From: an uncultured Actinomycetota bacterium
GTDB lineage: Bacteria; Actinomycetota; Actinomycetes; Mycobacteriales; Mycobacteriaceae
DNA length: 64,000 bases
Reading direction: 5' to 3'
Assembly (NCBI GenBank): GCA_963698965.1
Contig: CAVOSY010000037.1
Coordinates: 55,141-119,140, forward strand
Each line of letters begins with the position of its first letter. Positions within the stretch are counted from its first letter, which is position 1. The notes below the pieces were generated by a model that saw only the letters and a list, made by a program, of their open reading frames with translations, made no database searches and had not been told where the DNA came from. Below, in pieces: positions 1 to 64,000 of the stretch. Position numbers and translations under genes: made by a program.

Positions 1-2
1 TC

Positions 3-1805
3 TGGCGCGATGCGATGCACACCCGGGGCGTCTGGCGCCGCACCACTCTTGAGGAGTACCAGAAAGACTCGCCAGAGTGGGATGTCCTCATCGACGTGGA
101 CGCTCTCGCTGCCGAAGAGGACCAGAACTGGGTGTGGGGCGGTGCTGACGTCATCCAACCCGAGTGCACCCGTGCGCTCATCGGTCTCTCGCGTGGCGGC
201 GGCGACGCCAGTGTTGTGCGCGAATTCGACATCGCGACGCGCCAATTCGTCGCCGACGGATTCAACCTACCCGAGGCCAAGACCGATATCGGCTGGGAGG
301 ACGAAGACACGGTGTTGGTGGGCACCGACTTCGGCGAAGGCACGTTGACCGAATCCGGATATCCCCTGCTCGTCAAACGCTGGCGGCGCGGTACGCCGCT
401 CGAAGACGCGGAAACGATCTTTTCCGGCGCCGCAAGCGACGTCGCGGTGGGTGCGGGTTGCAACCGCTATCCGGGATTCGAGCGCACATTCGTCTACCGC
501 CACGTCGACTTCTACAACAAGGAGACGTATGAGTTGCGCGCCGGCGAATTGGTCCGTCTCGACATTCCGACCGACAGCAGCGTCGCGCTTCACCGCCAAT
601 GGGCGATGATCGCACTGAAATCGGACTGGACGAGGGGGGACACCACATACGACGCCGGCAGCGTGCTCATCGCCGACTACGAGCAGCTCGTTGCCGGGAC
701 GGCCGAACCGCGCGCGGTGTTCAAGCCGGGTAATGAATCGTTCTTCGCTTCCGGAGTATGGACGGGGGGCAGGTTCATCTCGGTCACGCTGCGCGACGTC
801 ACGACCCGGGTGGAGGTTGTCACGCCTGGCACCTGGCAGACCGAGCCGCTTGAGGGCGCACCGGAGAACGCGACGACCGTCATCTCGGACTTCGACTCCC
901 TGGGTGACGAGCTTTTCCTCTACACCACACAGTTCATCAGACCTCCGCGGCTGCTGCACGGCACAGCCGCGGGCCCGATGCGCGAGATCAAGAAGTCACC
1001 GGCGTTTTTCGACGCAGACGGTCTCGTGGTCACGCAGCAGTTCGCCACCTCGGCGGACGGCACTCGAATACCGTATTTTCTTGTGGCACAACGTGGTTCA
1101 ACGAAACCGGGGCCCACGCTGCTCTCTGGATACGGGGCGTTTCTCAACGCAGCTACGCCGACCTATCTCGGTGTGGCAGGCAGGCTGTGGCTGACTCGTG
1201 GCGGCAGCTACGCGCTGGCCAACATCCGAGGCGGCGGGGAATACGGACCGGCCTGGCATGACCAGGCGGTGCGCGCGAACAGGTACAAGGTCGCGGAGGA
1301 CTTCGCCGCCGTTGCAAAGGATTTGGTGGCTCGGGGGGTAACGACCGCCCCCCAGCTCGGCGCAGAAGGTGCCAGCGCCGGGGGCCTGCTGATGGGCATC
1401 ATGCTCACGGAGTACCCCGAGCTCTTCGGGGCGCTGGTCTGCCAGCAGCCGCTGCTCGACATGCGCCGGTATCACCAACTACTGGCGGGCGCGTCGTGGG
1501 TGGCCGAGTTCGGCGATCCCGACGACCCGGCGGAGTGGGCATTCATCAAGAAGTACTCGCCGTACCACAACATCGATCCCGGCCGCCGTTACCCACCTGT
1601 GCTCATCACCTCCTCGACGCGTGATGACCGGGTGCACCCTGGCCATGCACGCAAGATGACGGCCGCGCTGGAAGCCGCAGGGCATCAGGTCCGGTACTAC
1701 GAGAACATCGAAGGCGGCCACGCCGGGGTTGCCAACAAAGCTCAGGCCGCGGCCACGACCGCGCTGATCTTTGAGTTTCTGCATCAGACGCTGAACGGCG
1801 CCTAG
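3..1805 (+). CDS. Prolyl oligopeptidase family (S9) serine peptidase, 5' end outside window
   Basis: Frame open to window edge (WRDAMH...); GASAGG nucleophile elbow, DDRVHP Asp motif, GGHAG catalytic His. Confidence 0.92.
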   Translation, partial: WRDAMHTRGVWRRTTLEEYQKDSPEWDVLIDVDALAAEEDQNWVWGGADVIQPECTRALIGLSRGGGDASVVREFDIATRQFVADGFNLPEAKTDIGWEDEDTVLVGTDFGEGTLTESGYPLLVKRWRRGTPLEDAETIFSGAASDVAVGAGCNRYPGFERTFVYRHVDFYNKETYELRAGELVRLDIPTDSSVALHRQWAMIALKSDWTRGDTTYDAGSVLIADYEQLVAGTAEPRAVFKPGNESFFASGVWTGGRFISVTLRDVTTRVEVVTPGTWQTEPLEGAPENATTVISDFDSLGDELFLYTTQFIRPPRLLHGTAAGPMREIKKSPAFFDADGLVVTQQFATSADGTRIPYFLVAQRGSTKPGPTLLSGYGAFLNAATPTYLGVAGRLWLTRGGSYALANIRGGGEYGPAWHDQAVRANRYKVAEDFAAVAKDLVARGVTTAPQLGAEGASAGGLLMGIMLTEYPELFGALVCQQPLLDMRRYHQLLAGASWVAEFGDPDDPAEWAFIKKYSPYHNIDPGRRYPPVLITSSTRDDRVHPGHARKMTAALEAAGHQVRYYENIEGGHAGVANKAQAAATTALIFEFLHQTLNGA

Positions 1806-2728
1806 AAGCCCAGCCGGCCAAGCTGTTTGGGGTCGCGCTGCCAGTTCTTCGCGATCTTGACGCGCAGATCGAGGTATACCTTGGTGCCGAGCAGCTTCTC
1901 GATCTGCGTGCGCGCAGCGGTGCCCACCTCACGCAGCCTGGCGCCGCCCTTGCCGATCACGATGCCCTTCTGGCTCTCCCGTTCGACATACAGGTTGGCG
2001 TGCACATCGATCAGGTCGTCGCGGCCTTCATGCGGGCTGACCTCCTCGATCACGACGGCCAACGAGTGTGGCAGTTCGTCGCGCACCCCTTCGAGTGCGG
2101 CCTCGCGGATCAGCTCGGCCATCAGCACTTCCTCGGGCTCGTCGGTCAGCTCCCCGTCGGGGTAGAACGCCGGGCCGGGCGGCAGCTGGGCGGCCAGCAC
2201 GTCGGTCAAGACGTCGAGATTCTCACCTGTCGTCGCCGACACAGGAACGATCTCGGCATCCGGGCCGGCCAGCTCGCTGACCGCGAGCAGCTGCGCGGCG
2301 ACGCGGTCCTTGGAGAGCTTGTCGATCTTGGTGACCACGACGACGAGCGTCGTGTGCGGTGCGATGGTGCGGATCTGCTCGTAGATCCACCGGTCCCCCG
2401 GGCCGATCTTCTCGTCGGCGGGGATGCACAGCCCGATGACGTCGACCTCCGAGTAGGTGTCCTTCACCAGGTCGTTAAGCCGTTGCCCCAGCAGCGTGCG
2501 CGGCCGGTGCAGGCCAGGTGTGTCGACGAGGATGATCTGGAAATTCTCCCGGTGCACGATGCCGCGAATCGTGTGCCGGGTGGTCTGCGGGCGGTTCGAC
2601 GTGATCGCCACCTTCGCGCCGACGAGTGCGTTGGTCAGCGTCGACTTTCCGGTGTTCGGCCTGCCGACGAAGCACACGAAGCCGGAACGGAATTCGCCTA
2701 CGCGAGGAGCACAAAGACCGTCCGTCAC
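1802..2728 (-). CDS. era: GTPase Era
   Basis: GRPNTGKS, DTPG, TKID G-motifs and C-terminal KH domain (VIGKGG); start approximate. Confidence 0.97.
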   Translation of the reverse strand: MTDGLCAPRVGEFRSGFVCFVGRPNTGKSTLTNALVGAKVAITSNRPQTTRHTIRGIVHRENFQIILVDTPGLHRPRTLLGQRLNDLVKDTYSEVDVIGLCIPADEKIGPGDRWIYEQIRTIAPHTTLVVVVTKIDKLSKDRVAAQLLAVSELAGPDAEIVPVSATTGENLDVLTDVLAAQLPPGPAFYPDGELTDEPEEVLMAELIREAALEGVRDELPHSLAVVIEEVSPHEGRDDLIDVHANLYVERESQKGIVIGKGGARLREVGTAARTQIEKLLGTKVYLDLRVKIAKNWQRDPKQLGRLGF

Positions 2729-3042
2729 TGCAGCGCGCCCGACCGATCGGTGACGATGACCTTCGCGTCCGCCGACAGCTCGTGCACCGCCGGCACGCCC
2801 TCGTCGTCAGCCGAGCCACCGACGAGCACCGCGGCCTCCAGACCGGTCGCACCGCTGGACACCGCGGCGGCGACCGCCGCCTGCAGCGCGGTCAGCTGCA
2901 ACGCATCGAGCTTGACGGGCGCGCCCGCGTAGGTGCGGCCGTCGAGGTCACGCACCGCCGCGCCGCTGGCCGCCTCGGCCCGGCCCATCGCACCACGCGC
3001 CAGCACCACCAACTTGGCGTCCTCGGCGTCCAGTTCAGTCAT
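2725..3042 (-). CDS. Cytidine-deaminase-fold small protein lacking catalytic residues (Rv2365c-like)
   Basis: ATG at 3042 ([18 protein letters not shown]..., 105 aa); [12 protein letters not shown] deaminase-like motif; position between hlyC-family gene and era. Confidence 0.8.
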
Positions 3043-4327
3043 TGCGCTCCCCCCGTCCGGGTTCCGACGGACTGACCAGGACCGTACCGATCCGGACACG
3101 GCCGCGGTGGTCGGGCCCGCCTTCGGCGCGCAGCCGCAGCCCATCCCACGTGACCTCGGCGCCGGGCAACGGGACGCGGCCCAATTCGAGGGCGACCAGC
3201 CCACCGACCGTGTCGACGTCGAGGTCCTCGTCGAACTCCATGTCGTACAGCTCGCCGAGATCCTCGATCGGCAGCCGGGCCGACACCCGAAAGTGCTTGT
3301 CGCCCAGGTCTTCCACCGGTGCGACCTCGTCGGTGTCGTACTCGTCGGCGATCTCGCCGACGATCTCCTCCAGCACATCCTCGATTGTGACCAGGCCCGC
3401 GATGGCTCCGTACTCGTCGACCAGCAGCGCCATGTGGTTGCGGTCCCGCTGCATCTCACCGAGCAGCGCGTCGAGCGGCTTTGAGTCCGGGACGAACACC
3501 GCCGGTCGCATCACGTCGACGACCTTGGTGTCGCGGCCACCGTTGGTCGAGTAGTAGGTCTTCTGCACAAGGTCTTTGAGGTAGACGACACCTACGACGT
3601 CGTCGACGTTCTCCCCGATGACCGGGATCCGCGAATGGCCGCTGCGCACCGCTAATGACGTCGCTTGACCGGCCGTTTTGTCGCTCTCGATCCACACCAT
3701 CTCGGTGCGCGGCACCATCACCTCGCGGGCCGCGGTGTCGCCGAGTTCGAACACCGACTGGATCATCCGACGCTCTTCGTCGGCCACCACACCGCGCTGC
3801 TGGGCCAGGTCGACGACCTCGCGCAACTCGATCTCGGAGGCGAACGGGCCGTTGCGGAACCCACGCCCCGGTGTCAGCGCGTTGCCGATCAACACCAGCA
3901 GCCGGCTGATCGGGGTGAGTAACACCGAAATGGTTTGCAGCGGAAGGGCTGCCACCAGCGCGATGGTGTAGGCATTCTGCCGGCCCACCGTGCGGGGGCC
4001 GACGCCGATGGCGACGAAGCTGACCACCACCATGATGGCGGCTGCCGCGACCAGTCCCCACCCCACACCGAGCAGGCCATCCAGATAGGCGACCAGCAGC
4101 ACCGTCGCGGTCACTTCGCAGGTGATCCGCAGCAGCACAACGAGATTGATGTATCGAGGCCGCTCGGCCATCAAACGGGCGAGCCGCACCGCGCCGGGCC
4201 GCTCGTCGCGCACCAGCTCCTCGACGCGGGCCACCGATACCGTGCTGATGGCGGCGTCGATCGCGGCGAACAACCCGCCAAGACCGATCAGCGCGATCGC
4301 GCCGATCAGCGGACCTATCCCGGTCAC
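3035..4327 (-). CDS. Hemolysin/CorC-HlyC family CNNM-CBS membrane protein
   Basis: GTG at 4327 overlapping ybeY stop; N-terminal TM segments, [20 protein letters not shown]...[16 protein letters not shown] motifs. Confidence 0.92.
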
Positions 4328-4860
4328 GGTTCGTCGAAGTATCGAGACTTGTCCAGCAGCCGCCGGTCCTTCTCGGACTGGCGGCCCTGGTGATAAGCCT
4401 CGACCTGGTCGGCCACCCACTCCTCGAGCAGTTGGCGTTGCAGCGCGAACATCTCCCTTTCCTCATCCGGCTCGGCGTGGTCGTAGCCCAGCAGGTGCAG
4501 AACGCCGTGCACGGTCAGTAGCGCGAGCTCCTGGCCCAGCGTTTGGCCGGCGTTGGCGGCCTGCTCGGCCGCGAACTCCGGACACAGCACGATGTCACCG
4601 AGCATCGACGGACCAGGTTCGGGGGCGTCCGGCCGGCCGCCCGGCTCGAGCTCGTCCATGGGGAAGCTCATCACGTCGGTCGGGCCGGGCAGATCCATCC
4701 AGCGCATATGCAGGTCGGCCATCGCCGCGGTATCGAGCAGCACCATCGAAAGCTCAGCCGCGGGATTCACCTTCATCTTGCGGATGACGAACCGCGCGAC
4801 GCTGATCAATTCCTCTTCGGAAACGTCGATGCCCGACTCGTTGGACACCTCGATGCTCAC
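4324..4860 (-). CDS. ybeY: rRNA maturation RNase YbeY
   Basis: PTDVMSF, LGDIVLC and [11 protein letters not shown] (H3xH5xH) metal motif. Confidence 0.97.
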
Positions 4861-4864
4861 ACGG

Positions 4865-6976
4865 TCACCTTCGCGGTCGGGCGCCCGACGCGCGGCGCTG
4901 GGCCCGGTTCATCAGCGCGGGCTCTTCGGATTTGGCGTAGGCGTCGACGATCTCGGAGACCAGCCGGTGCCGGACTACGTCGGCGCTGGTGAGTTCGGCG
5001 AAGTGGATGTCGTCGATGCCGTCGAGGATATGCATGGCCGCGCGCAGGCCGGACGTTGCTCCGCCGGGCAGATCCACCTGCGTGATGTCACCCGTGACAA
5101 CAACTTTCGACCCGAAGCCGAGCCGCGTGAGAAACATCTTCATCTGTTCGCCAGTGGTGTTCTGCGCCTCGTCCAGGATGATGAACGCGTCGTTAAGCGT
5201 GTTGTGGGTGAGCAGGAAGTCCTCGGTCACATATAGCGAGTCCTCGGCAGCGACCTGAATGCATACTGCTTCTTCGGTGCCTGCAGGCTCAATGCGGTGA
5301 ACGAAACGCATTGGCCGACCGCCGCCGGTGGCGTCGTATTTCGCTACCTTGCGGGCGAGTCGGAATGGGGCCACACCCTCCGGCAGACGGATATCGAGGA
5401 TGTGGGCGTCGGCGCGGTGGTGCACGTCTCGACCGCGTGCGAGTCCAGGCTTCCGTCCCTGTGCTGGCCTGGTTCGGGCGTACGCGACGCCGCCGAGTGA
5501 CTGCACCAGGAAGACGACGTGATCCCGCAGGCGATCGGAGACTGTCGTGAACTGAATGCGGCAGGTTCGTTCCTGTTGCGGTACCGGATCACCGTCGGAA
5601 TCGAATAGACCTTGGAGAACGGCAAGGCGCACATCGGGCGTATTGAACAGGTAGTCGTCCGGAACGAACTTGGTGTTCGACTTAGCACCGATTAGCCCCA
5701 GTCGGCGCATGGCGCCTGTGACTGGGTTCTCGATCGTGATGACCTCGCCGGGCGTGGTAATCCGATTCAGCACGTAGTCGATGTCGCTCTTCCGTCGGGG
5801 TTCGATGCCCGGAATGAGTCGTCCAAGGGCTTCAGCGAGCTCAGGATCGGCAGTGGTGAACCCCGGTGTGGCCGTGCATGAGAAGCATCCATCGCCAAGC
5901 AGGAGGCCAAGGGCGTACGGATCGAGCGGAACCGGTCGGGAGTCGAAATCAACCGGTGAACTCAGCAGCGGCAACTCATAGCGGTGCTGATGCGCCGCGC
6001 GGAGATTGCCGAGCATTTCCTTTGTCTGCAACACCCGTGCCGGCCTGCCACGACGCCGATCAGCGTGGGTGTAGACCGACCAGAGGTGGTCGCCGGACGC
6101 AAGCGTCGACGACCCATCCTGTGTATAAACCCGGTAGATCTCTTTGAAGCCCTGGGGATACACACCGAGGACTTCAGTCTCCCGTCCATCCGAGCCGATA
6201 ACGAAATCGCCGACCCGAAGATCACCAATCGGACGGAAACCCGCGGGCGTCAAAACCTTCGTAAACAACGGTTGCGCCCGACCCCGCATGAATGCCAATG
6301 GGGCAACCTCAATCACCCCGGCGCTCATCAGCTTTGGGATCAGCTCCGGATCCATCATGTCGTGCAGCGCGTCGTACAGCGGCCGCAGATACGGGTCGAT
6401 CTTCTCGTAGAGCGTGCCGGGCAGGAAGCCGAGGCGCTCACCGGCCTCCACCGCAGGACGCGTCAGGATGATCCTGCTGACCTGCTTGGTCTGTAATGCG
6501 TTGACCGCCTTGGCCATTGCCAGGTACGTCTTGCCGGTACCAGCGGGCCCGATGCCGAACACGATGGTGTGCGCGTCGATCGCGTCGACATATCGCTTCT
6601 GGTTCAGCGTCTTCGGTCGAATCGTCTTGCCGCGCCGCGACAGAATGTCGAGCGTCAGCACCTCGGCCGGCGACTCGTCGCCCGTGCCGGTCAGCATCGC
6701 GACGCTGTGCCGCACCGCGTCCGGCGTGAGCCGTTGGCCGCTGTCGACGATCGCCATGAGTTCGGAGATCACCCGCTCGGCCAGCGCGACGTCGGCAGGC
6801 TCGCCGGACAGGGTCAGCGCGTTGCCGCGCACGTGGATGTCGGCAGCGAGGATGCGCTCGAGTGCGCGCAAATTCTCGTCGGCGGAACCCAGCAGGCCCA
6901 CGACGAGGTCGGGCGGAACATTGATGCTGCTGCGAACGGGCGAGTCCGAGTCAGCGTTCGTCTCGCGGGGCGTCAC
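4865..6976 (-). CDS. phoH: PhoH family ATPase (PhoH1) interrupted by an in-frame intein; 703 aa precursor, about 344 aa after splicing
   Basis: GPAGTGKT Walker [18 protein letters not shown], and PLAFMRGR|[14 protein letters not shown] split by a 359-aa insert. Confidence 0.95.
5201..6277 (-). mobile_element. Intein (class-3 signature) with LAGLIDADG homing endonuclease, 359 aa
   Basis: Starts [11 protein letters not shown] (Ala1), ends LLTHN before Thr+1; block B ASGDHLW, block F AVCIQV, endonuclease motifs LGLLLGDG and LQGLFDSDG. Confidence 0.93.
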
Positions 6977-7085
6977 CTGGGGTTTTCTGCCTGCTTTCTG
7001 GGTTCTGGCCTGGTCGTTTGCTCTTGAACACTCATTTTACCGCCGGGTACGGACGCTTCCCAATGCTTAACTCCCTGGCGGCCCA

Positions 7086-7826
7086 TCACAGCCACCGCGG
7101 GGTGAGCGCACCCAATGCGCCCAGTGCGACGGCCGCGGCTGTCGACGTCCGCAGCACCGTCGGGCCAAGCCGCACCGCTGTCGCCCCTGCATCGGACAGC
7201 GCCGAGATCTCATCGTCGGCGATGCCGCCTTCAGGGCCGACGATGAGCAGCAGCGAATCCGGCTGTGCCACCGAAAGTTCCGTCAGCTTGACGGTGGCCG
7301 ACTCGTGCAGCACGAGCGTCGTTGCCCCGTCGTCACGCACGCGCTGCGCCAACTCGGCCGTCGACACCACACCGCTGACCGAGGGGATGTACGGCCGCCG
7401 CGACTGGCGGGCCGCCGACCGGGCCACCGCACCCCACCGGCGCAAGCCCTTGTCGACTTTCGCCGCGGACTCCCACCGCGCCACGCACCGCGAAGCCTGC
7501 CAGGCGACGAAGGCGTCGGCTCCCGCTTCGGTGGCCAATTCGATGGCCAGTTCCGAGCGGTCCGACTTGGGCAACGCCTGAACGACGGTCACACTCGGCG
7601 ACGGCAACGGAACGGTCGTGCGGTCGAGCACCTTCGCCGTCAACCGGCCCTTGCCGACGTCTTCGACGACACAGTGCGCCACCGTCCCGTCGCCGTCGCC
7701 CAGGTCGAGTTCCTCACCGGGGCGGATGCGCCGGACGTTGGCCGCATGGAAGCCTTCGTCGCCGTCGACGACCGCGACCTCACCGACCTCGGGCAGCGCG
7801 TCGACGTAGAACAGCGCCAGGGCCAC
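7086..7826 (-). CDS. rsmE: 16S rRNA m3U1498 methyltransferase RsmE
   Basis: QALPKSDR...[28 protein letters not shown] motifs. Confidence 0.95.
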
Positions 7827-7832
7827 GGACGT

Positions 7833-8975
7833 TCAGCGGCCGGTGAAGGTTTCGCGTAACCGACTGAAGAACCCGCTATTCGTCGAGGCGCTCTGGGTGG
7901 AGCGAACCTCGGCCACATCGCGAGTGCGCTTTTCCTTCAGCTTGGCCAGTAGTTCGATGTCCTCGTGGTCGAGCCGTGACGGCACCACGACCTCGATGTG
8001 GGCGTGCAGGTCACCGCGCACCCCCGAGCGCAGATGCGGCATGCCGTGCCCGCGCAGCGTGGTCACCGAACCGGGCTGAGTGCCGGCGGGGATGACGAGT
8101 TCGGTCGGGCCGTCGATGATCGCGTCGACGGTGACCGTAGTACCCAGCGCGGCGTCGACCATCGGCACGGAGATCGTGCAGTGCAGGTCGTCGCCATCGC
8201 GGACGAACACCTCGTGCTGCTTCTCGTGGACCTCGACGTACAGGTCGCCCGCCGGCCCGCCACCGGGACCGACCTCGCCCTGGGCGGCCAACCGCACCCG
8301 CATTCCGTCGCCGACACCGGCCGGGATCTTCACGCTGATTTCTCGTCGCGCCCGGATGCGGCCGTCACCGCCGCAGCGGTGGCATGGGTCGGGGATGACC
8401 TCGCCCACTCCGCCGCATACCGGGCACGGCCGTGACGTCATCACCTGACCGAGTAGCGACCGCTGGACGGTCTGGATCTCACCGCGCCCGCCACAGGTGT
8501 CGCAGGCGACCGGCGTCGAGTTGCCGTTGGTGCCCTTGCCCTGGCACAGGTCGCACAGCACAGCGGTGTCGACCGTCACCTGCTTCGTCACGCCCGTGGC
8601 GCATTCGGCCAGGTCAAGGCGCATACGCAGCAGTGAGTCCGAGCCCGGCCGGACCCTGCCGATCGGGCCTCGGGAGGTCGTCCCGCCACCGAAGAAGGCC
8701 TCGAACACGTCGCCGAGCCCACCGAAACCGGCGAAGCCGTTGCCTGCGGCGGCCGCGTTCTCCAGCGGATCGCCACCGAGGTCGACAACGCGGCGCTTCT
8801 CCGGGTCGCTCAGCACCTCGTAGGCGACGCTGATCTCCTTGAACCGGGCCTGGGCCTGTTCGTCGGGGTTGACGTCGGGGTGCAGTTCACGGGCGAGCTT
8901 CCGATAGGCGCGCTTGATCTCCGAATCGCTGGCCCCCCTGCTCACCCCGAGCAGCCCGTAGTAGTCGCGTGCCAC
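7833..8975 (-). CDS. dnaJ: Chaperone DnaJ (DnaJ2)
   Basis: J-domain HPD motif, G/F region, four CxxCxGxG-type zinc repeats. Confidence 0.97.
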
Positions 8976-9006
8976 GCCTGACCTTGCCTACCTTTTCCAA
9001 GCCGCG

Positions 9007-10038
9007 TCAGCGGCTGCCTAAGACTTCGCCTATATAAAGAGCAACCGCAGCGACATTAGCGATAGTTCCCGGATAGTCCATTCGCGTGGGTCCCAATACG
9101 CCCATGCCGCCGTACACCTTGCCTGAGCTGCCGTAGGTGGTGGTGACCACCGACGTGCCCGCCATTTGCTCCGCCTCGGTCTCGTGCCCGATGCGCACGG
9201 TGACTCTACCCGCTTCCTGCTGGGCCGCCAGCAGGCGCAGCACCACCACCTGCTCCTCGAGCGCCTCCATCACCGACCGCAGCGAACCGCCGAAGTCGGC
9301 GGTGTTGTGGGCCAGGTTTGCGGTGCCGCCCAGCAGCAGGCGTTCCTCGCTGTGGTCGACCAGTGTCTCCACCAGCACGGTGGCCGCCCTGCCGACCGCA
9401 TCGGCGAGCCCACCGCTGCCGTTGAGGTGCACGGCCAGGTCGGACACCGCAATGGACGCGGCGGCCAGCGGCTTACCCTCCAGCGCCTGGCCGAGGCGGT
9501 CGCGCAGTTGGGTCAGCTCATGCTCGTCGATGGCGTCGCCGAGCTCGACGATGCGCTGGTCGACGCGGCCCGAATCGGTGATCACGACAAGCAACAGGCG
9601 GGCCGGGGTCAGCGCCACCACCTCGAGGTGCCGCACACTCGACGTGGACAGCGTCGGGTACTGGACGATCGCGACCTGGCGGGTGAGCTGGGCCAACAGT
9701 CGTACGGCGCGGCGCAGCACATCATCGAGGTCGACGCCGGACTCCAGAAAGGACAGGATCGCCTTGCGCTCCGAGGATGACAGCGGCTTGATGTCGTCCA
9801 GCCGGTCGACGAACTCGCGGTAGCCCTTCTCGGTGGGCACCCGGCCCGAACTGGTGTGCGGCTGGGCGATGTACCCCTCGGCCTCCAACACCGCCATGTC
9901 ATTGCGCACGGTCGCGCTGGAAACGCCGAGATTGTGCCGCTCGACGAGTGTCTTCGAACCGATCGGCTCCTTGGTGGCCACGAAGTCGGCGACGATGGCA
10001 CGCAGCACCTCAAAACGACGGTCGTCGGCGCTACTCAA
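9007..10038 (-). CDS. hrcA: Heat-inducible transcription repressor HrcA
   Basis: [29 protein letters not shown] motifs; TTG start at 10038 gives 343 aa. Confidence 0.96.
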
Positions 10039-10184
10039 CTGGTCACCTGCCCTTCGCAGCGATTCTGCGTTCATTTTACGGTCATCAACAGGGCCGATAT
10101 CGATCGAGCGGTTGTTTGCGTGGCGGACAGCACGTTTACGACTAGCCTTTGCGATGTGATGCCGACGCCTCAGAGATCACCGCG

Positions 10185-10520
10185 ATGATCTTCAAGGGTG
10201 TGCGCGACGGCAGGCCGTACCCCGAACACGGCCTGTCGCATCGGCAGTGGGCGCAGATTCCGCCCCAGCAGATCCGGCTCGACGAGTTGGTTACCACCAC
10301 GACGGTGTTGGCGCTGGACCGTTTGCTGTCGGAGGACTCGACGTTCTACGGCGACCTCTTCCCGCACGCGGTCAGATGGAAGGGCATCGTCTATCTGGAG
10401 GACGGTTTGCACCGCGCCGTGCAGGCCGCGTTACGGAACAGGACGGTGCTGCACGCGCGCGTGTTCGATATGGACATGCCGTCCCCAGCTGCCGCGTGGG
10501 CCCAGTCGCAGCAGATCTAG
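10185..10520 (+). CDS. Conserved small mycobacterial protein (Rv2375-like) with ParB/Srx-like LEDGLHR motif
   Basis: MIFKGVRDGRPYPEHG...; conserved position divergent from hrcA. Confidence 0.8.
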   Translation: MIFKGVRDGRPYPEHGLSHRQWAQIPPQQIRLDELVTTTTVLALDRLLSEDSTFYGDLFPHAVRWKGIVYLEDGLHRAVQAALRNRTVLHARVFDMDMPSPAAAWAQSQQI

Positions 10521-10636
10521 TTGTCGCTGCGGGCGACGATTGACGACCATGGCAAGCCTTCGCCCGCCGCCAGCGCCGACCCACATCGACGCGCACCTGA
10601 CACACTCCTAACAGGGCGACTGGCACGATCGGGGTT

Positions 10637-10918
10637 GTGCGCGACGACGCGCACGTCCTGACTCGATTGGAGAACCACAGGACCGTATTACGAAGAACGG
10701 CAACGACTTTCGTTGCCACCGCCGCCTTGGCGGCATTGTCTGTCCTGACAATTTCCGGCGTCGCCAACGCGGATCCGGGAATCGGATGGGGCGCACCGGG
10801 TCCCGGGATCCTGCCAGGACCGGCGTCTGAACCTCTGACGGGCGCGGCACGCTCGCGCCCGCTTGCGTCCTCACGTGGCGCAAACACCGTCAGCAGGCAC
10901 GGGGGTGCAGTGCGTTGA
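10637..10918 (+). CDS. Possible short secreted Pro/Gly-rich protein
   Basis: Signal-peptide-like stretch TTFVATAALAALSVLTISGVANA-DP; start uncertain; may be a fragment. Confidence 0.3.
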   Translation: MRDDAHVLTRLENHRTVLRRTATTFVATAALAALSVLTISGVANADPGIGWGAPGPGILPGPASEPLTGAARSRPLASSRGANTVSRHGGAVR

Positions 10919-10967
10919 CCAACAGGAAGAAAGTGCCGTTGTCGTCTTCGAATGGGTTGGTGCTCAT
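10914..10967 (-). pseudogene. mbtH: mbtH 5' remnant (MSTNPFEDDNGTFFLLVN, then diverges and stops after 25 codons)
   Basis: Matches the MbtH N-terminus (MSTNPFDDDNG.FFVLVN); AGGAG RBS upstream. Confidence 0.8.
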
Positions 10968-11172
10968 CACTTCTCCTGATCGGCCGTTCGGCGGCGGTGA
11001 AGTCCACGCCGAGAATCCGGTCGGACAGCAGTCCGAGGCAGCTGAGGTTGGGGAATCCCGGACCCTGCGTCAGCCCGGACAGCCCGGGCAGGAACAGTTT
11101 TTGGCGCGACATCGGTGACGGCGAGGTCATGGTCGATGGCTTCCTGCAAGGTCTCGCCGGTCAACGGACCGC
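10960..11172 (-). pseudogene. mbtG: mbtG (lysine N6-monooxygenase) 3' remnant with +1 frameshift
   Basis: GPLTGETLQEAIDHDLAVTDVAPK / LFLPGLSGLTQGPGFPNLSCLGLLSDRILG read in two frames joined at an A5 run near 11098-11102; no upstream body. Confidence 0.82.
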
Positions 11173-11281
11173 GGTCGGCAAGATCGACAAGGCGATTGTG
11201 AATCAGCTACATCCTGATGGCTAGGGCGGTACCGCACTTCGACACTGGAGTTCTACGCGGAGATGCTTCAAAATATGAAGC

Positions 11282-11608
11282 ATGGCTTCGCCGCGTGTTG
11301 GCTCATCGGTACGGGGATCAGCCTCGGGTCGGCCGATCATGGTCGCCCTCGACGTTCTGGGTCGCCGCGGCGCGCTGCGTGTGCTCTGGGAGTTGCGCGA
11401 CGCTTCGCTGACGTTCCGTGCGCTCCAGGCGGCAGCCGATATGAATCCCGCCTCGCTCAACAAGCGAATCAAGGAGCTCCGTGCGCTGGAGATCATCGAC
11501 CACAGCGGCGACGGCTACCACCTGACGCAGCACGGGCGGTCACTGATGGCCGCCTTCGAACCACTACAAGCCTGGGCGGCGGCATGGGCGCGACAGGTGG
11601 ACCTCTAA
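11282..11608 (+). CDS. HxlR-family winged-helix regulator
   Basis: ALDVLGRRGALRVLWEL...TFRAL...LNKRIKEL...YHLTQHGRSL pattern. Confidence 0.85.
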   Translation: MASPRVGSSVRGSASGRPIMVALDVLGRRGALRVLWELRDASLTFRALQAAADMNPASLNKRIKELRALEIIDHSGDGYHLTQHGRSLMAAFEPLQAWAAAWARQVDL

Positions 11609-11854
11609 ACATCCGGACGACAACGTCGTTTCGCCGGTAAGGCGCCTCGTTCATAGCGCTTTACTTTTTGTAGCACGCCGGTGTATCGTTCCCTTCGACA
11701 GCGCTACAAAAACCATAGCGACTGCCCGCGCGGACCCCGTGTGCGAACGCCTCCGAAGAAGAGGCCGGCGCGGGCACTTCGCGAATCGTTGGTTGTACCG
11801 GTCACCAATCCCGTTGGCCGGACAGGAAATAGGAAATAAGAGAAAGAGTGAAAG

Positions 11855-12082
11855 ATGCCGTTCGTCAACGTGAAGGTCGTTGAAGGAGTGTTCTCCGCAA
11901 CGCAAAAGCAAGACATCGTGCGGAAGGTGACCGATGCCATGGTCGAGATCGAGGGCGAGAACATGCGTCCCGTCACATGGGTAGTGGTCGAGGAGGTCGC
12001 CAGCGGCGACTGGGGCATTGGCGGAACACCGTTGCACGCCGCTGACGTCAAGGCTCTCGCTGCAGGTCAACCGGTCGCCTAG
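11855..12082 (+). CDS. 4-oxalocrotonate tautomerase family protein
   Basis: 75 aa, N-terminal catalytic Pro (MPFVNVK), EEV...DWGIGG; purine-rich RBS. Confidence 0.9.
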   Translation: MPFVNVKVVEGVFSATQKQDIVRKVTDAMVEIEGENMRPVTWVVVEEVASGDWGIGGTPLHAADVKALAAGQPVA

Positions 12083-12094
12083 CGATTGCCGGCC

Positions 12095-12128
12095 CCGGCG
12101 AGACGACCCGACTGCATCGTCTCGCCGG
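12095..12128. terminator. Hairpin between convergent genes (probable bidirectional terminator)
   Basis: Perfect 12-bp stem CCGGCGAGACGA / TCGTCTCGCCGG with 10-nt loop. Confidence 0.6.
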
Positions 12129-12209
12129 AGGCTTCCATCCGGCCGCGTCAGCCAAACACGTTGTAAGCGTGTGTCTTACACGCGAGCAGGCGGGGCGACC
12201 GCGTGCAGA

Positions 12210-12599
12210 TCAACCTGTGACGGACGGCGGCGGCTGCGCTGCTGCGGACTCGGGGTCGATCTCGACGGCGTACGACGTGATCGCCATGATCTGCTCCCCC
12301 GTGTACTCGTAGATGTCGCAGCTGGCGACGGTGGTGACGCCGTTCGGACCGCTATAGCGCGCTAGGGTGTCGACGGCGACGACCCGCTCGTCGACCGCCA
12401 TCACGCACCTTTCGTAGGTCGTCGTGGTGTCTTGTAGGCCTTCCAGGGTCTCCCGGCAGGTCTGGCGCACTGCGTCGGCGCCCTCGAGGACCATGTATCC
12501 CACGACCGTCCAGCGCACATCTTTGGCTAGATGTGGCAGCGCCTCGTCAAACCGATGCTCGGAGAATGCGCGGCCGACGGCGCCGCGATCGAATGCCAT
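12210..12599 (-). CDS. SnoaL/NTF2-like protein
   Basis: LAKDVRWTVVG...LEGADAV, SCDIYEY...IMAITSY NTF2-like pattern. Confidence 0.8.
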   Translation of the reverse strand: MAFDRGAVGRAFSEHRFDEALPHLAKDVRWTVVGYMVLEGADAVRQTCRETLEGLQDTTTTYERCVMAVDERVVAVDTLARYSGPNGVTTVASCDIYEYTGEQIMAITSYAVEIDPESAAAQPPPSVTG

Positions 12600-12646
12600 G
12601 TGCCGACGGTAGCGTGAGGCTGTCGGTCAGTGGAAAGGACGACGGC

Positions 12647-13507
12647 ATGGATCTGTCGGGCGTCGGAATCTGGAGTTCCCAGTTGCGGTACGGGAACGCC
12701 GACGAGGCAACAGACGCCGCCGCGGAGTTGGAAGAGCTCGGCTTCTCCGCGCTGTGGATTCCCGACGTCGGCGGTCCGGTCCTCGACTGCGTCGACAACC
12801 TGCTGGCATCGACGAAACATGTGGTGATTGCCACCGGCATCCTGAACCTCTGGATGCACGACCCATCCGACGTGGCCGCGGGGTACGCCTCCTTGACCAA
12901 GACGCACGGCGAGCGCTTTCTACTCGGCATCGGCTGCAGCCACGCTCCGCTCATCGACTCGAAGGAACCCGGCCGCTACCGCAAGCCCCTGGCCGCGACC
13001 CGCGCATTCCTCGACGCCCTGGACGCCGCCGAGCGGCCGGTGCCCGTCGTGAACCGGGTGCTCGCGGCGCTCGGCCCCAAAATGCTTGAGCTGTCGGCGA
13101 ACCGCTCCCGCGGTGCTCACCCGTACTTGGTGATGCCCGACCACACGCACCAGGCCAGGGAGGTGCTGGGCTCTGGCCCCCTCTTGCTTCCCGAGCAGAC
13201 GGTGTTCCTCACCAACAGCCGCGACGACGCGCGAGCCATCGGAACCGATTGGCTGCGCGCCTATCTGGCCCTGCCGAACTACGCCAACAACCTGCTACGC
13301 TCCGGCTTCACGCAGGACGACCTTGACTCGGTCAGCGATCGCCTCTTCGACGCGATCATCGCATGGGGCGACGAGGACGCCATCACGCAGCGGGTCAACG
13401 AACACAAACAGGCTGGGGCGGACCACGTTTGCGTTCAGGCGTTGACTGCCGACCCGCGGGAGTTCCCGCGCGAACAATGGCGGACCCTCGCCGCGGCATT
13501 CGCCTAG
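12647..13507 (+). CDS. LLM-class (probably F420-dependent) oxidoreductase
   Basis: ATG after GGAAAGGA; ELEELGFSALW, ATGILNLW, AALGPKMLEL, GADHVCVQ. Confidence 0.88.
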   Translation: MDLSGVGIWSSQLRYGNADEATDAAAELEELGFSALWIPDVGGPVLDCVDNLLASTKHVVIATGILNLWMHDPSDVAAGYASLTKTHGERFLLGIGCSHAPLIDSKEPGRYRKPLAATRAFLDALDAAERPVPVVNRVLAALGPKMLELSANRSRGAHPYLVMPDHTHQAREVLGSGPLLLPEQTVFLTNSRDDARAIGTDWLRAYLALPNYANNLLRSGFTQDDLDSVSDRLFDAIIAWGDEDAITQRVNEHKQAGADHVCVQALTADPREFPREQWRTLAAAFA

Positions 13508-13568
13508 CCGAGTGTGGGCTTGTGTCACGTCTTGAGCGAGCTGGGCGTGCAGTAAGTCCACGCTCGGC
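13507..13568. repeat. Long palindromic intergenic element (REP-like)
   Basis: GCCGAGTGTGGGCTT ... AAGTCCACGCTCGGC 15-bp arms (two G.U pairs) immediately after the stop codon. Confidence 0.5.
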
Positions 13569-13668
13569 ATCGGCCGCGCGACACGAGATACGCGCGAGCA
13601 TCGCAAGTCTCCTCGAACTCGCGGTCCGGCGTCGACGCGGCGACGATGCGGAGGGCGGGAATTGGGGG

Positions 13669-14376
13669 CTACCGCAGCGTCTTGACCGCCAGCGGCTCGT
13701 TGCTCCCGCTCTCCCGAATGTCGACGGTGCTGATCTGCGAGGCCGGGATGCTCGTCGCCGCCGACAGTCCGGTCGCCTCATCTCCGGCGGGCTTCCATGA
13801 GCCAACGACCTTCTGCTGGCCGTCGTGCGTCGTCACCACGATGTCGTAGCTGTCGACGTTGCGCGACCAGTCCTTGGTGTACTGGCAGGCCCAGTTCAGC
13901 TCCGTGCCCCACTTCTTCTCGGTGACGGCGAGCTGGGCGGTCAGCCCACCACGCGGGGTCGGCTGCATCGCCTGCATCGCCACCGTCTGCGTCGGTGGAG
14001 CGGACTGCGGGAAGACGGTTGCTCCTACGACGCCACCGGCGATCACGAGCGCGGCTGCCGATGCAACGGCCGCCGCGAGCCACGTGCGCCGCGAGCGCTG
14101 CTGCCGCTTGGCCGCCGCATGCGCGAGCGATGCAATGTTGTCCGGCCGGTCCGCGATCGGCGGAGCGCCTGCGAGATTGGTGAGTGCGACGGCTTCGTCA
14201 CGGCTCAGCGCGTTGAGAATGCCGGGCATCCCCGCCAGGTCGGTCAGCTCGGCGGCCCGCGCCGGGTTGGTGGCCAGATAGTCCTCGTAGGTACGCCGAT
14301 CATCCAGGCTCAGCGCACCCAGAACGTAGGCAGCATCCCACTCGGCAAGGTCGTCATCGGGCTTGAAGTTCGTCAC
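13669..14376 (-). CDS. Membrane anti-sigma factor, RslA-like, zinc motif degenerate
   Basis: WDAAYVLGALS N-terminus, central TM helix, C-terminal extracellular domain; overlaps the sigma stop. Confidence 0.88.
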   Translation of the reverse strand: MTNFKPDDDLAEWDAAYVLGALSLDDRRTYEDYLATNPARAAELTDLAGMPGILNALSRDEAVALTNLAGAPPIADRPDNIASLAHAAAKRQQRSRRTWLAAAVASAAALVIAGGVVGATVFPQSAPPTQTVAMQAMQPTPRGGLTAQLAVTEKKWGTELNWACQYTKDWSRNVDSYDIVVTTHDGQQKVVGSWKPAGDEATGLSAATSIPASQISTVDIRESGSNEPLAVKTLR

Positions 14377-14888
14377 CGGACAACCCCTCTTTCCTGCAAC
14401 GCGATTCGCAACGCGCGAAGCGCGTAATGAAGCCTTGACTTGACGGTTCCCTCAGGGATTCCCTCTTGCTGCGCAATATCGGCCACTGTTTGGCCGAGAT
14501 AATAGGCGCGGACGATCACCGTCCGGTGGTCCTCGCTGAGCGACAGCAGTGCGTCCGACAGTATCCATTTGTCGAACGCCGGGCCGATCGCATCGGGCGA
14601 CGGCCGTTCTGGCAGGTATTCACTCTGGAGTTCGCGGGTGTATCGCGCGCTGCGCCGGTCGTCGATCACCAGATTGCGAGCGACGGTGAACAGCCACTTG
14701 CGGACGTTGTCCATCGGCTGCTCGAGCACCTCGGGCTTGCGCCAGAGCTTCAGCAGCGACTCCTGCACCACGTCTTCCGCGAACGGCATGTCGCCCCTTG
14801 TCAGTCTCAATACATAGCGCAGCAGCGGCTGGCTGTGCTCGTCGTGCACGGCCCGCAGCAGCTCCGCCTGCTCGGAATCGTCTGTCAT
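14373..14888 (-). CDS. ECF sigma factor, SigL-like
   Basis: AEDVVQESLL, WLFTVARNLVID region 2; GIPEGTVKSRLHYALRAL region 4. Confidence 0.92.
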   Translation of the reverse strand: MTDDSEQAELLRAVHDEHSQPLLRYVLRLTRGDMPFAEDVVQESLLKLWRKPEVLEQPMDNVRKWLFTVARNLVIDDRRSARYTRELQSEYLPERPSPDAIGPAFDKWILSDALLSLSEDHRTVIVRAYYLGQTVADIAQQEGIPEGTVKSRLHYALRALRIALQERGVVR

Positions 14889-14937
14889 GACTCACGCACC
14901 GCGCATCCTCGCTTTCGGTCGCCCTTCGCTGAGCACA

Positions 14938-14963
14938 ACGATGTGATATGGCGGAATCGTTCA
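14938..14963 (-). promoter_or_regulatory. Putative ECF (SigL-type) autoregulatory promoter
   Basis: TGAACG-N17-CGT about 50 nt upstream of the sigma ATG; resembles the SigL TGAACC..CGT consensus. Confidence 0.55.
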
Positions 14964-15011
14964 ATTGAGATTTTCGCCGATCCGATCGCGGATCGTCTCC
15001 GAATACCCGGC

Positions 15012-15248
15012 ATGAACCGACGCGCGGCGCGAACCAGAACCACCTATCTGGTCAGTGATCGCCTGCATGCGGGGCGCACTGCCCGCGTAGCCGTCCATGA
15101 GATCGCGAGCACGGTATCTGCGTGGTTGGCCGAGTTGGGTGCCCACAGCCCACTGGCAGAAGACCTTGCCCGAGCAGTGCGCGCCGGCGACTGGCCTGCC
15201 GCCCGCGGAATCGGTGACTACCTATCCGTCGACGTCTCGATCGCGTGA
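15012..15248 (+). CDS. Small hypothetical protein (78 aa)
   Basis: MNRRAARTRTTYLVSDRLHAGRTARV...GDWPAARGIGDYLSVDVSIA; fills the gap before the hemW stop. Confidence 0.55.
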   Translation: MNRRAARTRTTYLVSDRLHAGRTARVAVHEIASTVSAWLAELGAHSPLAEDLARAVRAGDWPAARGIGDYLSVDVSIA

Positions 15249-15272
15249 CTGGATGGAACGCCGCCCACTTGG

Positions 15273-16475
15273 TCAGTCGAGCAGCGTGCGAACCGCCGCA
15301 TCGGCCAGCAACCGGCCGCGGTCGGTGAGCACCAGTCGGTCGCCGTGCAATTCGATGAGGCCGTCGGAGATCACAGTCTCGGCGCGGGCTCGTTCGCCTG
15401 CGCTGAGCACGGCCATCGGGAGGCCGTCGCGCAACCGCAGTCTCAGCATCACGTCCTCGATGTGCCGGGTGTCAGCGTCCAGCTGCTCGAAGTCGGCGAC
15501 CGGGAGCACCCCTTCGCCAAGTGACTGCGCATAAGCGTTGGGGTGCTTGACATTCCACCAACGGGTGGCGCCGACGTACCCGTGTGCACCGGGTCCGGCG
15601 CCCCACCATTCGCCGCCGTTCCAGTAGCCGATGTTGTGTCTGCACTCGCCGCCGGGCCTGCTCCAGTTGGAGACCTCGTACCAGTCGAAACCTGCCGCTG
15701 ACAACCGCGCGTCGAGCAATTCGTAGCGCTGTGCGAGCACGTCGTTGTCGGGTGCCGCGATCTCGCCGCGACGCACCCGGCGCGCCAGCGCCGTGCCGTC
15801 CTCGACCACCAGCGCGTAGCCGGACACATGGTCGACGCCTGCGTCGATCGCCGCGTCGACGGAGCGGCGCAGATCGTCGTCGGACTCCCCCGGCGTGCCA
15901 TAAATGAGGTCGAGGTTGACGTGGTCGAACCCGGCGCCGCGGGCTTCGCGCGCCGCGTCGAGCGCCCGGCCCGGCGAGTGCACCCGGTCGAGCACCGCCA
16001 ACACGTGCGGGGCCACGGACTGCATGCCGAGCGACACCCGGGTGAACCCCGCAGCCCGCAGTCGTTCGAAGAAGCGCGGCGATGTGGACTCGGGGTTCGC
16101 CTCGGTCGTCACCTCGGCGTCCGCGGCCAGCGTGAAATGTGCGCGGAGCGCATCGAGCACCGTCGCAAGACCGTCGCCACCCAGCAGCGAGGGCGTCCCG
16201 CCACCGACGAACACCGTGTCGACCTGCCGCCGGACGTGAGGAGGACTTAATCGATGTGGTGAGGCCAGCCGCGACGCTGCAAGGCCGAGCTCGGCGCGCA
16301 GAGCCTCCAGCCAGCCGTATGGGTTCGCGCCGCCCAGCTCGGCGGGCGTGTAGGTGTTGAAGTCGCAGTAGCCGCATCGCGTCGCGCAGAACGGCACATG
16401 GATATAGATGCCGAACGGCCGGCCCGGCACAGCAACCAGGTGTGGGAGCTCCATGAGAGCCGTTCGGACCGTCAT
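15273..16475 (-). CDS. hemW: Radical SAM heme chaperone HemW (HemN-like)
   Basis: YIHVPFCATRCGYCDF CxxxCxxC, GGGTPS, HNIGYW; start placed at MTVRT. Confidence 0.93.
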   Translation of the reverse strand: MTVRTALMELPHLVAVPGRPFGIYIHVPFCATRCGYCDFNTYTPAELGGANPYGWLEALRAELGLAASRLASPHRLSPPHVRRQVDTVFVGGGTPSLLGGDGLATVLDALRAHFTLAADAEVTTEANPESTSPRFFERLRAAGFTRVSLGMQSVAPHVLAVLDRVHSPGRALDAAREARGAGFDHVNLDLIYGTPGESDDDLRRSVDAAIDAGVDHVSGYALVVEDGTALARRVRRGEIAAPDNDVLAQRYELLDARLSAAGFDWYEVSNWSRPGGECRHNIGYWNGGEWWGAGPGAHGYVGATRWWNVKHPNAYAQSLGEGVLPVADFEQLDADTRHIEDVMLRLRLRDGLPMAVLSAGERARAETVISDGLIELHGDRLVLTDRGRLLADAAVRTLLD

Positions 16476-16658
16476 GCAGCCAGTTTCCCAGACCCGGCTC
16501 ACACGTCCTTTCCGCCGAACGTTCCGTACCGCTCGATAAATCGCCGAGATTTCGAGCGGTACGGAACGTTCGCCCCGGCCACGGCGACTTTTGCTCACAC
16601 TGAGCGCAAATCTGTCCCGGTTAGGGCATATGTCGGTGTCCATGGCACAATTGGCGAC

Positions 16659-16763
16659 GTGACCGCCGTCCGCATCTTCCCCCAGCGTGTATCCCTGGTG
16701 GCGCGGCGGCATGTCGACTTCAAGCGCGTTTGTACCTGTTGTTGTCTGCCTTGCCGCGCCTGA
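16659..16763 (+). CDS. Leaderless Cys-rich leader peptide upstream of sirA (34 aa)
   Basis: CACAAT -10, 7 nt, GTG; MTAVRIFPQRVSLVARRHVDFKRVCTCCCLPCRA. Confidence 0.85.
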   Translation: MTAVRIFPQRVSLVARRHVDFKRVCTCCCLPCRA

Positions 16764-16876
16764 TCTAGGACCCAGCCCACCCCGTACTTTCAGCTGGCCG
16801 CCGGATCTGCGCCGCCGGACAGCCCACCGGTGATAACGCGCGGTTCGAACGCCGGCTCCACGAAGGAGCCACACCA

Positions 16877-18571
16877 ATGACCACGGCACGGAAGACATCA
16901 GCCGGCTCGTCGGCGTCCGTCAAGCGCCCACGTGGCGAGGGCCAGTGGAAGCTCGGCTATCGCGAGCCACTCAACCCCAACGAGCAGTTCAAGAAGGATG
17001 ACGACGCACTCAACGTGCGCGCCCGCATCCTCGACATCTACTCCAAGCAGGGCTTCGACAGCATCGACAAGCAGGACCTCCGCGGCCGGATGCGGTGGAT
17101 GGGCCTGTACACCCAGCGCGAACAGGGCTACGACGGCACCTGGACCGGCGACGAGAACGCCGACATCCTCGAGGCCTCCTACTTCATGATGCGGGTGCGC
17201 TGCGACGGCGGGGCGCTGACCAACGCCGCGCTGCGCACGCTCGGCGAGATCTCCACTGAGTTCGCCCGCGACACCGCCGACATCAGCGACCGCGAGAACG
17301 TCCAGTACCACTGGATCCAGATCGAGGACGTCCCGCAGATTTGGGAGCGGCTGGCCGCGGTCGGCCTGCAGACCACCGAGGCCTGCGGTGACTGCCCCCG
17401 CGTGGTGCTGGGGTCGCCGCTGGCCGGCGAGGCGGTGGACGAGGTGCTCGACCCGACCTGGGCGATCGACGAGATCGTCAAGCGTTACATCGGCAATCCG
17501 GAGTTCTCCAACCTGCCCCGCAAGTACAAGACCGCGATCTCGGGTCTGCAAGACGTCGCCCACGAGGTCAACGACGTCGCATTCATCGGCGTCAACCATC
17601 CCGAGCACGGACCCGGCCTCGACGTGTGGGTCGGCGGCGGCCTTTCGACCAACCCCATGCTGGCCCAGCGGCTTGGCGCCTGGGTCCCGCTGGAGGAGGT
17701 GCCCGACGTCTGGGAGGCGGTGACGTCGGTGTTCCGCGACTACGGCTACCGGCGACTGCGGGCCAAGGCGCGGCTGAAGTTCCTGATCAAGGACTGGGGC
17801 ATCGAAAAATTCCGCCAGGTCCTCGAGGACGAATACCTGGGCCGGAAGCTGATCGACGGCCCGGCTCCCGAGCCCGTCAAACATCCGATCGACCACGTCG
17901 GTGTGCAGAAGCTGAAGAACGGCCTGAACGCCGTCGGCGTCGCGCCGATCGCTGGCCGGGTGTCCGGCACGATCCTGACCAAGGTCGCCGACCTCGCATC
18001 GGCCGCAGGTTCGGACCGGATCCGCTTCACGCCCTACCAGAAGCTGGTCATCCTCGACGTTCCCGACGACAGACTCCACGAGCTGGTCGCGGGTCTGGAT
18101 GCGCTGGGTTTGCCTTCACAGCCGTCGCACTGGCGCAAGAACCTGATGGCCTGCACGGGCATCGAATACTGCAAGCTGTCGTTCGCCGAAACCCGCGGCC
18201 GCGCGCAGGTGCTGGTGCCGGAGCTGGAGAAGCGGCTGGAGGACATCAATGCCCAGCTCGACGTGCCGATCACGGTCAACATCAACGGCTGCCCGAACTC
18301 GTGCGCCCGCATCCAGGTCGCCGACATCGGGTTCAAGGGCCAGATGGTCGACGACGGCGACGGCAACCCGGTCGAAGGATTCCAGGTGCACCTTGGCGGC
18401 AGTCTCGGCCTGGACAGCGGTTTCGGCCGCAAGTTGCGCCAGCACAAGGTGCTGTCGAGCGAGCTGGGCGACTACATCGATCGGGTTGTTCGCAATTTCG
18501 TGAAACAACGCGAGCAGGGTGAGCGTTTCGCTACGTGGGCGGTAAGAGCAGACGAGGCGGATTTGCGATGA
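16877..18571 (+). CDS. sirA: Ferredoxin-dependent sulfite reductase SirA
   Basis: CTGIEYCK and NGCPNSC siroheme/4Fe-4S ligands; LPRKYK; first gene of sirA-cysH-che1. Confidence 0.95.
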   Translation: MTTARKTSAGSSASVKRPRGEGQWKLGYREPLNPNEQFKKDDDALNVRARILDIYSKQGFDSIDKQDLRGRMRWMGLYTQREQGYDGTWTGDENADILEASYFMMRVRCDGGALTNAALRTLGEISTEFARDTADISDRENVQYHWIQIEDVPQIWERLAAVGLQTTEACGDCPRVVLGSPLAGEAVDEVLDPTWAIDEIVKRYIGNPEFSNLPRKYKTAISGLQDVAHEVNDVAFIGVNHPEHGPGLDVWVGGGLSTNPMLAQRLGAWVPLEEVPDVWEAVTSVFRDYGYRRLRAKARLKFLIKDWGIEKFRQVLEDEYLGRKLIDGPAPEPVKHPIDHVGVQKLKNGLNAVGVAPIAGRVSGTILTKVADLASAAGSDRIRFTPYQKLVILDVPDDRLHELVAGLDALGLPSQPSHWRKNLMACTGIEYCKLSFAETRGRAQVLVPELEKRLEDINAQLDVPITVNINGCPNSCARIQVADIGFKGQMVDDGDGNPVEGFQVHLGGSLGLDSGFGRKLRQHKVLSSELGDYIDRVVRNFVKQREQGERFATWAVRADEADLR

Positions 18572-19272
18572 CGGAACTGATGACAGACACCGACCTACAG
18601 GAGCTTGCCGAGCGGGGCGCGGCCGAGCTCGTAGGCGCCGGCGCGATGGACCTGCTGCGCTGGACCGACGAGAACTTCGGCGGCAATTACGTCGTGGCGT
18701 CCAACATGCAGGACGCGGTGCTCGTCGATCTGGCCGCCAAGGTGCGTCCCGGTGTGGACGTGTTGTTCCTCGACACCGGATATCACTTCGTCGAGACCGT
18801 CGGCACCCGTGACGCGGTCGAAGCGGTCTACGACATCAACGTGGTCAATGTGACGCCCGAGAACTCCGTCGCCAAGCAGGACGAGCTGTTCGGCAAGGAC
18901 CTGTTCGCCCGCGAGCCCAACGAATGCTGCCGGATGCGCAAGGTCGAGCCGCTGAGCAAGGCTCTTCGGGGCTATTCCGCGTGGGTGACGGGCCTCCGCC
19001 GCGTCGAGGCGCCGACGCGGGCCAACGCGCCGCTGATCAGCTGGGACAAGGCGTTTGGACTGGTGAAGATCAACCCGATCGCCGCATGGACCGACGAGGA
19101 CATGCAGAACTACATCGACGCCAACGATGTGCTGGTCAATCCCCTTGTGTTCGAGGGCTACCCGTCGATTGGTTGCGCGCCGTGCACGGCCAAGCCGATC
19201 GCGGGAGCCGACCCGCGCAGCGGTCGCTGGGCGGGCACGTCGAAGACGGAATGCGGGCTGCACGCTTCGTGA
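18568..19272 (+). CDS. cysH: APS/PAPS reductase CysH
   Basis: FLDTGYHF, CCRMRKV, SIGCAPCT, ECGLH; ATGA overlap with sirA. Confidence 0.96.
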   Translation: MTELMTDTDLQELAERGAAELVGAGAMDLLRWTDENFGGNYVVASNMQDAVLVDLAAKVRPGVDVLFLDTGYHFVETVGTRDAVEAVYDINVVNVTPENSVAKQDELFGKDLFAREPNECCRMRKVEPLSKALRGYSAWVTGLRRVEAPTRANAPLISWDKAFGLVKINPIAAWTDEDMQNYIDANDVLVNPLVFEGYPSIGCAPCTAKPIAGADPRSGRWAGTSKTECGLHAS

Positions 19273-20000
19273 CTCGGTTCGATCCTGCCCAATCCCACCC
19301 GGCTCTGATCCTGACGGCGCACGGGAGTGCCGATCCGCGATCGGCGGAATCGGCACATGAGGTGGCGCACACCATCCGAAGGATGCGACGCGATGTCGAC
19401 GTCCGGGTGGCGTTCTGCGAGCAGAACTTTCCCAATCTGCAGGACGTGCTCGCGGCGACCGGGCGCAACGCCGTCGTGGTGCCGCTGCTGCTCGCCGACG
19501 CGTATCACGCGCGCATCGACATCCCGGCCCTCATCGCACAATCCGGGGTCGATGCCCGGCAGGCCGACGTGCTCGGCGAGGACGACAGGCTCGTTGCGGT
19601 CCTCCGGCAACGCCTGACACATGCGGGCGTGTCGCAACTCGACCCTGACGTCGGCATCCTCGTCACGGCGGTGGGATCCTCACGGCCCCAAGCCAATGCA
19701 CGCACGGCGCTGGTCGCAGACTTTCTCACGCAGCACACGCGGTGGACCGCCACCACCGCCTTTGCCACCGGGGCTCAACCGACGCTGGCCGATGCCGCCG
19801 ACATTCTGCGCGATCGCGGCGCCACCCGGTTGGTCATCGCGCCCTGGTTCCTCGCCCACGGTCGGATCACCGATCGCATCGCCGAATTTGCACGCGCACA
19901 AGGGATTCTGATGGCGGCCCCGCTCGGCCCGCACCGATTGGTGGCCGATACGGTGCTGGACCGCTTCGACCATGCGGTCGCCGAACGCGCAGCGGCCTGA
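19269..20000 (+). CDS. che1: Sirohydrochlorin chelatase
   Basis: LTAHGSADPRS, PLLLADAYHARIDIP, APWFLAHG CbiX/SirB motifs. Confidence 0.88.
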   Translation: MTRFDPAQSHPALILTAHGSADPRSAESAHEVAHTIRRMRRDVDVRVAFCEQNFPNLQDVLAATGRNAVVVPLLLADAYHARIDIPALIAQSGVDARQADVLGEDDRLVAVLRQRLTHAGVSQLDPDVGILVTAVGSSRPQANARTALVADFLTQHTRWTATTAFATGAQPTLADAADILRDRGATRLVIAPWFLAHGRITDRIAEFARAQGILMAAPLGPHRLVADTVLDRFDHAVAERAAA

Positions 20001-20003
20001 GCC

Positions 20004-20909
20004 TCAGCCGGTGAGGTCGGTGCGGGTTGCCTGTGCGGCCGTCCCACCGAACGACCGGGTGGACAGGCTGCCGCAGAGCACCGCACGCTGAAGACAGTCC
20101 CGACTCGGCAGGCCCTCGACCATCGCGCTGATGAAACCGGCGTCGAACGAATCGCCCGCGCCGGTGGTGTCGACGGCGTCGACCGGCGATGCCGGCTCCG
20201 TCATGGTCTCGGTATCCGTCCACAGGATCCCGCCGCTGGCACCGTTCTTCAGCGCCACCGTACAGCCAAGGCTCACAACGCGGCGCGCCGCATCGTCAAG
20301 GTCGAGCCCGCCCGTCAGCGCCAGCAGCTCAACGACGTTGGGGAACAACACGTCAGTGTGTTCCAGCAGGGGCAGCACACCGGTCCAGCGTTCCGCCGGA
20401 TCCCAGTTGGTGTCCAGCGAGCATGTCGCACCGCCGGCCCTGGCGCGGCGGAACACTTCCGGCAGGTGTGGCGCGAGCTTGGGCTGCAGGAACATCGACG
20501 CGCTGTGCACGTGACGCACCCGGGTCAGCAGGTCGGCGTCCACAACCTCGGGTCCGGTCGAGGCCAGGGTGCCCGGGTAAGTCAGTATTGCCCGGTCACC
20601 GGCAGACAGGACGACGGTGACCGCGGTGGAGACGTTGGGGTCGGTGCGAATCCACGAGGTGTCGACGCCGGAGGCGGCGAGTTCGTCGCGGACGAAGCGG
20701 CCGAATGCGTCATCGCCGACTGTCGCGGCCAGCGCGGTGGGAACGCCGAGCCGAGAAAGACCGCTGGCCACGATCGCAGCGGACCCACCCAGCACAAGGT
20801 CCGCGGCGTCGACCAATTTCTCAACCTGACCGAACCGCGGTTCGACGTCACCGCTGAGCACCAGGTCGGGATTGGCGTCGCCGATCACCAGTACCTCGGG
20901 CGCCCGCAT
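20004..20909 (-). CDS. PfkB-family carbohydrate kinase
   Basis: GGSAAIVA, VGDDAFG, VDTTGAGDSFDAG signature. Confidence 0.93.
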   Translation of the reverse strand: MRAPEVLVIGDANPDLVLSGDVEPRFGQVEKLVDAADLVLGGSAAIVASGLSRLGVPTALAATVGDDAFGRFVRDELAASGVDTSWIRTDPNVSTAVTVVLSAGDRAILTYPGTLASTGPEVVDADLLTRVRHVHSASMFLQPKLAPHLPEVFRRARAGGATCSLDTNWDPAERWTGVLPLLEHTDVLFPNVVELLALTGGLDLDDAARRVVSLGCTVALKNGASGGILWTDTETMTEPASPVDAVDTTGAGDSFDAGFISAMVEGLPSRDCLQRAVLCGSLSTRSFGGTAAQATRTDLTG

Positions 20910-21027
20910 AGCAATCCTTGTCGAAGAGTCGGTGACGACCGTACGCACACCGTCGTCCGCGCACAAACGCACGCCTTGGTCCGCACATTATTGAGCGATG
21001 TGCGCGAAATGCGCAATACTGACCACC

Positions 21028-22338
21028 ATGAAACCAACGATCGTGATCATCGGAGCAGGCAGTGTCGTGTTCACCCGCGAGCTGCTCGGCGACATCTTCT
21101 CGTTTCCCGAGCTGGCCGCGGTGCGCGTCGTCCTGCACGACATCGACGCCGAGCGGCTCGAGACGGCGGAAGCGATCACGCACGCGACCGCACGCGCGGC
21201 CCAGGCGCACCCCGAAGTCGTCACGGCCCTCGACCGACGCCGTGCACTGGACGGCGCCGACTACGTCATCAATGTGATCCAGGTGGGGATGCACGACGCC
21301 ACCGTGCGCGATTTCGACATCCCGGCCCGCCACGGCCTGCACCAGACCATCGGCGACACCATCGGCATCGGCGGAATCTTCCGGGGGCTGAGGACCTTTC
21401 CGGTGCTCGCCGGCATCGCCGCGGACATGGCGGAGGTCTGCCCGGACGCGTGGCTGCTGAACTACACCAACCCCATGGCCATGAACGTCACCTTCCTGCA
21501 CCACGTCGCACCGAAGCTGAAGGTGCTGGGTCTGTGCCACTCGGTGCACTGGACGATGGTCGGGTTGTGCGAGCTCATCGACGTTCCGTTCGACGATGTC
21601 CACTACTGGTCGGCCGGCGTCAATCACCAGGCCTGGGTGCTGCGATGGGAACGCCAGGGTGAGAACCTGTATCCGCTGTTGGACGAGCGCATCGCGGCGA
21701 ATCCGGAACTGCGACGACGGGTGCGCGTCGACATGTACCGCCGACTCGGGTATTACCCGACCGAAACCAGCGAGCACTCCAGCGAGTACGTCCCGTGGTA
21801 TCTGCACCACCCATCCGAGGTCGACCGGCTACGGCTCAATGTCGGCGAGTACGTCGGCATCAGCGAGGCCAACCTGGCCGAGTACCAGCAGGTCCGCGCC
21901 GACCTCGCTCACACGGACACCCTCGAAATCGATTCAGGATCAACCGAATACGCCCCGCAGGTAATCCACTCGCTAGAGACCGGCACCCTCCGCGTCATCG
22001 CGGCCAATGTGGCCAACGACGGGCTGATCACCAACCTGCCCGACGGTTTCGCGGTGGAAGTTCCGACCGTGCTCGACGCACTGGGCGCGCATCCGGTCAA
22101 GGTCGGTGACCTGCCGCCGCAGTGCGCCGCACTCAACCGCTGTTACATCGGCCCCGGGGAACTCGCCGTCCGAGCCGCCGTGGACGGCGATCCGCGCCTG
22201 GTGCCCGCGGCGGCCATGCTGGATCCCAACACGGCCGCGACCCTGACCGTCGACGAGATCTGGCAGCTGTGCGCCGAGTTGACGACCGCGCACGGTGATC
22301 TGCTGCCCGAGGCGCTCCGATCGCCCGCCCAGTCTTAG
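21028..22338 (+). CDS. GH4 NAD+/Mn2+-dependent alpha-galactosidase (MelA-like)
   Basis: IIGAGSVVF Rossmann motif, QTIGDTIGIGGIFR, NYTNPM, GLCHSV, GVNHQAW; probably leaderless. Confidence 0.9.
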   Translation: MKPTIVIIGAGSVVFTRELLGDIFSFPELAAVRVVLHDIDAERLETAEAITHATARAAQAHPEVVTALDRRRALDGADYVINVIQVGMHDATVRDFDIPARHGLHQTIGDTIGIGGIFRGLRTFPVLAGIAADMAEVCPDAWLLNYTNPMAMNVTFLHHVAPKLKVLGLCHSVHWTMVGLCELIDVPFDDVHYWSAGVNHQAWVLRWERQGENLYPLLDERIAANPELRRRVRVDMYRRLGYYPTETSEHSSEYVPWYLHHPSEVDRLRLNVGEYVGISEANLAEYQQVRADLAHTDTLEIDSGSTEYAPQVIHSLETGTLRVIAANVANDGLITNLPDGFAVEVPTVLDALGAHPVKVGDLPPQCAALNRCYIGPGELAVRAAVDGDPRLVPAAAMLDPNTAATLTVDEIWQLCAELTTAHGDLLPEALRSPAQS

Positions 22339-22424
22339 CGGGCACCCGTCGTGCGCACCGAAACGCTCAGTCATTTGTGCGCGTTCTTGCGCAATATGAA
22401 CAGCTGTGCGCATACTATCGACTC

Positions 22425-23294
22425 ATGACGGTGACAGGAACGGAGATCCAGTCCCAGCCCGCACTCTGGCGCCAGGCCGCCACCGGGCCGACCCCGGCGG
22501 CGCTGAGCGCGCGTGGTCAGCGGATGCTCGTAATCGGCTGCGGTACATCGGCATTCATCGCGATGGCGTATGCGGCTCAACGTGAGCAGGCCGGGTTCGG
22601 CGAGACGGACTGGGCCTACGCTTCGGAGATACCGGCGTCGCGTCACTATGACACCGTCCTGGCGATCACCCGGTCGGGCACGACCACTGAGATCATCGAC
22701 GCGGTGAAGCGGCTCGACGCCGGCACCAAGGTCGTGCTGACGGCGGTCGCAGGAGGTCCCCTTTCCGGGCTGGTCGACGAGGAGGTCGCGCTCGGTTTCG
22801 CCGACGAGGTGAGCATCGTGCAGACCCGCTTCCCGACCACGGCGCTGACACTGCTGCGCACGGCCCTCGGCCAGGATGTCGAGTCGGCGATCGCCGATGC
22901 AGAAACGGCGGTCCGGGACGCCCTACCGGTCGATCCAGCCACCTTCGACCACTTCGTCTACCTCGGCGCCGGCTGGACCGTCGGCCTGGCCCACGAGGCG
23001 GCGCTCAAGATGCGCGAGGCTGCGCAGGCCTGGAGTGAGTCGTACCCGGCGATGGACTACCGGCATGGGCCGATCGCGGTCGCCGGGCCGAAAAGCCTGG
23101 TATGGATGCTCGGCACGCCGCCGCCCGGCCTGGTCGAGCAAATCGAAGACACTGGCGCCGTCGTCGTGACCAGCGACCTGGACCCGTTGGCCCAACTGGT
23201 CCAGACCCAACGCAGTGCGGTGGCCGTCGCCGCCGCCCGCGGACTCGATCCCGACGAGCCCCGTGGCCTGACCCGGTCGGTGGTGTTGACGTGA
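22425..23294 (+). CDS. SIS-domain sugar-phosphate isomerase (AgaS/GlmS-like)
   Basis: EIQSQP, GCGTS, ITRSGTTTE, EAALKMRE, YRHGP; TACTAT -10 6 nt before ATG (leaderless). Confidence 0.88.
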   Translation: MTVTGTEIQSQPALWRQAATGPTPAALSARGQRMLVIGCGTSAFIAMAYAAQREQAGFGETDWAYASEIPASRHYDTVLAITRSGTTTEIIDAVKRLDAGTKVVLTAVAGGPLSGLVDEEVALGFADEVSIVQTRFPTTALTLLRTALGQDVESAIADAETAVRDALPVDPATFDHFVYLGAGWTVGLAHEAALKMREAAQAWSESYPAMDYRHGPIAVAGPKSLVWMLGTPPPGLVEQIEDTGAVVVTSDLDPLAQLVQTQRSAVAVAAARGLDPDEPRGLTRSVVLT

Positions 23295-23329
23295 TGCGAC
23301 CCCTCGCGGCGGCGATCAAAATTCGATTG

Positions 23330-23367
23330 CGCGAATGCGCACTGCATATTGCGCATTCGCGTATAAT
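23330..23367 (+). promoter_or_regulatory. Operator palindrome abutting TATAAT, upstream of sugar ABC operon
   Basis: CGCGAATGCGCA-N8-TGCGCATTCGCG perfect 12-bp inverted repeat followed directly by TATAAT. Confidence 0.7.
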
Positions 23368-23458
23368 CCTCGACCATACCGCGCGGGAGCTGCGCAGCTC
23401 CACACAACGCACCTCGGTGCCGTCCGCCCATCCGGCTCCATGTGAAGGAGTGTCGACT

Positions 23459-24745
23459 GTGACCCGCCCACGCCTCTTGCTCGTCCTGATCGCAGCCCTC
23501 ACCCTCGCGCTCGCCGCCTGCGGCGGCGGTGGCGGTGGGGGTTCTGCAGGTGGGCCCACCAAGATCACGGTCTGGAACGGCTGGACCGACGTGCAGGCCG
23601 AGAATTTCACCAAGCTGCTCGACCAGTACAACAAGGAGCATCCCGACGTCCAGGTGACCCAACTGGTCACCCCGAGCGACCAGGTGCTGCAGAAGGTGCT
23701 GACCGCGGTCCGCGGCAACAGCGCGCCCGATGTCGCGTACATGTTCGGCTCGTGGTCGCCGAACATCGCCGAGATACCTCAGGTCGTGAACATGGCGGAG
23801 TACGTCAAGCAACCCGACTGGAAGTGGGATGACTTCTACCCAGGTGAGCGGGCCGCTGCGACCGTCGGTGACAAAGTGGTCGGTGTGCCCGCACTCGTCG
23901 ACAACCTCGCGATCGTCTACAACAAGACGCTGTTCGAACAGGCCGGACTGACACCGCCGACGCCGGAGTGGACGTGGGATGACTTCCGTTCGGCCGCAGC
24001 CAAACTGACCGATCCCGCGAAGGGCCAGTACGGCTGGTCGATTCCCGCCGATGGCTCCGAGGACACCGTCTGGCACTACCTGCCGATGCTATGGGAGGCA
24101 GGCGGCGACCTCCTGACCCCGGACAACCAGCACGCGGCATTCAACTCCGAAGCCGGTGTCAAAGCGCTGACCACACTGCAGCAGATGGCCGTCACCGACA
24201 AGTCGCTCTACGTGGACACCACGAACCAGGAGTACTCGAAGCTGTTCACCGCCGGAAAGATCGGGATGCTGGTCACCGGGCCGTGGGATCTCGGCACCTT
24301 CAGCGACGTCGACTACGGCGTTCAGATCATGCCCACCTACACCGGATCGGCCGGCGGCCATCAGACCATCTCCGGGCCCGACAACTGGGTGGTGTTCGAC
24401 AACGGCGCACAACGCAAGCAGGCGGCCATCGACTTCGTGAAGTGGCTGACCGCAGCGCCGCAGGTCAAGTCGACCTCACTGACCACAGCGGATCTGCCTA
24501 CCCGCATTTCCGTCGGCGACGACTCAGCGTTCGTCGCAGAGCTCAACGAAAAGCAGCCCGGCTCAGAAGTTTTCGTGCACAATCTGGCCAACGCACAGAA
24601 GGCCAGGCCGACCGTCTCCCAGTATCCCAAGATCTCCGAGGCGCTGGGTCAGGCCATCGTGTCCGTTCTGCTCGGCAAAGCCCAACCCGCCGACGCGCTC
24701 AACACGGCGGCTCAGACGACGGATGCAGCGCTTGCCGAGAAGTAG
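23459..24745 (+). CDS. Sugar ABC transporter substrate-binding lipoprotein
   Basis: GAAGGAG RBS, GTG start, LAAC lipobox, CUT1 SBP motifs. Confidence 0.92.
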   Translation: MTRPRLLLVLIAALTLALAACGGGGGGGSAGGPTKITVWNGWTDVQAENFTKLLDQYNKEHPDVQVTQLVTPSDQVLQKVLTAVRGNSAPDVAYMFGSWSPNIAEIPQVVNMAEYVKQPDWKWDDFYPGERAAATVGDKVVGVPALVDNLAIVYNKTLFEQAGLTPPTPEWTWDDFRSAAAKLTDPAKGQYGWSIPADGSEDTVWHYLPMLWEAGGDLLTPDNQHAAFNSEAGVKALTTLQQMAVTDKSLYVDTTNQEYSKLFTAGKIGMLVTGPWDLGTFSDVDYGVQIMPTYTGSAGGHQTISGPDNWVVFDNGAQRKQAAIDFVKWLTAAPQVKSTSLTTADLPTRISVGDDSAFVAELNEKQPGSEVFVHNLANAQKARPTVSQYPKISEALGQAIVSVLLGKAQPADALNTAAQTTDAALAEK

Positions 24746-25652
24746 CGGGGCGGTCCGGACGCCGTCACCGCTGCGCCGGTTCCTGCGCTCGGACAATGCG
24801 AACGGGTGGGCGCTGACCGCTCCCGGCGTGATCCTGATCGGCATCTTCGGGCTGCTGCCGGTGCTGATGTCGCTACAGCTGTCCTTTCAGAAATCCGACC
24901 TGCTGACACCCGAGACACCGTGGGTCGGCACCGAGAATTACCGCAGACTCGCCGACGACCCGGTGTTCGCCGAGGCGATCAAGCACACGCTGATCTATAC
25001 CGCGCTGTTCGTCCCCGGCACCATGCTCGTCGGCCTGTTCATCGCGGCGGCGATGAACCGGTCGATTCGGTTCATCGCCTTCTACCGCACCACCGCGTAC
25101 ATCACGATGGCGGTGTCGACCATCTCGCAAGCCATCGCCTTCCTCTGGCTGACAAACCGCGATTTCGGCTTGATCAACGCGGCTCTCGGCGTGGTCGGAA
25201 TCTCGCCACAACCGTTCCTCGCCTCCCCCTCGCAAGCCTTGTACGTCATCGTGGCGATGACCATCTGGGGCTGGACCGGGTTCTCGGTGATCGTGTATCT
25301 GGCTGCGCTGCAAGGCGTCCCGCCCGAACTGCACGAAGCCGCCGCCATCGACGGTGCGAGCCGGTTCACCCGGTTCCGCACCATCACCGTGCCGCTGCTC
25401 GGGCCGGCCAACCTGTTCCTGATGGTGTGGTTGACCATCAATGCGTTGCAACTGTTCGACGTGGTCTACCAGACCACCCGCGGCGGACCCCTGCGCGCCA
25501 CCACCGTGATCGTCTACTACCTGTGGGACAGGGCCTTCGTCCAGTTCGACGCCGGCTACGCCGCGGCAATGGCCTACGTCCTCTTCGTGGTCATCGTCGT
25601 CGTCACCGCGGTGCAGTTCCGCATCGCCCGGAGATACGCGTATCACCCATGA
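24723..25652 (+). CDS. Carbohydrate ABC transporter permease 1 (start uncertain)
   Basis: EAAAIDGA EAA loop; multiple TM helices. Confidence 0.9.
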   Translation: MQRLPRSSGAVRTPSPLRRFLRSDNANGWALTAPGVILIGIFGLLPVLMSLQLSFQKSDLLTPETPWVGTENYRRLADDPVFAEAIKHTLIYTALFVPGTMLVGLFIAAAMNRSIRFIAFYRTTAYITMAVSTISQAIAFLWLTNRDFGLINAALGVVGISPQPFLASPSQALYVIVAMTIWGWTGFSVIVYLAALQGVPPELHEAAAIDGASRFTRFRTITVPLLGPANLFLMVWLTINALQLFDVVYQTTRGGPLRATTVIVYYLWDRAFVQFDAGYAAAMAYVLFVVIVVVTAVQFRIARRYAYHP

Positions 25653-26551
25653 TCGGCGACACCATGGCGGCCTCCGACCTGACCAACTCCGCGCCAGAAG
25701 CGCCCACGCCGAAGCGTCTCCGACTGCCGTTCAGCCCGTGGCATCTGGTGCTCATCCCGCTGTCGTTTCTGCTTGTGCTTCCACTGGTGTGGATGCTGGT
25801 CACGTCACTGCAGACGACGAGTGAGTCCAACCGTTTCCCGCCGGTCCTCCCCCAACACCCGCGGCTACAGAACTACCCGGACGCCTGGGCCACGGCGCCG
25901 TTCGGTCATTTCTTCCTCAACAGCGCGCTCGTCACGCTGGTGGTGCTGATGAGCAACCTCGTGCTGTGCAGCCTGGCCGGGTACGCATTCGCCCGAATTC
26001 GGTTCCTGGGCCGCGGAATTCTGTTTGCGACCCTGATGGCCACCCTGATGGTGCCGTTCCAGGTCAGCATGATCCCGATCTTCCTGATCGTGAAATGGTT
26101 CGGCGACAACGTGTGGTTCGGGCTGGGTGTCGACCACATCGGCGCGCTGATGTTGCCGAATCTGGCCACCGTGTTCGGCATCTTCTTCCTGCGGCAGTTC
26201 TTTCTGACCGTCCCGGTGGAACTCGAGGACGCCGCCCGCGTCGACGGGACATCGCGACTGGGCGTGCTCGTGAAAATCGTGCTGCCGCTGTCGTTGCCTG
26301 CGTTGTCGACGCTGGCGGCGCTGACCATTCTGACCTCATGGAACGACTTCCTGTGGCCGCTCATCGCCGTCACCTCGCCCGACCAGATGACGGTTCCGTT
26401 GGGGCTCAGCTACTTTCAGGGCGCTCACTTCACCAACTGGCCGCTGCTCATGGCGGCGAATGTGATGAGCATATTGCCCATGCTGCTCGTATTCATCGTG
26501 GCACAGCGGTTTTTCGTCCAATCGGTAGCCAGCACCGGACTGAAGGGCTGA
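25649..26551 (+). CDS. Carbohydrate ABC transporter permease 2
   Basis: ATGA overlap; ELEDAARVDG EAA loop, SWNDFLWPL. Confidence 0.92.
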   Translation: MIGDTMAASDLTNSAPEAPTPKRLRLPFSPWHLVLIPLSFLLVLPLVWMLVTSLQTTSESNRFPPVLPQHPRLQNYPDAWATAPFGHFFLNSALVTLVVLMSNLVLCSLAGYAFARIRFLGRGILFATLMATLMVPFQVSMIPIFLIVKWFGDNVWFGLGVDHIGALMLPNLATVFGIFFLRQFFLTVPVELEDAARVDGTSRLGVLVKIVLPLSLPALSTLAALTILTSWNDFLWPLIAVTSPDQMTVPLGLSYFQGAHFTNWPLLMAANVMSILPMLLVFIVAQRFFVQSVASTGLKG

Positions 26552-26582
26552 GCGTGACACGGCAATCGGAAGCAGGGGCAGC

Positions 26583-27677
26583 TTGGCAGAGGTAGAGTTC
26601 TGCGGCGTCACACGCCGCTACGCAGGAAATGTGGTCGCGCTCAACAATCTCGACCTCAAGGTCGACGATGGCGAATTCCTGATCCTGGTCGGCCCGTCAG
26701 GCTGCGGCAAGAGCACGGCGCTGCGCCTGCTAGCGGGTTTGGACAAACCCACATCGGGCGAGATCAAGATCGGCGGTGACTCGGTGAACCGGCTCAGCCC
26801 CGGCGAGCGCGATATCGCGATGGTGTTCCAGAACTATGCCCTATACCCACACATGAGCGTCTACGCGAACCTGGCGTACGGACTGCGTCAGCGCAGGACG
26901 CCGCGGGCCGAAGTCGAACAACGGGTCCGTGAGACCGCGCGCCTGCTCGACATCGGCGAACTGCTCGACCGCAAACCTGGCCAGCTCTCCGGTGGCCAGA
27001 GACAGCGAGTCGCGATGGGCCGTGCGCTGGTTCGTCGGCCGCGGGCTTTCCTGCTCGACGAGCCGCTGTCGAATCTCGACGCGAAGCTGCGCACCCAGGT
27101 TCGCGGCGACCTCAAGCGACTGCATCGCAAGGTGCCGGTCACCTCCATTTACGTGACGCACGACCAGGTGGAGGCGATGACACTGGGCGATCGGCTGTGC
27201 GTGATGGCCGCCGGCGAAGTGCAGCAGATCGGAACCCCCGATGAGATCTACAACCGGCCGGCCAACACGTTCGTCGCGGCATTCATGGGCAGCCCCCCAA
27301 TGAACTTGCTGCCGGGTTCCGTGCGCCATGGCGTACTGCACGTCGGAGAAGCGCCGCTCGCCACCGTGCACGCGCCCGACGGCCCGGCCACCGTCGGCAT
27401 CCGGCCCGAGCATCTGCTCGTGTGCCCGCCCTCGGTGCACGGCACGGTGCCTGCCCAGGTCGACTTTTGCGAACCGCTCGGCAGCCACGTGCTGGTCAAC
27501 GCGCTCGTCGAGGCGTCCGACAACGCGCCGACCAGTGTTGTGGTGCAGGCGCCGCCCGACACCGTGTTGGACGTCGGCACCTCTGTCGCCCTGAAATTCA
27601 ACCCGGAGAAGACCTACCTGTTCGATGCCGTGACGGGTAGTGCACGGGTGACCCGCGAGCGGATCTCGCTGGCATGA
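26583..27677 (+). CDS. Sugar ABC transporter ATP-binding subunit (MalK/UgpC-like)
   Basis: [30 protein letters not shown]. Confidence 0.95.
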
Positions 27678-27700
27678 CGCCACGCGTTCGGCGGCGGCGC

Positions 27701-28471
27701 CTACCCCTCTTTCACCGGGGCGACGATCACTTCGATGTGCGCGGACTCGGCGGCCTTACGCGTCGCGGGATCGATGCCCGAGTCGGTGACCAGTGTGTCG
27801 ATGGCGTCGGGCCCGCAGATCCTGGCGAACGTCACCTTTCCGATCTTGGAGCTGTCCGCAATCACGATGGTGCGCTTGGCCTGCCGGATGAAGGCCAGAT
27901 CGGTGTGCGCCTCCATTTCGTCGTGCGTGGTACACCCGTCAGTCACAGTGAAGCCGTCGGTGCCGACGAACGCGATGTCGAGGTGGTACTGGGCGATCAT
28001 CGCTTCGGCCGCCGGCCCCACCAGCTCGTAGGACGCGTGCCGCGCGTTGCCCCCGACCACGACGAGCCGGATGTTCGGCCGCGCAACGAGTTCCGCGGCG
28101 ATGTTGAGGGCATTGGTGACGACGGTGAGATCGCGGCGATCGGCCAGCGCGCGTACCACCTCGGTCGCCGTCGTGCCGCCCGTCATGCCCACCACTTCGC
28201 CGTCACGGACGAGCTTGGCGGCGTGCAGGCCGATCGCGCGCTTCTGCCGCAACTGCCTGGACGCCTTGTACCGGATGGGCATTTCCAGACCGGCAGGCTT
28301 GGGGAGCGCGCCGCCGTGCGTGCGGCGCAGCAACCCCTGTTCGTGCAGGGTCTGCAGATCGCGACGGATGGTGGCGGCCGAGACGTCGAACTCCTCGGCC
28401 AAGCGGGCGACGTCGACACTGCCGTGCTCGACCACGCGATCGAGGATCTCGGCGAGTCGTTCTGCTTTCAC
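27701..28471 (-). CDS. DeoR/GlpR (AgaR-like) transcriptional regulator
   Basis: SAATIRRDLQTL, RRTHGGA, GGTTATEV, VVTNALNIA; GTG start at 28471. Confidence 0.93.
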   Translation of the reverse strand: MKAERLAEILDRVVEHGSVDVARLAEEFDVSAATIRRDLQTLHEQGLLRRTHGGALPKPAGLEMPIRYKASRQLRQKRAIGLHAAKLVRDGEVVGMTGGTTATEVVRALADRRDLTVVTNALNIAAELVARPNIRLVVVGGNARHASYELVGPAAEAMIAQYHLDIAFVGTDGFTVTDGCTTHDEMEAHTDLAFIRQAKRTIVIADSSKIGKVTFARICGPDAIDTLVTDSGIDPATRKAAESAHIEVIVAPVKEG

Positions 28472-28484
28472 GCACGAAGTGTAC

Positions 28485-28510
28485 GTGTTCGTTTTCGCCA
28501 AAACGAACAC
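28485..28510. promoter_or_regulatory. Perfect inverted repeat in the deoR/kbaZ divergent promoter
   Basis: GTGTTCGTTTT-CGCC-AAAACGAACAC. Confidence 0.65.
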
Positions 28511-28542
28511 ATATGCGCAACAATTCGAAAGGAGGCGGCCGC

Positions 28543-29838
28543 TTGAGTCATCCCCTCGATCCCGTCGTGCGGTCCGGCACAGCCGGCATCGCGTCGGTGT
28601 GCTCGGCGCACCCCTTCGTCATCGAGGCGGCCCTCGAGCAGGCAAAAACCGGCGGTGAGGTCGTTTTGATCGAGGCCACCTCCAACCAGGTGGACCAGTT
28701 CGGTGGCTACACCGGTATGCGCCCGGCCGATTTCCGCAAGCTCGTCGAACGCATCGCGCACCACGTCGGGTTCCCGGTCGACCGCATCGTGCTCGGCGGA
28801 GACCACCTCGGTCCCAACCGATGGCGTTCGCTGCCTGCCGAAACGGCCATGTCGCACGCCGATGAACTGGTGCGAAGCTATGTCTTGGCCGGATACACCA
28901 AACTCCATCTGGATTGCAGCTATCCCTGCGCCGACGACATCGGACCTCTCACCGACGATGTCGTCGCCGCCCGAGCAGCCCGCATGCTCGGGGCCGCCGA
29001 AGCAGAGGCGGCGCGGATCGGGCTGGCCGGGCGGTTGCGCTATGTCATCGGAACCGAGGTGCCCGCCCCCGGCGGTTCGACGCACGAAATCGACGAACTC
29101 GTGCCGACCACGGCCGATAGTGCGCGAAACACGCTGCGGGCCCACCGTCTTGCTTTCGATCGTGCGGGCCTGGGCCATGCGTGGCCTCAGGTGATGGCGC
29201 TTGTTGTGCAGCCGGGGGTCGAGTTCGATCACCTGCACGTCGTCAACTACCGGGCCGGCGCCGCCGGTTCCCTGCGCGACGTGCTTGACGACGAGCCGTC
29301 GATGACGTTCGAGGCGCACTCCACCGACTACCAAACACCCAGTGCCCTAACGTCTTTGGTCTCAGATGGCTGGCGGGTGCTCAAGGTCGGCCCGGGATTG
29401 ACCTTCGCGATGCGCGAGGCGCTGTTCGCGCTGGTCTCCGTCGAGAACGAGCTTGTGGCGCCGGCGGAGCGCTCCGATCTGCCGGCCATCGTGGAGCGCA
29501 GGATGCTGGCCGCGCCCGAACACTGGGAACGCTATTGCCCCGGCAATGCCGACGAGCAGTACATCGCCCGCCGATACAGCTACAGCGACCGGATGCGTTA
29601 CTACTGGGCCGACCGAGAGATCGAAACCGCTGTGCACACCTTGCTCGACAATCTGCGAGCGCGCGTCGTGCCGGAGCCGGTGCTCAGCGCGTTTCTGCCC
29701 GAGCAGTACGACCGGATCCGCGCGGGTGTGCTCTCGGCCGACCCGAAAGACCTTGTCGTCGACCGCATCCGAGGCGTCCTTCGCGTCTACGCCGAAGCCT
29801 GCGGACAGGACAAGGTAGCCTGTCGCGCCCTTATCTGA
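28543..29838 (+). CDS. GatZ/KbaZ-family protein (probable tagatose-6-phosphate 4-epimerase)
   Basis: GAAAGGAGG RBS; SVCSAHP, IEATSNQVDQFGGYTGM, LGGDHLGP, FEAHSTDYQ, KVGPGLTF, YSYSDRMRYYW. Confidence 0.92.
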   Translation: MSHPLDPVVRSGTAGIASVCSAHPFVIEAALEQAKTGGEVVLIEATSNQVDQFGGYTGMRPADFRKLVERIAHHVGFPVDRIVLGGDHLGPNRWRSLPAETAMSHADELVRSYVLAGYTKLHLDCSYPCADDIGPLTDDVVAARAARMLGAAEAEAARIGLAGRLRYVIGTEVPAPGGSTHEIDELVPTTADSARNTLRAHRLAFDRAGLGHAWPQVMALVVQPGVEFDHLHVVNYRAGAAGSLRDVLDDEPSMTFEAHSTDYQTPSALTSLVSDGWRVLKVGPGLTFAMREALFALVSVENELVAPAERSDLPAIVERRMLAAPEHWERYCPGNADEQYIARRYSYSDRMRYYWADREIETAVHTLLDNLRARVVPEPVLSAFLPEQYDRIRAGVLSADPKDLVVDRIRGVLRVYAEACGQDKVACRALI

Positions 29839-29968
29839 AAGATCACCCGATCAAGCGGTGGTCGACCCTCGGCGGGATCTGGCCCCCCGCCCGCGACGCC
29901 GTCCCACGTGTCGTGGTCGCTACCCTCTCCGGCCTTGGGCCGGATTACTGACAGCGGTCGACCGGAAC

Positions 29969-31030
29969 TCAGGCCTTCGTCAGTGCCTCGTCCTCGTCGG
30001 CCGTATCGGCCCGCGGGATATCGGTGCCGCCGGGCAGCGACGGGATTCGCGTGGCGCGCACGTAGACCGTGTCGCCTTCCTTCAGCCCGAGCGCCTCGGC
30101 GTCGCCGCGGGTGATCTGGGCCGTGAACGGCGTATGGTCGGCCGCACTGGTCAGCTCCACGCGAACCTCGAAGCCCAGCACGACAATTCGATCAATGGTG
30201 GCCCGCACCACGCCTGTGGCCCGAACGGAGTCATCGTCGCCTGCGATCGCCATCTCGGGATTGCGACCGACGCGAATGTCGTGCGGCCGGACCAGCGAGC
30301 CGTTGAGCGACGACACCGCACCAAGGAACGACATCACGAACGCGTTGGCGGGCGTGTCGTAAACAGCCGTCGGTGAGCCAACCTGTTCGATCCGCCCCTT
30401 GTTGAGCACCGCGACGCGGTCCGCGACATCGAGAGCCTCCGCCTGGTCGTGGGTGACCAAGACGGTGGTGACGTGCACCTCGTCGTGCAGCCTGCGTAGC
30501 CAGGCCCGCAGGTCCTCGCGCACCTTTGCGTCCAGCGCACCGAACGGCTCGTCCAGTAGCAGCACATGCGGGTCGACAGCGAGCGCGCGCGCCAGCGCCA
30601 TGCGCTGACGCTGTCCGCCGGAAAGCTGATTGGGATAGCGCGTCTGAAAACCGGCAAGCCCCACCACTTCCAGAAGGTTGTCGACCTTCTCCTTGATCTC
30701 CGCCTTGGGCCGCTTGCGGATCTTCAGCCCGAAGGCGACGTTGTCGCGCACGGTCAGGTGCTTGAACGCCGCGTAGTGCTGGAACACGAACCCGATGCCG
30801 CGCCGCTGTGGCGGCACATGCGTGACGTCACGCCCGTTGATCGTGATGCTGCCGGTATCCGGTAGGTCGAGACCGGCGATGGCCCGCAACAGTGTCGACT
30901 TGCCGGAGCCGCTCGGCCCCAGCAATGCGGTCAGTGAGCCCGACGGCACCTCGAAGTCGACGTTGTCCAGCGCCGCGAAGTCGCCGTAGTGCTTGTTGGC
31001 ACCCCGCACGATGATTGCCGCGTCGGTCAT
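29969..31030 (-). CDS. cysA: Sulfate ABC transporter ATP-binding protein
   Basis: [23 protein letters not shown]; TOBE C-terminus; operon position. Confidence 0.95.
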
Positions 31031-31043
31031 TTCTCTCGTCTCC

Positions 31044-31862
31044 TTATGCCTGCTTGCTCGCGCCGGAGCGGCGAGCGTCGAGGACCAACTGAACGATCAG
31101 GACGATCACGGCGACCGCCATCAGCAACGTGGACACGGCGTAGGCACCGTATTCATTGTTGCGGTTGTATCGGTCCGCCACCAATAATGTGAGCGTTTGT
31201 GACTGCCCCGGCAGGTTCGACGACACCATGATGACCCCGCCGAACTCACCGAGCGTGCGCGCGACCGTCAGCACAACGCCGTAGGTCAGGCCCCACCGGA
31301 TCGACGGAAGAGTGACTTTCCAGAAGGTCTGCCACCATTGCGATCCCAGCGTCGCGGCGGCCTCCTCCTGGTCGGTGCCGATCTCATGCAGCACCGGTTC
31401 GACTTCACGGATCACGAACGGCACGGTGACAAAGATGCTCGCCAGGACGATGCCCGGGAAGCCGAAGATGATCTTCAGGCCGAGGTTGTTCTCGACGAAC
31501 CCGAATAGTCCCGCCGATCCCCACAGCAGGATGAGCGAGACACCCACCACGACGGGCGACACCGCAAAGGGCAGGTCGATAACCGCCTGCAGGATGTTTT
31601 TGCCGCGGAACCTGTTGCGCGCCAACACCAATGCCGTCGGCACGCCGAACAGGACATTGAGCGGCACGACGATCGCGACCACGAGCAGCGACAGCTCCAG
31701 CGCCGACACCGCCGCCGGTGTGCTGATCGAAGCGAAGAACTCCCCGATGCCGGGCTGGAACGTCCGCCACAGAATCAGGCCGACGGGCACGATGACCAGG
31801 ATCCCGACATAGGCCAGCGCCAGGTACCGCAGCAGATGCCGGACGGCTGGTGACAATGTCAT
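31044..31862 (-). CDS. cysW: Sulfate ABC transporter permease CysW
   Basis: [27 protein letters not shown]. Confidence 0.95.
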
Positions 31863-32743
31863 GGCGCCAGCTCCTCACGCTTGGCCGCCCTCGATCCGAC
31901 GGCGCGCAGGATGAACAGCACGACGAATGAAACCACCAGCAGAACAATGGAAATCGCGGCGGCACCGGTGGGGTCGTCGTTTTCGATCAGTGTCCGGATC
32001 CACTGGGACGACACTTCGGTCTCGCCGGGCACCGCACCACCGATCAGCACGACCGAGCCGAACTCGCCGATCGCACGCGAAAACGCCAGGCCCGCTCCGG
32101 ACAACAGTGACGGCAACAGCGCGGGCAGGATCACCTGAGTGAAGATCGTCCAGTTGTTGGCGCCGAGGGAGGCGGCGGCCTCCTCCGTCTCTCGGTCGAG
32201 TTCCAACAGGACCGGCTGCACAGAGCGCACCACGAACGGCAGCGTGACGAACAGCAGTGCAACGCCCACACCCCATTTGGTGTGCTGCAGGTGAAGGTCC
32301 ACCGGGCTGTTCGGCCCGTACAGCGCGAGCATCACCAAGCTCGCGACGATGGTCGGCAGCGCGAACGGCAGGTCGATCACGGAGTCGACGAGCCTCTTAC
32401 CGGGAAAGTCGTCGCGGGTGAGCACCCACGCCACCAACAGTCCGAAGACGAGGTTGATCAGCGTCACACCCGTCGAGATCGTCAGTGTCACACGGAACGA
32501 CTCCAGCGCCGCATTGGAGGTGACTGCGAGCCAGAACGCGTGCCAACCGCCGCCCGCGGATTGCCACACGATCGCGGCGAGCGGCAGCAGCACGATGATG
32601 CTGAGCCAGATCGACGCGGCCCCAACTCGCAGCGACGTCGTCCCATACCGGCCGCCGAAAAGGCTGGGCGCCCGCCCGCCCTCACCGTTGTCGGTGAGTT
32701 CGGGCCGGGTCGCCTCCGGATTGGGTTCGACGGTAGCCGTCAT
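31859..32743 (-). CDS. cysT: Sulfate ABC transporter permease CysT
   Basis: IDLPFALPTIVA, EEAAASLGA, SRAIGEFGSV. Confidence 0.95.
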   Translation of the reverse strand: MTATVEPNPEATRPELTDNGEGGRAPSLFGGRYGTTSLRVGAASIWLSIIVLLPLAAIVWQSAGGGWHAFWLAVTSNAALESFRVTLTISTGVTLINLVFGLLVAWVLTRDDFPGKRLVDSVIDLPFALPTIVASLVMLALYGPNSPVDLHLQHTKWGVGVALLFVTLPFVVRSVQPVLLELDRETEEAAASLGANNWTIFTQVILPALLPSLLSGAGLAFSRAIGEFGSVVLIGGAVPGETEVSSQWIRTLIENDDPTGAAAISIVLLVVSFVVLFILRAVGSRAAKREELAP

Positions 32744-33771
32744 CCAGTTGCCTGCTTGTAGATCTTCGTGATGCTGCCGTTGTCCTTATCGAACAATGCA
32801 GGATCCACCGCCGTCCAGCCACCCAGATCGTCGATCGTCCACAACTTCTGCGGCGTCGGGAAATCGGTCGCGAAGTCCGCCGCCACTGACGGATCGACGG
32901 GCCGGAAGCCGGCCTGGGCCCAGATCTTCTGTCCTTCCTTGGTGAACAGGTAGTTCTTCAGCGCGGTGGCCTTGTCGAGGTGCGCACTGGAGGTCACCAC
33001 GGCGACAGGGTTCTCGATCTTGAACGTCTGCGGCGGGTTGATGTGCTCGACCGGCTTGCCCTGCCGCTCGGTGTTGATGGCCTCGTTCTCGTAGCTGATC
33101 AGCACGTCGCCCGTGCCTTGCAGGAACACGTCGGTGGCTTCGCGGCCCGAACCCGGACGCGTCTTGACGTGCTCGGTGACCAGCTTGTTGACGTAGTCCA
33201 GCCCGGCCTGGGGGTCCTTGCCGCCGTCGCTCTTCGCGGCGTACGGCGCCAGCAGGTTCCACTTGGCGGAGCCGGAGCTCAACGGGCTCGGGGTGACGAC
33301 CTCGAGCCCGGGCTGCAGCAGGTCGTCCCAGTCCTTGATGTTCTTCGGGTTGCCCTTGCGTACGACGAGCGAAACCACGGAGCCGAACGGGATGCCCTTT
33401 GTCGTATCGGCGTTCCAAGACTTGTCCACCTTGTTGGCCTTGACCAGCCGGGTGACGTCGGGCTCCACCGAGAAGTTGACGATGTCGGCGGGCTTGCCGT
33501 CGACGACAGCGCGCGACTGATCCCCCGACGCGCCGTAAGACGTGGTCACGGCGACGCCCTTGCCCTCCGGGGTGGCGGCGAAGGCCGGGATGATCTTGCT
33601 CCAGCCGGGCTCCGGCACCGCGTAGGCGACAAGCGTCAGCGTCGTCTCAGCGGCGGGCTGATTGCCGCCCCCGGCGACGTCGCTTGATCCGCCACCACCG
33701 CACGCCGCCAGCAGCGTCGCTGTGACAGCCAGGGCGGCGGCGGGCCGCCAGGACTTGCGAATGTTGAGCAT
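32740..33771 (-). CDS. subI: Sulfate-binding lipoprotein SubI/Sbp
   Basis: LLAAC lipobox, SYGASGDQSR, TPSPLSSGSAKWN, YENEA. Confidence 0.95.
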   Translation of the reverse strand: MLNIRKSWRPAAALAVTATLLAACGGGGSSDVAGGGNQPAAETTLTLVAYAVPEPGWSKIIPAFAATPEGKGVAVTTSYGASGDQSRAVVDGKPADIVNFSVEPDVTRLVKANKVDKSWNADTTKGIPFGSVVSLVVRKGNPKNIKDWDDLLQPGLEVVTPSPLSSGSAKWNLLAPYAAKSDGGKDPQAGLDYVNKLVTEHVKTRPGSGREATDVFLQGTGDVLISYENEAINTERQGKPVEHINPPQTFKIENPVAVVTSSAHLDKATALKNYLFTKEGQKIWAQAGFRPVDPSVAADFATDFPTPQKLWTIDDLGGWTAVDPALFDKDNGSITKIYKQATG

Positions 33772-33887
33772 TGGTGACCTTTCCTTGCAGGGGACTAACG
33801 GGTAGCCCGTCACGACGGCAAGGCGAGGGATCAGTACCTGGGCATCAAACAGCCACTACCGACACCAAACCGCGGATGGGTATGGAG

Positions 33888-33980
33888 TCAGCGACAACAA
33901 CAGACATCAGCGACAGCACTGAATCCCACGGCAATGAGGGCCAGGACGTGGCCGCTCTTGTTGCCGGACGCTGTCTGCAT
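33888..33980 (-). CDS. Leaderless Cys-rich leader peptide upstream of subI (30 aa)
   Basis: TATTCT -10, 7 nt, ATG; MQTASGNKSGHVLALIAVGFSAVADVCCCR. Confidence 0.85.
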   Translation of the reverse strand: MQTASGNKSGHVLALIAVGFSAVADVCCCR

Positions 33981-34033
33981 GGCGCGAAGAATAACAGAGT
34001 CTGGCAACGCGCTCAGGTCGGGCCTTAGCGCAT

Positions 34034-34120
34034 TTAACGAGTTAGCAACCAGGTGACGATCACCAGCACCACGAGAATGACCAGCACCAAGGTCACCCGA
34101 GAGCGCGGCATTCCGCTCAT
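34034..34120 (-). CDS. Very small membrane protein (28 aa)
   Basis: MSGMPRSRVTLVLVILVVLVIVTWLLTR; TGATG overlap with upstream ORF. Confidence 0.65.
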   Translation of the reverse strand: MSGMPRSRVTLVLVILVVLVIVTWLLTR

Positions 34121-34314
34121 CAGTCCTCGTCCTCGGATTGGTGGCGCGCCCGCCGCAGCAGCCGAATCCCGTTGCCGAGCGCGCCATCGAGAAGGATGGC
34201 GATGCCGTACGCCAGCGCGAGCACGACGGGCATCACCACCGCGGTTTGGGCAACGAACGGCAGGCCGGACAGCCACAGTTCGACGCCGTCCCACCAGTTG
34301 AGGAAGCCGCCCAC
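34120..34314 (-). CDS. Small membrane protein (Rv2401A-like)
   Basis: MGGFLNWWDGVELWLSGLPFVAQ...; conserved position between subI and trehalase. Confidence 0.8.
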   Translation of the reverse strand: MGGFLNWWDGVELWLSGLPFVAQTAVVMPVVLALAYGIAILLDGALGNGIRLLRRARHQSEDED

Positions 34315-34540
34315 CCGGCCAGACTATTCGACGCGAATATGTCCGAGCGCCGGCCGACGCCGACCGGATCGAGAAGACCACCTGCGTCGTTGCCGGTTCT
34401 CCACAGCCGGGTCATCGCTGTCGCCGCATCAGCAGGTCAGCCGAACATGTGCCGGAGTTTGCCCGGCGCTGAACCGAACGCCACCGGACACGCGTCGGCA
34501 CGAGTGGACGCCGGGCCGCCCGGCGGTCGATGATGTCCGC

Positions 34541-36571
34541 ATGGTCCTGCAACAAACCGAGCCTTCCGACGGGGCCCCTGAGGCCAAGGGAGCGCTGGCC
34601 GTTCAAGAAGGCGAGGCGGAAGCCCCGTTCACCGTGACGGCACCGGTCCCGTACGCCGGCAGCGGGTTGCGGAACCCCTTTCCCCCGATCGCTGACTATG
34701 CGTTCCTGTCCGACTGCGAGAACACCTGCCTGATCTCGTCGGCCGGTTCGGTGGAATGGCTGTGCGTCCCCCGTCCGGACTCCGCGAGTGTCTTCGGCGC
34801 GATCCTCGACCGCGGCGCGGGCCACTTCCGGCTGGGCCCGTACGGCGTTTCGGTGCCCGCCGCGCGCCGGTACCTGCCGGGCAGCCTGATCCTGGAGACC
34901 ACCTGGCAGACCCACACCGGCTGGGTGATCGTGCGCGACGCGCTGGTGATGGGGCCGTGGCACGACATCGACGCGCGGTCGCGCACGCATCGCCGTACGC
35001 CGATGGACTGGGACGCCGAGCACATCCTGCTGCGCACGGTGCGATGTGTGAGCGGCACGGTCGAGTTGGTGATGAACTGCGAGCCGGCTTTCGACTACCA
35101 CCGCATCCCCGCTACGTGGGAGTACTCGGCCCAGGCCTACGGCGAGTCGATCGCCCGTGCCAGCCGCGACCCCGACGCGCATCCGACGCTGCGCCTGACC
35201 ACTAACCTGCGGCTGGGACTGGAGGGCCACGAGGCGCGGGCACGCACCCGAATGAAGGAGGGCGACAACGTCTTCGTCGCGCTGTCCTGGTCCAAGCATC
35301 CGGTTCCGCAGACCTACGACGAGGCCGCCGACAAGATGTGGCAGACCAGCGAGTGCTGGCGGCAGTGGATCAACATCGGTGAATTTCCGGACCACCCGTG
35401 GCGGTCGTACCTGCAGCGCAGCGCGCTCACACTGAAGGGCCTGACGTACTCGCCGACTGGGGCGCTGTTGGCGGCGCCCACCACGTCGCTGCCGGAAACC
35501 CCTCAGGGCGAACGAAATTGGGACTACCGGTACGGGTGGGTGCGCGATTCGACGTTCGCATTGTGGGGCCTCTACACACTGGGCCTGGACCGTGAGGCCG
35601 ACGACTTCTTCGCGTTCATCGCCGACGTGTCCGGAGCCAATAACGGTGAGCGCCATCCGCTTCAGGTGATGTACGCCGTCGGCGGTGAGCGCAGCCTGGT
35701 CGAAGAGGAGCTGCACCACCTGTCGGGTTACGACAACGCCCGCCCGGTGCGCATCGGCAACGGCGCCTACAACCAGATGCAGCACGACATCTGGGGCACA
35801 ATGCTGGACTCGGTCTATCTGCACGCCAAGTCGCGCGAGCATATCTCCGACACGCTGTGGCCGGTGCTCAAGCAACAGGTCGAGGAGGCGATCAAACACT
35901 GGCGCGAACCCGACCGCGGCATCTGGGAGGTGCGCGGCGAGCCCCAGCACTTCACCTCGTCGAAGATCATGTGCTGGGTCGCGCTGGACCGCGGATCCAA
36001 ACTGGCCGAACTCCAGGGCGAGAAGTCCTACGCCCAACAGTGGCGTGCGATCGCCGAGGAGATCAAGGCCGACATCCTGGCCAACGGCGTCGACTCCCGC
36101 GGCGTGCTCACCCAGCGCTACGGCGACGACGCGCTGGACGCCTCCCTGCTGCTGGCCATCCTGACCCGCTTCCTGCCAGCCGATGACCCGCGGGTGCGCG
36201 CGACGGTGCTGGCCATCGCCGACGAGCTGACAGAGGAAGGCCTCGTGTTGAGGTACCGCGTCGAGGAAACCGACGACGGCCTGTCGGGCGAGGAAGGCAC
36301 GTTCACGATCTGCTCGTTCTGGCTGGTGTCGGCGCTGGTCGAGATCGGCGAGATCCACCGGGCCAAACACCTGTGCGAGCGGCTGTTGTCGTTCGCGAGC
36401 CCCTTGCACCTCTACGCGGAGGAGATCGAGCCGCGCACGGGCAGGCACCTGGGCAACTTCCCGCAGGCGTTCACCCACCTGGCTTTGATCAACGCGGTCG
36501 TGCACGTCATCCGGGCTGAGGAAGAGGCCGACAGCTCCGGCGTGTTCGTGCCTGCCAACGCCCCGATGTAG
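34541..36571 (+). CDS. GH15 glycoside hydrolase (trehalase, Rv2402-like)
   Basis: PIADYAFLSDC, RNWDYRYGWVRD, GIWEVRG, YAEEI...LGNFPQAFTHL. Confidence 0.93.
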   Translation: MVLQQTEPSDGAPEAKGALAVQEGEAEAPFTVTAPVPYAGSGLRNPFPPIADYAFLSDCENTCLISSAGSVEWLCVPRPDSASVFGAILDRGAGHFRLGPYGVSVPAARRYLPGSLILETTWQTHTGWVIVRDALVMGPWHDIDARSRTHRRTPMDWDAEHILLRTVRCVSGTVELVMNCEPAFDYHRIPATWEYSAQAYGESIARASRDPDAHPTLRLTTNLRLGLEGHEARARTRMKEGDNVFVALSWSKHPVPQTYDEAADKMWQTSECWRQWINIGEFPDHPWRSYLQRSALTLKGLTYSPTGALLAAPTTSLPETPQGERNWDYRYGWVRDSTFALWGLYTLGLDREADDFFAFIADVSGANNGERHPLQVMYAVGGERSLVEEELHHLSGYDNARPVRIGNGAYNQMQHDIWGTMLDSVYLHAKSREHISDTLWPVLKQQVEEAIKHWREPDRGIWEVRGEPQHFTSSKIMCWVALDRGSKLAELQGEKSYAQQWRAIAEEIKADILANGVDSRGVLTQRYGDDALDASLLLAILTRFLPADDPRVRATVLAIADELTEEGLVLRYRVEETDDGLSGEEGTFTICSFWLVSALVEIGEIHRAKHLCERLLSFASPLHLYAEEIEPRTGRHLGNFPQAFTHLALINAVVHVIRAEEEADSSGVFVPANAPM

Positions 36572-36666
36572 GGACGGTGGCGTCCGGATGACGGGTCGGT
36601 AGCGCTTCTGGATCACCGCGGGTCAATGCCTTGTCGACCGCGGCCTCGTCACGCACGATGGCATCC

Positions 36667-36930
36667 ATGAGCTATCGCGCAGGGGACGAGTCATCGCGTC
36701 GAGTGATCGACGTTGCCATCGGAATCCTCATCGGGCTGCGCGGCTGCTCCGATATCGAGGCGTTCGACGAACTGGTACGCGTGGTGCATCAAACCGGGGT
36801 CGGCATCGGACGGCTGGCCGCCGGATTGGTGGCGCTGGCAAGCGGTTCGTCCTCTGCCGAGCATGCCGAGGCGTACGCCGTGTGGGGTGAGCTGTTGCGG
36901 CGCGATGGCCTAGTGCACGCGGGAGTTTAG
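36667..36930 (+). CDS. ANTAR-domain-only protein
   Basis: VIDVAIGILIGLRGCSDIEAFDELVRVVHQTG = ANTAR IxxAxGIL...AF..L pattern. Confidence 0.8.
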   Translation: MSYRAGDESSRRVIDVAIGILIGLRGCSDIEAFDELVRVVHQTGVGIGRLAAGLVALASGSSSAEHAEAYAVWGELLRRDGLVHAGV

Positions 36931-38175
36931 GTAGATCGCGAAGTCGACGATGAGCGGCGCCGGCCTGGCCAGTGCGACCGGGGTCAGCCGGCTGTTCGAG
37001 TCGTCGCGGGCGACACCGGTGATCACCCGTCCGCCCAGCCCATTCGGTGTCGCAGGCACCGTCGCGGTGAGAAGCACGCCGTCCCGCCCCGGTCGCGGCC
37101 GGACATAGAACTCGGTGCCGGGTTCGACGGGACCGGTCACCTTCCGTCCAGCGGCGTCGACGATGGTCGCGTCGACGGCCGTCAGCGCTGCGCTGTCGAT
37201 GGCCTGCAGTCGGAGCGGGCCAATCAGGCCATCGACGAATGTCGCGTCATCGGTGCGGATTTCGGCGGGAACGGCGCTTGCGCGCGCCCGTTGTGCGCCG
37301 GCCAGCAAGTAGTCGTACAGGTGCACGATGCGGTGCGGGTTGCGGTACGTCGCCGAGCGGTTCAGCCAGAACCCGACCTCCCCGACGACGACCGCGGAAT
37401 CGGCGAGGGTGACGAGTCGGTAGTACCGGTAGCCCTCACCGCCGCGGCCGTGCCCGCTACGCGACACCGTGCTTCCGACACCGAGTGCCTTGCGGTGGGT
37501 GCCCTTACCCGCCTCGACGTTCAAGCCGGAGGCGGCCACGTCGCGCCAGTTGCGACCGTCGACCGACTTCTGCAGGATCAGTGACACCGCGCTGCGTGAC
37601 GCGAGTTCGACTGAGTAGCCGCCCAATTCGAGCTCTCCCGCGAACGCGAAGAATATGCCGTTGGCGGTGCGGCGCTCGGCGACCGGCACGTTCAGCGGGC
37701 GGTTGTCGAGGTTCAGGTCATTGGTGAAGTGCCAGATCGCGGCCTGCGTCGCGGCGATGGCCTCATGGTCGGTGATGTGGCCTGCGCCGAGCGGGTAGCC
37801 GGCGGCGCGCAGCCTGCGGCTCAGTTCCGCCGGCCGGAGCGCGGGAAACGAGTTGCGCAGGATCCAATCGACTTCCGCCTCGTGGGCGCGGGTGCGCAGG
37901 TTCGGCACTGCGGACCACGTCGCCGCGCGGTAGTGCGCGGGCTTGGTAGGCGCGTGTCCGGTGAAGTCCAGTGAGTAGGCCTCGATGTTCGGGTTGAGCC
38001 GGATGAGGTCAGTGCGCGCCTTGGAGCCGTCGGTGAACACGACGGTGTCGACGGTGTGCGAGTAGGTGCCGCCGCGATACCGGGTCATCCGCGCGATATC
38101 GACGTCGCGGGCGCGGACGTGCCGCCGCACCGAGACGGGCAGGCGAGCAGGCCTTGGCAGGGAAAGAACGGTCAT
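36910..38175 (-). CDS. TQXA/thioester-domain-like protein with Ser at the thioester Cys position
   Basis: AYSLDF, WILRNSFP, ATQAAIWHFT, YDYLL; discoidin-like LQKSVDGRNW...YRYYRL insert; no signal peptide. Confidence 0.82.
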   Translation of the reverse strand: MTVLSLPRPARLPVSVRRHVRARDVDIARMTRYRGGTYSHTVDTVVFTDGSKARTDLIRLNPNIEAYSLDFTGHAPTKPAHYRAATWSAVPNLRTRAHEAEVDWILRNSFPALRPAELSRRLRAAGYPLGAGHITDHEAIAATQAAIWHFTNDLNLDNRPLNVPVAERRTANGIFFAFAGELELGGYSVELASRSAVSLILQKSVDGRNWRDVAASGLNVEAGKGTHRKALGVGSTVSRSGHGRGGEGYRYYRLVTLADSAVVVGEVGFWLNRSATYRNPHRIVHLYDYLLAGAQRARASAVPAEIRTDDATFVDGLIGPLRLQAIDSAALTAVDATIVDAAGRKVTGPVEPGTEFYVRPRPGRDGVLLTATVPATPNGLGGRVITGVARDDSNSRLTPVALARPAPLIVDFAIYLNSRVH

Positions 38176-38266
38176 GCGGGTTGACTTTCTGGGCTCTGAA
38201 CAACGCGTATCGGCGCACCGCCGGATATGGGCGGGCCTTTAACGCAGGGAGAACGGCGTCAGAAAA

Positions 38267-38335
38267 TCAACAACAACAACAGCGCACGTCGAGGAGGCGC
38301 GCGGGACGATGACGCAGCGGCGTCAGCTGTTGCAT
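38267..38335 (-). CDS. Leaderless poly-Cys leader peptide (22 aa) upstream of the TQXA gene
   Basis: TATGGT -10, 6 nt, ATG; MQQLTPLRHRPARLLDVRCCCC; four TGT codons then TGA. Confidence 0.85.
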   Translation of the reverse strand: MQQLTPLRHRPARLLDVRCCCC

Positions 38336-38484
38336 GCCTATACCATACGGCACGCCATGGACGAAACGGCAATCTGTGGATTTACCTCGTCGTGCGCGCT
38401 AACGGTGCGCGCCGCTTCCCGCTGCCCGATGATGGGGATGGCACAGAGTGTCTGCCCTGATTGAGACCAAGTCGGAGGTACATC

Positions 38485-39408
38485 ATGACGACAGCCCAGA
38501 ACGAGTCACAGGCGCTCGGCGATCTCGCCGCACGGCAACTCGCGAATGCAACCAAGACCGTTCCCCAGCTGTCCACCATCACCCCGAGGTTCCTGCTGCA
38601 CCTACTGAGCTGGGTGCCCGTCGAGGCAGGCATCTACCGGGTGAACCGCGTGGTCAATCCCGAACAGGTCGCCATTCACTCCGAGGAGGGCGCGGGCACA
38701 GAAGAGCCGCTACCCGAGACCTATGTCGATTACGAGACCAGCCCGCGCGAGTACACGCTGCGGTCCATCTCGACCCTGCTCGACGTGCACACCCGCGTCT
38801 CCGACCTGTACTCCAGCCCGCACGATCAGATCGCGCAGCAGCTGCGCCTGACGATCGAGACGATCAAGGAGCGCCAGGAGTACGAGCTCGTCAACAACCC
38901 CGAATACGGGCTGTTGTCTCAAGTCACGCCCGAACAAACCATCCAGACGTTGGCGAAGGCGCCTACCCCCGATGACCTGGACGCGCTGATCACCCTGGTG
39001 TGGAAGACACCCAGCTTCTTCCTGACTCATCCGCTCGGTGTGGCTGCATTCGGCCGGGAGGCCACCTATCGCGGTGTGCCGCCGGTGGTCGTCAGCTTGT
39101 TCGGAGCGCAATTCATCACGTGGCGCGGCATCCCGATCGTGCCCTCGGACAAGGTCCCGGTGGAGAAGGGCAAAACCAAGTTCATCCTGGTCCGTACCGG
39201 CGAGGAACGTCAGGGTGTGGTGGGTCTGTTCCAACCGGGGCTGGTTGGCGAGCAGGCGCCGGGGCTGTCGGTGCGGTTCACCGGGATAAACCGGTCGGCG
39301 ATCGCGTCGTACCTGGTGACGCTGTACTCGTCGCTGGCCGTGCTCACCGACGATGCGCTGGCCGTGCTCGACGGCGCGGCCGTGGACCAGTTCCATGAGT
39401 ACAAGTGA
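38485..39408 (+). CDS. Family 2A encapsulin shell protein (SrpI/major membrane protein I type)
   Basis: GGAGG RBS; LANATKTVPQLSTITPRFL, GIYRVNRV, DLYSSPHDQIAQQLRL, PTPDDLD, WRGIPIVPSDKVP. Confidence 0.92.
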   Translation: MTTAQNESQALGDLAARQLANATKTVPQLSTITPRFLLHLLSWVPVEAGIYRVNRVVNPEQVAIHSEEGAGTEEPLPETYVDYETSPREYTLRSISTLLDVHTRVSDLYSSPHDQIAQQLRLTIETIKERQEYELVNNPEYGLLSQVTPEQTIQTLAKAPTPDDLDALITLVWKTPSFFLTHPLGVAAFGREATYRGVPPVVVSLFGAQFITWRGIPIVPSDKVPVEKGKTKFILVRTGEERQGVVGLFQPGLVGEQAPGLSVRFTGINRSAIASYLVTLYSSLAVLTDDALAVLDGAAVDQFHEYK

Positions 39409-41260
39409 GTATCGGTCGATAGACGCCGAAAGCGACCTGCCTATCGGCGCAACGGAACTCGCGGCGCTGGCGTCCCAGTTGTTCGCTGCCAGCGTCCGTC
39501 CCGGACCGGACAGCCCGCCGCAGGCGTCGCCCGTCGCGCCGCGGGGCAATGTCCCCGACACGACGGCGGCGGCGTCCGCCGGTACCGCCGCGGCGGGCTC
39601 GGCCAACCCGTTCACGCCTGCGGCACCGGTGATCCCGCTGACCGACGTGTACGTGCACGCGCCGACTTCGCCTGAGCCCGATGGCATTCCGCAGACGGTC
39701 CCCGTCGCGCCGCGAGGCAATGTGCCGGATGCGGCCTCGGCGCCGTCGGCGGCCTACACAGTCGAGAGTGCACTCGACCCGTATGCGGTACCGACTTCGG
39801 GCATCGTGCCGACGATTCCAGGTGTGCTCGCCGGATCGACGCCAACGTTTCCGGTCGCACCGCGCGGCTCGGTGCCGGGCTGGCTACCGGGCGCGCCGAC
39901 GATCGGCGACCTGGGCTGGTCGGACGCCCCGATGGCGGCGCCGGTGGGTGACGAGGCGAACTACTATTTCCTGAGCGGTCCGGTGATCTCGGACGTCCCC
40001 GCCGAGCCCGTGCCGCAATTGCCCGACAGGCACGAGGTTTTCGACGTCAACGCGGTACGCGCCGACTTCCCGATTCTGCAGGAGACGGTCAACGGCAAGC
40101 CGCTGATCTGGTTCGACAATGCCGCCACCACGCAGAAGCCGCAGGTCGTCATCGACCGGTTGTCCTATTTCTACGCCCACGAGAACTCCAACATCCACCG
40201 TGCCGCTCACGAGCTGGCAGCCAGGGCCACCGACGCCTACGAGGAAGCCCGCGACACCGTGCGGCGCTTCATCGGTGCGTCGAAGAGCGAGGAGATCATC
40301 TTCCTGCGCGGCACCACCGAGGCGATCAACCTGGTCGCGTACGCCTGGGGCGGCAAGCACCTGGGACCGGGCGACGAGATCGTCATCACCCACCTGGAGC
40401 ACCACGCGAATATCGTTCCCTGGCAGCTGCTTTCGCAGCAGACGGGCGCGATCCTGCGGGTCGCGCCGGTGGACGACGCGGGCAACCTGTTGATGTCGGA
40501 GTTCGAGGATCTTCTCGGCCCGAAGACCAAACTGGTTGCTGCCACCCATGTGTCGAATGCGCTGGGGACAGTGACCGAAGCCCAGAAGATCGTCGAGCTC
40601 GGTCACCGGTACGGCGCGCGGGTGTTGATCGACGGTGCCCAGTCGATTCCACACATTCCCATCGATGTGCAGGAGCTCGGTGCGGATTTCTTCGTATTCT
40701 CGGGCCACAAGATCTACGGCCCCACCGGCATCGGTGCGCTCTACGGACGCGAGGACGCGTTAGAGGAAACACCGCCGTGGCAGGGCGGTGGCAACATGAT
40801 CGCAGACGTGACGTTGGAACGTTCGCTCTATCAAGGCCCGCCGAACAAGTTCGAAGCAGGCACCGGCAACATCGCCGACGCGGTCGGCCTCGGCGAGGCG
40901 CTGCGGTACGTCGAACGCGTTGGCATCGAACGGATCGCGGCCTACGAGCATGCGCTGCTGGAGTACGCCACCCCGCGGCTGGCCGATATCGACGGTGTCC
41001 GGCTCGTTGGCACCGCTCGGGAGAAGGCCAGCGTGTTGTCCTTCGTGCTGGCGGGCCATGAGCCGCTGGAAGTAGGCAAGGCGCTCAATGCCGAGGGCAT
41101 CGCGGTCCGTGCCGGGCACCATTGTGCGCAGCCGATCCTGCGACGCCTCGGCCTGGAGGCCACGGTGCGGCCGTCGTTCGCCTTCTACAACACGTTCGAC
41201 GAGATCGACGTGTTCCTCAACGCGGTGCGCCGAATCGCCGAGGGTGAGGTCGCTGTCTAG
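39395..41260 (+). CDS. Encapsulin cargo cysteine desulfurase (SufS type) with about 210-aa disordered N-terminal extension
   Basis: FDNAATTQKP, FSGHK (PLP Lys), RAGHHCAQP catalytic Cys; LAALASQLFA motif in extension. Confidence 0.94.
   Translation: MSTSEYRSIDAESDLPIGATELAALASQLFAASVRPGPDSPPQASPVAPRGNVPDTTAAASAGTAAAGSANPFTPAAPVIPLTDVYVHAPTSPEPDGIPQTVPVAPRGNVPDAASAPSAAYTVESALDPYAVPTSGIVPTIPGVLAGSTPTFPVAPRGSVPGWLPGAPTIGDLGWSDAPMAAPVGDEANYYFLSGPVISDVPAEPVPQLPDRHEVFDVNAVRADFPILQETVNGKPLIWFDNAATTQKPQVVIDRLSYFYAHENSNIHRAAHELAARATDAYEEARDTVRRFIGASKSEEIIFLRGTTEAINLVAYAWGGKHLGPGDEIVITHLEHHANIVPWQLLSQQTGAILRVAPVDDAGNLLMSEFEDLLGPKTKLVAATHVSNALGTVTEAQKIVELGHRYGARVLIDGAQSIPHIPIDVQELGADFFVFSGHKIYGPTGIGALYGREDALEETPPWQGGGNMIADVTLERSLYQGPPNKFEAGTGNIADAVGLGEALRYVERVGIERIAAYEHALLEYATPRLADIDGVRLVGTAREKASVLSFVLAGHEPLEVGKALNAEGIAVRAGHHCAQPILRRLGLEATVRPSFAFYNTFDEIDVFLNAVRRIAEGEVAV
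39530..39880 (+). repeat. Three copies of PVAPRG(N/S)VP(D/G) in the desulfurase extension
   Basis: Copies at 39530-39559, 39701-39730, 39851-39880. Confidence 0.85.
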
Positions 41261-41266
41261 CGGGGC

Positions 41267-41902
41267 CTAGGTGACGAGCGGACGTCCGAGCGGCAGCGCC
41301 CTGCCGCCCGTCTCCTCCCACAACGCGGCGACGTAGAAGTAGATGACGAACGCCACGAACGCGAATACGAACCATCCGCCGGCACGCGTCGCCGCGACAC
41401 TGCCGGTCTGGTTTCCGACCAGAAGCAGCACAAGTGCCACGTCGACAATCGCCATCAGCACGGGGAATGTCCACGGCAGCCGGAGTACCAGCACCGTGAG
41501 CAACCCGATCGTGAGCAGCCAGCTGCCCAGCCAGAGCGCCACTGTCTGTTGCACTCCGGTGTCTGGTATGCCAAACCAGTTGTGCGCCAGACCCAACGAC
41601 AGAACGGCGTAGCTTCCGTAGAAGCCGAAGAACGTGCCGTAGATGGTGGCGTTGATGTTCTGGCTGAGCGCCGCCGACCAGATCGTTGTGACAAGTAGTC
41701 CGATCGCCGTGGCGGACAACAGGATCGGCACCGCGGCAGCGGCCACGTTGATGATTCCGGTGTTGATGAAACCCAGCCCGGTCGCACCCGCAATGATGAG
41801 GGGCAGCGCGATCAGGCCGGGGTTGCCCTCCGGCTTTGCCGGTGGCGGATCGGCGAGTGTCCGCGATGGCGTGTCGATGGTGCGTTCGGCGATATCGGTC
41901 AT
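41267..41902 (-). CDS. GPR1/FUN34/YaaH (SatP-like) small-anion channel
   Basis: GNPGLIALP, ATIYGTFFGFYGSY; six TM helices; GAGGA RBS. Confidence 0.8.
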   Translation of the reverse strand: MTDIAERTIDTPSRTLADPPPAKPEGNPGLIALPLIIAGATGLGFINTGIINVAAAAVPILLSATAIGLLVTTIWSAALSQNINATIYGTFFGFYGSYAVLSLGLAHNWFGIPDTGVQQTVALWLGSWLLTIGLLTVLVLRLPWTFPVLMAIVDVALVLLLVGNQTGSVAATRAGGWFVFAFVAFVIYFYVAALWEETGGRALPLGRPLVT

Positions 41903-41915
41903 GTGAGTCCTCGGG

Positions 41916-42965
41916 CTATCCGGTGGCGAGCGCTGGTTCGCGCGCGGTGGTGAACTCCTGCCACGCGACCAGGACGGCTTCCAGTTGTTCCGCTGAATGT
42001 CTGCCGAGCCCACACTCGGTGGAGATGCCGAATTCCGGAAGAAACTCCGCAGCCACCGCAGCACGGGCGCGGGCGCCGGCGGCACCGTCTTCGGCGTGCA
42101 GCAGCCCGAGGAAGACCTCGGTGTCGGCCTCCAGTGCGAGGTCGGCCAGCGGCTGCCAGTGGGCCCGCTTTGTCCACGACGCGACGGTCGCGGCCTGGAT
42201 CGCATCGATTCGCCGTTGCACGTGCCGGGACAGTCCGTTGGCCAGGGTCACGATCGCGGTAGCGTCGCGCGGCAGGATGTGCCTGCCGCCACGGGCGGCC
42301 GCCTCCTCGTTCGGTGGGTCACCCATGAATGGCGACGCCCCGAATTTCGAGTCGCCGTAGCACAAATGGAAGGTGAGCTCGGCGTCATCGTGCACCCAGT
42401 GCGCGAGGCGGGCGGTGGCGGCGAAGATCGGCTCAACCCCACCGTAGGGGTTGGGGAACCAGCCCTCGATTGTCGCCAACTCGGTCGGCAGATCCCATTG
42501 GATGGCGAGGTCGCTCGGCGGGATCACCTCCTGCAGCGCATCGACGCTGCGCCGCAGTTGCTGTTCGTACGCGTACGCGACCTCGACCTGGGAGTCGAAC
42601 TCCACGAACGAGTTCACCGCGTTGAATGGAGTTGGGATGGATACCAGAAAGCGTGAATCCGGCTTCAGCACACCGTCTTCGCGTGCGTTCTTGAACTCGG
42701 CATACGACTCGGCGGCGATGCTGTGGTAGTCGAGCGCCCCGAAGGAGACCGTGGCGCCAGGACGGACCTTGGCTCGGTTGTCGACGACCTCGAGGGTGGA
42801 GTTCTTCAAGAAGTGGTCGGCCTGCGTCAGCACCCAGTTCGCCCGGTCGCCTGGTTCGCCGTCGGGGACGCGGGTGACGCCTGGCTGAAGGCGCTCACCC
42901 ACGAGCCGGAACGCGTCTTGGATGGTCGGGACGTTGATGCTGCCGGTGAGATAGAAGCCAGTCAT
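41916..42965 (-). CDS. Cobalamin-independent methionine synthase (MetE)-like Zn enzyme, catalytic-domain only
   Basis: TGS N-terminus, PDGEPGDR..W, FHLCYGD and ISTECGLGR Zn ligands. Confidence 0.72.
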   Translation of the reverse strand: MTGFYLTGSINVPTIQDAFRLVGERLQPGVTRVPDGEPGDRANWVLTQADHFLKNSTLEVVDNRAKVRPGATVSFGALDYHSIAAESYAEFKNAREDGVLKPDSRFLVSIPTPFNAVNSFVEFDSQVEVAYAYEQQLRRSVDALQEVIPPSDLAIQWDLPTELATIEGWFPNPYGGVEPIFAATARLAHWVHDDAELTFHLCYGDSKFGASPFMGDPPNEEAAARGGRHILPRDATAIVTLANGLSRHVQRRIDAIQAATVASWTKRAHWQPLADLALEADTEVFLGLLHAEDGAAGARARAAVAAEFLPEFGISTECGLGRHSAEQLEAVLVAWQEFTTAREPALATG

Positions 42966-42994
42966 TGCGAATTCCTTTGGTAACGAGCGATGGT

Positions 42995-44227
42995 CTACAG
43001 AAGCACGCCGAGGCGCGGCGGGTTGGTTCCGAACAGGGTGTGGTTGCCGAGGTGGACGTATTTCCAGCGAGCGGGGTCGTGAAGCGAATGCACGCGCACG
43101 TTGCGCCAGTGCCGGTCCAGCGCGTAGCCGGCGTCGGTCGCCGATGCGCCGGCGAGTTCGAAGATGCCGCTGGCGATCTCGACCGCGAACTCCTGCGCCA
43201 GGGCCTTCGCGGCGGCGATGTTGAGCGACGCGCTGGCCGCCGCCTCCCGGGTCAGCTCCGGTGCGGCCAGTGCCTCGTCGACCAGCCCGGCACCGCGTGC
43301 GAGCAGTGCCTCCAGGGCGTACAGCCGCGCCGTCAGCTCACCGAATCGGCGGACGACGTGTGGTTCCTCTGCGGCGCTGTCCACGCCGGCCTCAAACCAC
43401 GGCCGAGTTTTCGTGGTGACGAACCGCGCGCCGTCTTCCAGTGCGGCACGGGCGATGCCGATGTCGACGGCGGCGTGCAACGCCTGATCGAACGCGCCGA
43501 GCACGGACGGCGGCGCGGTCACCGGGTCGGGATCGGGACCTTCGTCGATGACGAACTCGTCGTCGACGACCACCTGATCGAGCACGACCTCGCCGCTCGC
43601 CGTGCCCCGCTGACCGAATGACGTCCAGCGGTCCAGGTTCAGGCTGACCCCTGGATCGGCCGGCTGGACGAATACGGTTGCGCCGTGTGAGGGTTCGGTG
43701 TCCGGAATCCGCGCGGCGACCCCGATCCACGTCGCGCCGAGCGCGCCGGTTGCATAGAACTTCTTGCCATTGAGCACCCAGGTGTCGTCGTCCCGGCGCG
43801 TCACCGTCGTGAGCCGCTCGACACTGGTACGGGTACCCCGCTCGACGGTGGCATTGCCGATTTGCGCCCCGTCGAGCACATCGCGGTAGATCCGCGGGGC
43901 CGGGTCGGCGCCCTCCAAACCCTGGATCGCCGCGCTGAGCACGAAGTGCGACAGCAGCAGCTGGCCGACGGCCGAATCCGCTTGGGACAGAATGCGCAGC
44001 ACTTCGACCGCGGTCGACTGTGGAAGATCGGGTCCACCATGGGCCGCAGGAACGATGATCCCGAGCAGCCCCGATGCGGCGACCTGCCGCAGTTCCTGCT
44101 CCGGCCACGTCCCCGTGAGCTCACGCTCGACGACACCTGCTGCGATGGTGGCGGCAACGGAACGAGCGGTCTGCAACGCCTCGTGGGTCGAACTGAGAAC
44201 CGGGGTGGTGCTCTCGGTGGTCGTCAT
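42995..44227 (-). CDS. Acyl-CoA-dehydrogenase-fold flavin monooxygenase, SfnB/DszC-like
   Basis: NGKKFYATG, FGQRGTASG, LDRHWRNVRVHSLHDPARWK; TACGGT -10 7 nt before ATG (leaderless). Confidence 0.85.
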   Translation of the reverse strand: MTTTESTTPVLSSTHEALQTARSVAATIAAGVVERELTGTWPEQELRQVAASGLLGIIVPAAHGGPDLPQSTAVEVLRILSQADSAVGQLLLSHFVLSAAIQGLEGADPAPRIYRDVLDGAQIGNATVERGTRTSVERLTTVTRRDDDTWVLNGKKFYATGALGATWIGVAARIPDTEPSHGATVFVQPADPGVSLNLDRWTSFGQRGTASGEVVLDQVVVDDEFVIDEGPDPDPVTAPPSVLGAFDQALHAAVDIGIARAALEDGARFVTTKTRPWFEAGVDSAAEEPHVVRRFGELTARLYALEALLARGAGLVDEALAAPELTREAAASASLNIAAAKALAQEFAVEIASGIFELAGASATDAGYALDRHWRNVRVHSLHDPARWKYVHLGNHTLFGTNPPRLGVLL

Positions 44228-44269
44228 GGTGGAAACCGTAGGGCGGCCGTGTGGTTGGAGGAACCCGAG

Positions 44270-45223
44270 TCAAGCGACGCTAAAGGGGCGTTCAGGAACG
44301 CTGTAGACCGCTTCGGCGCTGAGGTGCGCACCGACGGCCCGCACAAGCGAAAGGAACGTCGCCAACGGTGTCCCGGCCGCCGGCCGATCGACCGTCGCCA
44401 TCGATATGCGCCGGATCGGGCGCGGGCCGGCCACCCGCCGCACCGCGACGTCTGCGCGGACGGCGCCCGCTGCAAGCGAAGGCACAAGTGACACACCGAG
44501 ATTCGCGGCCACCAGACCCTGCACCGTCGGATAGTCCTCGGCGCGGAAGGTGACCGATGGAATGAAACCCGCGCGACGGCACGCTTGCTGAAAGACGCGG
44601 ACGTCGGGACAGGTCCCCGTTTCGGTGCTGACCACCCACTGTTCGGCGGCCAGCGCCGCGAACGGCACCTCCGCCGCGGCCGCCAGCCGGTGTCGCGCGG
44701 GCAGCACGACGAAGAACTCGTCGTCGTAGACGGGCATGGTGTGGACCCCGGAAAACTCGGCGTCCTCCCCTGGCACCTCGGTGATGACCGCGGCATCGAC
44801 TCCGTCGCTGCTCAGCATCGCGACGCCCTCCTCGGGATCGGCGGAAACCAGATCCAGGTCGATGTCTGGGCACAGCGTCCGGAACCGCGCGAACGCCAGC
44901 GGCAGGATCGCCGCGGCGGCGCTGGCGAACGACGCCACCCGCACCACCCCGGGCCTGGCGGTGGCCAACAGGGTCAGATCGCGTTCCGCGGCCGCGACCG
45001 CACCGAGGATCACATCGGCGTGCTCGAGCAGCCTCGTCCCCGCAGCGGTCGGCCGGACCCCGGTCGGGCTGCGGACCAGCAGTGTGGAGCCGACGTCGCG
45101 CTCGAGTGCACTGATCTGCTGAGACACCGCCGACGTGGTGTAGTTCAGCGATGCTGCGGCCGCGGAAAGCGAGCCGCAGCGGATGACTTCCTGCAGCACG
45201 GCCAGACGGCGCACATCGAACAC
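44270..45223 (-). CDS. LysR-family transcriptional regulator
   Basis: GSLSAAAASLNYTTSAVSQQISALE HTH; substrate-binding domain. Confidence 0.94.
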   Translation of the reverse strand: MFDVRRLAVLQEVIRCGSLSAAAASLNYTTSAVSQQISALERDVGSTLLVRSPTGVRPTAAGTRLLEHADVILGAVAAAERDLTLLATARPGVVRVASFASAAAAILPLAFARFRTLCPDIDLDLVSADPEEGVAMLSSDGVDAAVITEVPGEDAEFSGVHTMPVYDDEFFVVLPARHRLAAAAEVPFAALAAEQWVVSTETGTCPDVRVFQQACRRAGFIPSVTFRAEDYPTVQGLVAANLGVSLVPSLAAGAVRADVAVRRVAGPRPIRRISMATVDRPAAGTPLATFLSLVRAVGAHLSAEAVYSVPERPFSVA

Positions 45224-45288
45224 GCCGGAAATCTACTCGGCCCGGGCCGAGCCGCCCACGGTTGCGATCAGCCCGATGAAATCGCCGC

Positions 45289-46290
45289 TCAGTAGGCCGA
45301 GGCCACACCCTTCGGTGTGATGCCGTGGTGCAGTTCCGCGACGTCGGGGTGAGCGCGTGTTCGCGACTTCCACGCGTTCTCGCCGTAGGTGTTGAAGATG
45401 GGGTTGTCGGGATCGGCTTCGACCCCACGGGACAGCGCGGCCAGCTCGGGCGGTAGCGAGATGACCGGGATGAGCGCGTCCAGCGACGGGTTCAGGAAGT
45501 ACGGGATCGATACGCGGTCGCTGCCGGGCTGCGGGGCCAGCACTCGGTGGCGAGTAGCCCGCAGGTATCCACCGGTGGCCACTTCGAGCAGTTCTCCGAT
45601 GTTGACGATGAAAGCGCCTGCAAGCGGCGGGACATCGACCCACTCACCCACCGAGAGCTCGACCTGTAGGCCCTCTGATTCAGGCTCGACCACAAGCAGC
45701 GTCAGAACACCTGAATCCTTGTGCGCGCCAACACCTTGCGGGGTGTCACTGGTGCCCGGATAGCGCACCACCTTGATCAGGGTGGCCGGTCGGTCGGTGA
45801 ACGCCGGATCGAACGTGTCCTCGGCCGCACCCAGCGACACCGCCCAGTGGCGCAGCAGTCGAAGCCCAACGACCGACAGCGCAGTGTCCCACTCCTCGAA
45901 CGCCGCACGAAAACCTGATGGCGTCGACGGCCACAGATTGGGGCCCTGCAGCCGCCAGTAGCCCTCTGCGCCGTCGATCACCCGCCGTTCGGGGCCGATG
46001 TCGATCTGCTCGCGCCAGTCCACCTTGCCGTTGGTCAGCTCACCGCCGATCCGTGAATAGCCGCGAAACTGCGGGCTCTTCAGCTGGCTGATCTCGTTCT
46101 TGGCGTCCAGCGGTAGCGCGAAGAACTCCCGTGCCAGGCCAAGCACTTGATCGACCTGCGCTTGCGGCACTCCGTGACCGACAAGGTAGAAGAACCCGGC
46201 GTCATGGGCGGCTTCACGCAGCCGCGCCCGGAACTCGGCAGGCTCGGCATCGGCCTCGGCGAGGTCAAGAACCGGAAGCATGGCTGCCAT
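45289..46290 (-). CDS. 2-oxoglutarate/Fe(II) dioxygenase, isopenicillin N synthase family
   Basis: GFFYLVGHGV, HKDSG (HxD), ATRHRV (His), RVSIPYF (RxS). Confidence 0.92.
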   Translation of the reverse strand: MAAMLPVLDLAEADAEPAEFRARLREAAHDAGFFYLVGHGVPQAQVDQVLGLAREFFALPLDAKNEISQLKSPQFRGYSRIGGELTNGKVDWREQIDIGPERRVIDGAEGYWRLQGPNLWPSTPSGFRAAFEEWDTALSVVGLRLLRHWAVSLGAAEDTFDPAFTDRPATLIKVVRYPGTSDTPQGVGAHKDSGVLTLLVVEPESEGLQVELSVGEWVDVPPLAGAFIVNIGELLEVATGGYLRATRHRVLAPQPGSDRVSIPYFLNPSLDALIPVISLPPELAALSRGVEADPDNPIFNTYGENAWKSRTRAHPDVAELHHGITPKGVASAY

Positions 46291-46413
46291 TGTCGACCTG
46301 TCCTGTCGCGCTGACCATCTGGCTTAACCGAGGCGACATGGGTGTGAAGAAAGCGTTGAATCATCGTGCGTCGATCTCTTGGCAGTCCGTGGGCGTCGGA
46401 CCATCATCGTGGC

Positions 46414-46685
46414 ATGAGTTACCGCGGACCTCGGGCCGATGACACATCACGAGAGGTGATCGACACAGCGATCGGCATCCTCGTTGGCCTGCGCGGCTGC
46501 TCGCCAGAGGACGCCTTTGCCGAACTCGCACGAGTCGTGCGCCAGACCGGATCGGTATCGGAAGCATCGCCACCGGGCTGGTGGCACTTGCCAGCGGTTC
46601 GTCCTCACCCGATCACGCCGAGGCGTTCAACGCGTGGGGCGAGCTGATCAGGCACGGCAGGACGGCCGCCTTAGCGGCGCGCTGA
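46414..46685 (+). pseudogene. Second ANTAR-only gene, broken by a 1-nt deletion
   Basis: MSYRG...VIDTAIGILVGLRGCS...RQTG, shift near 46550, then IGIGSIATGLVALASGSSSPDHAEAFNAWGEL; collinear with 36667-36930. Confidence 0.8.
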
Positions 46686-46711
46686 TACCAGCGCGCCGTC
46701 ACGCGCCGGGC

Positions 46712-47470
46712 TCATCGCGGGTTTTTCTCGCCTGCCTCGACGGCGATGGGCAGCCTGTTCTCGGCGGGTGCCACCGGGCAGGTCGCGAAGTCGGTAAATG
46801 AGCACGGCAGATTCGATGCCCGATTGAAGTCGAGCGTCACCGTGCCGTCGGCTTCCGGTGCGGCGATCGAAAGTGCCCGCGCCGCAGGATATGTCGTCAC
46901 ACCGCTGGTGGCATCGGTGAACAGCACATGCAGCCCACCGTCCGCGCGGGCGAAGGCAACCAGCTGCAGTGCGGCGCCTGCCAGTTGGAAGTCGATGATG
47001 CCCACCGCGTTGTGGTGATGTTCAAGGCCCTCGACGACTGCACCTGTCGTGAGGGTCGTCGGCTGGTCATACGGCCTGAACGTACCGGTGACACGCCATT
47101 GCTCGCTCGGCGGATAAGCCGGAATGCCGTTGTAGCGCGCCAGATGCGGTGACTTCGGGTCGTGTATGCGTAATGCCACCGAACCGGTTCGGCGGATGAC
47201 CTCGATCCGGCGCTCCCCGTCCTCGACGAGCAGTCCTGGTGCACCCTCGACAGGTTCCAGCTTCTCGGTTCCGTCGATCCCGTCGACGTACACCGCATCG
47301 GCATCCGCGCGCCACCGGCCGGGCAGGTCGGCGACGGTCTCGAATTCGTCGGCGACCCAGTACAAACCGGTCAAGCTGACCCAGCCGAGCGGGTCGCCGT
47401 AATACCGTTCGCGCTCACCGTGCCATTCGTTCCATGCTGTCTCGAACGTTGTCTCTGTGCTTGTGGTCAT
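46712..47470 (-). CDS. DUF1684 family protein
   Basis: GWVSLTGLYW, FTDATSG.TTY, LDFNRASNLPCSFTDFATCP. Confidence 0.88.
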   Translation of the reverse strand: MTTSTETTFETAWNEWHGERERYYGDPLGWVSLTGLYWVADEFETVADLPGRWRADADAVYVDGIDGTEKLEPVEGAPGLLVEDGERRIEVIRRTGSVALRIHDPKSPHLARYNGIPAYPPSEQWRVTGTFRPYDQPTTLTTGAVVEGLEHHHNAVGIIDFQLAGAALQLVAFARADGGLHVLFTDATSGVTTYPAARALSIAAPEADGTVTLDFNRASNLPCSFTDFATCPVAPAENRLPIAVEAGEKNPR

Positions 47471-47495
47471 ATGTCTCACATCCTTACTTCGAGGA

Positions 47496-48896
47496 CTAAC
47501 CCGTTGCGCTGCTGTCGGTCTCATCGCTGTGTCGTCGTGTCAGCGGTTCACGCAGCCCGAGATGGCCGCGCAACGTCGTCGACGCGTACTCGGTCCGGTA
47601 CACCCCGCGTTCCTGTAGTGCGGGCACCAGCCAATCGACGATCTCGTCGAGTCCGCCGGGCACGATGTACGGCGAGATGTTGAAGCCGTCGGTCGCGCCG
47701 GCACGTACCCACCGGGCCAGCTCGTCTGCGACCTGCTCCGGCGTGCCCACAAAGCCGGAGCGCTCTGAGGTTTCGATGGCAACTTGGCGCAGAGACAGGT
47801 TCTTGGCCTCCGCGAGCGCACGCCACTCCTTCGCGATGGCGATCGGGTCCTTGCCGTCCCTCGCCGCGCCGCGGGTGGCCGAAATCGGCGCAGGCACCGG
47901 ATCGAACTCCGGCAATGGACCGTCAGGGTCGCGGTCAGACAGGTCACGCCCCCACACCAGACCCACAAGGGACAACGCCGTCTGTCCCGTGTACTGGCCC
48001 TCGAGGACCCAGCGTCGCTTCTCCTCGACCTCTGAAGCCTTCTCCGCCAGCACGATCTGAGTCCCCGGAAGGATTCTGATGTCGTCGGCCGGCCTGCCCG
48101 CTGCGAGCAGACGCGCGCGGATGTCGGTGGCGAACGCCAACGCATCGTCGAAGTGCGTGCCGTGACGGGAGAAGATGACATCGGCATTGGCCGCGGCGAA
48201 ATCTCGGCCCGTCGGCGAATCCCCGGCCTGGAAAATGACCGGATGTCCCTGGGGGCTGCGCGGCAACGTCGCGTCGAGTGAGATCTCGAACTGAGACGTC
48301 GAACGGTCGAGATGCCGTACCGCGGTTGGATCGGACCAGAACTCGCTGGCGGTAGATGACGCGATGGCGTCGTCGGCCCACGAATCCCAGATCGCTCGCG
48401 CCGCGCGAATGAACTGACCGGCCCGCTCGTAGCGCAGCGCATGATCGAGAAAACCGCCGCGCCGAAAATTCTCTCCCGTCCAGGCGTTGTCGGTCGTGAC
48501 GGCGTTCCACCCCGCCCGGCCTCCGGAGAGGATGTCGAGCCCCGCCAACCGGCGAGCCAGGTCGCCGGGTTCGTTATACGTGGTGTTCTGGGTTGCGACG
48601 AGACCGATGCGCTCGGTGATGCCCGCCAGGGCCGACAATTGCGCGATCGCGTCGGGGCGGCCGACGATGTCGAGGTCCAGGATCTTGCCGTCCTGCTCGC
48701 GCAATCGGAGACCCTCTCCGAGGAAGAACGCGTCGAACAATCCCCGCTCGGCCGTCGTGACGACGTGTCGGAAGGTTTCGAAGTCGATCTGCGAACCACT
48801 CGCTGCGTCGGACCAGATCGTGGTGTGGTTCACGCCCTGAAAGAACACGCCGAAGTGAACCTGTGCGTCGGGACGGAGCACGTCGGAGGAGCCCAT
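47496..48896 (-). CDS. NtaA/DmoA/SoxA-family FMN-dependent monooxygenase
   Basis: AERGLFDAFFL, SGGRAGWNAVT, SPQGHPVIFQAGDS, TLRGHLGL. Confidence 0.92.
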   Translation of the reverse strand: MGSSDVLRPDAQVHFGVFFQGVNHTTIWSDAASGSQIDFETFRHVVTTAERGLFDAFFLGEGLRLREQDGKILDLDIVGRPDAIAQLSALAGITERIGLVATQNTTYNEPGDLARRLAGLDILSGGRAGWNAVTTDNAWTGENFRRGGFLDHALRYERAGQFIRAARAIWDSWADDAIASSTASEFWSDPTAVRHLDRSTSQFEISLDATLPRSPQGHPVIFQAGDSPTGRDFAAANADVIFSRHGTHFDDALAFATDIRARLLAAGRPADDIRILPGTQIVLAEKASEVEEKRRWVLEGQYTGQTALSLVGLVWGRDLSDRDPDGPLPEFDPVPAPISATRGAARDGKDPIAIAKEWRALAEAKNLSLRQVAIETSERSGFVGTPEQVADELARWVRAGATDGFNISPYIVPGGLDEIVDWLVPALQERGVYRTEYASTTLRGHLGLREPLTRRHSDETDSSATG

Positions 48897-48902
48897 GACT
48901 AT

Positions 48903-49961
48903 TCACACCTTCGCGTAGCGGTTGGCGGGCCGGTCCAGACCGAGGTGGCCGCGCAGCGATGACCCTGGCACGGGCCGATGCGCCACTCCCGTCCTGAGCA
49001 AGGCTGGCAGGACGTAGCGCGCAAGGGCGGGTAGATCCTGGTCGATGACCATGGGGAACAGGCGCACTCCATTGCTGTGCGCCGCGAGCTCGGTTAGCAG
49101 CTCCACGAATCCGCTTGTGCTGCCGATGTATTGGAGGCGCCGACGCCGAGTTGCCAGCTCGTACTGGTTCAGCGCCGAGAGGCGGTCCGCGGCGGCGGCA
49201 TCAGTTGTGTCGAGGGCGACGTCGATCTCGATGACGGTGAGCCCGCTGCTGCGGGTCGCTGCATCGACGGCCGCGTCGCGGTCGGACTCGGTTACGAGAA
49301 CGATGTCGACCTGGTCGCGGTCGGCTTCGGCACCGAAGACGACCAATTGACCCTGCGGCGGTCTCGGGACGATGGCCGGCCCCTTCACGCTGAACGATTC
49401 GCCCTCGAAATCGACGTAGTGCAGCTTGTCGCGGTCCAGGAATCGGCCGCGCGCGTAGTCGCGGATGACCGCGTCGTCCTCCCATGAATCCCACAGGTCG
49501 CGCACCACGGTCAGCGAATCCCGTTGCTCGCGGTCGAGATCGGCCTGCTCGGCGACGACCGGGCTCCCCCAGGCCCGTGCGGCCGCCGGATCGAAGGCGC
49601 GCGCGGCTATCCAGCCGCCACGGCCTCGGGACGCGTAGTCGAGGGTGGCCAGTTGCGACGATGTGTGAAACGGCTCGGCATATGTGGTCTCGACTACGGG
49701 AACCAGGCCGATCGTCGACGTCGTCGCCGCGACGAACGACGCCCGGTTGACCGCGTCCACGCGTGCTCTGATGCCGCCGCGCGGAGGCAGGATCGAATCG
49801 TCGAACGTCGCAAACGTGAATCCCGCGTTCTCGGCCGCACGCACCTTCTGCAGGAGCGTTCGTCCGCTCAGCGAATCGTTCGGCGGATGATTCGCGTGGC
49901 GCCATGCCGCCGGATGGCTTCCCTCGCCGTCCAACTCGATGCCCAGCGCGAAAACGCTCAT
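48903..49961 (-). CDS. LLM-class flavin-dependent monooxygenase
   Basis: HPAAWR, AENAGFTFATFDD, LATLDYASRGRGGW, SVKGPAIVPRPPQG. Confidence 0.88.
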   Translation of the reverse strand: MSVFALGIELDGEGSHPAAWRHANHPPNDSLSGRTLLQKVRAAENAGFTFATFDDSILPPRGGIRARVDAVNRASFVAATTSTIGLVPVVETTYAEPFHTSSQLATLDYASRGRGGWIAARAFDPAAARAWGSPVVAEQADLDREQRDSLTVVRDLWDSWEDDAVIRDYARGRFLDRDKLHYVDFEGESFSVKGPAIVPRPPQGQLVVFGAEADRDQVDIVLVTESDRDAAVDAATRSSGLTVIEIDVALDTTDAAAADRLSALNQYELATRRRRLQYIGSTSGFVELLTELAAHSNGVRLFPMVIDQDLPALARYVLPALLRTGVAHRPVPGSSLRGHLGLDRPANRYAKV

Positions 49962-51028
49962 AGCACAACCTCTTTCCGGCTCGACTGCGCGGCCAGCGGT
50001 CTGCTCGCTATCTGGTCACGAAGAACCGGCGCAACGTCGGACTGGAACAGTTCGAGACTACGGCGCTTCTGAGCGACCGTCACACCGTCGGCCTCGGCGC
50101 TGAGGTGGATCACCTCGTGACCGAGTTGCTCGTGGTAGCGGCCCACCTTGTCGATCACCTGCTGCGGGCTGCCGATGAGCGCCGAGCTGCGGTCGACGAA
50201 GTCTTCGATGGACTCGAACACCACCGGCAGTCCGGCGCGCCGCTGAAACGCCAAGCGTGACTCGAAAGTAAGCCGGTACTCGGCCACGGCCTGCTGAGTC
50301 GTCGCAGCGATGTGAAACCCTGCGGTTCCCGCGCCGACCAGCGCATCTCCGGGATCGTGGCCGTACTGCTCCCAACGTTGCCGGTAGTGGCGCACCAGCT
50401 CGGCGTACGGCTCGATTGGGTAGGTGACGTTGGCCGAGAAGATCGGGTCGCCGTTGCGGGCCGCCAGGTCGACGGAATCCCTGCTCGTCGCACTGCCGTG
50501 CCAGATCCGAATCCGCGGCTGTAACGGCCGCGGGAGTGCCTTGGCGTCGACCAGCGGTGGGCGAAAACTGCCGGACCAGGTCACGTGCTCGTTGTCCCAC
50601 AGCAAGCGGAACAGCTCATAGCCCTCACGATTACGGTCCCACTGGTCGGTGGTGGTCACGTGGAACAACTCGGCCTGCGCGGCGCCGTTGCCTTTACCGA
50701 TGATCAGTTCCAGCCGGCCGTCGGACAGGTTGTCCAGCGTCGAATAGTCCTCGAATGCCCGGACGGGATCGAGCAGGCTCAACGTGGTCACCGCCGTGAA
50801 CAGCGCAATCCGCGACGTCCGCGCTGCGATGTTGCTCAGCACCACCGGCGGGGACGATGAGATGAACGGATCCTCATGGCGCTCGCCCACGGCGAAGCCG
50901 TCGAAACCCAGCTGCTCGGCGAGCACCGCGCTGTCGACCACTTCGCGCAGCCGATCTGCGGGACTCTTCTTCTCACCCGATACGGGGTTCGGATGGTGCG
51001 CAATCAGCGTCAGCAACAGAAACTTCAA
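49958..51028 (-). CDS. LLM-class (luciferase-like) monooxygenase
   Basis: AEQLGFDGFAVGERH, SSSPPVVL, LDNLSDGRLELIIGKGN, IWHGSATS. Confidence 0.9.
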   Translation of the reverse strand: MKFLLLTLIAHHPNPVSGEKKSPADRLREVVDSAVLAEQLGFDGFAVGERHEDPFISSSPPVVLSNIAARTSRIALFTAVTTLSLLDPVRAFEDYSTLDNLSDGRLELIIGKGNGAAQAELFHVTTTDQWDRNREGYELFRLLWDNEHVTWSGSFRPPLVDAKALPRPLQPRIRIWHGSATSRDSVDLAARNGDPIFSANVTYPIEPYAELVRHYRQRWEQYGHDPGDALVGAGTAGFHIAATTQQAVAEYRLTFESRLAFQRRAGLPVVFESIEDFVDRSSALIGSPQQVIDKVGRYHEQLGHEVIHLSAEADGVTVAQKRRSLELFQSDVAPVLRDQIASRPLAAQSSRKEVVL

Positions 51029-51315
51029 TGCTCATCCTCGACATCCGGCTGCCTGGTCGTTGTCACGCCCACAACCCCATCTGGTCCCTGCAGGCGCAGC
51101 GGACGCCCAACTGATGCTGCTCAACACGAACCGCGTCCTGGGCCCGTTCATTCCCGTCTGGGACAGCCGGCCGGATATGACAGCGAGACAATGCCGCACC
51201 GCAGTTCGTCGCGCCTTCGCCGCACGCCCGCGGTGCTGTTGTCGATGTCCGGCTGGCGCCATGGCCCAGAGGACCGCGTGTTGCCGAAGGCCAGCAGATG
51301 GACCTCGCGCGTCAC
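51029..51315 (-). pseudogene. Possible collapsed remnant of another NtaA-like monooxygenase
   Basis: GTG start: MTREVHLLAFGNTRSSGPWRQPDIDNSTAGVRRR resembles NtaA N-termini, then loses coding character. Confidence 0.35.
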
Positions 51316-51443
51316 AGCAGCAGTCCTCCGATGACGATGATGGCGGCGCCCAGAATGACTGCGATCCACGGCCAGGCGCCGTTGAGGCGCACATCGGTCG
51401 CTAGTGGGCCCTCCGGAGCCGTCGGATATGCGTCTTCGACCAC
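51312..51443 (-). CDS. Small single-TM ORF (43 aa) or 3' end of a decayed membrane gene
   Basis: TAGCCT, 6 nt, GTG; ...RLNGAWPWIAVILGAAIIVIGGLLL; GTGA overlap with next ORF. Confidence 0.4.
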   Translation of the reverse strand: MVEDAYPTAPEGPLATDVRLNGAWPWIAVILGAAIIVIGGLLL

Positions 51444-51568
51444 GAACGGAGGCTAGGCGTCAGGCGGCGCTGATTGGTGAGTGCCAACGCCAGACCGACA
51501 CGCGTCGGGAATACATCGGGTGGCAATGCCTACCGACGAATCCGGTTGTAGGAGATGGTTTTTGACGA

Positions 51569-51597
51569 GCATTGGCTGCCTGGAAGGCAGCCAATGC
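51569..51597. terminator. Strong hairpin downstream of the tautomerase gene
   Basis: GCATTGGCTGCCT-GGA-AGGCAGCCAATGC perfect 13-bp stem. Confidence 0.65.
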
Positions 51598-51638
51598 GGC
51601 TTTGAATCAGACTGGTTGCAAAGCGACGGTCCCGACCG

Positions 51639-52124
51639 CTAGCCGGCGACGGCACGGCGCTGCGCCAAGCGTCGCTCGGCGTAGGCACGGCCTTTCTCGG
51701 CATCGCCGACGATGTAGCCGACGATGTCGGCCAGTGTGTTGATGCGGCCCGCGCCGCCCCACGTGCCGTCGGGAATCTCGTTGGTGAACACCCACACCCG
51801 ATTCGGGTCATAGGGATGCTCGTTGTTCTCCGCGCGCAGCACTGCGTCGGTGATGTCACGCACGATGGCGGCGCGACGCTCGTCGTCGAACTGTCCCTCG
51901 GGCACTGATGCGATGATCCGGTACCGCGGTTCGGAAGCGGGCTCGCCGGCGACGAAGACCTCGGCGGGGCGGTGCAGAAACACCCATGCGATCGCCCTCG
52001 CACGCGGATCGGAGGGGTCGGCGCCTTCGTGCCGGAGCAGAAGATCGGTCAGCTGGGACATCAAGGCCCGTTCGGCGACCGGCGAGAGCGCCCCGGCAGG
52101 GATGTACGCGTCGAGCATCGGCAT
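51639..52124 (-). CDS. Tautomerase-superfamily protein (fused two-unit type)
   Basis: MPMLDAYIP catalytic Pro-1; SVPEGQ, VWVFTNEIPDGTWG. Confidence 0.85.
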   Translation of the reverse strand: MPMLDAYIPAGALSPVAERALMSQLTDLLLRHEGADPSDPRARAIAWVFLHRPAEVFVAGEPASEPRYRIIASVPEGQFDDERRAAIVRDITDAVLRAENNEHPYDPNRVWVFTNEIPDGTWGGAGRINTLADIVGYIVGDAEKGRAYAERRLAQRRAVAG

Positions 52125-52150
52125 GGTCAAACCTCCATCGGTACGAGCTG

Positions 52151-52198
52151 GGTTTAATTTGAAAACCTACGATGCTGGGTTTTGATTGTCAACCCAGC
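52151..52198. promoter_or_regulatory. Tandem palindromic operator candidates in the tautomerase/HxlR divergent promoter
   Basis: GGTTT-N7-AAACC (52151-52167) and GGTTT-N7-CAACC (52178-52194), 27 bp apart, next to TACGAT -10. Confidence 0.55.
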
Positions 52199-52210
52199 TA
52201 CGATGGCCGC

Positions 52211-52684
52211 ATGCACGCAGACCGGTTCCGCTACAGCGCCGCCAACTGTTCAATCGCGCGCACGCTCGGCGTGGTCGGCGAGAAGTGGACACTGCTCGTC
52301 CTTCGCGAGGCCTTCTACGGAGTGCGGCGGTTCGACGACTTCCACGCCGCACTGGGATGTGCGCGCAATCTCCTCGCTGCTCGATTGAAAACGCTTGTGA
52401 CGCACGGCCTTTTGGAGCGTGTCGCATACACCGACGAGCGTGGCCGCGGCCGGCACGAGTACAAGCTGACCGAAAAGGGTCGCGAGCTCTTCCCAACCGT
52501 GGTCGCCCTGATGCAATGGGGCGATAAATGGACCGCCGACGAAGCCGGGCCCGCTGTGCAGCTGTACCACCGCGGCTGCGGTGAGCGCGTCACCGCCCAA
52601 CTCACGTGCGCCGCTGGCCACGCGCCCCTCGGTGCGCGCGATACCGAAGCCGTGCCGGGCCCCGGCGCCCGCGAGATTGCGTGA
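52211..52684 (+). CDS. HxlR-family regulator
   Basis: CSIARTLGVVGEKWTLLVLRE, EYKLTEKGREL, HRGCG tail; TACGAT 6 nt before ATG. Confidence 0.92.
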   Translation: MHADRFRYSAANCSIARTLGVVGEKWTLLVLREAFYGVRRFDDFHAALGCARNLLAARLKTLVTHGLLERVAYTDERGRGRHEYKLTEKGRELFPTVVALMQWGDKWTADEAGPAVQLYHRGCGERVTAQLTCAAGHAPLGARDTEAVPGPGAREIA

Positions 52685-52789
52685 ACCTCCGCGCGACTGC
52701 GCGACCGGCATAACAGTCATCGGGTCTGTCGCTCGCTACGCGGGCGAATACGGGCGATCCGCAGAGCCCCTCTTCGATAAGTTCGACTG

Positions 52790-53152
52790 GTGGGCGACAC
52801 CGACAACGTGCCTGAGATCGAACCTGACTACCGCTTCACGCTCGCGAATGAACGAACGTTCCTGGCATGGCAGCGCACCGCGCTCGGCCTGCTCGCCGCG
52901 GCGGTGGCCGTCGTCCAGCTGGTCCCGGAGTTGTCGATCGCCGGCGCCCGCCACGTACTCGGCATCATCCTGGGGTTGCTCGCGATCCTCACCGCCGGCA
53001 TGGGAATTCTTCGGTGGCAACAGGTCGACCGTGCCATGCGGCGCGACCTGCCCCTGCCCCGTCATCCCACGCCCATTTATCTCGGGATCGGACTCGCTCT
53101 GGTCGGGCTGCTCACGCTCGGCCTCGTCGTCGTCAAGGCAGTGGCTGGTTGA
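52790..53152 (+). CDS. YidH/DUF202 membrane protein
   Basis: [22 protein letters not shown]. Confidence 0.92.
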
Positions 53153-53472
53153 CGAACACAGGGCAGACGAACCGGGGTGAGCGAGGAACACAACCGGAAC
53201 GAACCGCATTGGCGTGGACTCGAACCTCGCTGGCGGTGCTGGCCAACGGCGTGATCCTGTCGTTACGGGAGACCAACAACGCACTTCAGTTCGCGGCGGC
53301 CGCTGCCGCGGCCGTGCTGGCGCTATCGACCTATCTGATCGGCTTCAGGCGCCAACGGCTGCTGGCCCAGCGTCCGCTCCCAGATCGCATTTCGCCTCGG
53401 CGCGAGGTTTATCTCACCGGCGTTGCGGTCGTCGCGCTCATTCTGATCAGCGCACTCGCGCTTACGGTTTGA
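53149..53472 (+). CDS. DUF202 membrane protein (partner)
   Basis: TTGA overlap; [14 protein letters not shown]. Confidence 0.85.
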
Positions 53473-53475
53473 GCG

Positions 53476-54189
53476 CTACTTCTTCGCGGCGTTGGCGACC
53501 ATGCCGTTGGCGATCGTCGCCGCCTCGTCCTTGACGTCGTAGCTGCACGCCCACGCCTCGACGGTCACGTTCGACACCAGCGACATAGCGTGCTGGCAGG
53601 CCCAGCCGTTGGCGTCTTCCTGAGCCGTCATCTGGGTGATCAAAGTGTCCTCGGACGCGACGTTGTCGATCTGCCACAAGTAGGTGGCGTCCGCATTGTC
53701 GACCGACACCGAATAGCTCGAGCATTTCTGCCACGCCGACTTCGACTCGTCGAAGAACTTCTGCGCCTTCTCGGCCGACGGGTAGAGCACCGCCGTCTGC
53801 TCCACCCAGTGTTCGTTGTCCTCACCGGGTTCGCGGGCCACCTGGTCTCGCATCGCCGTCCAGCCGCTGCCCGCGTACACCGGCTCTTCCGCGCCGTAGA
53901 TCGCACCGAGGCAGTCGGGGTCGGACACCTCGCCGGAGTGGTCGGTCATCTCCTTGAGCTCACTGGTGACCTTCATCTTGGCGGAACCCATGATGTCGTT
54001 GAGTTCGCCAATCGACAACAGCACGCCGTCGAGTTTGGCTTCGGTGAGCGGAGGCACGTCGATTGGCGCGGCGTGCTGCTCGCGCATCGCAGTGCCAGAA
54101 ACGGTGCTCACACAACCCGAGAGCAGGACGGATGCCGCAATAACAGTGCCGATGGCGCAGGCGCGAGTAGCCGTGCCGACAAAGATCAC
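53476..54189 (-). CDS. PknH-like sensor-domain lipoprotein
   Basis: LLSGC lipobox; DPDCLGA, WQKCS, WACQHA, VEAWAC disulfide pattern. Confidence 0.85.
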   Translation of the reverse strand: MIFVGTATRACAIGTVIAASVLLSGCVSTVSGTAMREQHAAPIDVPPLTEAKLDGVLLSIGELNDIMGSAKMKVTSELKEMTDHSGEVSDPDCLGAIYGAEEPVYAGSGWTAMRDQVAREPGEDNEHWVEQTAVLYPSAEKAQKFFDESKSAWQKCSSYSVSVDNADATYLWQIDNVASEDTLITQMTAQEDANGWACQHAMSLVSNVTVEAWACSYDVKDEAATIANGMVANAAKK

Positions 54190-54265
54190 CGCGCTATTGT
54201 GACCGACCGGCGCGGGAAGTGTCGGATAGCCGTAGATATTTGCTGCTGGTTCTGTGCAACCCGGC

Positions 54266-54991
54266 TCAGGAAACGCCGATCTTCTGAATCATGAGGTTGG
54301 CGACGCCCACCGCGCCGTGTGCTCCGCTGCCGCCGGCCCCTGGGGGGTTCGTAACCTCGACGTCCACAACGCAATCCGAAGCGACGCCGAGCGCACGCTG
54401 GATCGTCGAACCGTCGTCATGCAACACGAGGGCGGACACGTCCCTACCGTCGACTACGACGTCGGTGATCCTGCTCAACCCGTCCACGCCGTGCTCGGGT
54501 TGATGCAGTACCAGCGTCTGTCCGTTGCAGCGGTGCCATTTGTCGGCCGACGCCGCGAAGAATGCCTGTGCGTCGTCGGGGGTGGCGAACTGGACCGCGC
54601 CGAAAAAGCCCGAATACGTGGGGCCGTTCTGATCGCCGCCGACCCACGGTTGGCTCGCGACGGATCGCACCGGGCTCGCTTGATACACGATCTTCTGCAG
54701 CCGGTAGCCGGCGCTCACGCAGTCGATGGGCGTGGCCTCGGATTCGCGTACGCCCTGCAGCAGCATCTCGGGGCCGCCCTTGACGAGTTGGCCCATGAAG
54801 CCTGCGCTGCCAAGGATCGTGGCGAGCTCATTGACGGTGGGCAGAACCTGATCCAGCGCCCGCGACGGAGACGGTTTGGCGACCTCGGCGATGTGGACGA
54901 CGGGCGCACCGTCGACCGGGGCCGACGAGCATCCCGCCAGCACCGCACACGCGCTCAACGCCGCGATCGTCGACGGAGTTGAGCGCTTCAT
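54266..54991 (-). CDS. lppR: PknH-like sensor-domain lipoprotein (LppR-like)
   Basis: VLAGC lipobox; PIDCVS, WHRCNG, SDCVVDV; position after lepA. Confidence 0.75.
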   Translation of the reverse strand: MKRSTPSTIAALSACAVLAGCSSAPVDGAPVVHIAEVAKPSPSRALDQVLPTVNELATILGSAGFMGQLVKGGPEMLLQGVRESEATPIDCVSAGYRLQKIVYQASPVRSVASQPWVGGDQNGPTYSGFFGAVQFATPDDAQAFFAASADKWHRCNGQTLVLHQPEHGVDGLSRITDVVVDGRDVSALVLHDDGSTIQRALGVASDCVVDVEVTNPPGAGGSGAHGAVGVANLMIQKIGVS

Positions 54992-55004
54992 CTTCTGGAG
55001 ATAC

Positions 55005-56864
<1,860 letters not shown>

Positions 56865-56959
56865 CTCCTGGTGAGGCGTGCCTTGGGTGCCTCCAGCGTA
56901 TCGAGGCAAGGCGGTCTCGACACAATCGCGAGCACTCGTGCTCCCTTATGCTCGAAAAC

Positions 56960-57559
56960 ATGGCCCCGCCGTGGAAGACGTTTCAGCGGCTTATCGACGT
57001 CACCGAGAACCTCGTGTTCAACGAGGCACCCAAGTTCATCCGCACCATCCAGAAGTCTGAAACGCTGCAGCGCGGCATCCAGACCGGCATCAGGATCGGT
57101 ATCGACGCCATCACCGGCACCCCTAACGACGAGGCCCCGGCGATCACCGCGGGCCGTCCCGTCAGCAAAGATTTCGTTCCCACCGCGCAGCGGGCCCGCA
57201 AGCTCGTTTACGCGCCAGACCTCGACGGCCGCGCCGATCCCGGCGAGATCGTCTGGACCTGGGTGGTTTACGAGGACGACCCGACGCGGGGCAAGGACCG
57301 TCCGGTACTCGTCGTGGGCCGGGACCGCGCAACGCTGCTCGGCCTGATGTTGTCGAGCCAGGAACATCACCGCAGCGACCCCAACTGGGTCGGCATCGGC
57401 AGCGGCACCTGGGACTACGAGACGCGTCAGAGCTGGGTGCGATTGGACCGCGTGCTCGACGTTCCCGAGGAGGGCATCCGGCGCGAGGGCGCGATCCTGG
57501 AACGCGAGGTGTTCGAGGTCGTGGCCACGCGACTGCGCACCGAATACTCCTGGAGCTAG
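56960..57559 (+). CDS. PemK/MazF-like domain protein (Rv2405-like)
   Basis: DPGEIVWTWVVYEDD...GKDRPVLVVG, SWVRLDRV; divergent from lepA. Confidence 0.85.
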   Translation: MAPPWKTFQRLIDVTENLVFNEAPKFIRTIQKSETLQRGIQTGIRIGIDAITGTPNDEAPAITAGRPVSKDFVPTAQRARKLVYAPDLDGRADPGEIVWTWVVYEDDPTRGKDRPVLVVGRDRATLLGLMLSSQEHHRSDPNWVGIGSGTWDYETRQSWVRLDRVLDVPEEGIRREGAILEREVFEVVATRLRTEYSWS

Positions 57560-58161
57560 CGCGGCGCCCGCCACATCGGGAACATGCTCGGTCCGCCGTC
57601 GGGCAGCTTGATCTCGCCGGTGACCTCGAACCCGAACCGCGAGTAATACGGCACCAGATCGGGCTTGCTCGCCTCCAGGTAGGCGGGCGCATGCTCAGCG
57701 TCACACCGGTCGAGGCGACTACGCATCAGCGACTGCCCGAAACCCGCACCACGGACCGTCGGGTCGGTGCCGATGAGCATCAGGTACCAATGCGGCTCTT
57801 GCGGGTGGTTCTCTTCCATCAGGCGCGCGACCTGCTCCATCCTCGCGCCGCGGCGACCGAACGCCCAGACGAAGCCGGGGATCATCGACAGCTTCTCCAG
57901 CCGCGAATCCTTCCTCCTGCCCGGCGGATCCCACAACGTCGCGCCTCCGATGATCCCGCCGCGACTCGCTACTTCAGACCCGCCGCGGGACAGGAAGTGG
58001 CGTCGCGCAAGCGTTGCGAAGCCGCGCGGCAATGCTCGTGCCCGGGACTCGTTGCCGGGAACCATCCACATCGTCACCGGATCGTCGTAGAACGCCCGGC
58101 CGAGGACGCCTGCCGCACCTCGAACGTCGCGCCGCTGGAGAGCGCGGACGTCGACCGGCAC
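57556..58161 (-). CDS. GNAT N-acetyltransferase
   Basis: HWYLMLIGTDP.VRGAGFG, AYLEAS, YYSRFGF. Confidence 0.9.
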   Translation of the reverse strand: MPVDVRALQRRDVRGAAGVLGRAFYDDPVTMWMVPGNESRARALPRGFATLARRHFLSRGGSEVASRGGIIGGATLWDPPGRRKDSRLEKLSMIPGFVWAFGRRGARMEQVARLMEENHPQEPHWYLMLIGTDPTVRGAGFGQSLMRSRLDRCDAEHAPAYLEASKPDLVPYYSRFGFEVTGEIKLPDGGPSMFPMWRAPR

Positions 58162-58163
58162 TC

Positions 58164-58595
58164 TCAGCGACCCTGGGTGATGTAGGCCTGCAGCTGCTGC
58201 TGCTCAGCCTCGAGTTCTTCCATCCGGGTCTTCACCACGTCACCGATGCTGACGATGCCTGCCAACCGTCCGTTCACCACCACGGGAATGTGCCGGACCC
58301 TTTTCTCGGTCATCAACGCGCTGAGGCTGTTGACCGAATCATCGGGCGTGCACGTTGCCACCACGGTGGTCATGATCTCCGACACCGGCCGACGGAGGAT
58401 CTCGGCGCCCAGCTCGTGCAGCTTGCGCACCACGTCGCGCTCCGACACGATGCCGACCAATCCGTCCTGGGACATAACGACCATCGCGCCGATGTTGTGC
58501 ACCGTCAGTTCGGTGAGCAGGCCGGCGACCGAGGTCTCGGGGGTGATGGTCGCCACCGCCGCACCCTTGTTCCGCAATATTTCTGCGATCCGCAT
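58164..58595 (-). CDS. CBS-domain protein (Rv2406c-like)
   Basis: GIVSERDVV, RVRHIPV, GIVSIGDVVK. Confidence 0.93.
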   Translation of the reverse strand: MRIAEILRNKGAAVATITPETSVAGLLTELTVHNIGAMVVMSQDGLVGIVSERDVVRKLHELGAEILRRPVSEIMTTVVATCTPDDSVNSLSALMTEKRVRHIPVVVNGRLAGIVSIGDVVKTRMEELEAEQQQLQAYITQGR

Positions 58596-58676
58596 CGACG
58601 CCTCCCGCTCGTGACTTACTTCACAGGCTAGGGCCGACGCGCTCGGCGCGGAAGAACTTCACAGGTTGCAACACCG

Positions 58677-59264
58677 TCACGTCCACGGCCGCAGCGCGAC
58701 GGCCGTCGCGCGCTGCAATCGTGCCCGTACCACGTCCGGATCGTGTTCGTCGCGGAGCAACACCTCGAGGGCGCCCGCGATCGCACCGACGAACGCCCCG
58801 ACCAACGCCGCGGCCTCGACCTCGTCCAGCTCGTCGGGGAACGCGGCGTGCAGCCGAGCCGCGATCTCCGTTTGCGCGTCGAGCTGCCGCTGAAGACCGT
58901 GGCCCCGCACGGACGGAACCGACCTCACGAACCGTAGTCGCAGCGCTGCCATCGGCCCGACCAGGTCATCGCCGGCGTCACCCAGTTCGCCCAAGGCGCG
59001 CAACAGAACCTGCGTCGGCTGTTCGCCTGCTCGGCGCTCGTCGATCGCGGTCAGCGCCGCGTTCACCCGCGCATCGGCGTCGGGGAACAACACCTCCTCC
59101 TTGGACGCGAAGTAAGAGAAGAAGGTGCGGGTGCTGACGTCCGCGGCGGCCGCGATGTCGGCGATCGTGGTGCCGTCGTACCCGCGGCGCTCGAACAGCT
59201 CCGCGGCGGCGTCGATCAGGGCCTGCCGGGTGCGGACGCGCTTGCGCTCACGCAGTGACGACAT
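58677..59264 (-). CDS. TetR/AcrR-family regulator
   Basis: SLRERKR, TIADIAAAADVSTRTFFSYF. Confidence 0.93.
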   Translation of the reverse strand: MSSLRERKRVRTRQALIDAAAELFERRGYDGTTIADIAAAADVSTRTFFSYFASKEEVLFPDADARVNAALTAIDERRAGEQPTQVLLRALGELGDAGDDLVGPMAALRLRFVRSVPSVRGHGLQRQLDAQTEIAARLHAAFPDELDEVEAAALVGAFVGAIAGALEVLLRDEHDPDVVRARLQRATAVALRPWT

Positions 59265-59280
59265 GACCGGACCCTATCGC

Positions 59281-59327
59281 GAAACTGCAAGTTTTCTGCA
59301 CTCATTGTAATTTTTCACTTGGTGAAA
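59281..59327. promoter_or_regulatory. TetR-type operator candidates in divergent promoter
   Basis: TTTCAC-TTG-GTGAAA (59313-59327) and related imperfect palindromes. Confidence 0.45.
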
Positions 59328-59341
59328 CTAGGCTTGCGTGC

Positions 59342-60508
59342 ATGCGGAAGGCATTGATCTCCGGCGCGGGCATCGCCGGTGCGACGGCCGCGTATTGGCT
59401 GGCCAAGGCGGGTCTCGAGGTGACGGTCGTGGAACAGGCGCGGGACATGCGATCCAGCGGCAACCCGGTCGACGTCCGTGGACCGGCAGTCGAGGTCGCC
59501 GAGCGGATGGGGGTCATGGCGCGGATCCGCGCCGCCGACACGTGCGTGCGCGACATGGTCGTCGTCAACGCCCGCGGACGAGTGATCAGTCGCGTCAACA
59601 TGCGCACCACCTGGGCTGACTCCGGCGACGTCGAGCTGTCCCGCGGCGAACTCGCAACGATCCTGCGCGATGCGGCACCGGACGAGGTGGAGTTTCAGTT
59701 CGGCAACTCGGTGCAGGCGCTCGCACAGGACGCGGACGGGGTCACGGCCGAGTTCGTCTCGGGGCCCGCGCGCCGGTTCGACGTCGTCGTCGGCGCCGAC
59801 GGTGCGCACTCGGGTGTGCGGGCGTTGGCGTTCGGGCCGGAGGACGAATTCGTCAAGCACCTCGGGGTCTACGTCGCAACGCTGCCGCTGGACGGCGAGA
59901 CCGGAACGGACCTCGTCATGTACAACACGCCGGGTCGAGCCGTGGCCATCCACCCGGCGGGTGGCCACCCGGGCGCGGCATTCATGTTCCTCGCACCGCA
60001 AATCCCCCAGTTCGACTACAAGGACATCGACCAGCACAAGCGCCTGCTGTGCGACGCGTACGCCGGGGCGGGGTGGCGGGTGCCCGAACTGCTGGAGCGG
60101 GTGCGGGTCGCCGAGGACCTGTACTTCGACTCGGTCAGCAGGATCCAGGTGCCGACGTGGTCCCGCGGGCGGATCGCCCTCGTCGGTGACGCCGCGTCGT
60201 GTGTCTCGTTGTTCGGCGACGGCTCCAGCCTGGCCATGACGGGGGCGTTCACCTTGGCCGATGCGCTCGGTGACGACGTGTCGGCCGGTCTGCGCGCCTA
60301 CGAGGCCCGGCATCGTCCGCAGCGCGCGGCCAAGGAGAACTCCGTGGCCTACGCGACGCGGATCCTGATCCCCGCCACCTCTGCGGGCATCGCTGCCCGC
60401 AATTTCGCCATGCGCCTGATGCCGCTGGCCGCGACGGCGCAGCGCGTCTCCGCACGGAAACCGGCAATATTGGCCGAAACGGTATTCCGGCACAGAAAGT
60501 CCGAGTAG
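59342..60508 (+). CDS. FAD-dependent monooxygenase
   Basis: GAGIAG, DVVVGADGAHS, VGDAASC. Confidence 0.92.
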   Translation: MRKALISGAGIAGATAAYWLAKAGLEVTVVEQARDMRSSGNPVDVRGPAVEVAERMGVMARIRAADTCVRDMVVVNARGRVISRVNMRTTWADSGDVELSRGELATILRDAAPDEVEFQFGNSVQALAQDADGVTAEFVSGPARRFDVVVGADGAHSGVRALAFGPEDEFVKHLGVYVATLPLDGETGTDLVMYNTPGRAVAIHPAGGHPGAAFMFLAPQIPQFDYKDIDQHKRLLCDAYAGAGWRVPELLERVRVAEDLYFDSVSRIQVPTWSRGRIALVGDAASCVSLFGDGSSLAMTGAFTLADALGDDVSAGLRAYEARHRPQRAAKENSVAYATRILIPATSAGIAARNFAMRLMPLAATAQRVSARKPAILAETVFRHRKSE

Positions 60509-60553
60509 CGGCCTGCTGGAATACAGTTTCGTGGAGACCCGTTTGGAGGATCG

Positions 60554-61576
60554 ATGACAACTGCCAACTCTGTGCCCGCTGTCCAGCTGGGCGACGAATT
60601 ATCTGTCAGCGCAATCGGCTTCGGCGCCATGGCGTTGACGCCCGTGTACGGCGAGGTCGACGACACCGAGTCGCTGGCCACCCTGAACCACTGCATCGAC
60701 ATCGGTGTCACGTTCATCGACACGGCGAACGTCTATGGCGGCGGAAACAACGAGAAGCTGATCTCCAAACTGCTCGCCGATCGCCGCGACGAGGTCACAC
60801 TTGCCACCAAATTCGGCATCGTCGGGAATCCCGCCGACCGTGCCGCAGGCGCGCCACTCACCGCACGCGGCGATGCCGCGTACGTTCGCGAGAGCATCGA
60901 TGCGAGCCTGCAGCGATTGCAGACCGACTTCGTCGACCTGTACTACATGCACCGCCGCGATGTGTCGGTGCCGATCGAGGAAACCGTCGGCGCCATGGCC
61001 GAGTTGGTGGCCGCGGGCAAGGTCCGTCATCTCGGACTGTCGGAGGTGACGGCCGAAGAACTTCGGGCCGCCGTTGCCGTCCATCCGATCTCCGCTGTGC
61101 AGAGTGAATGGTCGATCTGGAGCCGCGACGTCGAAAGCAACGTCGTGCCCACGGCAGCCGAACTGGGCGTCGGCTTCGTGCCGTATTCACCGCTGGGACG
61201 CGGATTCCTGACGGGCACGGTCACGTCCACGGCCGATCTTCCGTCGACCGATTTCCGGCGCAACATGCCGCGATTCAGTGAGGGCGCGCTGGACGCCAAC
61301 CTCGCCGTGGTGGAGCTGGTGAAGTCGGCGGCCGCCCAGCAGGATGCGACGCCCGCACAGGTGGCACTGGCGTGGCTGCGCTACCGCGCCGACGCGCTCG
61401 GCGTGGCGTCGGCGCCGATACCCGGCACTCGGCGCGCCACCCGCGTCGACGAGAATCTCGCGTCGGTGAAGGTGAACCTGACCGCCGCACAACTCGACAC
61501 ACTCAATGCCGCGGCAGACGCGGTGTCCGGAAACCGCTTCCATGACCTGAGCTGGATCTCGGCCGGACGCGAGTAG
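60554..61576 (+). CDS. Aldo/keto reductase
   Basis: IGFGAM, IDTANVYG, DLYYMHR, GLSE, QSEWS, YSPLGRG, PIPGT. Confidence 0.94.
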   Translation: MTTANSVPAVQLGDELSVSAIGFGAMALTPVYGEVDDTESLATLNHCIDIGVTFIDTANVYGGGNNEKLISKLLADRRDEVTLATKFGIVGNPADRAAGAPLTARGDAAYVRESIDASLQRLQTDFVDLYYMHRRDVSVPIEETVGAMAELVAAGKVRHLGLSEVTAEELRAAVAVHPISAVQSEWSIWSRDVESNVVPTAAELGVGFVPYSPLGRGFLTGTVTSTADLPSTDFRRNMPRFSEGALDANLAVVELVKSAAAQQDATPAQVALAWLRYRADALGVASAPIPGTRRATRVDENLASVKVNLTAAQLDTLNAAADAVSGNRFHDLSWISAGRE

Positions 61577-62296
61577 TCAGTCCGGCTGCGGTCGCGTCAC
61601 GCGAAGGGCGATGGCCGCGTCGTCGAACTGCGCGGCCTGCGCGCTTATTCGGCTGATTTCGCTCGGGCGCTTGAGCAGCCCGCGCACGGCGATGGTGGCG
61701 ACCTGCTCGCCGACCCGGATCGCCTCGTCGGCTCTGTCGCCCTGATCCGTATGCAGCCGGGTGCGCTTTTGCGCGCCTTCGTCGAAGTTGAGCAGTAGTC
61801 CCGCGGTCTCTTCGCGGTCGCACTCGATGAACTTGCCCTCGCTGATCGCCGCGCCGATGAGATCGACGACCCAGTCCTTCAGTCGTTCGTAATCCGTCCA
61901 GAACTGGTGGAATTCGGTGCGCTGGTCATGTGCGATGCGCTGGATCTCGTTGAAGTCGATCGGTGAGAGCGCCAGCTGCATGGTGTCGAACCGCAGCAGC
62001 CGGTACAGCTTGACCGCGGGCGAACCCGAGCCGGCACCGACGTCGGCGATGAACTTCAGTGGCGCCCGGTTTACCAGGAGGGTCTCCTGCAACAGCTGTT
62101 CCTTGTTGCGGAACCAGTAGTACAGCGAGGACTGCTGCAGACCCGACGCCCTGGCGATATCGCTCATCGTCGTTTGGGCATAGCCCTTTTCGGAGAACAG
62201 CCTGGTTGCCGCGTTGACGATGTCGGCGCGGGGTGACGTCGTCGGCGCGGTGGCGGTGTTGTTACGCGGTCGTCCGATGGCCTGGATCTTAGCCAA
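61577..62296 (-). CDS. TetR/AcrR-family regulator
   Basis: TTMSDIARASGLQQSSLYYWF; TTG start overlapping upstream stop. Confidence 0.88.
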   Translation of the reverse strand: MAKIQAIGRPRNNTATAPTTSPRADIVNAATRLFSEKGYAQTTMSDIARASGLQQSSLYYWFRNKEQLLQETLLVNRAPLKFIADVGAGSGSPAVKLYRLLRFDTMQLALSPIDFNEIQRIAHDQRTEFHQFWTDYERLKDWVVDLIGAAISEGKFIECDREETAGLLLNFDEGAQKRTRLHTDQGDRADEAIRVGEQVATIAVRGLLKRPSEISRISAQAAQFDDAAIALRVTRPQPD

Positions 62297-63038
62297 CCGG
62301 CGGCTTCTCACTGTGAGCGCGTTCGACGAGGTCACGTGCCGCGGCGACGACGTCGCGCCACAACTCGAGCCCCATCGACTTCGACGCACGCGACGGGTAT
62401 CCGGTGACCCCGTTGGTGGAGACATGCTGCACCGCATAGCGGAAGACGGTGCCCTCGGTGCGGTCGGGATCGTCGGCATCGCGCATCTTGTCGGTGTCGA
62501 CGAGCTCGGGGCGCAGCACGAGCATGATCGACGTCTCCGCCGCGTTCGCATGCCAGTCGGCCGCGTCCTCGGTCGCCCGCCGCGCGATGTCGGGGGTCAG
62601 ATCCCACCATTGCACCACGCCGACGCGTAGGTCGGGAAAGTCCCGGCGAAAGCGATCGCACGCGATCCACAGCGCGGCCGCGTTGCCGACGTGACCGTTG
62701 ACGAACAGCAGCCGTCGGAAACCCGAGTCCACACACGCCTCGGCGACCAGTCCCGCCGTCGCGGCCGTCTCCTCACCGGAGAAGGCGACCGTGCCCGCCT
62801 TCCGGGTGCCGTGAAAGAAGCTGGCGCCGAATGGGAGTGGCGGAAGTACGACCGCCACCGTCGCCGCCGCCGCTTCGGCGAGCGCCGTCGCGATGATGGT
62901 GTCGGTGCCGACTGGAAGATGCGGACCGTGTTGTTCGGTCGCTCCGACCGGTATCAGCGCCACGCAGTCGGGGTCAGCGGCCAGGCGGTCGGCCAGCTGC
63001 GCAGACGTCAGCTCTTCCCACAGGTGGCTCATGGTCAC
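62289..63038 (-). CDS. Creatininase/MftE-family amidohydrolase
   Basis: PVGATEQHGPHLPVGTD, VNGHVGN, DWHANAAETS, GVTGYP. Confidence 0.9.
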   Translation of the reverse strand: MTMSHLWEELTSAQLADRLAADPDCVALIPVGATEQHGPHLPVGTDTIIATALAEAAAATVAVVLPPLPFGASFFHGTRKAGTVAFSGEETAATAGLVAEACVDSGFRRLLFVNGHVGNAAALWIACDRFRRDFPDLRVGVVQWWDLTPDIARRATEDAADWHANAAETSIMLVLRPELVDTDKMRDADDPDRTEGTVFRYAVQHVSTNGVTGYPSRASKSMGLELWRDVVAAARDLVERAHSEKPPVG

Positions 63039-64000
63039 CAGAACCTCAGGTAGCGTTCGGTCTCCCATTCCGACACATGCGCGGTGTAGCCGTCCCACTC
63101 GGCCCGCTTCTCAGCAACGAACGACTCGTACATCGCGTCACCGAAGACCGAGCGCACCAGCGGGTCGGCCTCGAGAGCATCGATCGCCTCACCCAGCGAC
63201 CTTGGTAACCAACCGATTCCGCGCGCCAACAGGTCGGGTTCGGTGAGCCGGTAGAGGTTGTCCCGGTTCGGCTCCCCAGGATCGAGTCCCTCGCGGATAC
63301 CCTCGAGTCCCGCGGCCAGCATGAGCGCGCCACCGAGGTAGGGGTTGTTGGCACTGTCGGCGGCGCGGCATTCGACGCGCCCGCCACCCTTCGGGATGCG
63401 CAGCATGTTCGTGCGGTTGTTATCTCCATAGCACGCGAACACCGGCGCCCACGTCAGCCCGGACATGCTGCCCTGCTTCACGAGCCGCTTGTAGCTGTTG
63501 ACCGTCGGCGCGATGACCGCGCAGATGGCGTGCGCGTGCCGCAGCACACCGGCGATGAACTGGTAGCCGAGCGTGGTGAGCCCACAGCCCCGCGGGTCAT
63601 CTTCCGCCGCAAAGAGGTTGGTGCCCGAGTCGTCGGCCAGCGACATGTTGTAGTGGGCGCCGCTGCCCGTGCGGTCGGCGAACGGTTTGGGCATCCATGA
63701 TGCGAACAGACCGTGTCTGCGGGCGATTTCGCCGACCATCATTCGGAAGAACACCAGGCGGTCCGACATGGACACCACGTTCGTGTAGGCGAAGTCAGTC
63801 TCGAACTGGCCGTTGCCGTCCTCATGATCGAACGAGTAGACATCCCAACCCAGCTCGTTCATTGCGGACACGATCTCGTCGACCACCGGATAGTTGTGCA
63901 GCATTGTGCGCAGGTCGTAGCACGGCTTGTCGAGATTGTCGTCGGGGCTGGCGGGGCCGGGGGTCTCGGTGTCGGTGAGCAGGAAGAACTCGGTCTCGAT
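63035..64000 (-). CDS. Glutamine-synthetase-family ligase (type III/GlnT-like), 5' part outside window
   Basis: ETEFFL, DHEDGNGQFE, MPKPF...GSGAH, NSYKRL, NRTNMLR, ECRAAD. Confidence 0.88.
   Translation of the reverse strand: METEFFLLTDTETPGPASPDDNLDKPCYDLRTMLHNYPVVDEIVSAMNELGWDVYSFDHEDGNGQFETDFAYTNVVSMSDRLVFFRMMVGEIARRHGLFASWMPKPFADRTGSGAHYNMSLADDSGTNLFAAEDDPRGCGLTTLGYQFIAGVLRHAHAICAVIAPTVNSYKRLVKQGSMSGLTWAPVFACYGDNNRTNMLRIPKGGGRVECRAADSANNPYLGGALMLAAGLEGIREGLDPGEPNRDNLYRLTEPDLLARGIGWLPRSLGEAIDALEADPLVRSVFGDAMYESFVAEKRAEWDGYTAHVSEWETERYLRFW

Follow-up and report, generated by a model that had tools for sequence, protein, structure and literature searches.

Recent work has established desulfurase encapsulins as stores of elemental sulfur, and the locus described here, from a soil Mycobacterium, raises the question of what a protein resembling the thioester domain (TED) of surface adhesins might do beside the genes of such a compartment. 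The window (the whole stretch of DNA that was analysed, 64,000 nt) carries the following three genes:

36910..38175, minus strand: TED-like gene, 421 aa, from the open reading frame and family matches, with its start ATG at 38175
38485..39408, plus strand: family 2A encapsulin shell protein, Mmp1/SrpI-like (NF041162, E 2.8e-147; PF19307), divergent from the TED-like gene
39395..41260, plus strand: cysteine desulfurase, the encapsulin cargo, whose N-terminal loading domain is disordered (NF041166, E 4.2e-257)

The family assignment of the 421-aa protein was examined by profile, sequence and structure comparisons. The Pfam TED profile (PF08341) matched residues 67-155 over profile positions 3-74 (E 1.5e-10, 41.8 bits, cutoff 22), TIGR03934 (TQXA_dom) matched with E 2.9e-16 (59.1 bits, cutoff 30.4), and hhalign against canonical actinobacterial Cys-type TED proteins, which were obtained by tblastn against plasmids, gave a probability of 98.8% (E 5.8e-17, 250 columns). 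Homology to the canonical TEDs (Cpa, SfbI, CpTIE and the LAETG-anchored Streptomyces WP_326683026) extends over about 250 columns, with a common order of elements: Y-x-phi-zeta beta strands, three helices with TQxxphiW, and a C-terminal beta region. A search for homologues that started from a padded 38-aa fragment of Cpa gave no matches, and phmmer and profile searches of PDB sequences returned only a marginal match, to the TQ region of Cpa (E about 1). Two AF2 models were built, with pLDDT of 77.9 and, after a deeper alignment, 86.3. For both, no solved TED appeared among the top 50 Foldseek matches in the PDB, where an inserted F5/8C domain dominated the ranking, and the PDB and BFVD together yielded F5/8C, CBM and jelly-roll matches with no TEDs among them. 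Membership of the TEDs at the level of fold therefore relies on the profile comparisons; the order of secondary structures in the AF2 model agrees with the published TED description (PMC4450167). Judged by its sequence, the protein is a descendant of the bacterial thioester domain of surface adhesins, and is composed of two halves of a TED-like unit and an insertion between them:

37681..38085, minus strand: N-terminal half of the TED-like unit, residues 31-165, from Pfam TED, invariant columns, AF2 and hhalign
37360..37680, minus strand: F5/8 type C (discoidin/CBM32-like) jelly-roll insertion, residues about 166-272, from Foldseek, the hhalign gap and a Pfam match in a paralogue
36913..37359, minus strand: C-terminal half of the TED-like unit, residues 273-421, from hhalign and MAFFT against canonical Cys-type TEDs

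The N-terminal half contains the FTDG..RTDLIRLNP strands, Y67-S68, three helices and A-T143-Q144-AAIW, and the C-terminal half an HLYDYLL helix followed by a beta domain. The discoidin-like insert that the first-pass annotation had noticed is modelled by AF2 as a jelly roll with CBM32 and F5/8 type C matches at a TM of about 0.5: Foldseek matched it to 4a42, 4a41, 4a44, 3f2z, 2kd7 and 7wdt with a probability of 1.00 (TM normalised to the target 0.4-0.56, 109-120 columns) and to discoidin II (2vme) with a probability of 0.95. Residues ~166-272 are left unaligned as an insertion by hhalign against canonical TEDs. The profile PF00754 (F5_F8_type_C) had no match in the window protein at E <= 0.1 but matched at the same place in secreted paralogues (P0199, 32.4 bits, cutoff 28.2; P0184, 23.5 bits). 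A beta-sandwich insertion also occurs in class II TEDs (PMC9210967).

We then asked what remains of the thioester chemistry. AYSLDF (residues 66-71; Ser68 codon TCA at 37972-37974) had been proposed to occupy the position of the TED Cys motif, and three comparisons agree on this: Ser68 falls at position 4 of the Pfam TED profile, where two canonical actinobacterial TED proteins have Cys (YCIDI, YCIDL), and both MAFFT and hhalign pair it with the canonical thioester Cys. Among 201 full-length single-module relatives, down to ~35% identity, this column holds Ser in 196, Ala in one and Cys in none, and the Ser68 codons are TCN in 103/103, one step from the Cys codons TGY. In the AF2 model Ser68 lies within a strand and T143-Q144 within a helix. 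The latter belong to the TQxx-phi-W motif (A-T143-Q144-A-A-I-W148, that is ATQAAIW at residues 142-148, with the Gln144 codon at 37744-37746), which is invariant in the homologues and modelled as helical. The motif is intact, as the first-pass annotation had it. The thioester-forming Gln of TEDs, however, is a different residue; in solved TEDs the Gln of TQ makes a hydrogen bond to the main chain at the Cys, and its mutation in Cpa leaves thioester formation unaffected (PMC4450167). As the TQXA Gln is not the thioester Gln, an intact TQXA motif is uninformative on a possible cross-link. In the alignments the Gln of the canonical HTQTL falls on S395 (hhalign) or L397 (MAFFT), within DDSNSRLTPVAL, a position that varies among distant homologues. 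The alignments therefore indicate that both thioester residues are lost, the Cys having become Ser68 (in Y67-S68-L-D) and the Gln position being now a variable Ser or Leu. Q202 (LILQKS, 134 residues after Ser68) was also considered as the thioester Gln and was rejected, because it is located inside the F5/8C insert and distant homologues have E, H, L or A there instead.

It could be argued that Ser68 took over the chemistry, either by esterifying a Gln, for which Gln144 is the only invariant candidate, or by reacting covalently with a target. Such a bond would fit the conservation of the two residues, the TCN codons of Ser68 and the hydrogen bond in solved TEDs, which places both sites near each other (PMC4450167), and Thr-Gln ester cross-links are known in other adhesin domains (PMC12679949). 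The proposal of a Ser-Gln oxyester at the canonical position is not supported, however, as the canonical partner Gln is absent, and an ester to Gln144 has to be reconciled with the normal thioester formation of the TQ Gln mutant of Cpa, with the Ala that replaces Ser in one homologue, and with the homologue alignment, in which no conserved His/Asp triad was seen and H137 becomes Pro or Asp in distant members. Compared with the ester-bond-domain pattern (Thr-Gln, Cpe0147 type), Ser68 and Gln144 are conserved but a conserved His/acid pair was not found in the alignments. A covalent role of Ser68 is in our judgement improbable. The near-invariant Ser68 and invariant Gln144 suggest, from the alignments, a conserved chemical or structural role that the explanation favoured below leaves unspecified.

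Outside the encapsulin-linked family the closest relatives are TED proteins of the Ser type that are secreted and have two modules; they come from Leucobacter, Microbacterium ulmi (for example WP_167035087) and Sanguibacter (P0184, P0189 and P0206) and share YS[VAL]DF and ATQAAIW with the window protein. In their module 2 the FTDG..TDL strands recur together with the F5/8C insertion, which is absent from module 1. Since these secreted, wall-anchored proteins of Microbacteriaceae and Sanguibacter also have Ser, Ser68 is not a local sulfur-sparing trick. Unlike the window protein they carry signal peptides, two modules and anchors made of LxxTG and a membrane segment, and in several a Gln or Glu persists close to the site of the canonical Gln. 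The wider Ser-type TED clade is annotated 'Cys-Gln thioester bond-forming', yet at least one member (P0184) is Cys-free.

In the window protein neither a signal peptide nor a membrane segment was detected (Kyte-Doolittle maximum over 19 residues 1.32, N-terminal maximum 0.63), and the protein contains no sortase motif or wall anchor, so that it is predicted to be cytoplasmic. The setting of a secreted adhesin (signal peptide, stalk repeats, LPXTG/LAxTG) was likewise not seen, the neighbours being encapsulin genes. The wall-anchored nature of the closest architectural relatives, the isolation of Mmp1 from membrane fractions (PMC11659603) and the reported link of MAV2054 to epithelial invasion (PMC11659603, PMC13577054) would all be compatible with a non-classically exported adhesin or tether that acts with Mmp1 at the cell envelope. 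Export, membrane and sortase signals are all absent, however, and the gene is present in soil saprophytes, Raineyella and Microbacterium, where host adhesion is unexpected; we consider this reading very unlikely. Compared with canonical TEDs, the window protein therefore has Ser for Cys, no thioester Gln and an inserted F5/8C-like domain, lacks the signal peptide, stalk domains and wall anchor, and is encoded in an encapsulin locus, not among pilus or adhesin genes. Surface adhesins had been the only known setting of the TED scaffold, which appears here in a thioester-less cytoplasmic form. The Pfam and TIGR03934 matches, the alignments and the hydropathy profile bear out the initial description of 36910-38175 as a TED-derived, Cys-free protein with Cys replaced by Ser and no export signal or sortase motif.

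The protein and its surroundings are poor in sulfur. Its 421 residues include no Cys and two Met (M1 and M30), and sulfur amino acids account for 0.24% of it as against a window median of 2.2%. The shell protein has no Cys and no internal Met, and the region 29969-50941 constitutes a sulfur-starvation island of sulfur-poor proteins, with a sulfate ABC transporter, luciferase-like monooxygenases and a LysR regulator. As it has no thiol, the TED-like protein cannot be a persulfide carrier.

A further connection with cysteine is found upstream of the gene, where we identified the elements of a putative attenuator:

38342..38347, minus strand: -10-like hexamer TATGGT (TANNNT), read from the sequence, ending 6 nt before the ATG of the small open reading frame (sORF)
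38267..38335, minus strand: leaderless-type polycysteine sORF of 22 codons, MQQLTPLRHRPARLLDVRCCCC and stop, from translation and conservation
38260..38271, minus strand: anti-Shine-Dalgarno (anti-SD) segment comprising the end of the Cys tract, the stop codon and UUUUCUG, paired with 38180-38191 in the minimum free energy (MFE) fold
38180..38191, minus strand: Shine-Dalgarno (SD)-containing segment CAGAAAGUCAAC, shortly before the start codon at 38175, from the MFE fold and duplex conservation

At this locus the sORF ends in four Cys codons and a stop codon, and 91 nt separate the stop codon from the ATG of the TED-like gene. Homologous sORFs with 3-7 terminal Cys codons and a stop were present in 78/78 mycobacterial loci and in none of the non-mycobacterial loci of the gene, restricting the sORF to Mycobacteriaceae. 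The MFE fold pairs the 3' end of the sORF with the SD region (z -2.33 at this locus), and across loci the SD/anti-SD duplexes have a mean z of -1.97, with z < -1.5 in 72% of them, and show compensatory changes, such as UUUUCUG/CAGAAAG versus UUUCCUG/CAGGAAG. The intergenic region gave no match in a generic scan for sigma-70 promoters and terminators. The sequence occurs in soil DNA metagenomes only, and no RNA runs containing it were found. M30, at which many database homologues start, was considered as the true start of the TED-like protein and rejected, because the conserved SD-like AGAAAG and the anti-SD pairing lie upstream of M1 and support the latter.

The same design has been described in Mycobacterium smegmatis, where Ms4536A is a transcribed leaderless polycysteine sORF upstream of a single gene, Ms4536 (MSMEG_4536, 'TQXA'); the attenuation mechanism was demonstrated experimentally for the sister element Ms5788A (Canestrari et al., 10.1101/834739). 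The neighbours of Ms4536, MSMEG_4537-4538, are the Mmp1/Enc-CD operon (PMC11659603), arranged as in the window, and from the shared TQXA name, sORF design and encapsulin neighbours we infer that the window gene is the orthologue of MSMEG_4536. Poly-Cys control of the M. smegmatis orthologue is accordingly already published, and the poly-Cys control suspected here from the sequence is supported both by that work and by the occurrence of the sORF in all 78 loci together with the SD/anti-SD covariation. Canestrari et al. (10.1101/834739) left the function and regulon membership of Ms4536 open, did not detect Ms4536 by proteomics of M. smegmatis in low-cysteine versus cysteine-supplemented medium, and mentioned neither the replacement of Cys by Ser, nor the loss of the Gln, nor the link to the encapsulin.

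The gene is very strongly linked to the encapsulin. A family 2A encapsulin and a cysteine desulfurase adjoin it on one side in 78/78 mycobacterial loci that include upstream DNA, the other side being variable, and the adjacency recurs, in divergent or co-directional orientation, in 5/5 homologues of 35-45% identity (two in Raineyella and Microbacterium, three on other contigs). In Raineyella, Microbacterium and L086 the gene is followed by those for shell and cargo in what appears to be an operon of three genes. Among metagenome loci, the gene was present in 17/17 of those belonging to the same encapsulin clade, as opposed to 0/55 loci with more distant encapsulins. The linkage that the first-pass annotation had suggested was therefore observed in all loci that allowed a judgement (78 + 5 + 17), and we found no mention of it in the literature searched. 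Gene adjacency, the one line of evidence on this point, supports the view that the family 2A encapsulin system has in the TED-like protein a partner that had gone unrecognised, and makes it a good candidate for a so far missing component of the compartment.

Adjacency may also have another cause. The TED-like protein could be an independent sulfur-starvation protein that has its regulatory neighbourhood in common with the encapsulin and acts elsewhere, for example in scavenging through ligand or glycan binding by its F5/8C domain, as the sulfur-poor island around it, its own putative promoter and attenuator, and its divergent orientation in mycobacteria would allow. We find this unlikely, given that the gene tracks one encapsulin clade exactly, stays adjacent despite changed order, orientation and flanks in at least three actinobacterial lineages, and heads the apparent operons mentioned above. 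A partner might on the other hand be a second cargo, as had also been suggested, and be packaged by its N-terminal extension. All encapsulin-linked homologues do have a variable Pro/Arg/Ala-rich extension before RYRGGTYS, and PVSVRRHV in it weakly resembles the desulfurase repeat PVAPRGNV, but local alignment of residues 1-33 with the loading domain showed no significant similarity (z 0.39; 176/500 shuffles scored as high), residues 15-20 are modelled as a strand (block mean pLDDT about 80) and not as disordered, and the desulfurase is the sole cargo in Acinetobacter baumannii (PMC10836720). A cargo role is consequently very unlikely.

Encapsulin systems of Proteobacteria store sulfur without such a protein (PMC10836720), which shows that it is not a core part. 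The explanation we favour, to which we give an even chance, is that it is a cysteine-starvation-gated, non-covalent, thioester-dead and lineage-specific accessory of the actinobacterial family 2A encapsulin/desulfurase sulfur compartment. Its synthesis would be gated by translation of the leaderless 22-codon sORF with its four terminal Cys codons. With Cys-tRNA plentiful, the ribosome would terminate and the 3' end of the sORF would pair with the SD region of the gene; with Cys-tRNA scarce, stalling on the Cys codons would prevent the pairing and the TED-like protein, Cys-free and with a single internal Met, would be made. It may then bind non-covalently to the shell or its contents, via the former thioester groove and/or the F5/8C domain, and so modulate the storage or remobilisation of the stored sulfur. 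Thioester-less eukaryotic thioester proteins, such as complement C5, have likewise lost their reactive residues and bind non-covalently; the likeness is one of analogy only, as fold and lineage are unrelated.

How mycobacteria remobilise the stored sulfur, and which acceptor receives it, were named as open questions (PMC11659603), and the adjacency in every judged locus of one clade, together with the mycobacterial cysteine-sensing attenuator, makes the TED-like protein a concrete, testable candidate for a missing component. A more specific proposal, which we hold only tentatively and regard as unlikely, is that it is the missing control element, made at low Cys-tRNA and docking on the Mmp1 shell, possibly with the help of Ser68/Gln144 chemistry. 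The shell would then be opened or destabilised to release sulfur, or plugged against further cysteine consumption. If true, this would be the first adhesin-type thioester domain recruited to an intracellular organelle. A precedent for conserved non-cargo neighbours exists in the rhodanese and serine O-acetyltransferase genes of proteobacterial family 2A desulfurase encapsulin operons, which are co-induced with shell and cargo by sulfur limitation (PMC8346489, PMC10836720). Those are enzymes with known sulfur chemistry, whereas the TED-like protein has no thiol or recognisable catalytic site, and its gene is restricted to one actinobacterial encapsulin clade.

The window DNA is from a soil Mycobacterium; its sequence was present only in soil and rhizosphere DNA metagenomes, and a sequencing-run search found no RNA runs containing it. 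The gene studied here encodes a protein that resembles bacterial thioester domains (TEDs), with a short ORF (sORF) ahead of it:

36910-38175, minus strand: TED-like gene, an ORF of 421 residues
38267-38335, minus strand: poly-Cys sORF on the same strand, encoding MQQLTPLRHRPARLLDVRCCCC followed by a stop codon

The protein matched Pfam TED (PF08341) at residues 67-155 (E 1.5e-10, 41.8 bits vs a cutoff of 22) and the TQXA domain model TIGR03934 (E 2.9e-16). Divergently oriented beside it are genes for a family 2A encapsulin shell (NF041162, E 2.8e-147) and for the cargo cysteine desulfurase (NF041166, E 4.2e-257). A word-indexed search found 940 relatives, of which the top 120 with a named source all come from Mycobacterium or Mycolicibacterium and are labelled 'thioester/TQXA domain-containing protein'. 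The family is small: across 1.84 billion cluster representatives, searched exhaustively, there were only 273 related clusters.

Relatives of the gene occur in 251 species-representative genomes; among the 80 listed, nearly all carry Mycobacterium, Mycolicibacterium or Mycolicibacter in the title, the remainder being metagenome bins labelled less specifically. In the best 80 of the 251, shell and desulfurase directly adjoin the TED-like gene in all 78 loci with upstream DNA, and the other flank is variable (a glucoamylase-like gene, a sulfate transporter). All five distant homologues (35-45% identity), from Raineyella sp., Microbacterium sp. and three contigs of metagenomes or read assemblies, adjoin a gene for an SrpI-like shell. 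In three of them the genes run in one direction, with the TED-like gene upstream of the shell gene and the desulfurase gene last; the other two are divergent. For a reverse test we retrieved 80 metagenome loci with the encapsulin as query. The TED-like gene was found in 17/17 loci whose shell shares at least 74% identity with that of Raineyella and which extend at least 1.4 kb upstream, vs 0/55 of the remaining loci (shell identity at most 75%), many with 6 kb on both sides. Taken together, these counts identify the gene as a clade-specific companion of the encapsulin and strongly support an obligate link to the desulfurase encapsulin in the genome, so that the partnership suggested by the first-pass annotation holds at the gene level. 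Identity ranges over 35-85% for the TED-like protein vs 72-97% for the shell: the gene is evolving much faster than the shell, with its position kept through rearrangements. The searchable encapsulin literature lists serine O-acetyltransferase and rhodanese as accessories, and we found no mention of this linkage there (PMC8346489, PMC10836720, PMC11659603). At the Raineyella sp. W15-4 locus (6892-12322), DUF4395 and thioredoxin-like genes precede the co-directional TED-like, shell and desulfurase genes; in Microbacterium (L084), the genes upstream code for a luciferase-like monooxygenase, for an acetyltransferase and for a PALP enzyme. In the window, 39395-40070 (plus strand) encodes the desulfurase loading domain, with three PVAPRG[NS]VP copies and ELAALASQLF, which are probably its shell-binding motifs.

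The TED literature defines three motifs, of which [YFL]C-phi-zeta carries the Cys, and the helical TQxx-phi-W motif contains a Gln that does not take part in the thioester and that bond formation does not require (PMC4450167). By tblastn against plasmids we obtained two canonical actinobacterial Cys-type references, Streptomyces WP_326683026 (YCIDI; annotated 'Cys-Gln thioester bond-forming surface protein') and an Embleya ORF (YCIDL), both with an LAETG anchor. A profile-profile comparison (hhalign) of 104 TED-like family members with these references gave a probability of 98.8% (E 5.8e-17, 250 aligned columns), paired TQ with TQ and set Ser68 against the canonical Cys. As Pfam profile position 4 is likewise Cys in both references and Ser68 here, the Cys-to-Ser change noted earlier at the reactive site is confirmed. 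Ser occupies this position in 196/201 full-length single-module relatives (Ala in one), and such near-fixation argues for some conserved role of Ser68. Its codons are all TCN in loci L001-L168 (103/103: 82 TCG, 13 TCC, 5 TCA, 3 TCT), never AGY; one step separates TCN from TGY, which encodes Cys. The thioester Gln of the canonical proteins (HTQTL) falls opposite S395 (hhalign) or L397 (MAFFT), within DDSNSRLTPVAL, and distant members have E, T, A, R, L, F, C or Y there. Only Gln144 (TQXA) is invariant among the four Gln of the protein; Gln202, which belongs to an inserted domain, is replaced elsewhere by E, H, L or A. These alignments strongly support both the descent of the protein from the TED family and the loss of both thioester residues, and the Ser-Gln oxyester proposed earlier finds no partner at the canonical site. 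An ester between Ser68 and Gln144 is conceivable, though of low probability.

A first AF2 model (40 sequences, pLDDT 77.9) was poor around Ser68; a second, from a 104-sequence alignment that took in homologues of 34-45% identity (pLDDT 86.3, pTM 0.80), has Ser68 within a beta strand and TQ in the third helix. The top domain-level Foldseek matches in the PDB were CBM32 and F5/8 type C domains (probability 1.00 for 4a42, 4a41, 3f2z, 2kd7 and 7wdt; 0.95 for discoidin II), with no solved TED structure among the top 50, and a viral library search likewise returned matches only of the jelly-roll kind. As hhalign leaves residues about 166-272 unaligned to the Cys-type references, the discoidin-like insert reported earlier is borne out. 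Secreted relatives from Leucobacter, Microbacterium ulmi and Sanguibacter (874-1125 aa) each have a signal peptide, an anchor formed by LxxTG and a membrane segment, and a pair of TED-like modules. The jelly roll is absent from the first module and present in the second (Pfam F5_F8_type_C), which confirms it as an insertion. These relatives too have Ser at the Cys position, and therefore Ser is a feature of the clade and not a local sulfur-saving substitution. Two of them, WP_449280889 (Leucobacter; no cysteine at all) and WP_167035087 (M. ulmi), both of the Ser type, are named 'Cys-Gln thioester bond-forming surface protein' by NCBI, and the clade seems mis-described by its annotation. In agreement with the first-pass annotation, the window protein has no Cys and no wall anchor. 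Its two Met are M1 and M30, and it has no hydrophobic segment (maximum KD19 1.32, Kyte-Doolittle); with no export signal or membrane segment it is probably cytoplasmic. The domain family is a known one; this form of it is new, as is its probably intracellular setting.

The sORF stop codon lies 91 nt from the TED-like start codon, and the sORF ATG is preceded at a distance of 6 nt by the hexamer TATGGT (TANNNT). A homologous sORF with 3-7 terminal Cys codons and a stop is found in 78/78 mycobacterial loci having the intergenic region and in none of the five non-mycobacterial loci. In the leader MFE fold (z -2.33), CAGAAAGUCAAC, directly 5′ of the TED-like ATG at 38175, is base-paired with a segment made up of the last part of the Cys tract, the stop codon and UUUUCUG. 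The duplex recurs across loci (mean z -1.97 vs shuffles) with compensatory changes (UUUCCUG/CAGGAAG, UCUUCUG/CAGAAGG), and this conservation places the start at M1 and rules out M30. Sequence and predicted folding strongly support the design of a cysteine-sensing attenuator, equal to that of Ms5788A, whose translational attenuation in response to cysteine has been demonstrated experimentally (10.1101/834739). The poly-Cys control proposed earlier is therefore correct but not new: the inferred orthologous pair Ms4536A/Ms4536-TQXA was noted in that study, where the protein was undetected and its role left open (10.1101/834739).

Sulfur amino acids make up 0.24% of the TED-like protein, and the encapsulin has none beyond the initiator Met, vs a window median of 2.2%. 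The 201 family members average 0.71%, and 88 are without Cys, which fits a protein needed when cysteine is scarce. The gene lies in a sulfur-poor island:

29969-50941: sulfur-poor gene island, by composition vs the window median
within 29969-50941: CysA/W/T/SubI sulfate ABC transporter, 0.3-0.9% sulfur amino acids
42995-44227: acyl-CoA-dehydrogenase-like protein, 0%
44270-45223: LysR regulator, inside the island, not itself sulfur-poor
47496-50941: three luciferase-like monooxygenases, 0-0.28%

The island resembles a regulon for sulfur starvation whose proteins are sparing in sulfur. The sulfur acceptor and the remobilisation route are described as open by the field (PMC11659603). Persulfide carriage by the TED-like protein is impossible, as it has no thiol, and the suggestion that it is a cargo is not supported, its N-terminus resembling the desulfurase loading domain with z 0.39 only. 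As the most likely reading, we infer that it acts non-covalently, binding the shell or its contents and thereby modulating sulfur storage or remobilisation; opening, plugging or tethering of the shell would be alternative modes. This TED-like protein offers a clear experimental path.

Several other ORFs lie nearby. A 99-aa ANTAR-domain ORF (36631-36930, plus strand) converges on the TED-like gene with a 21-nt overlap at the 3′ end; in most related loci an ANTAR gene is downstream of the desulfurase instead. A large sulfur-rich ORF (34196-36571, plus strand; 3.2%), taken from its translation to be glucoamylase/trehalase-like, separates the sulfate transporter from the TED-like gene in many, not all, mycobacterial loci and is apparently an interloper with no relation to the sulfur island. 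A sulfur-poor 349-aa ORF (41916-42965, minus strand; 0.86%) with no Pfam or NCBIfam match is kept beside the desulfurase in two related loci, L001 and L036 (75-83% identity), and its call is overlapped by that of a GPR1/FUN34/YaaH-type membrane protein (41267-42205).
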